Position numbers and translations under genes: made by a program. Under the pieces are notes generated by a model. The model did no database searches and was not told where the DNA came from. It saw nothing but the letters and a program-made list of their open reading frames with translations. A DNA stretch of 63,994 nucleotides, counting the filler, from Blastocystis sp. subtype 4 (taxonomy: Eukaryota), in NCBI RefSeq assembly GCF_000743755.1. It is 20 parts of 20 records of this genome, joined end to end, with 100 filler letters (N's around TTAATTAATTAA, not from the genome) between each part and the next. Parts side by side here need not be neighbours in the genome. Positions count along the whole stretch, not along the records: positions 19,764 to 22,746 come from NW_014568940.1; 19 more parts are not named here. One strand, written 5' to 3'. Shown one piece after another: positions 1 through 63,994 of the stretch (within the stretch, counting starts at the first letter, position 1; the number at the start of each line of letters is the position of its first letter).

Positions 1-293
1 CACTCTCCGATTTCATTCTCAATCCTATCAATCTCTATCATGGAATCTATTCCAATCTCAATCCACTCTCATTGCATCTTCAGATCCCTTCCTTGTTGTT
101 CTGGATATCACTTCATTGATCTCTGTCTCAAACCATCTATTCATTCCAACTCAATCACCTCTACAACAACTCAATCAAATCCAATCATGATCTTGTAACT
201 TAGGATGTTATAACATGTAAGGAATCAACTCTTCATTTTGAATACATTATCACCAAATTATAATTATCAACAAACAATCTCCCGCTTAAGCAA

Positions 294-3204
294 TTAAACT
301 TTCACCTGTTTCGCAGAAACCTTCTTTGCTGTTGTCTTGCTCGACTTTGATGACTTCTTACCTTTCACGCCACCTACTACCTTTGCCTTCTTTCCAGTTC
401 TCATAAGGAAGAACACAACAATAGCAACAATCGCTATCACAATAACAACGCCAATAACCAACAATGGAACGGACATACAGAATCCGGAAGCCTTCTGCCA
501 TTCTCCATCAGTAACTCCCAATACACAGGATCGTTTCTGAGTACCCACATAACTGCCCTGAGTAGCACAATCATACTCAGCCACTTTACCAACATCAGTT
601 ACAGGGAACACACCTTCTGCAACACACTGACCCTTTCGCACTTGAATAAACACTGTTGTTCTCGTGGCTCCTGATTCATTCTCAGCATATACAGTGTACG
701 TTGTCAATTCCTGTACACTTGTGGGAACACCTGAGATTTCTCCAGTCTTCTCATTCAGACTCAATCCATCAGGAAGGAACACTCCAGTATCAATGTACCA
801 ACGATCAACAAGATTTCTTACCAAAGGAACTCTTGTAGTCACTTGTGTACCCATCACAAAGTTATAAAGAGATTGAGTGTAACGAGCATTAACTGGAGGC
901 TTCATAGTACATTTATCAGTCTTGACAGGTCCCAACACACCTCCAGAACACTCACGATATGAATATCCACTGTAACCCTCAGGACAAGAAGAAGGAGAGA
1001 TTTGACTTTCACCCACTGAAGGATAGTTGTCAATTGAAGGACACACAGCTCCTGAAGCCTTACAGTAGGCTGTATGAATAGAACCCAAAGTCGTTCCTGT
1101 AGTGCCAGTCACAGTAACCTCCCATCGATATCTACGGAATCCAGCTAGAGCCACAGGAACAGCAATCTGAGGCTTTGTTCGAGAAGTCACAGTCTGATCA
1201 ATAGCACTCAAAATTGTTACCGGTTCATTGGTAGTGTCATCAGGATTGTAGTTAGCAATGATATCAAAGCCCCAAGATGTGACTGTAGATCCTCCAACTA
1301 TGTTAAGTGAGTTCCATTTGCTTCCAACAAGATTCTCAACAGTCCATTCAATATAGGTTCCAATCGTGTTTGGAAGGAATCCAGTAGTGAAAGGATCAAG
1401 ATCCATGATTCCATCAAGAGTACCTGAAGTGGGAGTAGTAGATTCCAGTGAAGAATAAGAATCAACAACAGTAGAACAATCTTCAACTCCAAATACTCCA
1501 GTAGCATCAAACACAACAGGATCAGAAGAAGAACCACTCAAAGGACGATGAATCTCGAAACTGAATACATTACTGCCCTCTTGAATTCCAGCTGTTGCCA
1601 GAATCACATGGAACTTCGAGAACACACTAGCATCATGATCAGTGATCGATAGACTCAAAGAATCGAAATCATCTTCAAGATTGAATCGAGCAACCAGATT
1701 TCCATTCACATAGGCACCCACTCCTCCAGAATACTTCACTCGAACATTCAACACTTGGTAATCATTCAATCCACTCATTGTGAAACTCTTTCGGATATAT
1801 GTTGTGATTGAAGAAGTGGAAGGAATATCAACAGCCTTGTATGTGTTCCAAGTGGAATCATCGAAACTGACAGTATTCCAATCACTTGACACATCACTCT
1901 GTATCACCTTCCAATTCGTGTATTCAATCTGGAAAGGGAAATATGTTGAGAACACAGTTGATACATAGATCGGTTTCGTTCCACTATTCATTTCCATGAT
2001 ATCCAACTCCATCTCTCCCAAGTCAACAGTCAGAGTGTAACCAGCTCCTATACTCCAACCATCTCCATAGGTATCAGATCCTTGTAATGTATAAAGTCCA
2101 TCATTCAAACAGAAATCAACATAGTAATAAGCACTCGATACAGGGAATGAAGATACTGATTGAAGAACAGTTCCTGAGGTTCCTCTTCCCTGATACAGCT
2201 TCCATGAATTCTCAGCCGGAAAACTATCAGCTCTAAAACGAACAGTCATCAGACTCTTGCCATCTGTACAAATTGTAACTGAGAAAGAGATAGTGGCAGT
2301 CACATCTCCTCCACTTATCTTAGTAGCAGTGATGGTGTAGGTTTGAGTAGTACTCTCAGCAGTGGCAGTACCTGAGATCCAACCAGTGTAAGGATCCAAC
2401 ACAATACCAGCAGGAAGAGAAGGATTGATTCTGAAGTTCATGTAATAATCATTATTCTGAGGAATCACTTCAGACATCTCAACATACTTGAATACAGTGA
2501 CTGAAGAATCATAAGTGAAGTTAGGAATATCAGCCAACACATTATCAGCAAACAGATCCAGAGATTGAACATACCAATCACAAGAAGAAGAATCACCAGT
2601 AGCAAAGTTCTCAAACTTGAATTGATTGTAAGGAGTATTGTTAGAGAAATAGATTCTTCTCTTCTGAGCTATGGTAGAATAAGTAAGACCAGTGACTTCC
2701 TTCAGAAGTGTCCATTCATCTGTACCCAAGTTACGACCATACAATTTGAACTGTTTAGCCTGCTTACCACTATGTATTGCTGAATAATAGTTCTGAATTT
2801 GAACAGAACTGATCCATTCACGACGATTGTTTGATAGAGTCAAAGTCAGAGCATTCTCAGTACATGAATAGTAATAGATGTTGGTACTATAATACATATC
2901 AAATGGATTGACTGCAGCTCCATACATTCCAGTAGCTGAAGCTGTGAATTCCCAGATATGAGATTCTGATTGTTCTGATGCCATCAAACGAACAACTGCA
3001 TCGAAATAGGATGTGGTGTAACTGTCAGCAATAGCAACAATGGCAATAGCAATCGTGTTACTTCCAGATTGAAGGAATGTCACTGGACTTGTTACTGTTG
3101 AAGTCTGCATTTGTTTACCTGGAAGAGTCACAACATAGTACTTCAAATCAGTATATGAATTGTCAACAGTGGATGAAGTCGACAAATCTCCAATCACTCC
3201 ATTT
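294..3204 (-). CDS. Large type-I membrane surface protein (galactose-binding-like beta-sandwiches, putative Ig/He_PIG repeats, 4-Cys modules), 5'-truncated
   Basis: 967-aa intronless ORF with P-x-LP-x-G-(I/L)-x-L-(D/N)-xx-TG-x-ISG-x-P/A Ig motifs, Cys modules, a C-terminal hydrophobic helix (LLVIGVVIVIAIVAIVVFFLM) and a Lys-rich tail. TGTTTGTT on the minus strand at 269-276 follows the stop. Confidence 0.8.
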
Positions 3205-3304
3205 NNNNNNNNNNNNNNNNNNNNNNNNNNNNNNNNNNNNNNNNNNNNTTAATTAATTAANNNNNNNNNNNNNNNNNNNNNNNNNNNNNNNNNNNNNNNN
3301 NNNN
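3205..3304. other. Artificial contig linker N44-TTAATTAATTAA-N44 (first of 19)
   Basis: Identical 100-nt spacer with stops in all six frames. The 12-mer starts at 3249, 6419, 9561, 13508, 16620, 19708, 22791, 25842, 28964, 32037, 35072, 39120, 42150, 45679, 48692, 52863, 55872, 58881 and 61885. Confidence 0.99.
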
Positions 3305-3760
3305 TCAAAAGACTTGGTCTAACAGCAATTCGGAAGGTGGCTGAAATTGAGCCGATTTCTGGATTATGGTGGATAGTGAAAACCATGATGAAACATATCG
3401 AAACGAAGTGGAATTCATGGTTTGTTCGTAACTGGGAAGAATAGATTGTGAAGGGAAATAGATTCTGTGAGACAAGATAATAGTACCTAATATGGTTGTG
3501 AGAAAACACTTCATGGAAGTTCAACTCCAGAATACAATAGTTCCTCAAATGAACATGATTTGTTCGAAAGCTGAAAACCGAAAAATGGCTTAGTAATCTC
3601 CGTATCAACAATTAGGCATCAATAACAGAAGAATTAGAATCCAGTGAAGACTAACCAGCGAAGCTTTAATCTAAACTGAATATGTATTTTGGCCCATCCA
3701 TTAGGCAATGGGCGTTATCTCAGTTTTTTTCTGGTTTCCTTATTCTAAATAATATAGAAT

Positions 3761-5717
3761 ATGAATACCGGATTATCTTTTCTGTTATTCTTTTTTCTCC
3801 TTATCTGTTGCTCGTCGTTGGAGTATGAGAATGGTAAATCTTGCTGGATTATCGAAGATGAAGTGTATGTGTTTTTTTTCGTTTTTATTCAATAGGAGGG
3901 ACGTCTGTTTCTATAATAAAAACTTTGTTGATAAACAGAGAGTTAAAGGTGATAGATCTGTTGGCTATAGTATCTATATGAATGTTACTATGAATTACTA
4001 CGAGGATTCTTATTCTATTACAGAATTGGAATATAGTAAAGAGGTTAAGGCACTTGCTGGAAGACCAAATGTAACTGATGCTTACAGTATTGAATCAGAT
4101 TATATGAAGTCGCTTAACGTTCCTTTGAATCACCAGATTGGTGAGGGAAAGGAAAACGATTTTGTTTTGTATGCTGCTATTGATCTGATGAATGCCATGT
4201 ACAACAAAGAATTCCCGGGCGAAAATGTATTGATTTTTGTTATCTCTTATTGATAGTGGGAGTTTTCTGTTGATTCAATTCGTCCAACTCTACTCGATCA
4301 GAAGGATCACTTGGATGCTAGGAGAGTATTTGATCATCTAAAGATAGAGGGTGCTTGTAAAGCTGCTGACTATGAGCGTATTGGTTTCCTGTGTAGAAAA
4401 GTAGAACACGGTGTATTCTGTCTCATTGATAGTATTGCATTGACCATTGGACTCGTATGAAAGATGAAACAAATCAGGATTTGGTTAATCTGCTGAAGAG
4501 TGAGAATGGTACTCCTGTGTATGTTCAGCTGGGATTGAATCCTAACTATGTACAGTTCCATTCACCATCTGCCGAAGATCCCATTACTGCTGGATACTGG
4601 AAACCCTCTTATGCTGGAGTGTTGACTGGTTATGATTTCATGAATGACAAAGAGTTCTGGGAAGTGTACATTCGTCGACACAAATACAGTGACAATGTTA
4701 ACAATAATTATGTGAGGGTGGGTGCTGTCTTTGAGAAGAATGGCGAGGAGGTTAATCCTTTTGCTGGAATTACGAGCATGGCATTTACTGTTAGCGTCAC
4801 GGAGGAGTCTAAAGACCAGAATTTGGTGGAAGGCAAGGAGGTTGTGATTGAAGTGGCAGGTATAGAGGGTGGTACAATTACTACTCTGGAGAAACTTGTG
4901 GAGTTTATGAATGAAACCATTAATAATAGCCAGGAGACTGCTAACCCTATTGCCCCTATGGACAAGATTACTTCAATCATTTTGGATCCACGACCTCTTG
5001 TGAGTTTGGGTGCTCCTGTGGAAATTAAAGAAATATTCCCATCTCTTATCGCTATTAGTATCCCTTATGAAGCTATGGATGTTGTAACTGATGTTTTTGC
5101 TGATTTTTGGGATGTCGAAGAAATCAACTTCTATGATCTAGGGGACACGGGAGGTCGTCGTTTAGCGGGTGAACGTAAGACCCTAACTGTTAAGGGTGCT
5201 GTGAAGAAGCTTTCCTGTGCAGCTAATACGTTCCCCAATTACGATTTGTCTGCAATAGGTAAGAAATGTGACTATCATTGAGATGTAGATTGTCCTAATC
5301 TGGAAACCATCCTAATGCTCTCCAATTCGTTCAAGAATGGTGTGCTTCTCACTGTTGAGAATTGCCCGAAACTAACTCAAATCAACATGGGAAGAGAGTC
5401 ATGGACTGAGACCAGGGGTAAGGGTATTGAGGGTGCAAAGATGACTCTAAAGTGTATGCTTGATGGTGATTATTGAGTTGTAGCACTTCCTGCTCTTGCT
5501 ACATTAGTGTTTGATTATCATGCTGGAGACAATTTCTTATTTGGATACTGGTATAAAGGATGTTGACTTCACATTGATTGAGGATACTGCTTTCAATAGT
5601 CTAAAATCCTATACTTCGAATAGCAACAACCACCCGGATATTGATTACTATTTCTATAACAAGAGTGGTTCACCTACATCTCCTCCAGGACCTACAGATG
5701 ATCCTGTAGTCCCTTAA
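3761..5717 (+). CDS. Secreted hypothetical protein, multi-exon, with C-terminal LRR-like segments
   Basis: ATG at 3761 gives signal-peptide-like MNTGLSFLLFFFLLICCSS. ORF pieces 3825-4253, 4457-5281 and 5511-5717 can be joined through short GT-AG introns. Contains CPNLETI and NCPKLTQINM repeats. Exon boundaries are approximate. Confidence 0.55.
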
Positions 5718-6487
5718 TGTTTCATTATGTACTATACTCCTATGTACTGTTGCTTCTAACAAATAAGAGTGGACACATTTCCATAGATACTGATGAACTG
5801 TTCATATATACTCATATGTATCATTTGTATGTTTCAATATCACTGTTGTGTTACACCACTCCTATTTCTTATTACAATCATATCACTAATAATTCTTTAT
5901 CTCTAGTTTGGATGATTGTGTTATCAGTACATGCCTTGGAGACTCTCACGATTATACAATCATGTCTCGATAATTGTTGAAGTCTAGAGAACCACCTTAA
6001 CTAAATACATTACTTATTCCAAACCATTGATTCCATCTATGAGCACCTCTGTTCAGTCTGCTCCTGTTCAACCAGTCCTATCACCAACACCTATGGATAG
6101 ACCACGTCCTGCTCCTTTCATTCCTTCAACTCCTGTCATTCCTCCTCAACCACTCCAACCAACTACACCTCAACCCACTCCTGAAGCTCAACCAGAAGTG
6201 GAATATGAGTAGAGAATGAGTATTAGAATGAGAGATAGAATCACATCAGATGAACAATCAGTGATGGATGCAATCAGTCGTACAATTGAAATGTTGAGTC
6301 AAGCTCCATTGACAACGGTTTGAAATGATATTGAGAATGATTGATAGCAACAAGATTTGATAGTGAAGAAGGAGNNNNNNNNNNNNNNNNNNNNNNNNNN
6401 NNNNNNNNNNNNNNNNNNTTAATTAATTAANNNNNNNNNNNNNNNNNNNNNNNNNNNNNNNNNNNNNNNNNNNNTAACAAACACTTG

Positions 6488-9400
6488 ATCTAAAGTGATA
6501 AATCTTTGCCATGTATTCTCGAAAGCTCATATCATCTGTATGCAGGAACTTGGCAATATGGTTTCGTAATAGTTGAGGTGACAAGTGTTGTAAGATAGGG
6601 AGACTCTTCACAACCACATCCATAGGATCCTTATGAGAAGGAATCAGATTACACAATACATATCGAGCTTTGGAGGAATACTCAAATACGACTCGAATTG
6701 CAGAGGGAGGATCACGTTTCTGAGTTAATGATAGAGCCAACGACATGCATCCATTGTAGACTGGATCATTCTCCATCCCCACACGCTCTGCTCCAACCCA
6801 CACAAATATCTCTCGCTCAGTATCCAGAACGACCACACAATCACTCATCAGAGCAAGAGTCTCGGGAGGCAACACTCTGAACTCAGGTAATCCATTAGGA
6901 TCCAACTGACCTACAAGTCGAGACTCAAGATAATAAGGAACATCCTTCTCTCCTTCTGCCACAAATCCTGTGTATTTGTAATCCGAATGAGATTCTTGAT
7001 GGATAGATAGTTGCTTTGAGAGTGGAGAAGATACTGGTGGAGGTGAGGATGAGAATGGAGGAGGAATAGGCGGAGGTGAAGAAGGTGGAGGAGGAATAGG
7101 CGGAGGTGAGGTGAGAGCATACACAACCTCCGTATTTGTTGAACGAATATCTGTCAACGAGGGAGTAACTCGATGTAACGACATGACAGGCATGGAAGGG
7201 GTCGGCAAAACAGGTCCACTGCCACCTGGACGATGACTAGGAGATTTGTTGGACGACTGACGGAGATGAGAGGATTGACTGGGAGGAGCAACACAAAGAG
7301 GTACTGAATGGATTCGAGCAAGAGACTTTGTCTCCTCTTTTGATGCAATTGTGAGTTGAGGGAGAATAATTCTCAGAGAATCTTGAAGAGTGGCTGAAGC
7401 AAGACGTAGTCGATGTAATTGGAGCAAATCACCGTTATGAAAACAGTCTCCAAAGAGACAACCACGACGTAGTGAATAGAGATAGAGAGGCAACCGACGT
7501 AGTGAAGGAGGCAACAGACTAGTTGGAGTTGATTCGGAAGAGGGAGTGACAGATGAGGCAGATCGAGTATGACCACCAAAAAGGAATCGAAACCAAGACC
7601 AATGAGAAACAGGTTCTGACACTGATTCCTCAGAGTATTCAATAGGGAAGGAAGCATAAGAGGATGAAGAAGGAACGGAATCAAATGGATCAATGATAGT
7701 CGTTATATCTCCTTGAGAGAGTGTACGAGTGTATGAATAGAAACTGGAATAGGAAGTGGACATAGTGAGAGGAGAAGTGACTGGAGGAGACGTTGATACT
7801 GGAGGAGGTGATGGAGGAGGAGAAGATGGTAGTTCTGTGATATATGGAGAATAATAAGCCTTGTAATACTTAAGAAAGAATCAATCCCAATCTTCACACT
7901 CTCTGTAACCTCTGTAGAAGTACTCAACTATTTCTCATTTCATTCATTCATTCTTACATCACTGCACACATCCTTTGCAATCAACACACTAGTCACACAT
8001 CCATCAATACTTCCTAAGAACAGATTGCGATCTGATGTATATTCCAATTGTAATGTCTGACAACGAGTCACAAATCGATCCTGATGAACGTCTTGAAAAC
8101 GAATCTCTGCTTGAATCTACTCTTCATTGTCTATTATCTTCCTTACTGGGATATATGTGTGTTTCTTTCTGTTTACTGCACTTAGAAGGATTGATACAGC
8201 TGTAGATGCAGTACTACGTCCCAGTTCTATCCGTACAATAGAATGATGTGCACCAATTTGTACAGATGAACTCATAAAGGTTCCTAAGATTCGATCCACT
8301 TCTAATCCCTTTCCAACATATACTACTAGCGTAGCCATCGAACATACAGGTTGAAGAGCATGCAATACACAGTTTATGAAGTCACTCTGAAACGAATCTG
8401 AAAGTAACAGAATATGACCTCCAAGAGGAGAAATGAAAGACTAAAACTGAAAGAGAGATGTTTGTGGAATACTTTGAGGATATGAATCTTATTGTAAACA
8501 CAACCAGCAATAAACAGATCCAATATGATATGATTCTTATAGCAGAAAGATCTTTGATGAATTATCTCTTTTTGAATCAGTCTTTCCTATTCCTAAATCT
8601 CTTCGTTCACACGTACTGCATCATCTTGTTGGAGATATGGATCTGAAGGCAAATCATAGAAGAAGGATTGAGAACAAATCACCACTTCAGCACTAGCAAA
8701 ACCTTGTGTTGACAATAACAACTGAGCATATCTGGTTGCTGCTAGAAATGTGATCATGGAGATTGCATTCACTCTACTGTTCATTCCTCGTTTCATTCCT
8801 CACTTGTCATCCTTTGATGTGAAAGTTGATATGAGGTCGAGAAGATGTGATTCATGTCCACGCAATGGACACAAATAACTTGCATATTCAAGAGAACTAT
8901 CAGCTAAACGATCACTTCCAAGTCGCTCATGACGACGAATATAGGCTTCATCCTAATTGTTATGCATTGAATAAGAGTATACTGATGCAGAAGGCAAGTG
9001 AGAACCACAATACACATCTGCTTCTCCTACACGACCTTCCAACTCATAAATCTCAATCACATCTCCAAAAACAATCAAACCCACATAGAGATCAGAGAGA
9101 GAAGAGTCATTGAGAAGGAGACTTAAGGATTCTGTAAGATGGACAAAGTGACTTGCACTCAAAGACTTATCAATGAGAAATAACAACGCTCGTGATTCAG
9201 ATACAGGAGAATAGAGAGTATTCACATCACTTGCAGTCGTTAGATACTCCACTGTTGTTGATTCACTGTTCCACTCTGGATAGACAGATCTCAGATCCAC
9301 AGATTTGTTCCTATCTACATATTCGGGACTTGAGTTGATGGTTTCACAGAAAGCACATTTCCAGTTTCCATTTGATTCCACTTTACTCAAATTTGATGAA

Positions 9401-9516
9401 ATTGCCTCACAACGATCGCAACGGATTGGATGTTGCTCCTTTCGAAGACATCCTCGTGGTAAAACAACAAATGGTTGGAAAATGAATCCAACAGGGAGCG
9501 GAAAGTCATTGAATAT
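6488..9516 (-). CDS. Sec23/Sec24-family protein (Zn finger, trunk/VWA, gelsolin-like), 5'-truncated
   Basis: CDRC...WKCAFC Zn finger, LLFLIDKS VWA start and C-terminal VVVLDTEREIFVWVG gelsolin-like segment with ARY..CNLIPSHKD. Multiple short introns. The stop is probably made by polyadenylation at 6488. Confidence 0.8.
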
Positions 9517-9881
9517 NNNNNNNNNNNNNNNNNNNNNNNNNNNNNNNNNNNNNNNNNNNNTTAATTAATTAANNNNNNNNNNNNNNNNNNNNNNNNNNNN
9601 NNNNNNNNNNNNNNNNTAGCCATTTTCCTTTTGATCAAGAAAAGTCTGGACGCAACAATGAACGCCACAATCAACAATATTATTGGATGAACCAATTATA
9701 CACCAATCATTTCTTGAGATAGAATCTGTTTGTCGAAGTGTCAAGAAATACAATTATTGTTTTACTATCGAAGATGTGTGATTGCTTTCGTCGCATCTTA
9801 TGATTTCCAGAATAAAAAGTACAGTACAACTCATTCTCTCCCCAAACAAACATAGCAAAATAACGTTTTCATCCCATTCCT

Positions 9882-12348
9882 TTATGCAGTATCAACTGCA
9901 TCACCAGGTGAAGTCACACTATTGTCCTCCTTCGCATACTCCACAACCAACTTCCTTCCAAGCAAGTGAGTACTTCCAAGGGCCTTCACAGCTGTCTTAG
10001 CATCATCACTAGATAGGTACTCGACAAACACGAAACCACGAGAAGTTCCATCGAACTTCTTCGGCAAACGCAATGACTTCAACTGACCAAATGATCCGAA
10101 CAATTCTCGCAACTCATTTCGTGTCGCTTCGAATGGGATATTCCGTACCATCAACTTTGTTCGTTTCTCTTCGTTGTCTAGCGTCGTCACCTTTCGTTTC
10201 TTCGTTGTAACAGCCTCCTTTCGTGCTGAGAATTTGAGTTGCAGAATGTGACCATCCAATGCTTTCCCATTGAAACGATTCAATGCTTTCAATGCCTGCT
10301 GACGAGTTTCATATACAACGAAGCCAAAACCCATAGGCAGCAACTCTCCATTGGGTCCCTTCTTCTTCGGGATTGTGACGACTCTCAATCCATCCACCTG
10401 GCCAAAAAACTTGCGTACTGTCTCTTCCGTTGACGACCAGTTCAGATTCTTGATATACAGAGTTGAACTATCAGAGTCATCTCCAATAGTGACTTCACTT
10501 GATTGGTCTCGCTTTTGAGATTGCGAAGTTGGGTTAAGCTCTACTGGTGCTTCTTCTGGAACTGTTTCAACAGTTTCCTCCATAGTAGTCTTCCTCTCTG
10601 AACCCTCCTTCCATAGATCCATAGGGAGATACTCCAGATACAATGGTGTGTGCTGATACTTACGATAACTTAGGTGATTGAATGCACGTTTTGCCTCTGA
10701 AGGAACCGTGAAATACACTAGAGCCATTACACTACATATCACTCTCCCTTCCTGGATCTACTGAGATTCTGGCATCACAAGTTTCTCCACTTGACCATAC
10801 TGCGAGAACAACTCCAACAATTCTTTCTGATCTGCACCATAAGGCAGATTCTTCACAAGAATAATCTTCTCGCTTCGTACCACTTTCTCACCTCGAGCCA
10901 CAGCCTATAAGTCACACTCCTCTTTAATTCTCACTTCCAACACATCTAACCGAATCTCCTGGCTTTCCAACCATTTCTTCGTATCTTCAATTACTTCTGT
11001 TTCAGCTAAAGCAACGCGAACAGCCATATTTCCCGTCTCGACGTCTAATATATCAGATGCTTTCACTCCCAGCTTGTGAGTGATCACATCCATCACTGTC
11101 GTGTTGTTCAAATACATACTGTTCCATGAACTAGTATTATGAATCTCTTCAAGTCGCTTATTCAAATACTTTTCTCCCTTATACGTATGTGCTCGTCGAA
11201 CTATTCATTTCAAACCATCATCTACCATACCCATCTTCTTGTATTCTTCTTTCTTCACATTGGCAATTGATACTGACAAAACACGACCTTGAAATACACT
11301 CTGATTCATTTTCTAGAGTCCACACATTTTATCATTCATACCTCAAAGGCAGTAATTGCTTGTTCAGGGAACATGAATGTTACAAAACAATACCCCTTAC
11401 TCTCTCGCTTGGAATTCAAAGGAATAAATACATCTGTGATCTCACCAAACCGTTTAGCATATTCCTTGATTTCCTCTTCGGTACATGAGTACGGAAGATT
11501 GCGGATAAATAAACGACCTTCTTCAATCACATCATCAACATCAGAATCTTCCACTGGTTTCACTTCTTCATTCTTCTCTTCCTCTGAAGAGTCACTTTCA
11601 TCACTCTCTTCATCACTGTTCACATTCCTAAGCTGACTTTGCAGATCCACTACTTTTTCTGTTGCTGGTTCTTCAGGAATGTCTTGGTACTCATCAGAAT
11701 CCGCGTCACTCTCTTCATCCGAATTCACTACTATCACAATTTCATCGTAATCTTACTGGCTGCCGTCACTTCGTCATTTCTCCATGTCTTCTTTGTAGTT
11801 CGGCTCTTCATAACATTCAAGAACTCCTGAAGCTCTTGGGCTATGAATCATACACATCAACCTATCCTACCCTTTTTCTTTCTCTCTTCCTCCTTTTCCA
11901 AATCCTCCTCTGAGTTGGCACCTTCACCTTGAGCAACGTTCGCTTTGGATTGCTTGTTCATCGTTTTCGCCTCCTCGGGATGTTTTCTCATATAGGCAGA
12001 ACTACCTTTTGAGTACTTGCTCCAGGGACGAGAAGTCACAGCTCCTTTCTACCGATTGATCACGAAACAAATAACTACAGCCTCTGCTATTTCAACTTGC
12101 AGTTTCGATGTATCAAGATAGGTATTGTTGAAGAAGGCTTGAGCCTCTTTTGCTTCCTCTTCACTTTTGTAGCCGATGAATCCAATATGACGCGTTACTC
12201 CACTGATACGTTATCATGACAAACTCAATAACTACTTCTTCTTCAGAATCTTGACATCCGTCACAACGCCTTTCTGAGAGAAGTGCTTCTTCAAACGATC
12301 TTCTGTTATATGTTTGGGTAAGTTCTTCACGAAAAGACGAGAACTCAT
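9882..12348 (-). CDS. RBM19: Multi-RRM ribosome biogenesis protein RBM19/MRD1
   Basis: Starts [11 protein letters not shown]. Contains [33 protein letters not shown] and [37 protein letters not shown], all typical of MRD1. Confidence 0.92.
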
Positions 12349-12659
12349 CACAAGTCAAGAAGAAGAATGGGATTTGGGAGTTTTCAAAGAGTGGCTGGTT
12401 TCAAATGAAAGTGAATGAGTGGTTTGGATTTAGGTTTCGTTCGTTATCCATAATCGTTAGTATCGATGAATGAAGTTCTTTCTCTATTTCTGGTGTCATT
12501 TTTCCTTTAATAATTTATTGAATGTTCTCAAAACTGATCAATTTGGATTGGTATTTGAAACCGGGGTATTGGTTTTCGTCGCATCTTACGATCTAATAAT
12601 TGTTTGTTTCATAGGAGTATATTAGTGGTTTAATTTGCTGATTACTGTTATTCTTCACA

Positions 12660-13463
12660 ATGGATACTGCTTCAAGAAGTACTCGGACTGAGTCTAGTAT
12701 GGAAGAATCAGTAGATTATGTGATTGTGATGAGCCTTGATCGTTCAAGCAGTTCCTCCAAGGTAAGATCAGAAACGTATGTTAAGAGTAGATTCCTATTT
12801 CTGCGTTGAATTGGTTGCTTGCAGGTGTTGGATACAGCATATCTTTGATGTGTAGATTGTCATAGTGGTAAAATCCTTTATCAAAGCGAAGTCTTGTTCT
12901 CTGAAAGTGAACGACATTGGGTAGATTCTATATCCTTGTGATACAATAATGGAAATTGTTGGATTCTTAACAATATAGGTAGTTGCTTTTTCGAATGCTC
13001 TTAGTGACATCCAAAACCGTTATCAATGTTATGTGTCGTCATCACATCCTACATCATATGTGGTTCTTCCAGATGAAGAGAATGCGTATCTACTGAAAGA
13101 GTGTTTCGTTCGTTTGGGACTTCGTCTTCCTTCATTTCTATTCCGGGTATATCTTCTGTACACGGAGTTTTCGTTGTACTCTGAGCGTTCAGCCCTACGA
13201 TATCCAGTGACTCCTTCACTTGAGTTCATTCTTCACGTATGTAACGGAAGAGATCCGAACTATCGAGGAATCGATCGTTGTGTGGATATCGAACAAGCAT
13301 TATTCTCTCTTCTTAGCAAAGGACATCATCTGAATTCTAGTTCGTTGTTACTCTTGTATGGGCAGGATCAAACTTCTGGGAGTTGGTCAGAAGAGTCAAA
13401 TCGACGTCATCGTTCTCTGGATGCAACAGAAGGAGAGTTTGTTCCAAGTCTACTTCAATCATC
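12660..13463 (+). CDS. Hypothetical protein, multi-exon, 3'-truncated
   Basis: ATG at 12660, short GT-AG introns and an open frame 13033-13463 running into the linker. No family recognised. Confidence 0.45.
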
Positions 13464-13563
13464 NNNNNNNNNNNNNNNNNNNNNNNNNNNNNNNNNNNNN
13501 NNNNNNNTTAATTAATTAANNNNNNNNNNNNNNNNNNNNNNNNNNNNNNNNNNNNNNNNNNNN

Positions 13564-13766
13564 TTCGCAAACTCTCTCAATTGATTCTGGATAAGAAGCT
13601 GAATGCCAGTTTAGATCAGGGAAGAGGATTGTTGGTCATGCTTCCTCCTCCTGAGGAACATGTAATTGCTATGAAAGCTGTAGAGACAATTGATATGTTA
13701 AATGAGGTTGTGGATGCGTTGAAAACAAGGGCCGAGGTTTATAATGCCAAATTGCAGGAGATATGA
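13564..13766 (+). CDS. RPN6: 26S proteasome subunit RPN6/PSMD11, C-terminal fragment
   Basis: KLSQLILDKKLNASLDQGRGLLV...AVETIDMLNEVVDAL matches the RPN6 PCI-domain C-terminus. TGTTTGTT at 13775-13782. Confidence 0.85.
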
Positions 13767-13788
13767 GGATGGGTTGTTTGTTGATAAT

Positions 13789-14527
13789 ATGACATGGAAA
13801 GGGACAATTTCTTTTCGAATGTCAGGACGAAGGAAGTTTGCACTGATCTCTTGTTTCCTAATCTGCTAGGTTCTTCTATCGGCAGGGTTCCTTCTTCATT
13901 CTCTATGGGAACTACCGAAGGAAGGGATGGACCTTTTCATTAGGACCTGACAGGTTTTGTATTCTTTTGGTTCTATTCTCGTAGATGGTTGTTCCTAAGT
14001 GCCTTAATCACATATGTCACCTATTCTGCAATCAAAATCGATTTCCTACAATCGACAAATCCAAATTCATTTTGGGTTTATCTGAATACTACTCTCTCTG
14101 TCATTGGTACACTTTGTTATCTTTATACAGCAACTTGCAATGCGGGAGTATTAGTTTCCAACGAAGATAATTCTATTGAAAATGGGGATGTACTAGAAAA
14201 GAAGGGATGGAGCTATTGCCAGATCTGTCAGTTATATCGCCCAGTAGGGGCCACACATTGTGGTGACTGTGGTGTATGTTTCGAGCGGTATGTTTGTGAC
14301 ATGTGAATGAAGGGTAGACGTGACCATCACTGTTCCTTTATGGGGTGATCAGTTTGCCTTTTGCAGTCATTTCTAGGCAATGTGTTGCAAAGAACAATAC
14401 CATTACCTTTTGGATTGCATGTTTTTGTATCATAGGAAGTGTTATGACAGATCAATTCTATCTCCTTTATACAGTGAAGTTATATCAAACTCTCTTCTCC
14501 TATTTAGGTAGACTCTTTAGGTCTTAA
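13789..14527 (+). CDS. DHHC palmitoyl acyltransferase
   Basis: CQICQLYRPVGATHCGDCGVCFER / RDHHCSFMG / QCVAKNN assembled across ~30-nt introns, flanked by TM segments. Confidence 0.88.
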
Positions 14528-14542
14528 TAATAAACATGTTTG

Positions 14543-16321
14543 TTAAACAACTTCATCCAATAAAGGAGCTTTCACATCTTCATTTGCTATCTTGGCTTTC
14601 TCTAATCGACGGTTCTCCATCTTTGTGTCTACTGCTTCATAGAGTGTTCCCTTTACCGAATTTACTGAATCAGGAAGTGCTATTGTCATGAGAACACATA
14701 GCAGTGTCAATAGAGCCAAAGTGTACATGCTCAATCCATAGTTCAGTGGAAAAGGCCTTGGCTTTTCGATACTCCATGAGAACAGCATAGGAATCAGTGT
14801 CGGTCCCTACAGATCACTCACACCCACATGATTCACAAAGAAACGTAAGAGACCCGCTAGAACCTGACTCAAACAATATGCTTTCGCTCTAAACTCCTGA
14901 TAGCAGCTGTTAGCAATCAACACATATTGAGCAGTATAATCAAGGAATCACTGACATTGAGAATCAAGGATATTTGAAAATGACTGAACGTATAATGTGG
15001 AAGGATGAAATCATAATAAACAGAACCGTTACAGTTCCTTGCAAATCCAAATTATTAAGTGTAGATGCAATTGGAGTAAAAGCTAATACGAAGACTTGAA
15101 TGAGAGATAAAACAATCACAGAAGTAGTCGTTTTGTATCCATTAGATATCACAGGGAATAAGATCACTATACCTCATTCATCTCTCACATATATACAAGT
15201 TGCCATCTGCATTGGACAGACAAAACTTACGATCCAAGCAAGATCCTTCTTATCAAAACTGAAACCTCCAACGGACTTCTCGGCAGCCAACCAAACAGGA
15301 AGAAGTGTATCATATGTAGTTTGAATAAGTCCTTCAACTGCTACAAATAACATAATCATGAAACTAATGACCATAGAGGAACACAGAGAGAACGATCATG
15401 CGGTCCTTAAACATTGAAAAGTAGTTATTCTCTTTCATTTCAAGCATTACATACTCTTCTGTTGTGAGACTGTCATTTCGATCTCGCTTGCGGAGAATGC
15501 CTGACATGGCTCGCTAACTATCAAATTCGGAGTCTATTTGTACCTTCATTTCTTCGTTCATTTTCTGCTGCTTCTGGCGTTCTTCCAAAGGAAGGGTTTC
15601 ATCGATAAATAGTAGAATAAGAAGAGAGCAAACGAAACACATTAGTCCACAGCAGGCTAGAGGAATTGAAAAAGGAACGAGTTTTAAATATGGGATTCGA
15701 TCAATCAGACCATGCAGAAGCTCTTCAGGATCTGATAGATATCCACCAATAATGGGTCCAAGAAGACTAATAATGAAGAGTTACGAATAAAAATGCCTTG
15801 CTAATGCCATGGAGACGAATATGAGTCCAGTTGTTACAGGTAACATATCTTGTGAACATACTTCAGACAGAACTGTTTTACAAATCCCCAGGTATCCATC
15901 CATGATACCCCAAATACACCGGAGAGTGATGGCTGCATAGAAATTATGACATAGACCAAAAGCTATCATAATAATACCATTTACTAGTTATAAAAACTTA
16001 GTATTAAGAATACCAAAGGTAATAATAACTAATGCTCGTTTTCGTCCATACTTATCAGCATGCCAACCCCAGTATAAACATCCTGGAATTTGACCAATAT
16101 TATATAAAGAAACTAAATATCCTGCATAGTGACCAATTCGTTTAGGATCGATCTACATATAACAAACTCTCATATCTGCGTACTCCTGGGAAGTATGTCT
16201 GAATTAAGAACGGAGAATCAGCGTACAAAAGAGAACACACAAGTTGTTGAACAAAGATTACAAACAGTACAACTGACACAATTCTCCAATTAATTACTCT
16301 CTTTGCACCTTTCTCAACCAT
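14543..16321 (-). CDS. Major facilitator superfamily transporter
   Basis: Multiple TM exons, GWHADKYGRKR MFS motif A, AFGLCHNFYAAITLRCIWG and GGFSF. Many short introns. Confidence 0.85.
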
Positions 16322-16675
16322 TCTAGATTCCTTGAAGATTATGATGATTCTTCTCACTTCACTTTTTAGGAATTCTATTCACAAATTGTTGATACAATTC
16401 ATAATAACAACAAACAGAAATGGAACACAATTAGTTCATTATCTTCTTTATGAAGCTTTCTCCTTTTTAGCAGTTTGTTCCTTCTTCTCTCCATTCAATA
16501 GTCCCTTCTTTCCATTTCCAGAATTCTTCTTTCCCTCTTTACTTTGGATAGTTCGTTTCTTCTCTGTTTTTCCTTNNNNNNNNNNNNNNNNNNNNNNNNN
16601 NNNNNNNNNNNNNNNNNNNTTAATTAATTAANNNNNNNNNNNNNNNNNNNNNNNNNNNNNNNNNNNNNNNNNNNN

Positions 16676-16769
16676 TGTATTCATTGGAGGAAAGAGTATT
16701 GGTGGAGGAGATGACACAGAAAGACTGTTTAAGAATGGCCAACTACAACAACTCGTTGCAGAGTTATAG
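16676..16769 (+). CDS. Glutaredoxin, C-terminal fragment
   Basis: VFIGGKSIGGGDDTERLFKNGQLQQLVAEL* at the contig start. Confidence 0.8.
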
Positions 16770-17747
16770 TTTCTATTATTTGTGAACCTCTTTGTTGTAA
16801 TTTCATCTACGAATTGGGTAGTATAACTGTAGTGAACAGTACGGATGCATATTTCTTTGTCTTACTCATCTTTCCCCATGTTTGCGACTCCATGAATACA
16901 GTTTCTTAAATGATCCTTAGAGATCATTCTCCTTATGGACATCGATAACCTTGTCATCTTTATCGGAAGTCAACAGAACCTATTGTCCTTGCTACCGTCT
17001 ATCACTATCACCAGGATAAGAATATGAAATTCCTATTATCGCCATAGAATTGAATAGTATACTAGTATATCGCATAAACTTGACTATGAACTGACTATTA
17101 TTCTTAGATGGTAAATGTAACTCCATTGTTCATTATTTCTTCGAAAATGGACTGAATTATGATATACTATCCTTATTTCATTAGTACAACTCTTGTGAGG
17201 ATATGGATCTTTCAGCATCTCAAAAGCCCTCTTTGAGATCTTCACAACTATGCTCTTGTCAAAAGGAACCGGTTGCTAGGCAGGAAAAGCCTTCTGGGAA
17301 GATGTATTGTGATGCAGGAATCTAGTCAGAGACTGAGGTATTCTTTTCACATGGCAACCATTTCATAAGTCAAATAGATGATAATGGAATACCAATATTC
17401 ATCTTCACGTAGTATCCATTTGTTCGTAGTGCTCATATTCTCCCACATAGTTAAGTAATATTATCTCTATTTTTGTAGAAACAAAAAGTCGTTGATAACC
17501 CTTCACTAGATGTCCACTATTACACATGCATATACTTTCTTATAATATTTTCGAAACTATTAACATGTATAACAAATAAAAGACCGTACAGTTAAGACCG
17601 CCACAAAAGACGTGTATAGTGATGCGTACTATTGATTATCAAAAAGTCTTCAATACTATTATCTATTAGAATTCGTAAAAAGTGTTTGTGGAAGAACACC
17701 TTTAGTTTTCGTTAGAATAATGAGACTTATCTCTCTTTTGTTCGTGG

Positions 17748-19663
17748 TTGGTAAAAGTTATCTGGTCACCATTACTAGTAGTTTGCTTCGTTACTGTTAC
17801 ATCTTGTGATAACAACAAAGTATTTGCAAAAATCATAAAGAAGACTCTACGATATGCCAGTGAGGAGAAGGTTAGTATTCTCATTGGTGATATAGTCGAT
17901 TATGAGGCTTCTACGTTTTCAGACTTCGACGAGCGTGAATTGGATGTGTGTCTCTCACCTTCACCAAACAGTCAGTATACTCTGAAGATGAGGGATACTC
18001 TTAGTGATTCATGGACAGATGGTGCTTGGATAGAGATTCGTGGTATCAATGGGAATGTTGTTCTAAAAGCACTCATGACTGAGAAATCTAACGAGCTAAT
18101 TCCGTTCTCCTTGTACTCGCCTATCAACAAGAATGAGTCATGGAAATACACTAATATGGTGTCAGATGATTGGAAGTCTCTATCGTTCCCTGAAACTTCA
18201 TGGATCGATGTCACACTTGGTGGAACCACGACTTCAACAGGTACTCAATACTTCCGTAAATCCTTTGATGGATTGGCAGATATGGCTGCTATTGATGTTG
18301 AGTTCAATTATGCAATGGGTATTGTAGCTTACATCAATGGAGTGGAAATTTATAGAGATAATATGAATGCTGGAGAAGTAACTGTGGATACTTTAGCCTC
18401 TGGTAATTATACCACAGCAGAATATCGTGGTATTGTCCGCCCATCAACAGTTGCAGAATCTCAGTCGGTTCTTGCTGTAGAGATTCACTTTGTGGAAGCA
18501 AATCACAGTGAGACGATTGTATTCGATGCATTCCTATCCTTTTTAGCAGGAATAAGTAGTGACAACAAATGTTTTGTTGTTCCTTTCGACGTAACAGCTA
18601 CAGGTGAAGGTTTCACAACTCCTCTTGCTCCTTTTGTATGGACTCGTAACACAGGTTCTGTGTCTTCAGTTCTTCCTGCTTCTCTCACCTTCCAGATCCA
18701 AGGTAATGTAATGCCTATTGTCAATTCATTCCGAATCTGGCCATATTCCAATGTTCTTGAATCACCATCTTCTTTCTCAATTGAGGCGCAGAATGGATCA
18801 GAATGGATCACAGCAATGACTACCATTCAGGAGACATATACAAATAATGTTTGGAAACAGTTCGATTTACGTGGTGCTTCCTTACAATACTCTACTTATC
18901 GTATCACAGTCACAGCCTCAAACTCGGTGTCAGCTACTATTGTGGAGTTGCAATCTATGGTATGTAACTTCGCTTCAGTTTCATCTTTCTCCTATCCTGA
19001 ATCATCCTATTCCTTCTTGAGTAAATATGATATTGTGTCTCTTCGACCAAATTCGTATGGTTTGCAGAACTGTACTTCCTCTCCTGCTCTTCCTAGTGGA
19101 TTAACACTTGCTTCTAATGGTTGTGCAATCACAGGATCTGCTACTGTAGCGAGTCCGGAGACTGTCTATCAGATAACAGGATATTCTGGGCAGAATCCTG
19201 TAACTGCTTCCTTAACTCTGACTTTCACAGAATGTACTGGAACGTTGCTTCGAATTGTTCATACGACATCGTATCTGGCTACGAATGAAGGATTCCGTAT
19301 TCGGAATACCGAGAATGATGACATTCTATTGGATGTTCCTGTTGGATCCGTTCAGGAGTCAACAACCTGGGAAGAGAGTCTGTGTGTTACAGCAGATCGA
19401 TATGATGTGGCTCTGTATGGTTCGACTGCATCGTGGTATTCATCTTCATTTCTCTATATATACGGTCGCTTGCCTGATGCTCAGGAAGAATTGTTACTAA
19501 AAGCTCGATATGATGCTGTACAGAAGAATGATCATGAGTTCTATTTCAGACGTCCTGCTATTGCGGATTCAGAACAATGGTATTATAAGATGGGTGAAGT
19601 GCCTACCAATTGGTTTGGTGATGATACATCAGGTTGGTCTCAGGCTGCTAGAGGATCATTCCC
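17748..19663 (+). CDS. Surface protein of the same family as 294-3204, 3'-truncated
   Basis: Shares YFRKSF, G(I/V)xAY(I/V)NG, LAVEIH, PALPSGL Ig motif and DSWTDG motifs with the 967-aa ORF. True start uncertain. Confidence 0.75.
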
Positions 19664-20115
19664 NNNNNNNNNNNNNNNNNNNNNNNNNNNNNNNNNNNNN
19701 NNNNNNNTTAATTAATTAANNNNNNNNNNNNNNNNNNNNNNNNNNNNNNNNNNNNNNNNNNNNTCTTCAAAACACAACTTTCTTTCATTCTTTCATATTT
19801 CATTCATATTCACATTTCTATTCGAATCATACTATCCAAACAACCTCACTCACACTTCTCTCACTCTAATACACTTCTATTCATAACAAACATCATACTA
19901 ATACTATCTCTATTACAATCATTACATTCAATTCCAATTCTGACAACACTACAGGTTTCATCTCTCACACATTCATCCAATCTTCAATTTCTATACTTCA
20001 TTCCAACATTCACAAACCTAAATCCATACATAACACCTAACTTTAAACATAATTACATTCAATTTGTACCCTACCTTATAATCTACTTTTTCACCTTATA
20101 CCCTACTTATTATCA

Positions 20116-22148
20116 TTGTGTTTAACCGGATCTATGATCCAAATCCAATCTTATACTCATTCTTTTTCTTATCATATTATCCTTATTCATCATATGTCAC
20201 ACAATTCTTCTTATGATTATGTTCAACCAGTCAATATGTTGAAAGAGCAAGATCCTGCTATTATCAAGACTATGATTTCTTCTCATATGGAACATCATAA
20301 TCAAACAGTATCATCACCGACAAATGCCCAACAACATGGAATCGACTCAAGACTATTAACGCAACAAAGACGAAAGAAATCATCCAAACAACCTAAACAA
20401 TCATCGAATCAACGTTACAACCCCACAAAAGGACCAAGACAAACTCACAAAGCAAAGATGAATCCAAGTACTCAACAACATATACAACTCTATGGCATTA
20501 GTCAATCAAGCTGTTGCCAAAGTTCCCCATATTGTTTCGGATCGTCTTGTTGTTACCAAACTCCAGAAACTAGATCGACTCACAGTATTCAAACTTATAA
20601 CGTTATGAATGAACAATTCATCACTCAACTTCGAACAATCGGAACCAAAGTGGGAATGAGAATACAAGTTATGAATACAGTTCAACAACGGCCTATTCGT
20701 TCAGGAAAACGTATTCATCATTCCTCATGGAACATTGCTACTCTCAATATCAATTCCCTCAACTCCAACATTATCATGCTTTCCTTTTATTTTTAACTCT
20801 TTACCCTTCTTTCTTGAGTTCTTGATTCGTACTCTTGGTTTTAGTCTTGAAACCAGCTCTTTGAGTCCTTGTTCTTGGTCTATGGTTTTTGACTAATACT
20901 TCTTGGTCCTTGACTCTTGGTTTTGGTCTCTTAGTCAAAACCATTCTCAAACCAACTCTACTTGAGAATCCAACATCCAACTTCATATGGGTTCAATTTA
21001 AGTATATCAACAATCGTATAGTCGTATGCAATGTCTATGTCCCAGCTCATAATGCTCCAGGGAGAAAGCCGGTATTGGAGAAGCTGGCGAAGAAGATACT
21101 CTATCGTATCAAACATCATCCCCAAGACTCACTCATCATACTTGGTGACTTTAACATGAAACCAGATCAATTGAAGAAATGGATAGGACAATGGAAGATT
21201 CAATGTACTATTCTACCTATTCCAGAGGGTCAATGCACTTATCGAAAAGGCAGTACTGTTATTGACTACATTCTCTGTTATCAAGGTTCCAATCTCACTT
21301 GCAGTAATGCCACCATATATGAATGGAGAGATGAACCACTCTCCGACCATAATGCATTGTGTGCTACTCTCATGATTAACAATATACAGAGTGAGAACAA
21401 CAAGTTCATTGTGAATCGATACAAAGTGTTAGAGGAATTGTCTGTATGGGATGATAATGTCGAGGAATGGCCCAAAAGAGATACTCATGGGGAATGTTTC
21501 ATAAACCATTCTCAAGACACAAATGATTCATCAATGCAAGTAGAATCAGAATCAGAATCAGAATCAGAATCAAAATCAAAATCAGAATCAGAATTAAGAT
21601 TCAAAGCAACAGAATTCATTCAAGACTTGAAAGAAATGTTGAAGAAGAAGCGGATGGTGAAGGAACCATGGAAATCGAAATCAAAGAAGAAGAGGATTGG
21701 ATGTATTCCAAAGGAACTAGTACAACTACTTGAGAAGTGTCGACGCATACGTAGAGAGAAGGCTCAAGGAATAATGAAGAGTACTGAAGAACAAGTGAAG
21801 GATAAAGAGACTCTAATGGAAGGAAAACGAGCATTGAGACAGATTATGAAAGAGAAAGAACTACGAGATCTACAATATGGACTTGATAAATATTCGCATC
21901 ACAATAGTCAATTACTATGGAAGTGGATTCGAGGTCATACCTCAGAGAAACGGGTTGAAAAGGTCATGGTCATCCGTAATCCCACTACTGGTAAGATTGA
22001 AGATAATGAAGAAAGAGTAGCAGAATTATGGGCAAATCACTATCGAGAACTAGCAAGAGATGTGACTGGTCATAGCAAGGACCCAAACTACTGGTTAAAC
22101 AAGGGAAGACTAAACAGTGAGATAGATAAGATAATTAATGAGGCCTGA
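20116..22148 (+). mobile_element. Degenerate non-LTR (LINE-like) retrotransposon: APE/EEP endonuclease and linker, truncated before the RT
   Basis: Intronless. Endonuclease motifs NIATLNINSL, VCNVYVP, IILGDFN, TY...VIDYIL and SDHNAL, then a basic helical linker with LWKWI and WANHYREL as in LINE ORF2. Frame is broken near 20770-20950 and the ORF ends at the hairpin element. Confidence 0.8.
21543..21594 (+). repeat. (GAATCA)n microsatellite encoding Glu-Ser repeats
   Basis: GAATCA/AAATCA tandem run inside the LINE ORF. Confidence 0.9.
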
Positions 22149-22746
22149 GGCCGTGCGTGCTCTGCGGAGGGCGCGGCGCAAGCGCCGCACCTCCTTGAGC
22201 TGACGCTCAAAAAAGGAGTGCAAAATGGTTAAGTAAACAGTCAAAATGGTGTGAACAAAGTAAACATACTTTCTGACACTAAAAGATGGTGCAGTAACAC
22301 GGTGACGAACAAAACGCAAAATGTGGGACCAATAATATGGATTATTTTTTGATGTCCATATAACTGAATAGAAAACGGAATAAAAGGAGTGACTAGTGTA
22401 GTAGTGTAGTAGTGTAGTAGCCTCCAAAATAATTACTACAAAGTAATTCTACCAAAAATCTTTGCAAAATTGAAAAACAGCTACTACACCTACTACACCT
22501 ACTACACCTTCATAAATAAGTCACTAAAACCCTTATAAATAAAAGAATATCCCCATAAATGAGCCAGTTTATGAGGGTTTAAGTGTAGTAGCCTACTTCT
22601 TTGTAAGCTACTACACTACCTACTACACCCTACTACACCAAATCATAGATTTTCATTCACTATTTTGTGAAGCAAACAAAAGTGAATAAACATAATCATG
22701 ATTATTATCAAGAAGATTTTATTATATCATCAATAATGAGATTTTG
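22136..22746 (+). mobile_element. Unclassified element end, copy 1: 17-nt terminus, GC hairpin, conserved core, GTGTAGTA(G)/CTACTACAC iteron arrays
   Basis: TAATGAGGCCTGAGGCC at 22136-22152, hairpin 22166-22194, blocks homologous to 51750-51990 and to the reverse complement of 58025-58258. Runs into the contig end. Confidence 0.7.
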
Positions 22747-22846
22747 NNNNNNNNNNNNNNNNNNNNNNNNNNNNNNNNNNNNNNNNNNNNTTAATTAATT
22801 AANNNNNNNNNNNNNNNNNNNNNNNNNNNNNNNNNNNNNNNNNNNN

Positions 22847-22940
22847 TCAAAAGGCTTGTGTAGTGAAGAAGGTATACTTCAAACCTGGACAGAATCTGGC
22901 TCTTGATGATGTTATCATGGACTTTGATACCACTGCCTAA
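22847..22940 (+). CDS. Biotinyl/lipoyl carrier domain C-terminus (carboxylase alpha subunit-like fragment)
   Basis: KACVVKKVYFKPGQNLALDDVIMDF. TGTTTGTT at 22984-22991. Confidence 0.65.
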
Positions 22941-23223
22941 GTCAAAAGGGATATCTTAGGAGGAGGTCTACGAAGTTATTATCTGTTTGTTCGAGTTGAA
23001 TCGTATCTAAAACAGATTGTGTTAGCGACATCCAACGGATAGCACACTATGTATGATTAATGGATTTCACATAACCTGAGAGTCGATTCTCTCTATCGGT
23101 CATAAAAGACTGTTTTCACTTCAGTCGTTCTCTATTCTCAACTTGACAGACTTCACATACGATCTGTATGAATCGACTTAGATCTTGTATCGAAAGAAAC
23201 AACACGAAAGTAACATATACAGC

Positions 23224-24071
23224 TTAGTCAGTTTCTTCATCGAAAAGGTTATCAGATTCTTGTTTCTCACTTTCGGATTCTGATTTCTCCACAATCTCCT
23301 TCTTTACAGCCTTCGGTTCCCTTGACTTCTTGGGCACCTTCTCCTTTTTCTCGTTCATCTTCTCAGGATGCTTCTCATAGTAGATCTTCATCTCTTCATC
23401 ATACTTCACTTTTGCCTCCCTATACTGTTTCTCCAGAGCCTACAATGAAACAAAAATACTATGTCTACCTCCTTCTCTTCTTCACTAACTTCCTTCCACA
23501 ATTTGCCAATCTCCTTAGACACATCAGTGATCGAATAATCTAGAAGTGGTACTTCCAATCTATCACCTACCAGGATGAGCCTGCTTAATCTCAGCACGCT
23601 TTGAGTTTGTGAAAAGCATATATGCAGTAAGAGGCTTCTTTGGTCTATCAGGGTCCTTTTCTGAAGGATGTGTGGACTTGTATTCTGCCATCTTCTTGTC
23701 AAACTCTGCTTTTTCCTCCTCATAAGCTTTGACATACGGCTAACCACATCAACATTCTAATCAATACCTTACTGCCTTTTCCTCATCATCAAGCTCCTTC
23801 CATTTATCAGCAAGTAACTTCGTTACTTCAGTTAGCTTGAGGGCTACAAGAAGAGTTAGAAAAGATAGCAAAATCAGCATCACATACTCGGATTGTCGTT
23901 CTTGGCCTCAACACGCTTTTCGTTCACATAACGGAAGTAGGGAGACAGAGGTCTCTTTGGCTTATCAGGATCGACAACTTTCTTCGTTCTCTTTGGCTTG
24001 TCCTTACCATTCTATAGAACATATCTCAACCAACAGAAGACACATACGGTATCCTTCTTACTTGGAGACAT
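23224..24071 (-). CDS. HMG-box protein (tandem HMG boxes)
   Basis: DPDKPKRPLSPYFRY and DPDRPKKPLTAYMLF HMG signatures, ITDVSKEIGKLWKE, acidic tail. Short introns. Confidence 0.9.
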
Positions 24072-24578
24072 AATTCAATGAGCAACGGTGATGAAAAACA
24101 CCAAGTTATTCAAATGAAAAGTAGGTGGCTTCACAAATAAAGAAGCGGGTACTTTCGCGGCACATGATTCCTTGAATTGAAAGGATACGATCACTAGACA
24201 CTTGTACAATGGTTATCTTAGTTTGATCATTGCATTCATCAAGTTTTTGATGACAGAATAAACTTGGTTACCTCAGCTATCGATCGTAGAATGAGAAATA
24301 TTTGAGTTCAAAAATGATCATAGGGAGATAACAGATTCACTTATTGTTTCGAGTTGTAATGAGGTATTTGGAACGGCTACGAATGGGATATTGAATGTTT
24401 ATTCATTGCGTAGAACCATGCTATTTATCGCTTATGTTGTGCTTCTCTTTCTGTAGTTTAATATCAATTCATTCTGTAGTTTAGACTACATATGGCATTC
24501 AACAATCACTTGTGGTTAGAAACTACGATTCGATAGAACGCTCACTGCTAGTTTGAAAATGAAACACAGAAAATGACA

Positions 24579-25303
24579 TTACTCCTTCTTCCCCTTCTTT
24601 GATTTTGGTTCCTTTGCCTTTTCTTTTGTGCTGTCTCTCTTTGCTGATTTCTTTGGCTTCTTCATAACAATAGTCGACAGATCAGGCACATGCTCACTCT
24701 TGATTTTGAGAATCGCTTCCATCGACTTTCCTCCGATTACAGTACTTGTTTCAATACGAGCACTTTCACGTTGTTTGAGAATTTGTTTGCTCTTTTTGTT
24801 ACCAAATTGATCTACAAGCATCTTCCGACGTCTCAAATAGTCCAGGTTCTATTCGTGACACAACTACCAAAAGGTATCACATCATCCTTTGCAACAACTG
24901 TAGGTTCAAAGCCCTTAACAGTTTGAGAGACAGAAATAATATCAGAAGTGGGGACCAACTTAATTTCCTTCTTTTCCTCGGAGAAAACACCAAGGAAGAG
25001 TCTTTTCATCAAAAACAACACTCTCCTCTTACTTTTGATCTTCTGGAATCATTGACCCCGTTCCAATCATCTTCAAGCGCTCTCCTTCAATAACAATCGC
25101 TACAGTCGACTTATCCTCAATGGACCTAAAATCTTAGCGATTTCCAGAGAAACGTACTGAAACATCCCGTATGATGCGTTTTCAAACTCTTCCTTACAGG
25201 GGATGGAGTTCTGGAAACCAACTACGCAATGACTCTAAAACGATTCCTCCATACGAATCACAGGTCGTAAGTCTGTGTTAACAGTCTTGCAAGTTACTTC
25301 CAT
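24579..25303 (-). CDS. RNA polymerase I subunit A49/PAF53-like (N-terminal module only)
   Basis: LFLGVFSEEKKEIKLVP and RRKMLVDQFGNKKSKQI resemble conserved RPA49 N-terminal and linker motifs. About four introns. Confidence 0.55.
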
Positions 25304-25584
25304 GTGAAATGAGGATAAAAGTGATCCTATTGTCAGTGGTAAGCTACACATGGATTGTCTCAAATGGTTTTCTGATCACCTGCCAACTCAAACTCTACAG
25401 CTATGATCATTTGCTTTCTCACTAATCAGAGGAATTAAACAATGGGTAGATATCGATCTGAAATTGAACTACAACTAGTCTATATCTATTTCCAATGCTA
25501 ATACCAACGGTTTATTAGAGTTTCCCCATTTAGGCATTTGCGTTTCCCCATTCTGTCATATCTTCAGTATTTCTTTTTACTCAA

Positions 25585-25797
25585 ATGTTTGCTCTTGCTA
25601 AATCTGCGCCCAAGTTCGCCGCTGTCTCTAAAGTGGCTATTCGTGGAGTTGCCACCCGTACTGAGTCTGATCTCCTTGGAGAACTCCAAGTGCCTGCTGA
25701 TCACTACTATGGAGTCCAGACCATGCGTGGTTACAACAGCTACGATATCACCGGAAAGAGACTGTATGACTTCCCCAACTACATCAAGGCCTACGGT
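25585..25797 (+). CDS. aspA: Aspartate ammonia-lyase (fumarase/aspartase family) N-terminus with organellar presequence, 3'-truncated
   Basis: TRTESDLLGELQVPADHYYGVQTMR matches the aspartase N-terminus. The Ala/Lys/Arg-rich leader lacks acidic residues. Confidence 0.75.
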
Positions 25798-25897
25798 NNN
25801 NNNNNNNNNNNNNNNNNNNNNNNNNNNNNNNNNNNNNNNNNTTAATTAATTAANNNNNNNNNNNNNNNNNNNNNNNNNNNNNNNNNNNNNNNNNNNN

Positions 25898-28490
25898 TTT
25901 ATATCCACTCCATCAATCACAATTCGACCTGATTCCAGCTCGATGATTCGCATCAGACACAACACCAGTGAACTCTTGCCTGCACCAGTTCGACCCACAA
26001 CACCTACCTTCTCACCAGGATCAATATGAAGATTGAGATGCTTCAGAACAGGTTCCAATTCAGGTCGATAGCGCATTGTTAGTTCTTCAATTTGAATGAC
26101 TCCATCTGTTGTCCCTGTTTGATCACCAATCATCATAGAAGTGGAAACAGAATCACTTTGCAATTTCTCAACACCTTCACTCTCAATAGGTGACAATGGA
26201 GATAGGGGAGTAATAGGGGATACAGATTGAGCTTTCGCTTCTTTCTGGGCTTTCAACAATCCAGCCAAAACACCATTTTGATTAGCTGACACATGAGTAT
26301 AAGAGCTTTGATCTTGAATCACTCCCTTCTCTATCACCACAATATTGTCACAAGCAGGGAGATACTCCAATGCATGAGTAACCAATAACACACACTTTGA
26401 TCGTAATAATCCTCGAATACAATTTCTAAACAGACTTCAACCCACATGAGCATCAACAGCTGACAATGGATCATCCAACAGATAACTATGTTTCATTCAT
26501 TCTCTCATTTCNTACATATCACTATCCTGATACACAGCTCGAGCTAATGATACTCGTGTCTTCTGACCTCCACTCAGATTTATACCCTTCTCTCCAATCT
26601 CAGTCTGGTCTCCTGCAGGAAGAATCGCAATATCAGGGAGAAGACAACACACTTCAAGCACATGTTCATATCGTTTGGCATCATACTCCTTACCAAACAA
26701 GATATTGTCTCGAAGTGATGCATTCATGATGAAAGGAGTTTGAGGCACATAAGCAATGCTACCTCGTATCTGAATCTCTGAATCCAGACTTCTGGTTGAA
26801 TCCTTTCGAGGCATTTCACCCAGAATCGCTGACAACAGACTCGATTTGCCACATCCAACATGACCCACAATGGCTGTCAGAGATTCGGATTCACATGTCA
26901 GATTCATGTCATGCAACTCAAATGGAACCGCGGGAATCGCTTCAGGTTCTGCTTCCATCACTTTTGAGCGATTTCTCCCACATCTCTTCTTCTGTTCTTG
27001 TTGATGATTCTGTACCTCACTCTACTGTTCAATCCTCCATACAATCCTACTTCATTCCAATAGAAGTCACCATGAGACACAGTCACATCAACTCGCTCTC
27101 GATTGTTACGAGAAGGCTTCTCAATCCCTTCAGCTAGAAGGAAGCTCTGAATTCGCTTCAGAGAAACAGAACACTCAGCCAGACTGTTGATTGTCTATTC
27201 ATTATTCATTGTGTATGCACTCACATCAGGGAACATGACAAGTGGAACCGTAAGATGTTGAAACTAGGAATAAATCGACTCAATTAGAAGAACAGAGTAT
27301 TAGATGTGAATGCAATCGAAGTGGTTAAATGACCACCCATGATGACAAAAAAAGCAAATGAGATAATGGACACCAAATATGGAGTAGCATCCCAAGCAGA
27401 AGAAGAGAGCATTTGCCAATAGACATAGCGACGCAATACACTCACTTCATCACATCGAATTCCTGAAATACGTTGTAAGAATGATCGTTCCCAAGCCTGG
27501 AGTTTGATCAGTTTGATTCCCTCTAATGTCTCAGTTGTCACATTGATTCGCTTGTCCTTCACCTTCATGAGCTCTTGTTGAACAGATTCCAGTTTCTTGG
27601 AGAGAAGTCGTGAAAATGGAATCATCACAAGAATGACTACAACTCCGCCCAATGTGGCCCATCTCAACTACACATCATCCAATACTTCCCATCTCCACCT
27701 GAAACCACAGCATCACAATCGAGACAATGATCTGGAAGGGACCAGACCACAATGTCTGAAGATAGCTAACAATGAGATGAGTGATGAGTTCTCACGAGGT
27801 AATATCCTGGAATCGTTGACTGTCTACTTCCATAAGATTCATGATTTCACCTTGATTGTAACGGGAACGAGAAGCAGCACTCAGTGTCAATGACTTATTG
27901 TAACTACAAGTTTATATCATCGCTCGGCTCTACATCATCGTTACACAAGAACTGCGTAAGCGTAGACCCGTTCGGAAACACAAATAGAAATAGTTTCGAA
28001 GACAAAGACTCTGAAGCAATGCAGCCACAAACATAACGACACCATCAACAACACCATCTTTCTAGAGTTCATTCACAAATCAAAGGAGAACTCTTGGAGC
28101 ATCAGTATCTTCCAAAAAGCTAATGATCCTTGGAAGCATAAATGGTCCCACAAATTGACAAATATCATGAATCAACTTCAAAAATGCAGCCATTACAAAA
28201 GGAATCCCAAAAGACTTGGTCATACTCTTAACTAGACTAGGACTATTCATCAGAACAAAGGGAGAATACAAACGAAGTATCTTTAGATGCCTTCCATTGT
28301 TGGGAAATAGTTGAATAGATGGTGTTAGAACGATCACAAGAACTATTTGTCAAATCTATTAACGATAACTACGAGAGTTGAGGCAAATCCTCAGGATTGA
28401 GAGCACGCTTATTTCCAAGGGATAGCAAAGGATTCAGCCACAGAAAGAGTATTTTGGAGAAGAAATTGGCCTTCTCCTCGTAACTCTCAT
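25898..28490 (-). pseudogene. ABCC/MRP transporter pseudogene
   Basis: TMD1, NBD1 (GHVGCGKSS, LSGGQKTR) and NBD2 start (GRTGAGKSS). In-frame TGA at 26437-26439 in DAHVG*SLF, and no TMD2 between the NBDs. Confidence 0.8.
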
Positions 28491-29019
28491 GTGTTTGTTG
28501 ATGAACTTATTCAGTATCTAATATCTATTATCATGTCACTTTCCTTCAAATGAATGGGCTTGATTACTTAGTGTTCAATGGAAATAATGCTTGCACCGCT
28601 TTCAAAAGAATCATATGTCAATGAGAGGAATTTCATTCGTATGTTAACTGGATATCAAAAACTGGAAATAGTGACTATTAAGCACTTCAATCAGCAAATC
28701 CGTTTTATCACCACCTTCACTCTCTGGAAACTGATAGATCAAGGAACTCTTAAGTGATTTTCTTCCAGTTGCAAGAACAGTCATCTATCACCTAGCAATT
28801 CACTCCATAGAAGAGTGATCATACGAATCAATGATTGAATTCCACCACAATACCATTAATGAATAATCTAATCAACTTCAAATCACTTATTCTTAGATTG
28901 TATCAAGAAGACCGCTACTNNNNNNNNNNNNNNNNNNNNNNNNNNNNNNNNNNNNNNNNNNNNTTAATTAATTAANNNNNNNNNNNNNNNNNNNNNNNNN
29001 NNNNNNNNNNNNNNNNNNN

Positions 29020-29454
29020 TTTACGCATATCAAATCCAGCAAATTCAGATATCAACTTTTGTAACTCTTGAAGAATTGAAGCACCAATTTCTTCAGGATA
29101 CTTTCGGATCTCCTTATCCTGTTGTCTCACACACACTTGAGGTTTGTTGTTACCATCGTCAAGGATTTGAAATGGAACATACTTCTTCATTTTCTCAACA
29201 ATGGGATCATTGTAATTCATTCCAATCAATCGTTTGCAATCATATATCACGCCTACTGGATTACTCTTCATTCTCTGTCTGGCGAGATTACCAACAGCAA
29301 AAACAGGTCTTCCATTTGGAGGATACGCAACATACGATGCAATTGTATGCTTTCCAAGTCCATCCGCTACCAGTTCTACTCTCCCATTTCTAACTATCCC
29401 AGCAGCTGAGTTTGTTGTTCCTAAATCCACACCAAAGATATCAGCAACACTCAT
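29020..29454 (-). CDS. Hsp70-family protein, N-terminal fragment
   Basis: GVDLGTTNS, TIASYVAY, YDCKRLIG and PEEIGASIL. Confidence 0.92.
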
Positions 29455-29747
29455 GAATACAAACTGAGATCATGAACAGTGTTACAAATCAAAGAATGTG
29501 GATATTTAGTCTCATGTACGCATTATTAGCATCATTATTTGAGTGTTAGCGTCGTCTTCAAAGGGGGTCCATAACGAATCTATTGTTTTCTATTCATTCC
29601 AATTAACTCGTCGATATACAAATTCATCTTCCCAAAAACAGCTTCTATCTTGAGTTTCATCCTATCCATGTTCATGCATATTCCCGCGGGAATCGTTTCT
29701 CCATTTCTCTGAATGAATGAGACAGAATCCAGTAATTGCCTTGTAGA

Positions 29748-30893
29748 ATGAAGGAATATCCCGCTTTCTCTTTGGGTATGGTATTCTGGGAGATGATGAG
29801 AGTAGATAAGGGTTTGTATGACGAGTCAACCTATTGGGGTCGTGTGAAGTATAATATGATTCGTTGTGACTTCAGGTAGTTTGTGTTTGAGCAGGTAATT
29901 ATGATTTAGAAAGGTCATTCTTGGTAAGAAAGCCCATGACGAGGCTATGGCCAAGATTGAATCATGGAAGAACGGAGAGAATAAGTATTCGGATAAGGAG
30001 CTTTGGAACGCTCGTAATGTGATTGAGTCGATGGAGCATCCTCAGACACACCAGATCATCAATCCTATTGGTAGAATGTCTTGTTTCGTTCCTGCTAACA
30101 TTCCTATTCAAATTGGAATGCTTTTGGCTCCTCCTACGGTTGGTTCTAATGGTTTTTCTGATAAGTAGACGTTCAATATCATTCTGTGGCAGTGGTTCAA
30201 CCAGACATATAATGCCATTTTCAACTACTGCAACCGTAATACGTCTACAGAGTCCAATAGCACGGATATCTTGAAGGCTTACTGTTCGGCTACGATTGTT
30301 TCTGTGGGTGTTGCTCTTGCTGGTAACAAGCTTGTTCAGAAGTGTGGAGGAGGTGGTCTTCTTGGCAAGGTAAGAATGAAGGAGTGAATTGATTGTAGTG
30401 TATTCCTTGGTTTGCTGTGGCTTGTGCTGGAGCTGCTAATGTGTATTTGATGCGTTTCAAGGAGACACGTGCTGGAATCACCGTTACAGATAAGGATGGA
30501 AATGCTCTGGGTGTAAGTAAGAAGGCAGGATCAAAGGCTGTGAATCTGACTGCTCTGACTCGTATTATTCTTCCTACTCCTGGTAATAATGAATTCAGAG
30601 ATTGAATGATAGTATTGTTGCTTCCTCCCTTCATCATTGATGGTTTGAAGGCGATTCATTGTGTTCCTGCTGGAAAGTGGGGTAATATCATCACTCAACT
30701 GGGTAAGGATTACAGAACCTGTTGAAGGGTAGTTGTGTGTACTGCTTGCTTGTGGGGAGCTCTGCCTCTGGCTATTGCTGCATTTACTGCTACACAGCCT
30801 CTTGCTGTTGATAAGTTGGAACCTGAGCTTCAGGAACAGCTCAAGGCTCAGAACTACTCTGATGCTAATGTCTACTTCGATAGAGGTGTCTAA
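29748..30893 (+). CDS. Sideroflexin (mitochondrial tricarboxylate/iron carrier family)
   Basis: YDESTYWGR, HPQTHQII..GRMSCFVPAN, WQWFNQTYNAIFNYCNRN and C-terminal YFDRGV. Start approximate. TGTTTGTT at 30915-30922. Confidence 0.92.
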
Positions 30894-31028
30894 GTTTAAT
30901 GTAATTGCATAATGTGTTTGTTAGATTGATTTCTTTCATCTTTTTGTTTTCTTGGATTGGTAAGAATAGTCCCTATTTTTGCCATCGATTAGGTGACTTT
31001 GGATTTCTCAGAATACAGACTTTCATCC

Positions 31029-31991
31029 ATGGGTCGTGTTATTAGAGGTTCGTATTGGTGATATTAAAATGGATTTTATGGTTACAAATTGATTGGAGTT
31101 GTTCTTGATGGAGGTGTTGGAAGAGTGTCTTGTTGGATACCGAAACATATCAATTTCTTTACAAATTCTCATCTCCTATTCTAGGTCAGCGTAAAGGAGC
31201 AAAGGGAGCAGTGTTCCAAGCTCATACTCATCTTCGTAAGGGAGTTCCTCAATTCCGTGCTCTTGACTATTCGGAGCGTGAGGGTTACATCAAGGGAGTG
31301 GTTCGTGAGATTATTCACGATTCGGGTCGTGGTGCTCCTTTGGCTCGTGTGACGTTCCGCAATCCGTAGGTGTTGTGTTGTATTGGTTTGATGGTGTAGT
31401 TATCACTACCAGATTGATAAGGAGCTGTTCTTGGCTGCTGAGGGTATGTATACAGGTCAGTCGGTGTATTGTGGTAAGAAGGCTGAAGTGGGTATTGGTA
31501 ATGTGCTTCCTCTGCGTGAGTTGCCTGAAGGAACGGTGGTGTGCAATGTTGAGTTCAAGACTGGTGATCGTGGTTGTCTGGCTCGTTGCAGTGGTGATTA
31601 TGCAACAGTGATTGGTCACTCGGATGACAAGACAAGCACGTTCCTTCGTCTTCCTTCTGGAATCAAGAAGACAGTTCCTTCGAGGTGAGTGTTTGAAGTG
31701 TGTGTGATGGTTAGCTGTCGTGGTATGGTGGGTATTGTGGCTGGAGGAGGTCGTATGGATAAGCCAATGTTGAAGGCTGGTCGTAGCTATCACAAGTACA
31801 GAGTGAAGAGAAACGAGTGGCCGAAGGTGAGAGGTGTCTGTATGAACCCTGTGGATCATCCTCATGGAGGAGGTAACCACCAACACATTGGTAAGCCTTC
31901 TACTCGTGGCAGAGGCACTTCACCTGGTCAGAAGGTTGGTCTCATTGCTGCTCGTCGTACTGGACGTGTGCGTGGACGTATTGAACCTTAA
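31029..31991 (+). CDS. RPL8: 60S ribosomal protein L8 (uL2)
   Basis: [46 protein letters not shown] and [11 protein letters not shown]. Three introns. Confidence 0.97.
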
Positions 31992-32092
31992 GNNNNNNNN
32001 NNNNNNNNNNNNNNNNNNNNNNNNNNNNNNNNNNNNTTAATTAATTAANNNNNNNNNNNNNNNNNNNNNNNNNNNNNNNNNNNNNNNNNNNN

Positions 32093-35027
32093 TCATAATC
32101 TTATATCCTTCCTCACCCTCATCACAGCTGGTAGCAACAGTTGCACCATCAGCTGTCTCAGGCAGACTATCAGTAGCATCACAATCACGAGGAGCACGAA
32201 CAATAGCAATCATGATCATAACTGAATCAGAACCAGCAGCATTAGTCACGGTAACACTGTAAGCAATCTGCTCAGTGATAACAGTAGGAATACCAGAGAT
32301 CACTCCAGTAGTCTCAGAGATCATTAGACCCATTGGCAGATAAGGGCTCACAGATACAGTGTATTCCAGACCCACAATATCAAATGTCACAGGTTCAATC
32401 ATCTCATCGACCACAAACGCATAAACTGTCTGATTCACTGAGATGTGAGGGGCCATAACAACACAGTTGGAAATAATTTCTCCCCATACTCCATTCGTAC
32501 ACAGACGACTGACTGATCCTTCATACAAAGGATCACAAGGAATCACAGCAGTTTCACCATCAAGTGTATTAGGGAAAGCACCTTCAGCCAGACAAGTACC
32601 AGGAGCCAATTCAATCATAAGAGTAAATGTCACAGAATCAGAACCACCTTCATTTGTTACAAGCAGAGTGTAATTAGTCATAGGAGTCACAACAGAAGGA
32701 ATACCTGAAATCACACCTGAAGCAACATCCAAGCTCAATCCCATAGGAAGCTCTGGTTCAATTGCAACAGTATACTCAACTCCAGCAATCACAGGCTCAA
32801 TAGGTTCAATCTCTTCATTCAAGGTGAAAATGAATTCAGTCTCATTCAAGAAGATCATAGGAGCAATCACTGAACAATGATTCACAGGCTCACCCAATAC
32901 ACCATTGAAACAAACTCGATCAATCGATCCTTCGTAGTATTCAGGACAAGCAATCGAAGATATCTGTCCATGAGCAACGGCAGGATAATCACCATCAGCT
33001 TCACAATCCAATGGAATAAAGGTGACAGTAATTAGGAAGATAACATGATCAGAACCAGCAGCATTAGTCACAGTCAGAGTATAAGGGGTATCTTCGGTTA
33101 CAGCAGAAGGAGTACCTGAAATCACTCCAGTCTCAGAATCAAGATTCAATCCAGCAGGAAGAGAAGGAGACACACTTACAATATACTCAGCAGCTTCAAT
33201 CATAGGCACAATAGGAGTAATCGCCTCATTGATAAGGAAGAGATACTCAGTCTGATTCAGGAAGATCATAGGCTCCAAAAGAGTACAGTTGTTCACAGGC
33301 TCACCAAAGACTCCATCAGTACACAAACGATCAATCGAGCCCTCATAATATGAAGGGCAAGCAATCGATGCAACTTCACCATTTCCAGTCTGAGGATACT
33401 CACCTTCAGCCAGACAAGTACCAGGAGCCAATTCAATCATAAGAGTGAATGTCACAGAATCAGAACCACCTTCATTTGTTACAAGCAGAGTGTAATTAGT
33501 AAGAGAAGTTACAACAGAAGGAATACCTGAAATCACACCAGTCTCAGAATCAAGATTCAATCCAGTAGGAAGAGAAGGAGTGATGGATACACCGTATTCA
33601 GCTCCAGCTATCACAGGCTCAATAGGTTCAATCTCTTCATTAACGACAAAGATATAATCAGTCTCATTCAAGAAGATCATAGGAGAAAGCACCGAGCAGT
33701 GGTTTACAGGCTCACCCAATACACCATTCGTACACAAACGATCAATCGATCCTTCATAATATTCAGGACAAGCAATCGAAGATGTCTGTCCATGAGCAAC
33801 GGCAGGATAATCACCATCAGCCTCACAGCCCACAACCACCATAACAACTTCCAGAGTAAATGTGACTTCAGTAGAACCGGCAACATTAGTCACAGTCAGA
33901 GTGTAAGTAGTCATAAGAGATACAGCAGAAGGAGTACCAGAAATCACACCAGTCTCAGAATCAAGATTCAATCCAGTAGGAAGAGAAGGAGTGATGGATA
34001 CAGTGTAAGGTAATGATTGAATAGAAGGAGTAATAGGACTAATCATCTCATTTAAAATCACAGCATAACTTGTGGGCTCCAACACCACAACTGGAAGAGA
34101 GGCCATACAGTGATTCACAGGCTCACCCAATACACCATTGAAACAAACTCGATCAATCGATCCTTCGTAGTATTCAGGACAAGCAATCGAAGATATCTGT
34201 CCATGAGTAACGGCAGGATAATCACCATCAGCTTCACAATCCAATGCAATCACAGTAATAGTCAACACAGTAGAATCAAAACCAGCAGAGTTCGATACAG
34301 TCAGAGTGTAAGTAGTCATAGGAGATACAGCAGAAGGAATACCTGAAATCACACCAGTCTCAGAATCAACACTCAATCCAGTAGGAAGAGAAGGAGTGAT
34401 GGATACAGTGTATTCAGCTCCAGCTATCACAGGCTCAATAGGTTCAATCTCTTCATTCAATGTGAAAATGAATTCAGTTCCATTCAAGAAGATCATAGGA
34501 GAAAACACCGAACAACGATTCACAGGCTCACCCAATACACCATTCGTACACAAACGATCAATCGATCCTTCGTAGTATTCAGGACAAGCAATCGAAGATA
34601 TCTGTCCATGAGCAACGGCAGGATAATCACCATCAGCCTCACAATTCAGCGCAATCACAGTAATATGCAGAGAAATATGATCAGAGCCAGCAGCATTAGT
34701 CACAGTCAGAGTGTAAGTGGTAGCTTCAGTTACAACAGAAGGAGTACCAGAAATCACACCAGTCTCAGAATCAACACTCAATCCAGTAGGAAGAGAAGGA
34801 GTGATGGATACACTGTATTCAGCTCCAGCTATCACAGGCTCAATAGGAGTAATCGCTTGGTCCATAATAAAGGAGAACTGAGTCTCTTGCAACATAATGA
34901 TAGGTTCTAAGAGCGTACAGTTGTTCATAGGCTCACCCAACACTCCATTTGTACAAAGTCTCTCAATCGTTCCTTCATAGTATTCAGGACAACCAATCGA
35001 AGAGATTTCACCATTATCAACGGCAGG
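32093..35027 (-). CDS. Surface protein fragment of alternating putative-Ig (He_PIG) and 4-Cys HormR-like modules
   Basis: Open across the whole contig. About 7 units of ~138 aa: ITPSLPTGLxxDSETGVISGxP followed by CEADGDYP..ACPEYYEGSIDRLCTNGVLGEPVNHC. Confidence 0.85.
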
Positions 35028-35127
35028 NNNNNNNNNNNNNNNNNNNNNNNNNNNNNNNNNNNNNNNNNNNNTTAATTAATTAANNNNNNNNNNNNNNNNN
35101 NNNNNNNNNNNNNNNNNNNNNNNNNNN

Positions 35128-36330
35128 TCTCGATTCATTGGAAATCGTTTCCATCTACACTCATGATACAAACCAATAGATACTCATCAATACAATCTTC
35201 ATTTAAGCATAGCTTCTGAATCGATTTGGAAGGTCCAAACAGATGAATACAAAGAAATGTATCAAATCGATTCAATAATGATTGTTGATTCTCAATATCT
35301 TGTCTTGTTTGATCTATTCTAATAGATGAACAAGAACAATACTTGATAAGAAGAGATCTCCATCAACAACCATGAAATGTGTGGTAGTAATAGACTCAAT
35401 TCCAATATCACGTAACAGATTCAAAGGATAGAAGGTTTCATTTGTGTATTGAACTTCAAATGGATCTGAAGATTCAATGAAATATGGAGTCACTTCTGTT
35501 GTATCGACTACATACAGAATGAACTCCAGATTATGATTCTCATATTGTGATAACAATGTCCATGCTGTATCAATCTCCTTCATACTCATAAACACCACAA
35601 TGATAATAGGACCATTCCAACGTTGTAAATGGAAGGGAATACGATTCACTCGATCCAATGAAATCTGTATTACTACAGTCACTCCAGTATACTCTCTATG
35701 AACATCTACTATTCAATTCCTATCTTCAAAACAACAAGGCATTCGTCTCCATGAAGAACAAGTCTTTGATGATGGACTGTATCGAAAGAGAGAATACTTC
35801 TGACAATGTGAATACTTATTCCTATCTGAGCAATTCTTTGTTAGAACTGTCTGATAATGGTTGAGAAACTGTTGAAAACCTAGATATAAGGGAATGAAAT
35901 CCAATACTCTCGCAATGCTCTGAAACAACAATTGGATCATTGTTGATAAGATTCCTAAAGAGACTTTTATCATTTCGATAAGATTCCTTTCCATAGTTGT
36001 AGAAATGACTATAGTACGAATCATAACAAGAAAAGGAGTCAAAGTATGACTTATTGAGACAAATACTATCAATCTGATGAACTAGTTTCCATAGATCCTC
36101 TTGATTGTTAAGTGGTTTTGGTGCTTCCACCTTTTTAAGAGGAACTGTAGTTAATGGATTACCATTCACCTTATAAGGAGACAATCGAAAAGGATAAGAA
36201 ACAGGATTATGTCTCAAACAACAATAATGAACAATTGGAAACAAGAGAATCAGTTCCATACCCACACTGTATATCGAAGTGATAACATAAGTCAAGAGAA
36301 GTCCAAAGAAAGAAAGAACAAATAGCATTG
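35128..36330 (-). CDS. GT49/LARGE-like glycosyltransferase, 3'-truncated
   Basis: N-terminal anchor, then QISLDRV..RWNGPI and YPLNLLRDIGIESITTTHFMVVDGDLF, matching the GT49 YPxNxLRN..DxD pattern. Confidence 0.75.
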
Positions 36331-36457
36331 AAACACAATTTGATAATTGTATTCACTATTATTGAAACAAACATGATATCAGTATTCAATCTAGTGTATC
36401 TTCTAATAGATCAAACCAATTCATATCAATTACATCTGTTTTCGAAGAATGCATTTG

Positions 36458-37500
36458 TTACAGAATAGATACAACAACAATAAGACAAAGAATCAATAGT
36501 TCAGTGACAAAGGGATGAACTCTTCTCCATATTGTCATTGTTATTGTTTCATCCAAACCAGTCAAACACTCTCGATGGATTGAATACTCTCTTCCATCCA
36601 TATCAATATGACAAGTCACTTGACATCCATCTTCTCCTAATCTACTCACATATCTACTACTTCAATCTGATGATTCTTGATGATTGAACAGATACTAGGT
36701 CTGTGAAGATTGGTATTGAGTGTGAAATGAACCTTTGAATCTTCCTTCCAAGAATCAAATGTGAGAATAGCATCTCTGGTTACAGCTACTTGTTTCACAT
36801 CATTCAAAGATTCTCTCATTGTCACATGTGCTACACTCTCACCATAACAATACACTGTGTATTCAGTTGATGGAATGAGATTCTCTAAACGAATCGATTG
36901 ACTCTTTGATACGAAGAACCGTTTGGATTCCATCACTTCACTCACCATTGGTGTTTGAAGTGGATTCAAGAATGTTCGACACCAAACATAACTAGGAATA
37001 GTCACATTTGTGAGAATCACTAGTTGATCAGATTCAATCTCTCCCAGTTGAGTCTGAAGAGATGTTGTTTCTCCAATCATAGTGAATATCACAGGTATCT
37101 CTGGAATGAAATGATAATGGAGAGTTTGATTCACTATCAGACATGTGAGAGATGTCACAAGAGTCATTTCATTTGGAATCAATGTGAATGTTGACTTTGT
37201 TATTGAAACCTCATGACTCTTTCCATCCATCATCTCATGAAGCAATAACAGAATAGGAGGGATAGGATCGTGTTGATAGTTGATATGACAAGTGATTTGA
37301 TACTCTCTCCTATCAGAAACAGTTGCCAATACTTGAATTGTCTGTGACTCGGTTACAACATTGATATTGACAGGAGAATCACTTTTGTCATTTGTGTAGT
37401 TTTCAAAGGAGTGTGGCAAATCTGATTATCAGTTCAATTCAAATCAATTACTAAAGGAGAAAACAAAGAAAAGGAGAAGGAGAAAGAGGATCAACTTCAT
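36458..37500 (-). CDS. Hypothetical signal-peptide protein with C-terminal TM helix
   Basis: MKLILFSFSFSLFSPL start, 257-aa exon with an FN3-like LENLIPSTEYTVYC segment, hydrophobic C-terminus. Confidence 0.55.
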
Positions 37501-37506
37501 CAGAAA

Positions 37507-38956
37507 ATGATTCTGTTATTGGTCATTCTATTCTCTTTATCTCATTCTGTTGTGATTTGTTTGATTTGTCTTTCTGAATGATGAATAGCTCATGATTGTT
37601 TGTTAAGTGTTGCAGTGAATGCATATGGAGAGGATTATGACAATGAGTTTGTTGAAACGATCCATTCTGAGATTTGTTGGATTGAGAACATATACTGGAT
37701 CACAGATATGACCTATGAGTCATCAATCCTGAATAGAGATCTGGATCATAAGAATGTGAAGATAACTCGATCCAATGTTGAGAAGGAAGGATACTTATCA
37801 TTTCTATTACCACTATTGGAGAATAACACCTATTCATTGATTATTGATATGAATGATATGAAACGACCTGTGAATGATGGATGGGTGGATTTAGGATTGA
37901 GAACTATGATGAGTGAGACCAATTCAATCTATTCTTGTGGTACATATTCTAATGCTGAAGTAGCTCTTGGTTGTCTCTTTGTTCCTTCTCTCCAACTTCG
38001 AACACTATGGACCAAAACTGAATTGAGAGTGAATGATGAGAGAGCAATGAATCGATTATGTCAATCATTTCAATGCAAGTATCATTCGAAACTCCTTACA
38101 CACAATATCAATACTTCACAGAAATCCTTCACTGGAAAAGTGTATTCAAGATCCACTTGTATACAAGAATTGGATATTGATGATATGATGTGTAATAGTA
38201 AGCATCAAAATGATGGAAGTGTGAGTCTCTATTTCTCTCTTTACAAACGAAATCTTCTGATGAAACAAATGGAACAAATAACCAATTCAACGATTTCAAT
38301 CAATGAGTTCATTATCTATCAAGGAGAGATGCATCAGAACTACAAGGAAGTGAAAGAAAGATATCCTTTCTTGAAACACTTATGGACTACCAATTGGAAC
38401 AATCCTTTCTTTCTTCGTTTCATGGTTCCTCTTCTTCTCCGATCTTATATCATTTACAACATTGATGATGATGTGTATGTTGGGAAGAATACTTTGAAAT
38501 CTATGATGAATGTGGTTGTAGAAGATGATGCTGTGACTGCCTTCTTTGGAAGAAAGATCACAAAGCTTGTTTACAATCCATCTCTTTCACCAGTTAGGAA
38601 TTAGTCAAAACAATAAGAAGACTGTTGTTGATTTCCTTGTAGTTTCATATTGTTTGAAATTGGAGTATGCCAAAGTGTTTTGGCGATATCGAGGGAAGAC
38701 ATTCACTTATCCATGACCAATCATTTGGAATGTAATCGAAACTCAATCATTCCTCAAATCATTCCTGAATCCAAACCAATAGCTCTTCTAGATGATCTAG
38801 GAACCAGTTTGCTGAAAGATCATTATATCAATCGAGGTGCTCTGTTACGAACATGGATATTACTTGGTTATCAACCAATCAATCGAACATCTCTTGTTCA
38901 TTATCCCAAGTTTAGTAACCAAATGAAATCCTATTATGAAGCTAGACTTAGATACT
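37507..38956 (+). CDS. Putative glycosyltransferase-like secreted protein
   Basis: Signal-like MILLLVILFSLS, 334-aa exon with SLYKR and YNIDDD (DxD-like), and REDIHLS. The end is inferred from a poly(A)-created stop. Confidence 0.5.
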
Positions 38957-39175
38957 CTCTTGTTTCTTTCAATCACATGCATTCCATTACAACCATCATC
39001 ATCGATAGGAGCACATTCCTTAATGAAATCGAAAGAGAAGTGAACAGTTTGATTGTGACGAAGCATTGCTGCCTCNNNNNNNNNNNNNNNNNNNNNNNNN
39101 NNNNNNNNNNNNNNNNNNNTTAATTAATTAANNNNNNNNNNNNNNNNNNNNNNNNNNNNNNNNNNNNNNNNNNNN

Positions 39176-39443
39176 AAAGAAAGTGATTAATCCATTAACA
39201 AATCGTGAGATTAATGTTGGTGATAATCCATTTATGATGGCTATACGTACAGGATATATTCTATATGATGAAGACAATAACAAACTTGTATTAATACCAA
39301 CATTGAAAGAACTCATTGAGAAAGAAGAAAGACATTATGTAGACCCATTCTGTTGTGAAGATTCAGATGATTCTGATTTTGAGTATGATTGTGATGAATT
39401 TGATTATGATGAAGATGGATATGGACTAAGATGTTGTCCATAG
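39176..39443 (+). CDS. Intronless orphan ORF fragment with NPxTxRxI motif and acidic tail (virus-like)
   Basis: KKVINPLTNREINVG resembles the NPxTgRxI core of the 2-cysteine adaptor domain of large DNA viruses. 5'-truncated. Confidence 0.35.
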
Positions 39444-42341
39444 TTTTGAATCATTGTATAGAGTAGTTTATCATCAATGATAAATGGATTTGGTATATGA
39501 GTAGAGTGTGTTGTTTGATAGTTTGTTAATAGGTGACTTATCATTTCTGAAATGTATCGTTGAATCATATCATTAGGAAATCTCATACTGTTTATTAATG
39601 TCAAAATCTTTCAGTATTCTTGAACCTTCAACATATCATATTTCGTTGCTAGAAAACAAACAACAAAGATTTTGTGCTTCATTGTTAGTCATGATTTGAC
39701 TTGAAATGGGTTGGATATGTGTTCCAAATTATGATCAAAATGTTGACCTTTTCGAGCTTCATTATTGGCCTTTTTGTCTGCATTTTCGTGGCGTTTTTGT
39801 CTGGTAGGGTTAAGCGTGTATAGCTACCCAGGGTTGGAGGCCCATGTTTGCGACGGTTTGTGTGGATAATATACGTCAATTACCTACTACTTAGAACCAA
39901 TCTGTTGATTCTGATCTCATTTTCTTCATATATCTAATAAATACCACTATTTTCGCATATGCAAAAGAGAGAAATGTGAATGAAGCTGTGCGGATAAAAT
40001 GAAGGAATGATGAAAAGTACATTCGTTCAGAATATGATCTTGATATTGTCTTTCTTCATTCTATTCATGTTCAAGTGGTTTGAATGATTCTATGATGAAT
40101 AGCCACATCTTATGGACTTTGTGAAGAAGAGTTCGATTTATTGTTTGGAAAGCAATTACATGTGTATCATGTGACAGAGTATTGTAAATGACACGAAATA
40201 TGAAAGTGGATAGACTTTGAAGTAGAGTCGTCTCTTTAATGAAAGTCTTGTTTATGAAAAGCGTTGGTCTGATCACAGTATTGGGTTGATTGAAGAATAA
40301 GATCTAGGATTCCTTCAGATGGATTCATGGATGAAGAATCTCATCATAATATCGCTTGTAATCCCTTCTCTAGTCTTGTTCGAACTCCTCGTCGAATCCT
40401 TTGGTCGTTTGTTGTGGATCCTCCATTCTTTCAGAATGTGGTAGGGTTCCTGTTCATGTAGGATCTAGACAACTCGCCGCCATCGTTATGAACCCAAATC
40501 CTTTGGTATGGAATATATTCCTTTGTCAACAAAGAAGGAAGGTTTCCTGTTTGTGGGAAATGGAAAGTATTACAGCAGGTTGAGTGCAGTTGGGATCATC
40601 AGAACGTGAATCTCATACAACTATGACAATGTTGAGTGTAGAAGAAGAGGAAGAGTGGGGGAGAAGTTGTGACTCTGGAGACATTCGAGTGGGGTTTGAG
40701 ACTGAAGCAATGTTGATAGAAGTAATGATTGTGGCTGAACAGAACGATTATCGGTTGATGCCAATTCGGGAGAATGGGAAGGCAAGGTATATTCTGTTTG
40801 GTTGACGTGTGGATGTGGATGAGGTATTGAGTCATATTGAACAGAAGGAGAACATGAATCTATAGTGGTCAAGAATTATGTGTGGAGTATGTGTATTCGT
40901 GGTAATGTTGATCCTCTGAGGATTGTTGGCTCTTTGAAGTGGGACCTTGAGTGAGTAAGTGAGTGATAGAATATGCCTCTTTTGTTATGGGTGTATGTTG
41001 TGGAGTATTGTGTCCAATGATAACAACGCTGGGAATGCGAGGATATTTGTATGGAATACGTGATGTGAATGTGCTTCGAATGGGATTTTATTTGATTTTC
41101 CCTCGGGCTCTGGCTGTATCTTTGGATGTACTATTCAAATTGATAAGAATGTATCGAATTAGCTTACAGATGAAACTGAAGAAAGAGGAATGTGTTGTTT
41201 GTAAAGAGAGTGGTGAAAGGAATGTGATGTTGGATACACAAACTAGTCCAATAGTCAGTTAGGTTAGAAAGGACTCGAATGCTCTGATAAAAGGGTTCCA
41301 AAGAACAGACTCTAAGTGAAGTCTATACAGTCTTGTCATATTGTAGTAAACAATACCTATACATGAACTGACATGAAATGTTCTTAGAAACAGTCAATCA
41401 TTGTCTGTTGAGATGTGAGTACAATAGAACAAGGAAAGATAAGACGACTGTGAACTATCAAGATTGGATTCCAAATAAGCAACAATTACTCAACAGTCTG
41501 GTTGATACCGCCTGCAAAGGTGCAACGATTCCACATATTCATTGATCCATAATTACTATACTCATTTGATTACTAAACAGTTCATTTGCCTTCTATGAGA
41601 GGCTTATGCACAATCTTATTGGTTCCAAGTCGACAGCCAATAGGCAACGATATTATGTTGATGAATAACCATTCCACTCAATTCTTCGAAGCTTCTATTC
41701 TTGTTTGTGAAATGAATGAGAATTGAGTTGAATAAGGAGAGGCCTATATCCTGTATTTAGGAGAATATGATTAGTCACATGTCGTTTATTTCCAAGAGTT
41801 GTTTTGAATCGATTGTTGCTTGAATTCATAACCAGTCAAACCAAATTGATGTAAATGACACATTATTAATGAGAGTTGATTCCACAACATTCTCTGATTC
41901 TAAGTGAATAGTTCTGGTGATGAAATATTACATGCATCAGAAACAGAGTTCATTATCAATAGAATCTAGTTATTTCTCAGGATATCTAATTCAGTGGATA
42001 ATTCTAAATAGCTTGTTCTTTCCGTCCTTTCCTATTCCTCTTTTGGAAATGTCAATTGCTGTTGCATAACAAGCAATCTATTTCGCTATTTGCCTTTGAT
42101 TCTATNNNNNNNNNNNNNNNNNNNNNNNNNNNNNNNNNNNNNNNNNNNNTTAATTAATTAANNNNNNNNNNNNNNNNNNNNNNNNNNNNNNNNNNNNNNN
42201 NNNNNATACTGTTGAACTGTAAGGGTTATTCGTGTTACTATGGGTTGTTTGTTGAGAGTAAGAGTGGATTTGAGGTATTTGGTATTGGAACATCTCATTG
42301 TGATATCATTCAATCCTTTGTTACTACAAACATTCATACAT

Positions 42342-43390
42342 CTAGTTTACATATTCTCCATCCCAAACCATATTACCATCAGCTGGAGCAGGGAAGAAGA
42401 ATGAAGGATCAGCAAATCTGTAACCCTTATCCAAGGCACGAATATCCTTCATATTCTCTTCGGTTAGTGAGAATGAGAAATCAAATACATTGAAGTTCTC
42501 AAGGATACGTTCCTTATGAACTGATTTAGGAATACAAACTGATTTAGGAATACAAATAGTACCACGCTGAATAGCCCAACGAATCATAATCTGAGCGGGT
42601 GTCTTGTGATGTTCTTCAGCAATACGAGCAATCACAGGATCCTTCATAGGTGAAGCATACTTATGAGGGAATCCACGATCAGCTCCACCTAATGGGAAGT
42701 AGGCCATGAAATACATTCCATTCTTATCCAACAGATCCTTCACTTCCCACTGTTGGAGATAAGGATGTAACTCAACTTGATTGACAGCAGGCTTAACAGT
42801 ACATCGTTCCAGAAGAAGTTGGACCTTCTTTCCCGAATAATTAGACACTCCAAGGGCTCTCAGAATGCCCTTGTTGTACAACTCTTCCAGTTTCCTCCAA
42901 GTTGGCATAAGTAGATCAATGTTGAATCCAAGTTTCTCACTGCCTTCAGGAGGGAATACGTCACAGTCAAAGAAGTAACCCTCTTGGCGTTTCTTTTCTT
43001 GCTCAGGAGGCAAGTTGAAGAAAGCAGCTTGATGGATCAGGAAAAGATCAATATAAGTAGTCTGCAGATCTTCAAGAGATTGGTTGACAGCTTTCTCTAC
43101 GTTCTCTGGTTTCCAATCGGAGACCCAAAGCTTTGAGGTAATGAACAGTTCTTCTCTCTTCACAATTCCCTCATCAATACACTTCTTGATAGCAGCACCG
43201 ACTTCTTTGTGATTTCTGTAAGCACAAGCAGTATCAATGAGACGATATCCAGCCTTGATTGCAGTTTCAACAGCTTCTGCACATGAATTTCCACCAGAGA
43301 GGAAAGTTCTAGGATCAAGAATTGCTTCAATCCTTACCCAAGTCCCAAAAGGGGCATCTTTACACCATTGTTCAGAATAACACTGTTCAT
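42342..43390 (-). CDS. Aldo-keto reductase
   Basis: LNNGVKMPLLGLGT, GYRLIDTA, LFITSKLW, LGVSNY, NQVELHPY and IPKS. One intron. Confidence 0.95.
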
Positions 43391-43760
43391 TTAGAAGATA
43401 TAAGTAATTGAAAGAAATAATGAAAACAATGAGGCTTGTAGTAAAGATCTTAGAGAAACTGTTCTGATTTGTGTCAAAGGAGATTAACCAATCAGATTGC
43501 TTGAACTTGTGATTGACAGATAAGGTTGTTTTCTAAGCAAAAGTGTTATTGTGTGGATATTCTATTGATTGGGAAAATAACCATAAAAGTAATCTGAATA
43601 GATCGTTTTTCCTTGTGAGAGAATTGGATTGTATTTTGGAGTTGTGCAACAGAGAGAGGAAGCGGAGATGAAAGGATAGGTGTGGATCAGTATATAAGAA
43701 GGAGAAGGCGGTAAGGAACCGTGGTTCTTAGAAGCATAAGAAATCTTCAACAAACACGAA

Positions 43761-45347
43761 TAATGACTACTCCACTGAATAGTACTGAGATCAATGCCTT
43801 GCTGCTTCATCTCCCATAAAGGACTGAGATCACGAAGTCTTCGGACCTGCTCAACAATCATATCAACAGCAGCATCAACTTCCCACTCCTTCGTGAACCG
43901 AGAAAGTCCAATTCGGATACTCGTATGAGCCAAATCATCACGAACTCCCAATGCTCGCATAACATAACTAGGCTCCAAAGAAGCACTAATTATCATAAGA
44001 ATAATCCATAATTACCTAGTGCAGGCACTTCCCGAACTTACAGCCAATTTCGGCATTGCCATAATCAGTGACTCTCCTTCAACACACGAGAATGAAAAAT
44101 TCAAATTACCAGGCCAACGATGCTCTCGATCACCATTCAGTGTCACATCAGGCAATTCCTTCATAATTCGATCATAGAAGTGATCCGAGTATTTCTTGAT
44201 ACGCTTGTAATCTTCTTCCATCTCATTCTTGCATAATTCAGCAGCTCTACCAAAACCCTAGACATGAATGGAGATCAATACAGCATACCACAACCAAAGG
44301 AGTAGGAAGAGTTCCAGAGCGGTAACCACGTTCCTGACCACCTCCAGACATCAGGGGTTCCAGACGGACACGAGGCTTTCTTCGAATGTAGAGAGCTCCT
44401 ACACCCTTGGGTCCGTAACACTTGTGACCAGAAATTGACATGAGATCGATGTTCATTTCGTCTACGTTCAAAGGAAGCTACGCATAAAGCAAAGAGCGAA
44501 GAACGACTTTTCCGAACATTTGAGCACAATCTGAATGGAAGAACACTCCCTTCTTTCTGCAAAGAGCACCAATTTCCTTAAGAGGCTGTACAACACCAAT
44601 CTCGTTGTTGACCCCCATGATCGATACGAGACTTGTCTGGTCAGTAATTGCATTTTCCAGATCTGTTAAAGAAATGAGTCCATTCTTTTGAACGGGAAGA
44701 TAGGTGACTTTGAAACCTCGTTCCGAAAGCCAACGACAACTATCCAACACACATTTATGTTCCTAAAATGAAAGACACAAAATGAGACTACAATTTGGGT
44801 GGTGATAATATGGTTCTTCTTCGATTTATAGAACTGAGCAACTCCTTTCACAGCAATATTATTGCATTCGGTGGCACCTACTATGAGAACAAGAACACGA
44901 TAAATACCAGATGTGAAGATGATCTCTTTGGGGGATGCACCAATGAGGCTTGCCACTTGTTCTCGTGCTTTCTCAACAGCAGTTGCTGCGCTCCAGCCGT
45001 AAATGTGCGTTTTAGAATGAGGATTACCGTAATCTTCAGTGAAATACGGAAGCATGGTTTGTAGGACTCTGGTATCCATACGTGAAGTAGCCTACATGAT
45101 TACATACAAACCCAAATACTCTACGCCACTATCCATGTAGATTACGTCTCTCAAATCGAGATCCTTATTAATAAGACGATCGTTATATCTCGAGTCATCA
45201 TCTTCAGTACTGCAACTTGAGAATGAAGCTAGTTATAAGTTAGAATACCTATTTCCCACCCAATGGGATTTTCGTAACTAATTGAATCGAAGGAATGATC
45301 GATCTGCATGCTAATCCCAATATCTTGGTAGAATGTCTAGCCAACAT
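43761..45347 (-). CDS. NFS1: Cysteine desulfurase NFS1/IscS with organellar presequence
   Basis: [51 protein letters not shown] and SPLWEM..IQWSSH. The stop is completed by poly(A). Confidence 0.95.
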
Positions 45348-45439
45348 CACTTGTAACAGAAAGAATGACAAAGTTATAAAGAGGGAAACGTAGAAACCAC
45401 ACGTTTTTGATTGATTTGTTGATACAAACATTCACAAAC

Positions 45440-45634
45440 TAGTTTACATATTCTCCATCCCAAATTATGTTTTGATCTGCTGTTTTGGGAAAGAGGAAAG
45501 AAAGGTTAGCGAATCTGTAACCCTTATCCAATGCCCGAATATCCTTCATATTCTCTTCAGTTAGTGAGAAATCAAATACATTGAAGTTCTCAAGGATACG
45601 TTCCTTATGAACTGATTTAGGAATACAAATAGTA
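45440..45634 (-). CDS. Second aldo-keto reductase paralog, C-terminal fragment
   Basis: Near-identical to 42342-42560 ([22 protein letters not shown]...WDGEYVN*). Confidence 0.9.
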
Positions 45635-45734
45635 NNNNNNNNNNNNNNNNNNNNNNNNNNNNNNNNNNNNNNNNNNNNTTAATTAATTAANNNNNNNNNN
45701 NNNNNNNNNNNNNNNNNNNNNNNNNNNNNNNNNN

Positions 45735-46038
45735 GCCTTCTCTCCACGAATGGTGGCATGAACAGAGATCTTCTCATTACGACGAATAGAGAAAGAACGA
45801 ATCGTGAAACGAGCTAAGTATTAACACTTTCAAACAATAAATCCCCTACCCTTTCCATAGACTGGTTCCTGACCAGTAATCTGCTGGAGGACACGAGCAG
45901 CCTTCGAAACAGCATCACCAGATTCACCAACACAAATGTTGATCACCAACTTCTCAACACGGATGTTTCGCATGACGTTTGCCTTTTCACTCTACAAATT
46001 CGTTAGGTGAGACCCCTAAACACAAAACCATCTACCAT
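45735..46038 (-). CDS. RPL11: 60S ribosomal protein L11 (uL5), 3'-truncated
   Basis: [48 protein letters not shown]. Confidence 0.95.
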
Positions 46039-46174
46039 TATCGGAACAGAGTATTTGCCTTGAGAATTAAGAAACCAAAAACAACCACAGTAGAATCTTG
46101 AACCACTCATTTTCATATTCCGTAGTTGTCCCTTTCAAAACAGTATTTCAAAAAACATAGAACCAATTAGCAGC

Positions 46175-47513
46175 TTACAAGTAGTGATTTAACAGTACCT
46201 CGAATTTCTCTTGCTTTGCTGATTGAGGAGTGGGCTTTCCATTCTTCAAGATGTACTCTTCGCATTCCTCAAAGGTAGCCTCTCCCTTCTCAATACGAGC
46301 ACCAAGACCAGTCGTGTAAGATTCATATCTCTTGTCAACTAGATCCTGGTAGATGCCATCATTCATTATCTTCTCAACGATCAACAAAGCTCGAGCAAAA
46401 GTATCCATGGCTCCAATATGGGCAACAAACCGATCTTCAAGATCAGTCGACTCTCTTCTTACACGGGCATCAAAATTGAGACCACCACTGTGGAGACCAC
46501 CTGCACGAATGATATGATACATCACAATGACTGCTTTCTTAACATCCATAGGGAACTGATCCGTATCCCAACCAAGAAGAGTATCTCCGGTGTTCGCATC
46601 GACAGATCCAAGCATCTGTTCATTGCATGCGAAGATGATGTCATGCTCATAGTCATGACCTGCAAGAGTTGTGTGATTCGGCTCAATATTTAACTTGAAG
46701 TCTTTGTCAAGTCCATACTTGCGGAGGAATCCAATCACAGTCTGAGCATCGTAGTCGTATTGATGTTTCGTAGGTTCACGAGGTTTCGGCTCGATCAGCA
46801 GCTGGAACGTAGCTCCGATCTTTTTCTTGTAGTCAACAGCCATACGCATAAACTGGCCCATATGATCCAGTTCCTTGCCAGGAAGACTGTTCAAAACACT
46901 TTGATAACCCTCACGACCTCCCCAGAATACATAATTCTCACCTCCAAGTTTCTTGGTGATTTCCATGGCCTTCTTTACCTGAGCAGCAGCCAGTGCAAAC
47001 ACATGAGCATCGGGATTTGTCGAAGCACCATTCATGAAAACACGATCTCCGAACATGTTTGCTGTACCCCAAAGCAGCTTAACACCCGTTTCTTTCTGCT
47101 TCTGAAGCATATAATCGGAGATAATATCGAGTCTTTGATTCGTTATCTCCAAAGTCTCTCCTTCCTCGACAATGTCACGATCGTGGAAACAATAATACTC
47201 CACTCCCAGCTTAGTGAAGAACTCAAAAGCTGCATCACACTTTCTCTTAGCTTCAGTAATAGGATCTGAACCGTCACACCAAGGTCGTGGAAGTGTAGGA
47301 CCTCCGAACTGATCCGTTCCTTGATAGCAGAAAGTATGCCAGTAGCAGACAGCAAATCGCAGGTGATCTTTCATTTTCTAGAAGTGAGAGTTGTAAATAC
47401 AGCCCTACCTTGCCCAATACGACTTGATCAGCATTGTACCACTTAAACGCAAGGTCGTTCATACTTGCGCTTCCTTCATATTGAATTTTGCCAACACCAG
47501 GAAAATATTCCAT
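46175..47513 (-). CDS. xylA: Xylose isomerase (class II)
   Basis: HLRFAVCYWHT, CFHDRD, VFWGGREG, IEPKPREP, NIEPNH, GWDTDQF and GGLNFD. A 31-nt intron at 47378-47408. Confidence 0.97.
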
Positions 47514-47680
47514 TGTTAAAAAAAGAATGATATCCAATCCCTCAAAATGCATTGTCAACTGATTCTTGATAATCAAGCAATGTAACAACTACTAATGGTA
47601 GTTACAATAACAAAATCTCATTCTTTGGGAACAAACATATATGATAATTAAAGGAATTCTAAATATCACAAATGTTGCAG

Positions 47681-48394
47681 CTATTCAGAATCTTGCTGCT
47701 CTTCTTCAGTATCACTTGGAACAATGCTGGCTTCATCGACTTCTACAAGTGGCACCAAGCCTTGGGAAACATCAGCATCCTGGGACGATACAGATCGAGC
47801 ATGAGTCAGCACCAAATCCAAACGACCACGTAACTTGAGAATCTTCTTATACGAAGCAGCTCTGTTATCTAGGAGCTTCCTCAAATATGTTACTTTCTTC
47901 TGCAGATCAGGTACCGACATCATAAAAGAACTGTGATAATGGAGCAGAGTTTTGATCCATAGCAACAAAGAAGAGCCCCTCTACACATCAGCAAAGCAAC
48001 AATCACCTACTCGAGGATTTGCTTCCAGTTTCATCACCAAAATGTCTAAGAGTGGAAACACACCGCGAACTTCAAGTCGTTGAATCGTTTGATTCACAAT
48101 CTAAAGATAAGTGAACAAACATGAGTCCTACACGTTCGTCATGGATGGTCAATACATTATCGATTTGATTGTAATCGTTTGTTTGTAAATACTGGGATAG
48201 AAGTACTTCCATTGAACCAGTCTTAGGCATCTTTTTTAGTTTCTTTTGCGATTGCATTTCTGAAAGGACATCCGTTGGTTCGTCAGGTTCTAAAGACTCC
48301 AGTCGCTTCCCTAAAGGAATTGTCGACACAGCTTCAAGATCGTCTAGATGTTATTACAATGTCATTGCAATATACTGCTGTCACTGTCTGACAT
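47681..48394 (-). CDS. UTP5/WDR43-like Utp12-domain protein
   Basis: SMEVLLSQYLQTND, LLWIKTLL..H and LKLRGRLDL with an acidic tail. TGTTTGTT on the minus strand at 47630-47637. Confidence 0.75.
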
Positions 48395-48747
48395 TCTTCT
48401 AGTTTTGAATAACTGGTTCTTATCCAAATGAACCGAATCAGACTATTCCCGCGGATTTCATTCTTTCGCATTTATTGTTCTCAAGAGTAAGATCTGATTG
48501 GAAATCTAATGAATCTAATGAATGCCGTAGATAATGCAAGACGACGACATTTTCGAGCAGAACCTCTGTCACATCCGTCGATGCTATGTATACAAGATTC
48601 CCCCAAGAAACACTGGTATGGGATACCGTGCAGCCGGTTGGACAAACNNNNNNNNNNNNNNNNNNNNNNNNNNNNNNNNNNNNNNNNNNNNTTAATTAAT
48701 TAANNNNNNNNNNNNNNNNNNNNNNNNNNNNNNNNNNNNNNNNNNNN

Positions 48748-49806
48748 TTTCCATAAGTGTGAAATCGTTCATCATAGATTGGAGTGTTTGTTCCTTTTCG
48801 TAGAATGTAGTATCTACAATTCATTGATTCTATCAATACTACGGTTCTTGTCTTCTATCTCGAGCACATCGAAGTCGAACAATAGATTCTTTCTGTTGAG
48901 TGATATTGTGTAACCAATATGGATTTGCATAATACTAATCATCAATCTCTTCAATAATCATCACATGAGTGTAGTAATTACCTCTTCGAAATACACAAAT
49001 CTCTGTTTCAACACACTCTTTCAACATTTCCAGATTCTCTGGCATCAACATTGAATCACTACAATTGATTCATTCATTATTACTCACATCTTCACACATT
49101 CTTACAACAATAAGGAGTGATTCGATTTACATTCAACATGATCAATGGAATCACAATTGCAACATCTTCTGCTTCCATTATACTTGAAGGAAGTGTACTA
49201 ATCTCAGATTCGAGAGAATCAACTATCCATTCATCCATATCCAATACTAGATAATGAGTTGTTGTTACTCTTTTAATCCCTTCATTTCTCAATACATTCA
49301 TTGGATATATCGATACATTCCATTCTGTATCTTCAACAATATAGAGAATGATATGAAAACGAGAAGGATAGTGTTTGGATTCAATGAATTGAATCAATGA
49401 TTCTTCTTCTGATTATACGCTTGCAATCACAAATCCATTCCATAATCGTAATGTTCGATCAAAGAATCCCATTCTATTTGGTCTAATCATTATTCCATCT
49501 CACTTCATTCACTTTGTTGAATAGACTAAAGTGACAACAGAAGAAACATGAGTGTCTCCATGATCTGTTTCTGAACTACCATAGAACTCTCGGATAGTAA
49601 TGAGGTTTCTTCACTGAATCAACTGGACATGAGAGTTCTGGAAATGATCCTGGAAACTGATGATATAGTACTCTTGTTTCTCGATGATAGGCAAGAGAGG
49701 ATTGAATACTCTCACTATCCTCAGTAACATGATTAGAGACCATGAAGAGTTGTAACTGAGTCAATAATAATAATGGGGAGACAAACAACAGAATCAAGAT
49801 ATTCAT
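48748..49806 (-). CDS. Second GT49/LARGE-like glycosyltransferase, 3'-truncated
   Basis: YPMNVLRNEGIKRVTTTHYLVLDMD, EPYYILRK..PIYDERF and an N-terminal anchor. Confidence 0.78.
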
Positions 49807-52015
49807 TATTGAGTATCAGAAAACTCAAAGAGAATACAAATTGATTGATTATCGAATAATCTAGTCTTCTATCTCCTCTCTGTAGTTATTCAATTCTGGA
49901 TAATGAGTTCCAAATGGAATAGACAATAGAATAGAGATCATAACCAAATCAACAATAGTGAATTCCTTTGATTGAACAACATAGATGAAACTATTGGAGT
50001 GAAAGGATGTTAGAATACTTGTATTCATTCTATTGAAATGATAACTATCACTATAGAGTGTCTCCTCATTGATGATTGTGTTTGTCATTCTTAGTATTCA
50101 ATCTACATTCTAATTGATATCCATTATCAACAATCTGTATTCAGATCAACAGAAATGAGATGATTATTGAGAAGAAAGATGAGTCATATGATTAGAAGAT
50201 CAAAACGGAGAAATGGTCAACTCAACAGTGTGACTACTTTGATTATCAATATCACTGAGCATACAAGAGTTTCATTCACAATTCTGTCACATTTCCTACT
50301 CCTTAAGCATTAGCTCTATCATCATATCATCATTACTATCATCATCACAAATGATATTGATTAACAAATATACTCGTACTATCTTCAAATACTATCTCAT
50401 TATCATTCTACTCATTCTTATATCATTTCATCTTCTATTCATCTTCATTCTATTCAATCATCATATTCAATCATTCTCATATCATTACTATCTCAAATTG
50501 TGATTCTGAATGATACCTATTCTCATCAAATCATCATCATTCTCATATTCTATCTCAATCGATTCTATATCATTCTATCTATTCAATCAATATCAATTCA
50601 CAATCTCAAACACTCTTCTTCAGACAAACAATCAATTCATATATTAAATTCACTTCTATTTCCTTATTCTATTTCACTCTCTTTCTCTTTCAAATCACCT
50701 CTATTTCATTCATATGTTATCATATTCACTTCTATTATTCATATTCTTTCCAATCATCTATCAACTATCCTATTTCTTTAAATAGAGAGATTCTCAAGCA
50801 CAACTCGTACTATCAATCTCAATTGAGATAATCATCATGAAATCAATTTGATGAGAGAGTGTAAATAATAAATGTCACTATTAAGAATGATGTCTGACTC
50901 AAACAACAAGAGAAGTCCCATTCTTTTAACTGGTATTCATTCAAACCACATTAATAATGATAAGAGGGTTTGAGTTTTGGAGGATAACGATGCATGCTAC
51001 GTAAAAGAAGGCCCTATAGAAGCCGTAAAACACAATTCCGAGCAAGAATTGTAACTTGGGATGGTAATATATGAGATGGCCCACAAAAGATAATATGGCA
51101 GACAATTTCCAACTAAACAAGGAAGAAGTTAACCATTTCAAGCCAATAGTAGGAAACAATAAGGACAAAAAGTATGTCGTTAATTATCAACAAAGGTCAG
51201 CACAGCTTGAAGTGTCAACCACCTGCGTAAATTGCCAGGACAATTTTGCTCAATTGTAGATTGAGTAAGAACTAGAATTTAGTTGTTAAAGTAGTAGAAT
51301 GATATATCCTAATAATATAATTCAAAACAATAAATCAAAAATGATACAGTATTGTTAATCGAGTATGGAAAGCACTATTCTAATAACATATCAGGTCCAA
51401 TTAACGTTGATGGAACTACTGTTCACGATGATTAAGAAACATGCACAAAGAGTGCCCATTACCATTGATGGAATTATGTATATGTTGGCAATCAACAGTA
51501 TATACTACTTATACTAGAAGCAGTATTCTGTGAACATGGAATCACCATATTGAAGGATCCAGAACCTGTTATTGAAGACAAAACCATTCATTCTTATTCT
51601 GAGTTCAATAAATGTATTTCTACTTTGTTTGTGTTACTAAATGAGCATTCTCATACTCTCTTCCATAGATACTCAAAATGATCTGCTAGATGTTTTGTAA
51701 GGGTATTATTCATTATGATAAGCAGAACACCTAAACACCAAGCATGCACTGCGGAGGGTGTAGGGCAAGCGCCTCACCTCCTTGTGCTGACGCAATAATT
51801 GTATGCTAAATAGTAAAAGAAAATGGTCAAATGGTATATACAAAAGTAAACAAAACTATCTGACACTAAAGATGGTACATAATCAAGGTTATGAACACCA
51901 CCAAATGTGTGACCGAAAATATGGATTAATTTACTGTTCATAGAAATGGATAGAAACATGGAAGATGGTTGGAGTAACAGATGACGGGAAGATGGTTGGA
52001 GTAACAGATGACGGA

Positions 52016-52108
52016 TGGATTCATAATACTCTTTCAAAATGGTGAAATGGAAAGGTACAAACGGGTCGGTTTTCCATTTCACCATTTTGAAAGAGTATTA
52101 TGAATCCA
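52016..52108. repeat. Perfect 38-bp inverted repeat with 17-nt spacer
   Basis: TGGATTCATAATACTCTTTCAAAATGGTGAAATGGAAA (52016-52053) and its exact reverse complement at 52071-52108. Confidence 0.97.
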
Positions 52109-52311
52109 CCCGTCACCCGTCACTTCGTCACTTTTTAACCTCATAATCAAGTCAAAACATGGATTATTGTCAAGGAAAGGTGACCGGATGTATTTGTTGA
52201 TTTTCCATTTCCCCATACTGATCCATTTTGCCTTTACATAGTAGAAACATGTTTCCTTTTACTTTTACAAAGTAGCAAATAGTGATTTGCCTTTTATTAC
52301 ATAGTAATAAC

Positions 52312-52785
52312 ATGAGCATCCTCTACTTAAATCAGGATGGAAAGATACGAGCAGTTGATACAGCTGCTTCAGGAATCGTATACAAGAATGCAGATCAGAT
52401 TATTGTTAAGAGTAATGGGATTGTCAACACATACACATACACATCATTTGATAATGAAATCAATCTTAATCCTGGCAAATACATCATTCATGGTACAATC
52501 AAAGCCATTAACACAGATCTATGCTTTCTAGATCATTTCAANAACATTGAGGAAGTGTTTCAACAACCCTATCTCATCCAAACACTAATCCATCTATCAG
52601 ATCCTACTGATCTCATTGATGTTGATACAACAATCTTGCTTGATACAGCTAATCCATTGATCAAGTTCAGTTTCTGTAGATACATAGAGGTGGATGAAGC
52701 ATGTAAGATGGTTACAAATACGAACTACAATGGATTGAGCAATGTATGTATTGATATGATAGTTGAAAGTGTTTTTGTAGCTTAA
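52312..52785 (+). CDS. Intronless orphan ORF inside the element (157 aa, beta-rich appearance)
   Basis: ATG 52312 to TAA 52785. The next ATG at 52792 (MEKVKAWFT) runs into the linker. Confidence 0.55.
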   Translation: MSILYLNQDGKIRAVDTAASGIVYKNADQIIVKSNGIVNTYTYTSFDNEINLNPGKYIIHGTIKAINTDLCFLDHFXNIEEVFQQPYLIQTLIHLSDPTDLIDVDTTILLDTANPLIKFSFCRYIEVDEACKMVTNTNYNGLSNVCIDMIVESVFVA

Positions 52786-52918
52786 GAGTAAATGGAGAAA
52801 GTGAAAGCATGGTTTACANNNNNNNNNNNNNNNNNNNNNNNNNNNNNNNNNNNNNNNNNNNNTTAATTAATTAANNNNNNNNNNNNNNNNNNNNNNNNNN
52901 NNNNNNNNNNNNNNNNNN

Positions 52919-54076
52919 TCCATTCCTGTAACTCCTATTCACTCAATCAAGAAGTCCATCTCTGATCAATCATCCTCAGATCCTCCTCTCATCAACAAAC
53001 AACCAAATCACCACATTCATTCAAAACCATCTTCTGATCAAATCCCACAGATTGTCGATCGTTGTAAGAAGTCAAAGAAACGACGTGATCTTCAACAGTC
53101 TGCTTCAACTAATCCTCCTTCTGAGAAACGATCCAAACCACAGTCTTCATCTCTTGTAACTCCCTCACACTATTCACAGAACTCTGATATCTCTCAATCC
53201 TCTGTTCTCTCTCAATGGACTTCTCTTCTACAATTCTCTCCTTCCATTCTCTTATTGAATCCAGATTCATTCTCTTCTCATCCTTCTTCGATCCAGAAAT
53301 CAGAGATTGAAGCTTCACAGACTGTCTCTGAAGAAGAGTTGACTCGTGTTCTCCAAAAGGTAAGAATGATAGAAGGGGATGAGATGAAGCAAAGTTTCAA
53401 TGAGATGGAGATAATAGGTCAGTTCAACAGTAGTTTCATTCTCTGTCGATTGGGAGAGGATTTGTATATTCTGGATCAACATGCTTGTGATGAGAAGGTG
53501 AACTATGAGTCACTAATGAAGAATGTGGTGATTCAGTCCCAGAAACTCATTCAGTAGTATCTCTCTCTTATTCATATTCAGACCCATTACATTAGAACTA
53601 TCTCCAGATCAGGAATATGTGGTTATTCATAGTCCAGAGGTGTTTCGATCTAATGGATTCAATGTGTCAATTGATGAGTCTCGAGAATTGGGTTCACGAA
53701 TTACATTGACTTCACTCCCTGCTTCAAAACAATACACATTCACAGTGACAGGTGAGTTTGAAAGGTTGAAGTAAGATTCAGACTTCCTAGATTTGCTTGG
53801 ATTGGTAATGGAATCAGGAGGAATCATGGTTCGACCTCCGAAACTTGCAAAACTCCTTGCTAGTCGTGCCTGTCGTATGTCAGTAATGGTGGGAGATACA
53901 CTCAACTACACAAAGATGACAAGTGTATGATATTAGGAATGGATTGATTGTAGATTGTTAGAGCTTTGGCTGAACTTGATCGTCCTTGGTCTTGTCCTCA
54001 TGGGTAAGAATGGAAGTGAATGTTCAAGAATAGAAGACCTACACTTCGACATCTTTTATCCTTTTCTAATCTCTGA
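52919..54076 (+). CDS. PMS2: MutL homolog PMS2/PMS1, C-terminal endonuclease region, 5'-truncated
   Basis: IIGQFN, DQHACDEKVNYE, ASRACRMSVMVG and PWSCPHG/RPTLRHL. Confidence 0.93.
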
Positions 54077-54155
54077 GTTCTGTTTCTTTTGACTCACCAA
54101 TCACTCTTCTTTCAATTCATTCTACTATCGTGTTCTGAAGAANAACAAACATATC

Positions 54156-55153
54156 CACTTAAGATACACATGAATTAACCCCAATCCCACAAGGATGGAA
54201 GTGATGGAGGAACTCAGAATATTGATTCCATTTCCACTCAACACCTGGTGACCACAAATATGACCACACCTTGTAGGTAAATGACCCAAAACATTCCTAT
54301 TCTCCTTTCTCGCCTGCTTACAATCCTCACAAGCATGTTCCTCAAACTTGATTACACGCTTTTTCGATGCACACCACCAACTCTCCTCCAATATACTTCC
54401 AAGGAAGGAATCAAGAAAGGTCCCAAAAACCGAAGCAAACAGACACACAAGGAAGATTGCTAGAAAGGAAAGCTAGACATTAAAGGAAGATGATTAGACA
54501 ACAGAAGAAGAAGGTTGGATCAGAGCATACAAAAGTGTTAATACAAGACCAGCAAGACATGCAATACCTAATCCCAGACTACTGACACCTCCATTAGTCC
54601 CTGCTGGAACTGGTATCCATGGGAGAAAGAGAAGAAAAGGATTGGAAGAGAGAATACCAACTTCACTTCCCCAGGTGTCAGCACAACATTCACAGTAATA
54701 AGCAAGAACAATCGGAAGCAGAACGAAATCTACATTATATTCTTGAACAAAACTTACCTTCCTCCATTTGAACTTGATCATACAACTGGCGACTAATACC
54801 ATTCTTTGCAACACTCACATATAAACAAATTAAAGTCGGAATAAAGCTATTTGAAAGCACTTGAAGACTAGAACGTTCTCCTCCATACTTGAAATCATCT
54901 TCCTTTTGTTTCTTCACATTACTCCACATTTTGGTCAACTTCGAACTACAACATCACTACTTACTAATCTTCCTCACCTTGTAACAAAGAAGAAAATCAA
55001 TAGAAAGGCATATCTCCATCCAGCAACAATATGAATTGAACCAACAAGAAAAGATGTGAAGGCTCCTCCTCGAGATAATGAATGTTTCTGATACGAGCGC
55101 AATGAAACAAAATACACTAGAAGAACTCCAAACAAAATATAAAACAATCCCAT
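54156..55153 (-). CDS. TMEM19: TMEM19/DUF92 membrane protein
   Basis: GGERSSLQVLSN, ADTWGSEVG, VPAGTNGGVS and LDSFLGS..GNGINILSS. The stop is probably poly(A)-created. Confidence 0.9.
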
Positions 55154-55439
55154 AATGTGTAGATAAGGAGAGAATGAGACTTGAACTAATGAACAAAATC
55201 AGATCGATTTCAGGATCCCAATGAATAGTTTTTTGTCCATTCAAGCGGGATTTGCATTTAAAATATGTCTTCGTACGTGATTTGAATTGAGAGAACTAAT
55301 AGAATAGAAAGAGTGAAGAAAGATGAAGAATGAATGATATTGTAGATCAGAGGAAAAAGGAAACTGGCTTGAGTATTTCCTATAAGAAGGTATGATTGTG
55401 AAATGAATGGTGTAATTGAAATAGAATGAAAACTTCTCT

Positions 55440-55818
<379 letters not shown>

Positions 55819-55927
55819 TGAGATGACNNNNNNNNNNNNNNNNNNNNNNNNNNNNNNNNNNNNNNNNNNNNTTAATTAATTAANNNNNNNNNNNNNNNNN
55901 NNNNNNNNNNNNNNNNNNNNNNNNNNN

Positions 55928-56802
55928 TTGAAAGAAACGCATATCGATTGAAATTGAATACGAATAGTATCAGAAAACCTTCTTCTATTGAATCTGACTT
56001 CTCTTCTCATGATCAAGGTACTTTCAAACGAGATTCTTCTTTGAATTTCGAGGACATTTTGGGTTATGAGCGTAGTGAGATAATTGTGTTGATAGTATTT
56101 GTGATATTCTTACTCTTTGTGAATTGTCTCCTTCCTTATTATGATCGATTATCTTTGATACATTATCTGAATGTGATTATAATGGGTCTATCCATTGTTT
56201 ATATTGGATTCGTGTTATCTCAGGTGGGTGATTTACCTAGTTGGGCAAAGACATGGTTAAAGATTTCATTCTGTTTGTTCTTTGATGGTATATTTATGTG
56301 TTATATTGATACCAAGTATGGTACTGCAGAAAATAGTGGATTGTATGGAATGATGTCAATTGATGGTGTGGTTCTATTCTTGATAGGATTGTGCCAATAT
56401 GTTAATGAATTACGAGGAATGAGTTCATATGGAACATTCATGTGCTGTGGAATAGGGACAAATTATGAGCATAAACACGAGACTGTATTGATGCTATTTC
56501 TGATTATCCTATTGTTTCTGAATCGTCTCACTCCTTTCAGTGCTCAATCATCTTTCATAGGGTATTTGGGTGTGAGTATAGTGGGCCTACTTTTTTTCTT
56601 TCCTATACTTATGATGCTGCATAATTCATTTACTGCATGGATGAACGTATGCTTAACGATTGAACTCTCTTTGTGTTTTGATAGTGTCATGATGCTCTTC
56701 ATTAGTATGTTTAATTTTTCAATGTTTCCAGTATATGGATTTATTTGTTACATTAGTGTGAATCTGTTGCTGGTAACGGCTTGTGTCTTGAAATTACAAT
56801 GA
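55928..56802 (+). CDS. Multi-pass membrane protein, 5'-truncated
   Basis: About 8 hydrophobic segments arranged as two similar halves in an uninterrupted frame. Confidence 0.55.
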
Positions 56803-58024
56803 CGCTATAACTGATGTTGTGTATTCATTTGAATGGGTGTTCTTGTTATGATAGATTTTGATAATGTTGTTCACATCTTCTTTCATTGTTTGTTCAAACA
56901 GGAATGAAATCAATGTACCATTCTTACTCTCAACGCCTTTCAAGTACTCCTTCCATTTCATTCTCATTTCATTCCATATTCATCCATATCATTCATTCTT
57001 CTATATACACAGATCTCATTATTTAAAAATAAACATTTGATATTGAATAGAATCAAGAATCAGATTTCATCGGCTTCTACTGATACTCACCTATGATTAT
57101 TATTCAATTCACACTAACAGAATGACTTGTTTCTTTGACTCATTCTCTTGAACACTCACTTTATATCATCATCAATCATCCATTCCCTTATGAGTTTCAA
57201 ATCATTATATCACTTCATATCATTAGTCTTTCTTCTTTCATATAGTCATCAGCAATACAAACAGAAGAATCACAACAACAATATAGATGAGACTAGAGCA
57301 ATTGAAGAGAGAACAATCTTCTCACTTCATTTCTGACATCAATGATGATTGATGATAGTTCTAGTTGATGAATTGAACATGATCAGAATAAAGAGATTCT
57401 GACTCCATAGTGAAGATAACTCCTTATTCATTGAATGGATGAACAATTGAGAATCCTATCGTTGAACAATGATATTGTTATAATATGAATAGAGAATGAT
57501 ATGATTGTAGTAGTATTATGGTACATTGATGAATTCCATTGATTCCCATAATCATATTCAGTTAATTGTGTTCTGTTTCATTGTTATCATATTGCAATGC
57601 ATACTGATAAATGAATGATGACGATATGAATGAATATGGAATGAATCGAAGAATGAGATGGAGAGATATGAATCTTATTCATTATGAGTTTGATAGTATT
57701 GCGAAATATCCTATTTGTTGCTCGAATAATGAAGAAGGAGAGCTTAGTCGACATGGTGATATTCGGGGCAACGAACAGTCACAATTACAGATTCTCACTT
57801 TGAATGAAATAAATAGTAGGTGTAGCTATATTTCAATACACAGATCTGAATGATGGCATCAGAGGAATCGGACACCAACTCGTTAATAATCCTTATATTA
57901 TCTCTTTGTAGCATGCAATAATATATATAATGTAATCCGTCACTCAGCCAATGGGCTCTAAAACACCAATCAAATCATTCATTTATGACTGATACAAATC
58001 GCGGTATTTACTACATTATTAACT

Positions 58025-58258
58025 GCCTAACTTCCGTGTTTCCACCCAGTTTTTAATCATAATTTGCATGAATTTGGTCATGATTGTTGCGGTTGTTAGT
58101 CACCTTGTTTTTTTGTCCATCTTTTGTGTTTATCACTCAGCCGTCTATGCACAAAATTCGTGCATACTTTATTCATACCAAATGCGGTGTGAGGGAGGTC
58201 GGAGGCACTGCGCGCCTCCGACCTCCCTCCAGAATCCGATTGGCCTCAGGCCTCATTA
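58025..58258 (-). mobile_element. Unclassified element end, copy 3 (reverse orientation)
   Basis: GGCCTCAGGCCTCATTA at 58242-58258 is the exact reverse complement of 22136-22152. Perfect 16-bp hairpin at 58191-58229. Minus-strand blocks ACACAAAAGATGG, AACAAGGTGACTAACAA, GACCAA and GAAACACGGAAG match copies 1 and 2. Confidence 0.7.
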
Positions 58259-58559
58259 TGTTATATCTGGTAATAATTCTTATTCTCTTTCTCAATAACT
58301 CCTTTCACTCCAGATGCCAATTATGTAGTATTCTTCATGTCACTTAAGAGTAGCATCATCTACTCAATTGATAGCAGTTAAAGTGAGAAGGAAATCAGAG
58401 ATTACTTTATCATCTCTATTTGTGAATGCTTCAGTGAATAGTGGAACACAATGAAGGATAATCACCACTAGAATATGATTATGATGATATCAAGTATCCT
58501 ATTCCCTTCAATGAACTTGTTGGAAAGAAAGAGAATCGTTATGTAGATTTCAATATAAC

Positions 58560-58836
58560 AAGAGATGGTTTTCCTTCATTCCTCAACTTTGGAGTTGTTC
58601 AGCCATCTCTCAATCCTGATAATGAATATGTAATTGTGACAGGTGCTTCACAGAATCATGTTCTATCGTTAGTGAATCTATTGTATTCCACATTGTTAGC
58701 TAATCCTTATTCTCCTCTTGTCATTGTGGATTATGGCATCTATGAAGCTGGATTGATGTATCTACTATCCAATATTACTCAGATTCACTTGCTTCGGAAA
58801 CAAATTGGAAGTGAATCACTCATCTATTATCGCAAA
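58560..58836 (+). CDS. DUF1647/glycosyltransferase-like protein fragment
   Basis: VIVTGASQNHVLSLVNLLYS..LVIVDYGI. Both ends unresolved. Confidence 0.5.
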
Positions 58837-58936
58837 NNNNNNNNNNNNNNNNNNNNNNNNNNNNNNNNNNNNNNNNNNNNTTAATTAATTAANNNNNNNN
58901 NNNNNNNNNNNNNNNNNNNNNNNNNNNNNNNNNNNN

Positions 58937-61840
58937 AGATAGAGAAAGAGAGATCATCTCCATCGATCACTGGAGTGATTGAGAATGATTCATCTCTTGC
59001 AATAGCATAAGAGGAATTAGAATAGAAGAATGAAGTGATGCGAGCAAGAACAATGAATGAAAGAGTGAATGATTGATCATTCAAATCATTGAATGCTTTG
59101 ATAGTTGAGATGACATAGATTCAGAAGGTGTTCCAGATATGGTTCCAGTTGATTCATTGAGTATGAGTCCAGTAGGAAGAGATCCTGATATCACAGAGAA
59201 TGAAGGACTTGTTCCTTGTATTGTTGGCGAAGCTGTATAGTCTTCTCCAAGAGCAAGAGTATAAGAAGCATCGGGATATGAGAATGAAGAGATAGGAATA
59301 AGTACAGAGAATGTGAGAGTGACAGACAGGTCACTAACATTATTAGATGCTTTGATAGTGACTGATTGATATATGATAGATTGAGAAGGAATTCCTGATA
59401 TCACTCCAGTTGTTGAGTTGAGAGATAATCCAATAGGAAGAGATCCAGATAAGATAGAGAAAGAGAGATCATCTCCATCGATCACTGGAGTGATTGAGAA
59501 TGATTCATCTCTTGCAATAGCATAAGAGGAATTAGAATAGAAGAATGAAGAGATAGGAGTGAGAACAGTGAATGAAAGAGTGAATGATTGATCATTCAAA
59601 TCATTGAATGCTTTGATAGTGACTGATTGAGATGACATAGATTCAGAAGGTGTTCCAGATATGGTTCCAGTTGATTCATTGAGTATGAGTCCAGTAGGAA
59701 GAGATCCTGATATCACAGAGAATGATAAACCATCTCCATAGACTATTGGAGTGATAGAGAATGGACTATTTTTGGTTAGAATATATGTGGAATTAGGATA
59801 TGAGAATGAAGAGATAGGAATAAGTACAGAGAATGTGAGAGTGACAAATTGACCATCCAATTCATTATGAGCATAGATCGTAACGGATTGAGTTACGACG
59901 GATTGAGATGGTATTCCAGATATGATTCCATTGGAATGATCGAAATCAAGTCCAGAAGGAAGAATTCCTGAAGAAATAGAGAAAGAGAGATCATCTCCAT
60001 TGACTATTGGAGTAATAGAGAATGGACTATTTCTGGTTAGAATATATGTGGAATTAGGATATGAGAATGAAGTGAGGCGAGTGAGAACAGTGAATGAAAG
60101 AGAGAATGATAGATCATTACTCACTTCATTCGAGGCTTTGATAGTGACTGATTGCAACTTGACAAATTGAGAAGGAGTTCCAGAGATGACTCCAGTTGAA
60201 GTATTGAGAGATAATCCAATAGGAAGAGATCCTGATGAGATAGAGAATGAGAGTTCATCTCCATCAACAGTAGGAGAGATAGAGAATGATTCATTTTTTG
60301 GGAGAACATAGGAGAATAGAGAATATGAGAACGAAGTGATGGAAGTAAGTACTGTGAATGTGAGAGTGACAGAGTAATCACTCACATCATTGTGAGCATT
60401 AATAGTGACTGATTGCAATTTGACAAACTCAGAAGGAACTCCTGATATCACTCCAGTTGAAGGATTGAGAGACAAACCAGGAGGAAGAGATCCTGATGAG
60501 GTAGAGAATGAGAGACTATCTCCACTGATCGAAGGAGTAGCAGAAAATGGACTATTTTTTGACAGAACATATAAAGATTGTGGATAGGAGAACAATGAGA
60601 TGGACTGAAGAATGGTAAATGTGAGAGAGAATGATAGATCATTACTCACTTCATTTGAGGCTTTGATAGTGACTGATTGAGATAAGACAAACTCAGAAGG
60701 AGTTCCTGATATCACTCCAGTTTAGAGACAAACCAGGAGGAAGAGATCCTGATGAGGTAGAGAATGACAAATCATCTCCATTGACCGTGGGAATGATGGA
60801 AAATGACTCACCAACGGATTTAATATATGTGGAATTAGGATAAGAGAATGAAGTGAGGCGAGTGAGAACAGTGAATGAAAGAGAGAATGATAGATCATTA
60901 CTCACTTCATTTGAGGCTTTGATAGTGACTGATTGAGATAAGACAAACTCAGAAGGAGTTCCTGATATCACTCCAGTTCAAACCATTAGGAAGAGATCCT
61001 GATGAGGTTGAGAATGAGAGTTCATCTCCATCGACAGTAGGAGAGATAGAGAATGATTCATCTTTTGCGAGAGCATAGTAGGGCTGAGGATAAGAGAATG
61101 AAGTGATGCGAGTGAGCACCTTGAATGAAAGAGAGAATGATAGATCATTACTCACTTCATTTGAGGCTTTGATAGTGACTGATTGAGATAAGACAAACTC
61201 AGAAGGAGTTCCTGATATCGTTCCATTTGAAGGATTGAAAGACAAACCTTTAGGAAGAGATCCTGATGAGATAGAGAATGACAAATCATCTCCATCGATT
61301 GAAGGAGTGATTGAAACAGGATTATCCTTTGACAGAGCATAATAATTCTTAGGATATGAGAATGAAGTGAGGCGAGTGAGAATAGTAAATGAAAGAGGGA
61401 AGGTCTGATTACTCACTTGATTGGATGCTTTGATAGTGACTAATTGAGATAAGACAAACTCAGAAGGAGTTCCATCTATCATTCCAGTTGTCGAATTGAG
61501 AAACAAACCAGTAGGAAGAGATCCTGATATGATAGAGAATGAGAGTTCATCTCCATTGACAGTAGGAGAAACAGAGAATGATTCATCTTTTGCACAAGCA
61601 TAATAATTCTTAGGATATGAGAATGAAGTGATGCGAGTGAGAACATTGAATGTAAGGGTGACATTTTGACTATTCACTTGATTGGATGCTTCGATAGTGA
61701 CTGATTGAGATAAAACAAACTCAGAAGGAGTTCCATCTATCACTCCAGTTGATGGATTTAGAGATAGACCAATAGGAAGTGATCCTGATGTGATGGAGAA
61801 TAAAGGCTCAGATCCATTGATTGTAGGAGAAATAGAGACT
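58937..61840 (-). pseudogene. Tandem putative-Ig (He_PIG) repeat protein with three frameshifts
   Basis: About 11 repeats of ~86 aa (SFSYP..FSISP..DGDDLSFS..SGSLPxGL..TGxISGTPS). Short deletions shift the frame near 60980, 60722 and 59105. Confidence 0.65.
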
Positions 61841-62597
61841 NNNNNNNNNNNNNNNNNNNNNNNNNNNNNNNNNNNNNNNNNNNNTTAATTAATTAANNNN
61901 NNNNNNNNNNNNNNNNNNNNNNNNNNNNNNNNNNNNNNNNCAGTTGTGTTTCCTTGATTGTTATAACAAACAAGCAACTTCAAGTCACTACAGAAAATGA
62001 GACTGGATAAGAGCTAACCGATTCAGCCACCACGTAATCAGGTAGTGAGTATAATACTCTTGATTACTCTTGCATCCGCTATCCCACAGAGCCATAAACG
62101 ACTCAATGGTGTTATAAGAATGCAAAAACACTTCACACAGCTTACCTCACTCTTTCACAGCTCAACTTGCCAATTTGTCAAGAAAACAATGACTCTTTTT
62201 CATCAACAACAATCACCGCGGGGAAGTGATAATCATCATGAACATGACAAATCCTCAACCAATATGCCTCTTACAACATATCATATCGTATAGAATGAGA
62301 CTAAGTCATTTCAATGGGCAGATCAAAACACCATTCTTTTTCTTATTTGTCTTATCAATGATTCTTACTCCAAATCCTATTATCTTTCGATTTCTGAGTA
62401 GTTCATATCCAGTCATAGAATCCAAGTCACTCCATCTAACCTCTCCTATCCTCTTTTCGTCTCCTCTAGTTTATAGAAATCTCAGTAGAATTGAAATCAA
62501 AAAAGAGTCAAATCCCTCGAAAGAATTCCACGTTTCCCTATTTAGTCCACGCAGTTGTTGGCATAGCCTTTTCGTCTTGGTAGCTTTCCACATCGAT

Positions 62598-63930
62598 ATG
62601 GATGCTCTAAAACCTGGAATTCTCCAAAACATTGCCAAATTCCTCACTTTGCGTTGGTTTGAAAAAGTCAGGTTTTGAGACCTAGGGGAATTGTTCGCCT
62701 CCTTTGAGCCTGTTAGTCGGAGTACTAAAGAAGTCGTGAATGAAGTAGAGAATGGTTTTCGTTTGTTCTTGTAGTTGTGTCGACAGATGAAAACACTGAA
62801 TCTTTGTGGATACCACACCATGTCAGACTCAGAATTCATTTCGTTGATGAGGTTAGGTTGGCTTTGATGAATGAGAGGTAGAAGGTGTTGTGATGTGACA
62901 TTTCTGTCTCTTGACTACTCTGCCAATATGACTACATGCAATCAAGAGTAAGATTCGAGTGAGGGCTTTAGGAATTAGTCTCTGGGAAGTGAATATCTAT
63001 TGTCCAAAGCTCCAAATCATTGTAATTCATGGAAGGTATAAATTGGGGGTGGAAATGAAGTGTAGTCCGATCTATGCGAATGAATTTGGAAATGAAGTAG
63101 TTGCTCGGTTAGCAGGTATTGATGGGTCAATCCCATCTATTTACCAAGACCGACCGTTGAGTAGAAGTTTGAGGAAGTCTTGAGCATAGTCAATGTGTAT
63201 CACATCTTTTGTTCAGCTCGTATTGTTCATCTCGTGAGTGTATTCAACTTGCGTGAAACTCCAGTCACAGTACGAGTGTGGTCACTCCTGAAGTATGTGT
63301 TATGTAGGAATAGAAGAAAAGAATGACAAATAGCTACAGAGAATATTGAAATGATTCTCCGTAACCTGAGTCTCGATCATCTGGTGATCTGCTCCTTCTT
63401 TGCAGTCTGTCGTGTCTATAATATTAATATATCATTTCACAACATTCTAGATGTGTACACAGCCTATCTTGTACCGTTTCAGACAATCAATAGTATTGTC
63501 GATTGGGGTGATGTAAATCGATTGTGGTTTGAGGTGGATGTGAAATCCGTGTCGGATTATGCATCCTTTTCTCCTTCCTCTCAAACCAAGGCTTCTTATG
63601 TACATGGAACAATGGTAGATCTCTACAATACATCCTTTGTCCCTTTTGTGTATCCTGTTATCCAGTATTATCATGCATCGCTTCAAACAGGAGACTCACG
63701 CAATATGAATTCGAGACCCGGAGTTATCCCAGGAGGGGTGAATTAATCCTTTTTGTACCATTTGCATGCCCTAAATTGTTTGTTGTCAGAACATGGATTT
63801 CGCAAATGAGTTTCCAGTCTCCCATTACCGATCAGGAGATTTCATGACTAACAACAAACTCAAGATTCACAAAGAAGCGGATTTGAAGAATCTAGCCAAT
63901 ATCCAGTCCTCTGGAAGAGTATTGTTCTGA
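62598..63930 (+). CDS. Retinoblastoma pocket-B-like region preceded by LRR-like exons (one or two genes)
   Basis: ARIVHL..VWSLLKY..MILRNLSLDHLVICSFFAVCRV..F..ILDVY..MVDLYNTSFVP resembles RB_B. Upstream are LRR-like MKTLNLCGY and VTFLSLDY. Splicing unresolved. Confidence 0.55.
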
Positions 63931-63994
63931 AATCATTGAATCTAATGAACTAGAATGTTATTGAACAGAATGTAGTGATCCACTCTGATCTTGG

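Follow-up and report, generated by a model that had tools for sequence, protein, structure and literature searches.

A LINE-type open reading frame in the genome of Blastocystis sp. subtype 4 breaks off abruptly at a sequence that recurs on other contigs, which raises the question of what kind of element ends there. The initial annotation had proposed that three diverged copies of a conserved non-coding sequence of ~250 bp represent the end of a new family of mobile elements or endogenous viruses. We analysed the window (the whole stretch of 63,994 nt, in which short contigs of 1-4 kb are chained by 19 N-spacers, each copy lying on a different contig) together with the metagenome loci L005, L010, L037 and L116, contigs of six runs and protein searches. 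The runs that best matched the DNA were rodent gut runs. The window also contains long intronless ORFs with repeated Ig-like surface-protein units (294-3204, 17724-19663, 32093-35027 and 58937-61840; two are tandem arrays), a gene at 46175-47377 that we take to be bacterial-type and xylose isomerase-like, and likely a horizontal acquisition, and a contig whose start is repeated at its own end (42317-42561 and 45415-45634, 85%).

Homology among the three copies exceeded chance both in BLASTN and in local alignments compared with shuffled sequences. Copies 1 and 2 were 75% identical over 223 bp (BLASTN, E 5e-30), and copy 3, which BLASTN did not pick up, aligned locally with z scores of 11.0 against copy 1 and 8.6 against copy 2. 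With the terminal 17-mer removed, the score of copies 1 and 3 was reached in 0 of 1000 shuffles, and none of 1000 shuffles scored as high as copy 3 on the core alone. A profile search found no fourth copy in the window, and the contig at 39176-42105, considered as a candidate, was ruled out by profile search and local alignment. That the sequence belongs to a multi-copy family was confirmed by metagenome loci: in a scan of 51 of 64 parts, 4 of the 120 loci listed were copies and 116 were chance matches, and among 193 loci compared the element matched L005, L010, L037 and L116 only. Of these, L116 and L037 are the same sites as copies 1 and 3, and L005 adds a further site. The copies fell into two subfamilies, one of copy 1, L005 and copy 2 (73-91% identical to each other) and one of copy 3 and L010 (80%), with 50-58% of aligned columns identical between the two.

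Relatives beyond these loci were sought widely. Scans of IMG/VR by DNA pattern and by protein returned no relative, a GTDB scan gave two matches, both at chance level, and phage and plasmid records gave no match or just 30-33 nt at E 0.05. None of the papers listed in literature searches described the terminus.

Element features in the window, with positions, strand and basis of assignment (Table 1).
Feature	Position	Strand	Basis
LINE-type ORF (APE endonuclease domain) cut by copy 1	20865..22148	+	stop codon inside element
Copy 1, element end: doublet, hairpins, A-rich core	22140..22374	+	alignment; edge from contigs and L005
Terminal doublet GAGGCC-T-GAGGCC, first G = edge	22140..22152	+	identical in copy 3, L005, L010, L037, L116
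GC-rich subterminal hairpin, copy 1	22166..22194	.	either strand folds, z -2.8/-2.9 for 22130-22230
Second small hairpin, counterpart in copy 2	22195..22210	.	sequence
Iteron block with ten 9-mers CTACTACAC that form groups, direct and inverted, about AT-rich spacers	22394..22638	.	sequence
Separate viral end fragment	39416..39891	-	candidate terminus AGTAGTAGG at 39891 and first 57 codons of 99-aa ORF
Frameshifted relative of 99-aa ORF	51318..51696	+	DNA match 51296-51448 to 39434-39589; tblastn
Copy 2, variant doublet, embedded in viral DNA	51725..51975	+	BLASTN, local alignment
Repeat block after copy 2: 27-bp direct repeat x2, 54-bp inverted repeat, three CGTCAC units	51960..52134	.	sequence
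157-aa TNF-like jelly-roll protein	52312..52785	+	structure model and matches; 340 bp inside copy 2
Element extension common to copy 3 and L005, absent in copies 1 and 2	57950..58035	-	score 57, 0/1000 shuffles
Copy 3 of element end	58020..58254	-	local alignment
16-bp perfect hairpin, copy 3	58191..58229	.	z -6.4 as DNA

The position of the edge was then defined by comparing flanks. The initial annotation had started the element at 22136, including the letters TAAT, and the data place the edge at G22140 (G58254 in copy 3). TAAT is host flank, because the L005 flank reads ...ATGTGAT directly before the edge and contigs merge exactly at 22140. In runs X2 and X8, the contig with the LINE flank stopped at 22169 (22140+29); as contigs were built from 31-letter words, we infer that different flanks merge at 22140. 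In run X1, three contigs had loose ends before 22140 with an agreement of 0.57, close to the value calculated by hand for unrelated AT-rich flanks. Merging at 22140 is seen in contigs from three studies, and the base preceding the edge varies in X1, X2 and X8. The three fully read flanks (TAAT, TAAT and TGAT) all share T-R-A-T, with the caveat that two of them were noticed through that match and that the final T in L005 was forced by the search pattern. The flanks were unrelated, as had been claimed, and the outer side of copy 2 is viral DNA, not host.

The 17-mer described for copies 1 and 3 is indeed identical in both, and its 14-nt core had two matches in the window at ≤2 mismatches, versus 0.08 expected. 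Copy 2 does not carry the 17-mer; its doublet reads GAACACC-TAAACACC at 51725-51739, with both halves changed alike. The GC-rich hairpin begins 13 nt after the doublet as reported, 26 nt from the element edge, but the hairpin of copy 3 differs in sequence from those of copies 1 and 2, and as DNA the fold of copy 2 reached a z of only -0.9, compared with the values for copies 1 and 3 in Table 1. The sequence blocks that had been called conserved showed no extra constraint, as the positions at which copies 1 and 2 agree were no poorer in differences between copy 3 and L010 (Fisher p 0.39-0.53).

Copy 1 ends a LINE ORF, as the initial annotation had noted. This ORF has 427 codons and an APE endonuclease match (PF14529, E 7e-6, just below the curated cut-off), and a domain scan gave no RT match. 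The LINE-type element with APE occupies 19764-22139 in a genome annotated with two RT domains only, and depth in run X4 was very high over most of it. One X1 contig follows the LINE to 22139 and continues with 56 different letters, and may represent the uninterrupted LINE. In run X4, which we guess to be RNA, one contig spans the LINE and copy 1 at a depth of 728, with variant copies at 15-18. The L005 copy lies inside an LRR-like gene, as read by eye from the translation. Since copies interrupt the LINE ORF and the LRR-like gene, the sequence is an inserted, multi-copy element end. The sharp shared edge, the unrelated flanks, the two interrupted coding sequences and the further copies together support the proposal of a cis-acting end of a multi-copy mobile element.

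The repeat extends past the ~250 bp originally described. Contig depth, which is not a copy number, rose several-fold from 22140 to ~22660 in three of four runs, giving a repeated unit of ~520 bp. About 235 bp are common to all copies, and beyond this the interiors are mosaic. The iteron block of copy 1 also occurs elsewhere, with its own loose ends at 22394 (X8) and 22638 (X1 and X2); it is repeated no less than the terminus and may form a mobile or recombining module in its own right. The block appears origin-like, and its layout presumably resembles that of P4/D5-type primase-helicase origins. L005 carries a mirror-image iteron block further in, built of CTACTCC units (z 5.5), and copy 1, L005 and copy 2 each have their own kind of unit. 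Just inside copy 2, the 54-bp inverted repeat (52000-52124) has 93% complementarity and a 17-nt loop. L005 also shares ~80 bp more with copy 3, and not with its close relative copy 1: against copy 1, the score of this extension was reached in 570 of 1000 shuffles.

At copy 3, a likely host start codon (58258) lies 3 bp from the edge, and host-like sequence resumes ~570 bp inside. L010 1-2387 and L037 form a glycosyltransferase-like host gene pair, 74-96% identical far from the element and 97-100% near it, a mosaic pattern that points to gene conversion between paralogues; NodZ/FUT8 matches of the adjacent gene are weak. Across the insertion, L010 and L037 were 97-100% identical in the flank (1300 bp) and in the initial 43 nt of the element, and beyond this point 71-81% identical, so that two 80%-identical element variants occupy one insertion point. 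In run X1, the flank next to the L010 variant is paralogous and shows 13 differences in 198 bp. This pattern could have arisen from one old insertion copied together with its flank, from later conversion, from a chimeric assembly or from repeated targeting. Contigs of three of four runs (the fourth gave none) showed neither an empty-site joint nor a rise in depth at copy 3. As far as copies 1 and L005 are assembled, they show no 5-6 bp target duplication; in copy 3, a CATAAT match 568 bp in is a candidate duplication at chance level (4 in the contig versus 1.7 expected). The terminus does not recur in inverted orientation in the 2.3 kb beyond copy 3 or within the 1-4 kb contigs. An exon considered at 57754-57905 was dropped as its frames are broken (3 synonymous and 6 non-synonymous differences, by eye, in 22 codons against L010).

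Copy 2 has viral genes on both sides. On its outer side, the DNA is homologous to the 99-aa ORF up to ~30 bp from the edge, with tblastn E values down to 8e-18 over 51475-51696. Among the 75 listed members of the 99-aa ORF cluster (484 in total), 25 have a longest contig of 21-25 kb and none listed is longer, as expected for a virus genome assembled alone; contigs of this length would thus be virus-size. On its inner side lies the 157-aa protein, which has 10 relatives among cluster representatives and one cluster member from Blastocystis sp. BT1. A structure model of P0001, which is 97% identical to it, built on a 10-sequence alignment, reached a pLDDT of 81. In BFVD, ranks 1, 2 and 4 for this fold were MELD virus sp. 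(E 1.6e-8, 2.9e-7 and 2.0e-5; hosts not stated), with numerous phage fibre proteins ranking after them; in the PDB, the highest Z was only 9.3. Judging from the predicted fold, the protein is likely a MELD-virus fibre or vertex protein. An Atlas search of the 157-aa protein returned unnamed clusters only and a weak C1q lead, that of the 99-aa ORF returned nothing, Pfam and PHROGs gave no useful match for the viral ORFs, and a fold prediction from 3 sequences reached a pLDDT of 38. We saw no major capsid gene, and copies 1, 3 and L005 show no virion genes. The repeat could therefore be a passenger inserted into a virus, because the only copy beside viral genes is internal and has an altered doublet.

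A near-identical piece of the 99-aa ORF is found at 39416-39586, ~300 bp inside a candidate AGTAGTAGG end of Polinton type, and this viral end fragment is not homologous to the 250-bp element end. The stretch at 39176-39891 looks like an end fragment of a ~22-kb virus in which the 99-aa ORF is cut after codon 57 and fused to an opposite-strand ORF; the collection protein P0062 has another junction joining the same two ORFs, and the ORF at 39177 has no longer homologue.

Considering which enzymes could move such an element, we turned to the InterPro domains of ST4-BT1 in Table S5 of PMC12129017, whose counts rest on gene annotation and can miss elements. The counts there are 19 for rve integrase, 4 for pPolB, 1 for the D5-type primase C-terminal domain, 2 for RT and 1 for Harbinger nuclease; tyrosine recombinase, Helitron helicase, CRESS Rep, SF3 ssDNA-virus helicase, Tc1, MULE and piggyBac all stand at 0 (PMC12129017). 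Its ST4-BT1 entries include no Cas12f1 row and no IS200/TnpB domain, and tyrosine-recombinase domains are present in subtype 3. Among the candidates raised initially, a Polinton-like or mid-size dsDNA virus thus gains support from the viral genes at copy 2 and this inventory; for Helitrons, other HUH elements and TnpB/Fanzor, the subtype-4 table contains no annotated enzyme.

On balance, we favour a viral reading, in which a Polinton-like MELD virus, or a short non-autonomous derivative of one, has the element end as its terminal (inverted) repeat. This assignment to class is made from context, namely the viral genes flanking copy 2 and the enzyme inventory. On contigs of 1-4 kb, no copy was seen joined to an integrase, polymerase or capsid gene, and no opposite end was seen. 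In such an element, the terminal doublet would be the binding site of an rve integrase, which would insert the end into host DNA with little regard to sequence and generate a target duplication of 5-6 bp; a protein-primed polymerase would start at the free end, and a D5-like primase-helicase would be loaded at the iteron block, which lies a few hundred bases further in. A short derivative would borrow the virus's enzymes, doublet and iteron sequences would differ between virus lineages, and in copy 2 one such element would sit inside the terminal region of a different virus.

Comparison with known systems shows where this reading fits. Like Polintons/Mavericks, the element has a long terminal repeat with a tandem repeat at the very end, in a host genome with rve integrase and pPolB; unlike them, it has a 7-bp terminal repeat unit and an internal iteron block. 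The usual Polinton terminus is 5'-AG, and a strict Polinton was rejected because the edge here is 5'-GAG. Blastocystis MELD viruses, integrating mid-size linear dsDNA viruses with PolB and integrase, have been described in the same host genus (PMC8502044), and the best structural matches of the gene inside copy 2 are named MELD virus sp., a comparison that does not extend to termini. The EMALEs, endogenous mavirus-like virophages of Cafeteria, a related host group, are nested, TIR-bounded and inserted non-specifically in genes and repeats, their truncated copies keep TIRs, and the ~520-bp unit falls within their TIR range of 0.2-2.3 kb (PMC8547959); by contrast, we found no mavirus-like gene here, and one site holds two diverged variants.

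Several observations weigh against a viral end: its GAG start, while an unrelated textbook AGTAGTAGG end stands at 39891; the insertion point shared by two variants, which unspecific rve integration does not predict; the absence of a relative in IMG/VR; and the TNF-like fold predicted for the 157-aa protein, which is a common one that many phage proteins also match. We conclude that this is a previously unannotated element end, most likely of a virus kind already reported in Blastocystis. The initial claim of a new family therefore holds for the terminus and not for the virus kind, MELD viruses of Blastocystis being already in print (PMC8502044).

The single sharp end, the subterminal hairpin and the variable interiors could also mark the end or origin of an HUH element (Helitron-, Replitron-, IS200/IS605- or pCRESS-like), whose Rep protein would recognise the doublet and hairpin, cut one strand at the fixed edge and replicate variable lengths of downstream DNA with no target duplication. 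We regard this as unlikely. Helitrons end in 5'-TC and CTRR-3' and lie between A and T; here the plus strand begins GAG and the minus strand ends CCTC, neither strand offers CTRR or TCAA, and BT1 lists no Helitron helicase, no CRESS Rep and no IS200/TnpB domain in that table. The shared T-R-A-T of the flanks would suit an HUH target, except that varying bases precede the edge and that the search itself imposed the T in L005. The suggestion of IS200/IS605 with TAAT as target loses its basis because TAAT is not shared, and the fixed 4-5 nt target of these elements 5' of the left end is absent from flanks that read TAAT, TAAT and TGAT. Replitrons and pMV158-type origins have short direct repeats and a hairpin near the end, with one sharp and one variable end, and the two 7-bp tandem repeats beside the hairpin and three further tandem repeats recall the pMV158 origin (PMC10288648); in contrast to Replitrons, subtype 4 has no known Rep gene, and a second end with a direct repeat was not seen. 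Rep-like EVEs occur in other Blastocystis subtypes, but PMC9615429 reports no CRESS/Rep-like EVE in two subtype-4 assemblies.

A short (0.5-0.7 kb), non-viral, non-autonomous cut-and-paste transposon of Harbinger, MULE or Ginger type, mobilised by a DDE transposase in trans and surviving in LINEs, multigene families and old viral DNA, is rather unlikely as well. Every site does lie in repeated or dispensable DNA, host-like sequence is back within ~570 bp of the edge in copy 3, and the table has 19 rve domains against 4 pPolB and one Harbinger nuclease. However, the 2.3 kb after copy 3 hold no inverted terminus, iteron blocks are not expected in such elements, and Ginger, IS481EU and IS3EU were rejected on their termini (TGTNR in Ginger, TGT or TA in the others), which the GAG edge does not resemble.

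It is distinctly doubtful, though worth stating, that the repeat is a sub-viral end-plus-origin cassette, a satellite of MELD viruses that would swap doublet and iterons with the integrase and D5 helicase of each lineage and insert into viruses and, repeatedly, at the same base 3 bp upstream of the start of the glycosyltransferase-like family. If so, insertion could alter which glycosyltransferase-like paralogue is expressed.

Still less probable is a recombination site at which a tyrosine-recombinase element (Ngaro-, Crypton- or PLV-type) would use the doublet to integrate, with MELD viruses among its targets. The internal position and variant doublet of copy 2 and the two variants at one site would agree with this, and Ngaro elements nest in Cafeteria virophages (PMC8547959), but BT1 has no such domain in the table, though subtype 3 has some, and the flanks have no core sequence in common. 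A structured RNA ending at the edge (a housekeeping RNA, SINE head or omega-RNA scaffold) is very improbable: the first 75 nt of copies 1 and 3 fold better than shuffles and 250 nt is a plausible scaffold length, but Rfam gave no match at gathering score, a tRNA search of the element found none, the A-rich core folded no better than shuffles (z -1.0 to +0.35), consensus folds had many broken pairs and favoured neither strand, there was no selection signal, and for TnpB/Fanzor omega-RNA in particular, which the initial annotation had offered as an alternative, the scanned neighbouring ORFs had no RuvC match and Table S5 of PMC12129017 has no Cas12f1/TnpB row.

Blastocystis is the commonest eukaryote of the gut in humans, and its integrating DNA viruses have hardly been described. 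The precise terminus provides a probe with which insertions can be counted, full-length or active copies found and nearly clonal subtype 4 strains compared. Should an ordinary TIR be found at the far end, the result would be a useful annotation with no new mechanism; a non-AG end with lineage-specific doublets and iterons would widen what is known of replication and integration in the Polinton class.
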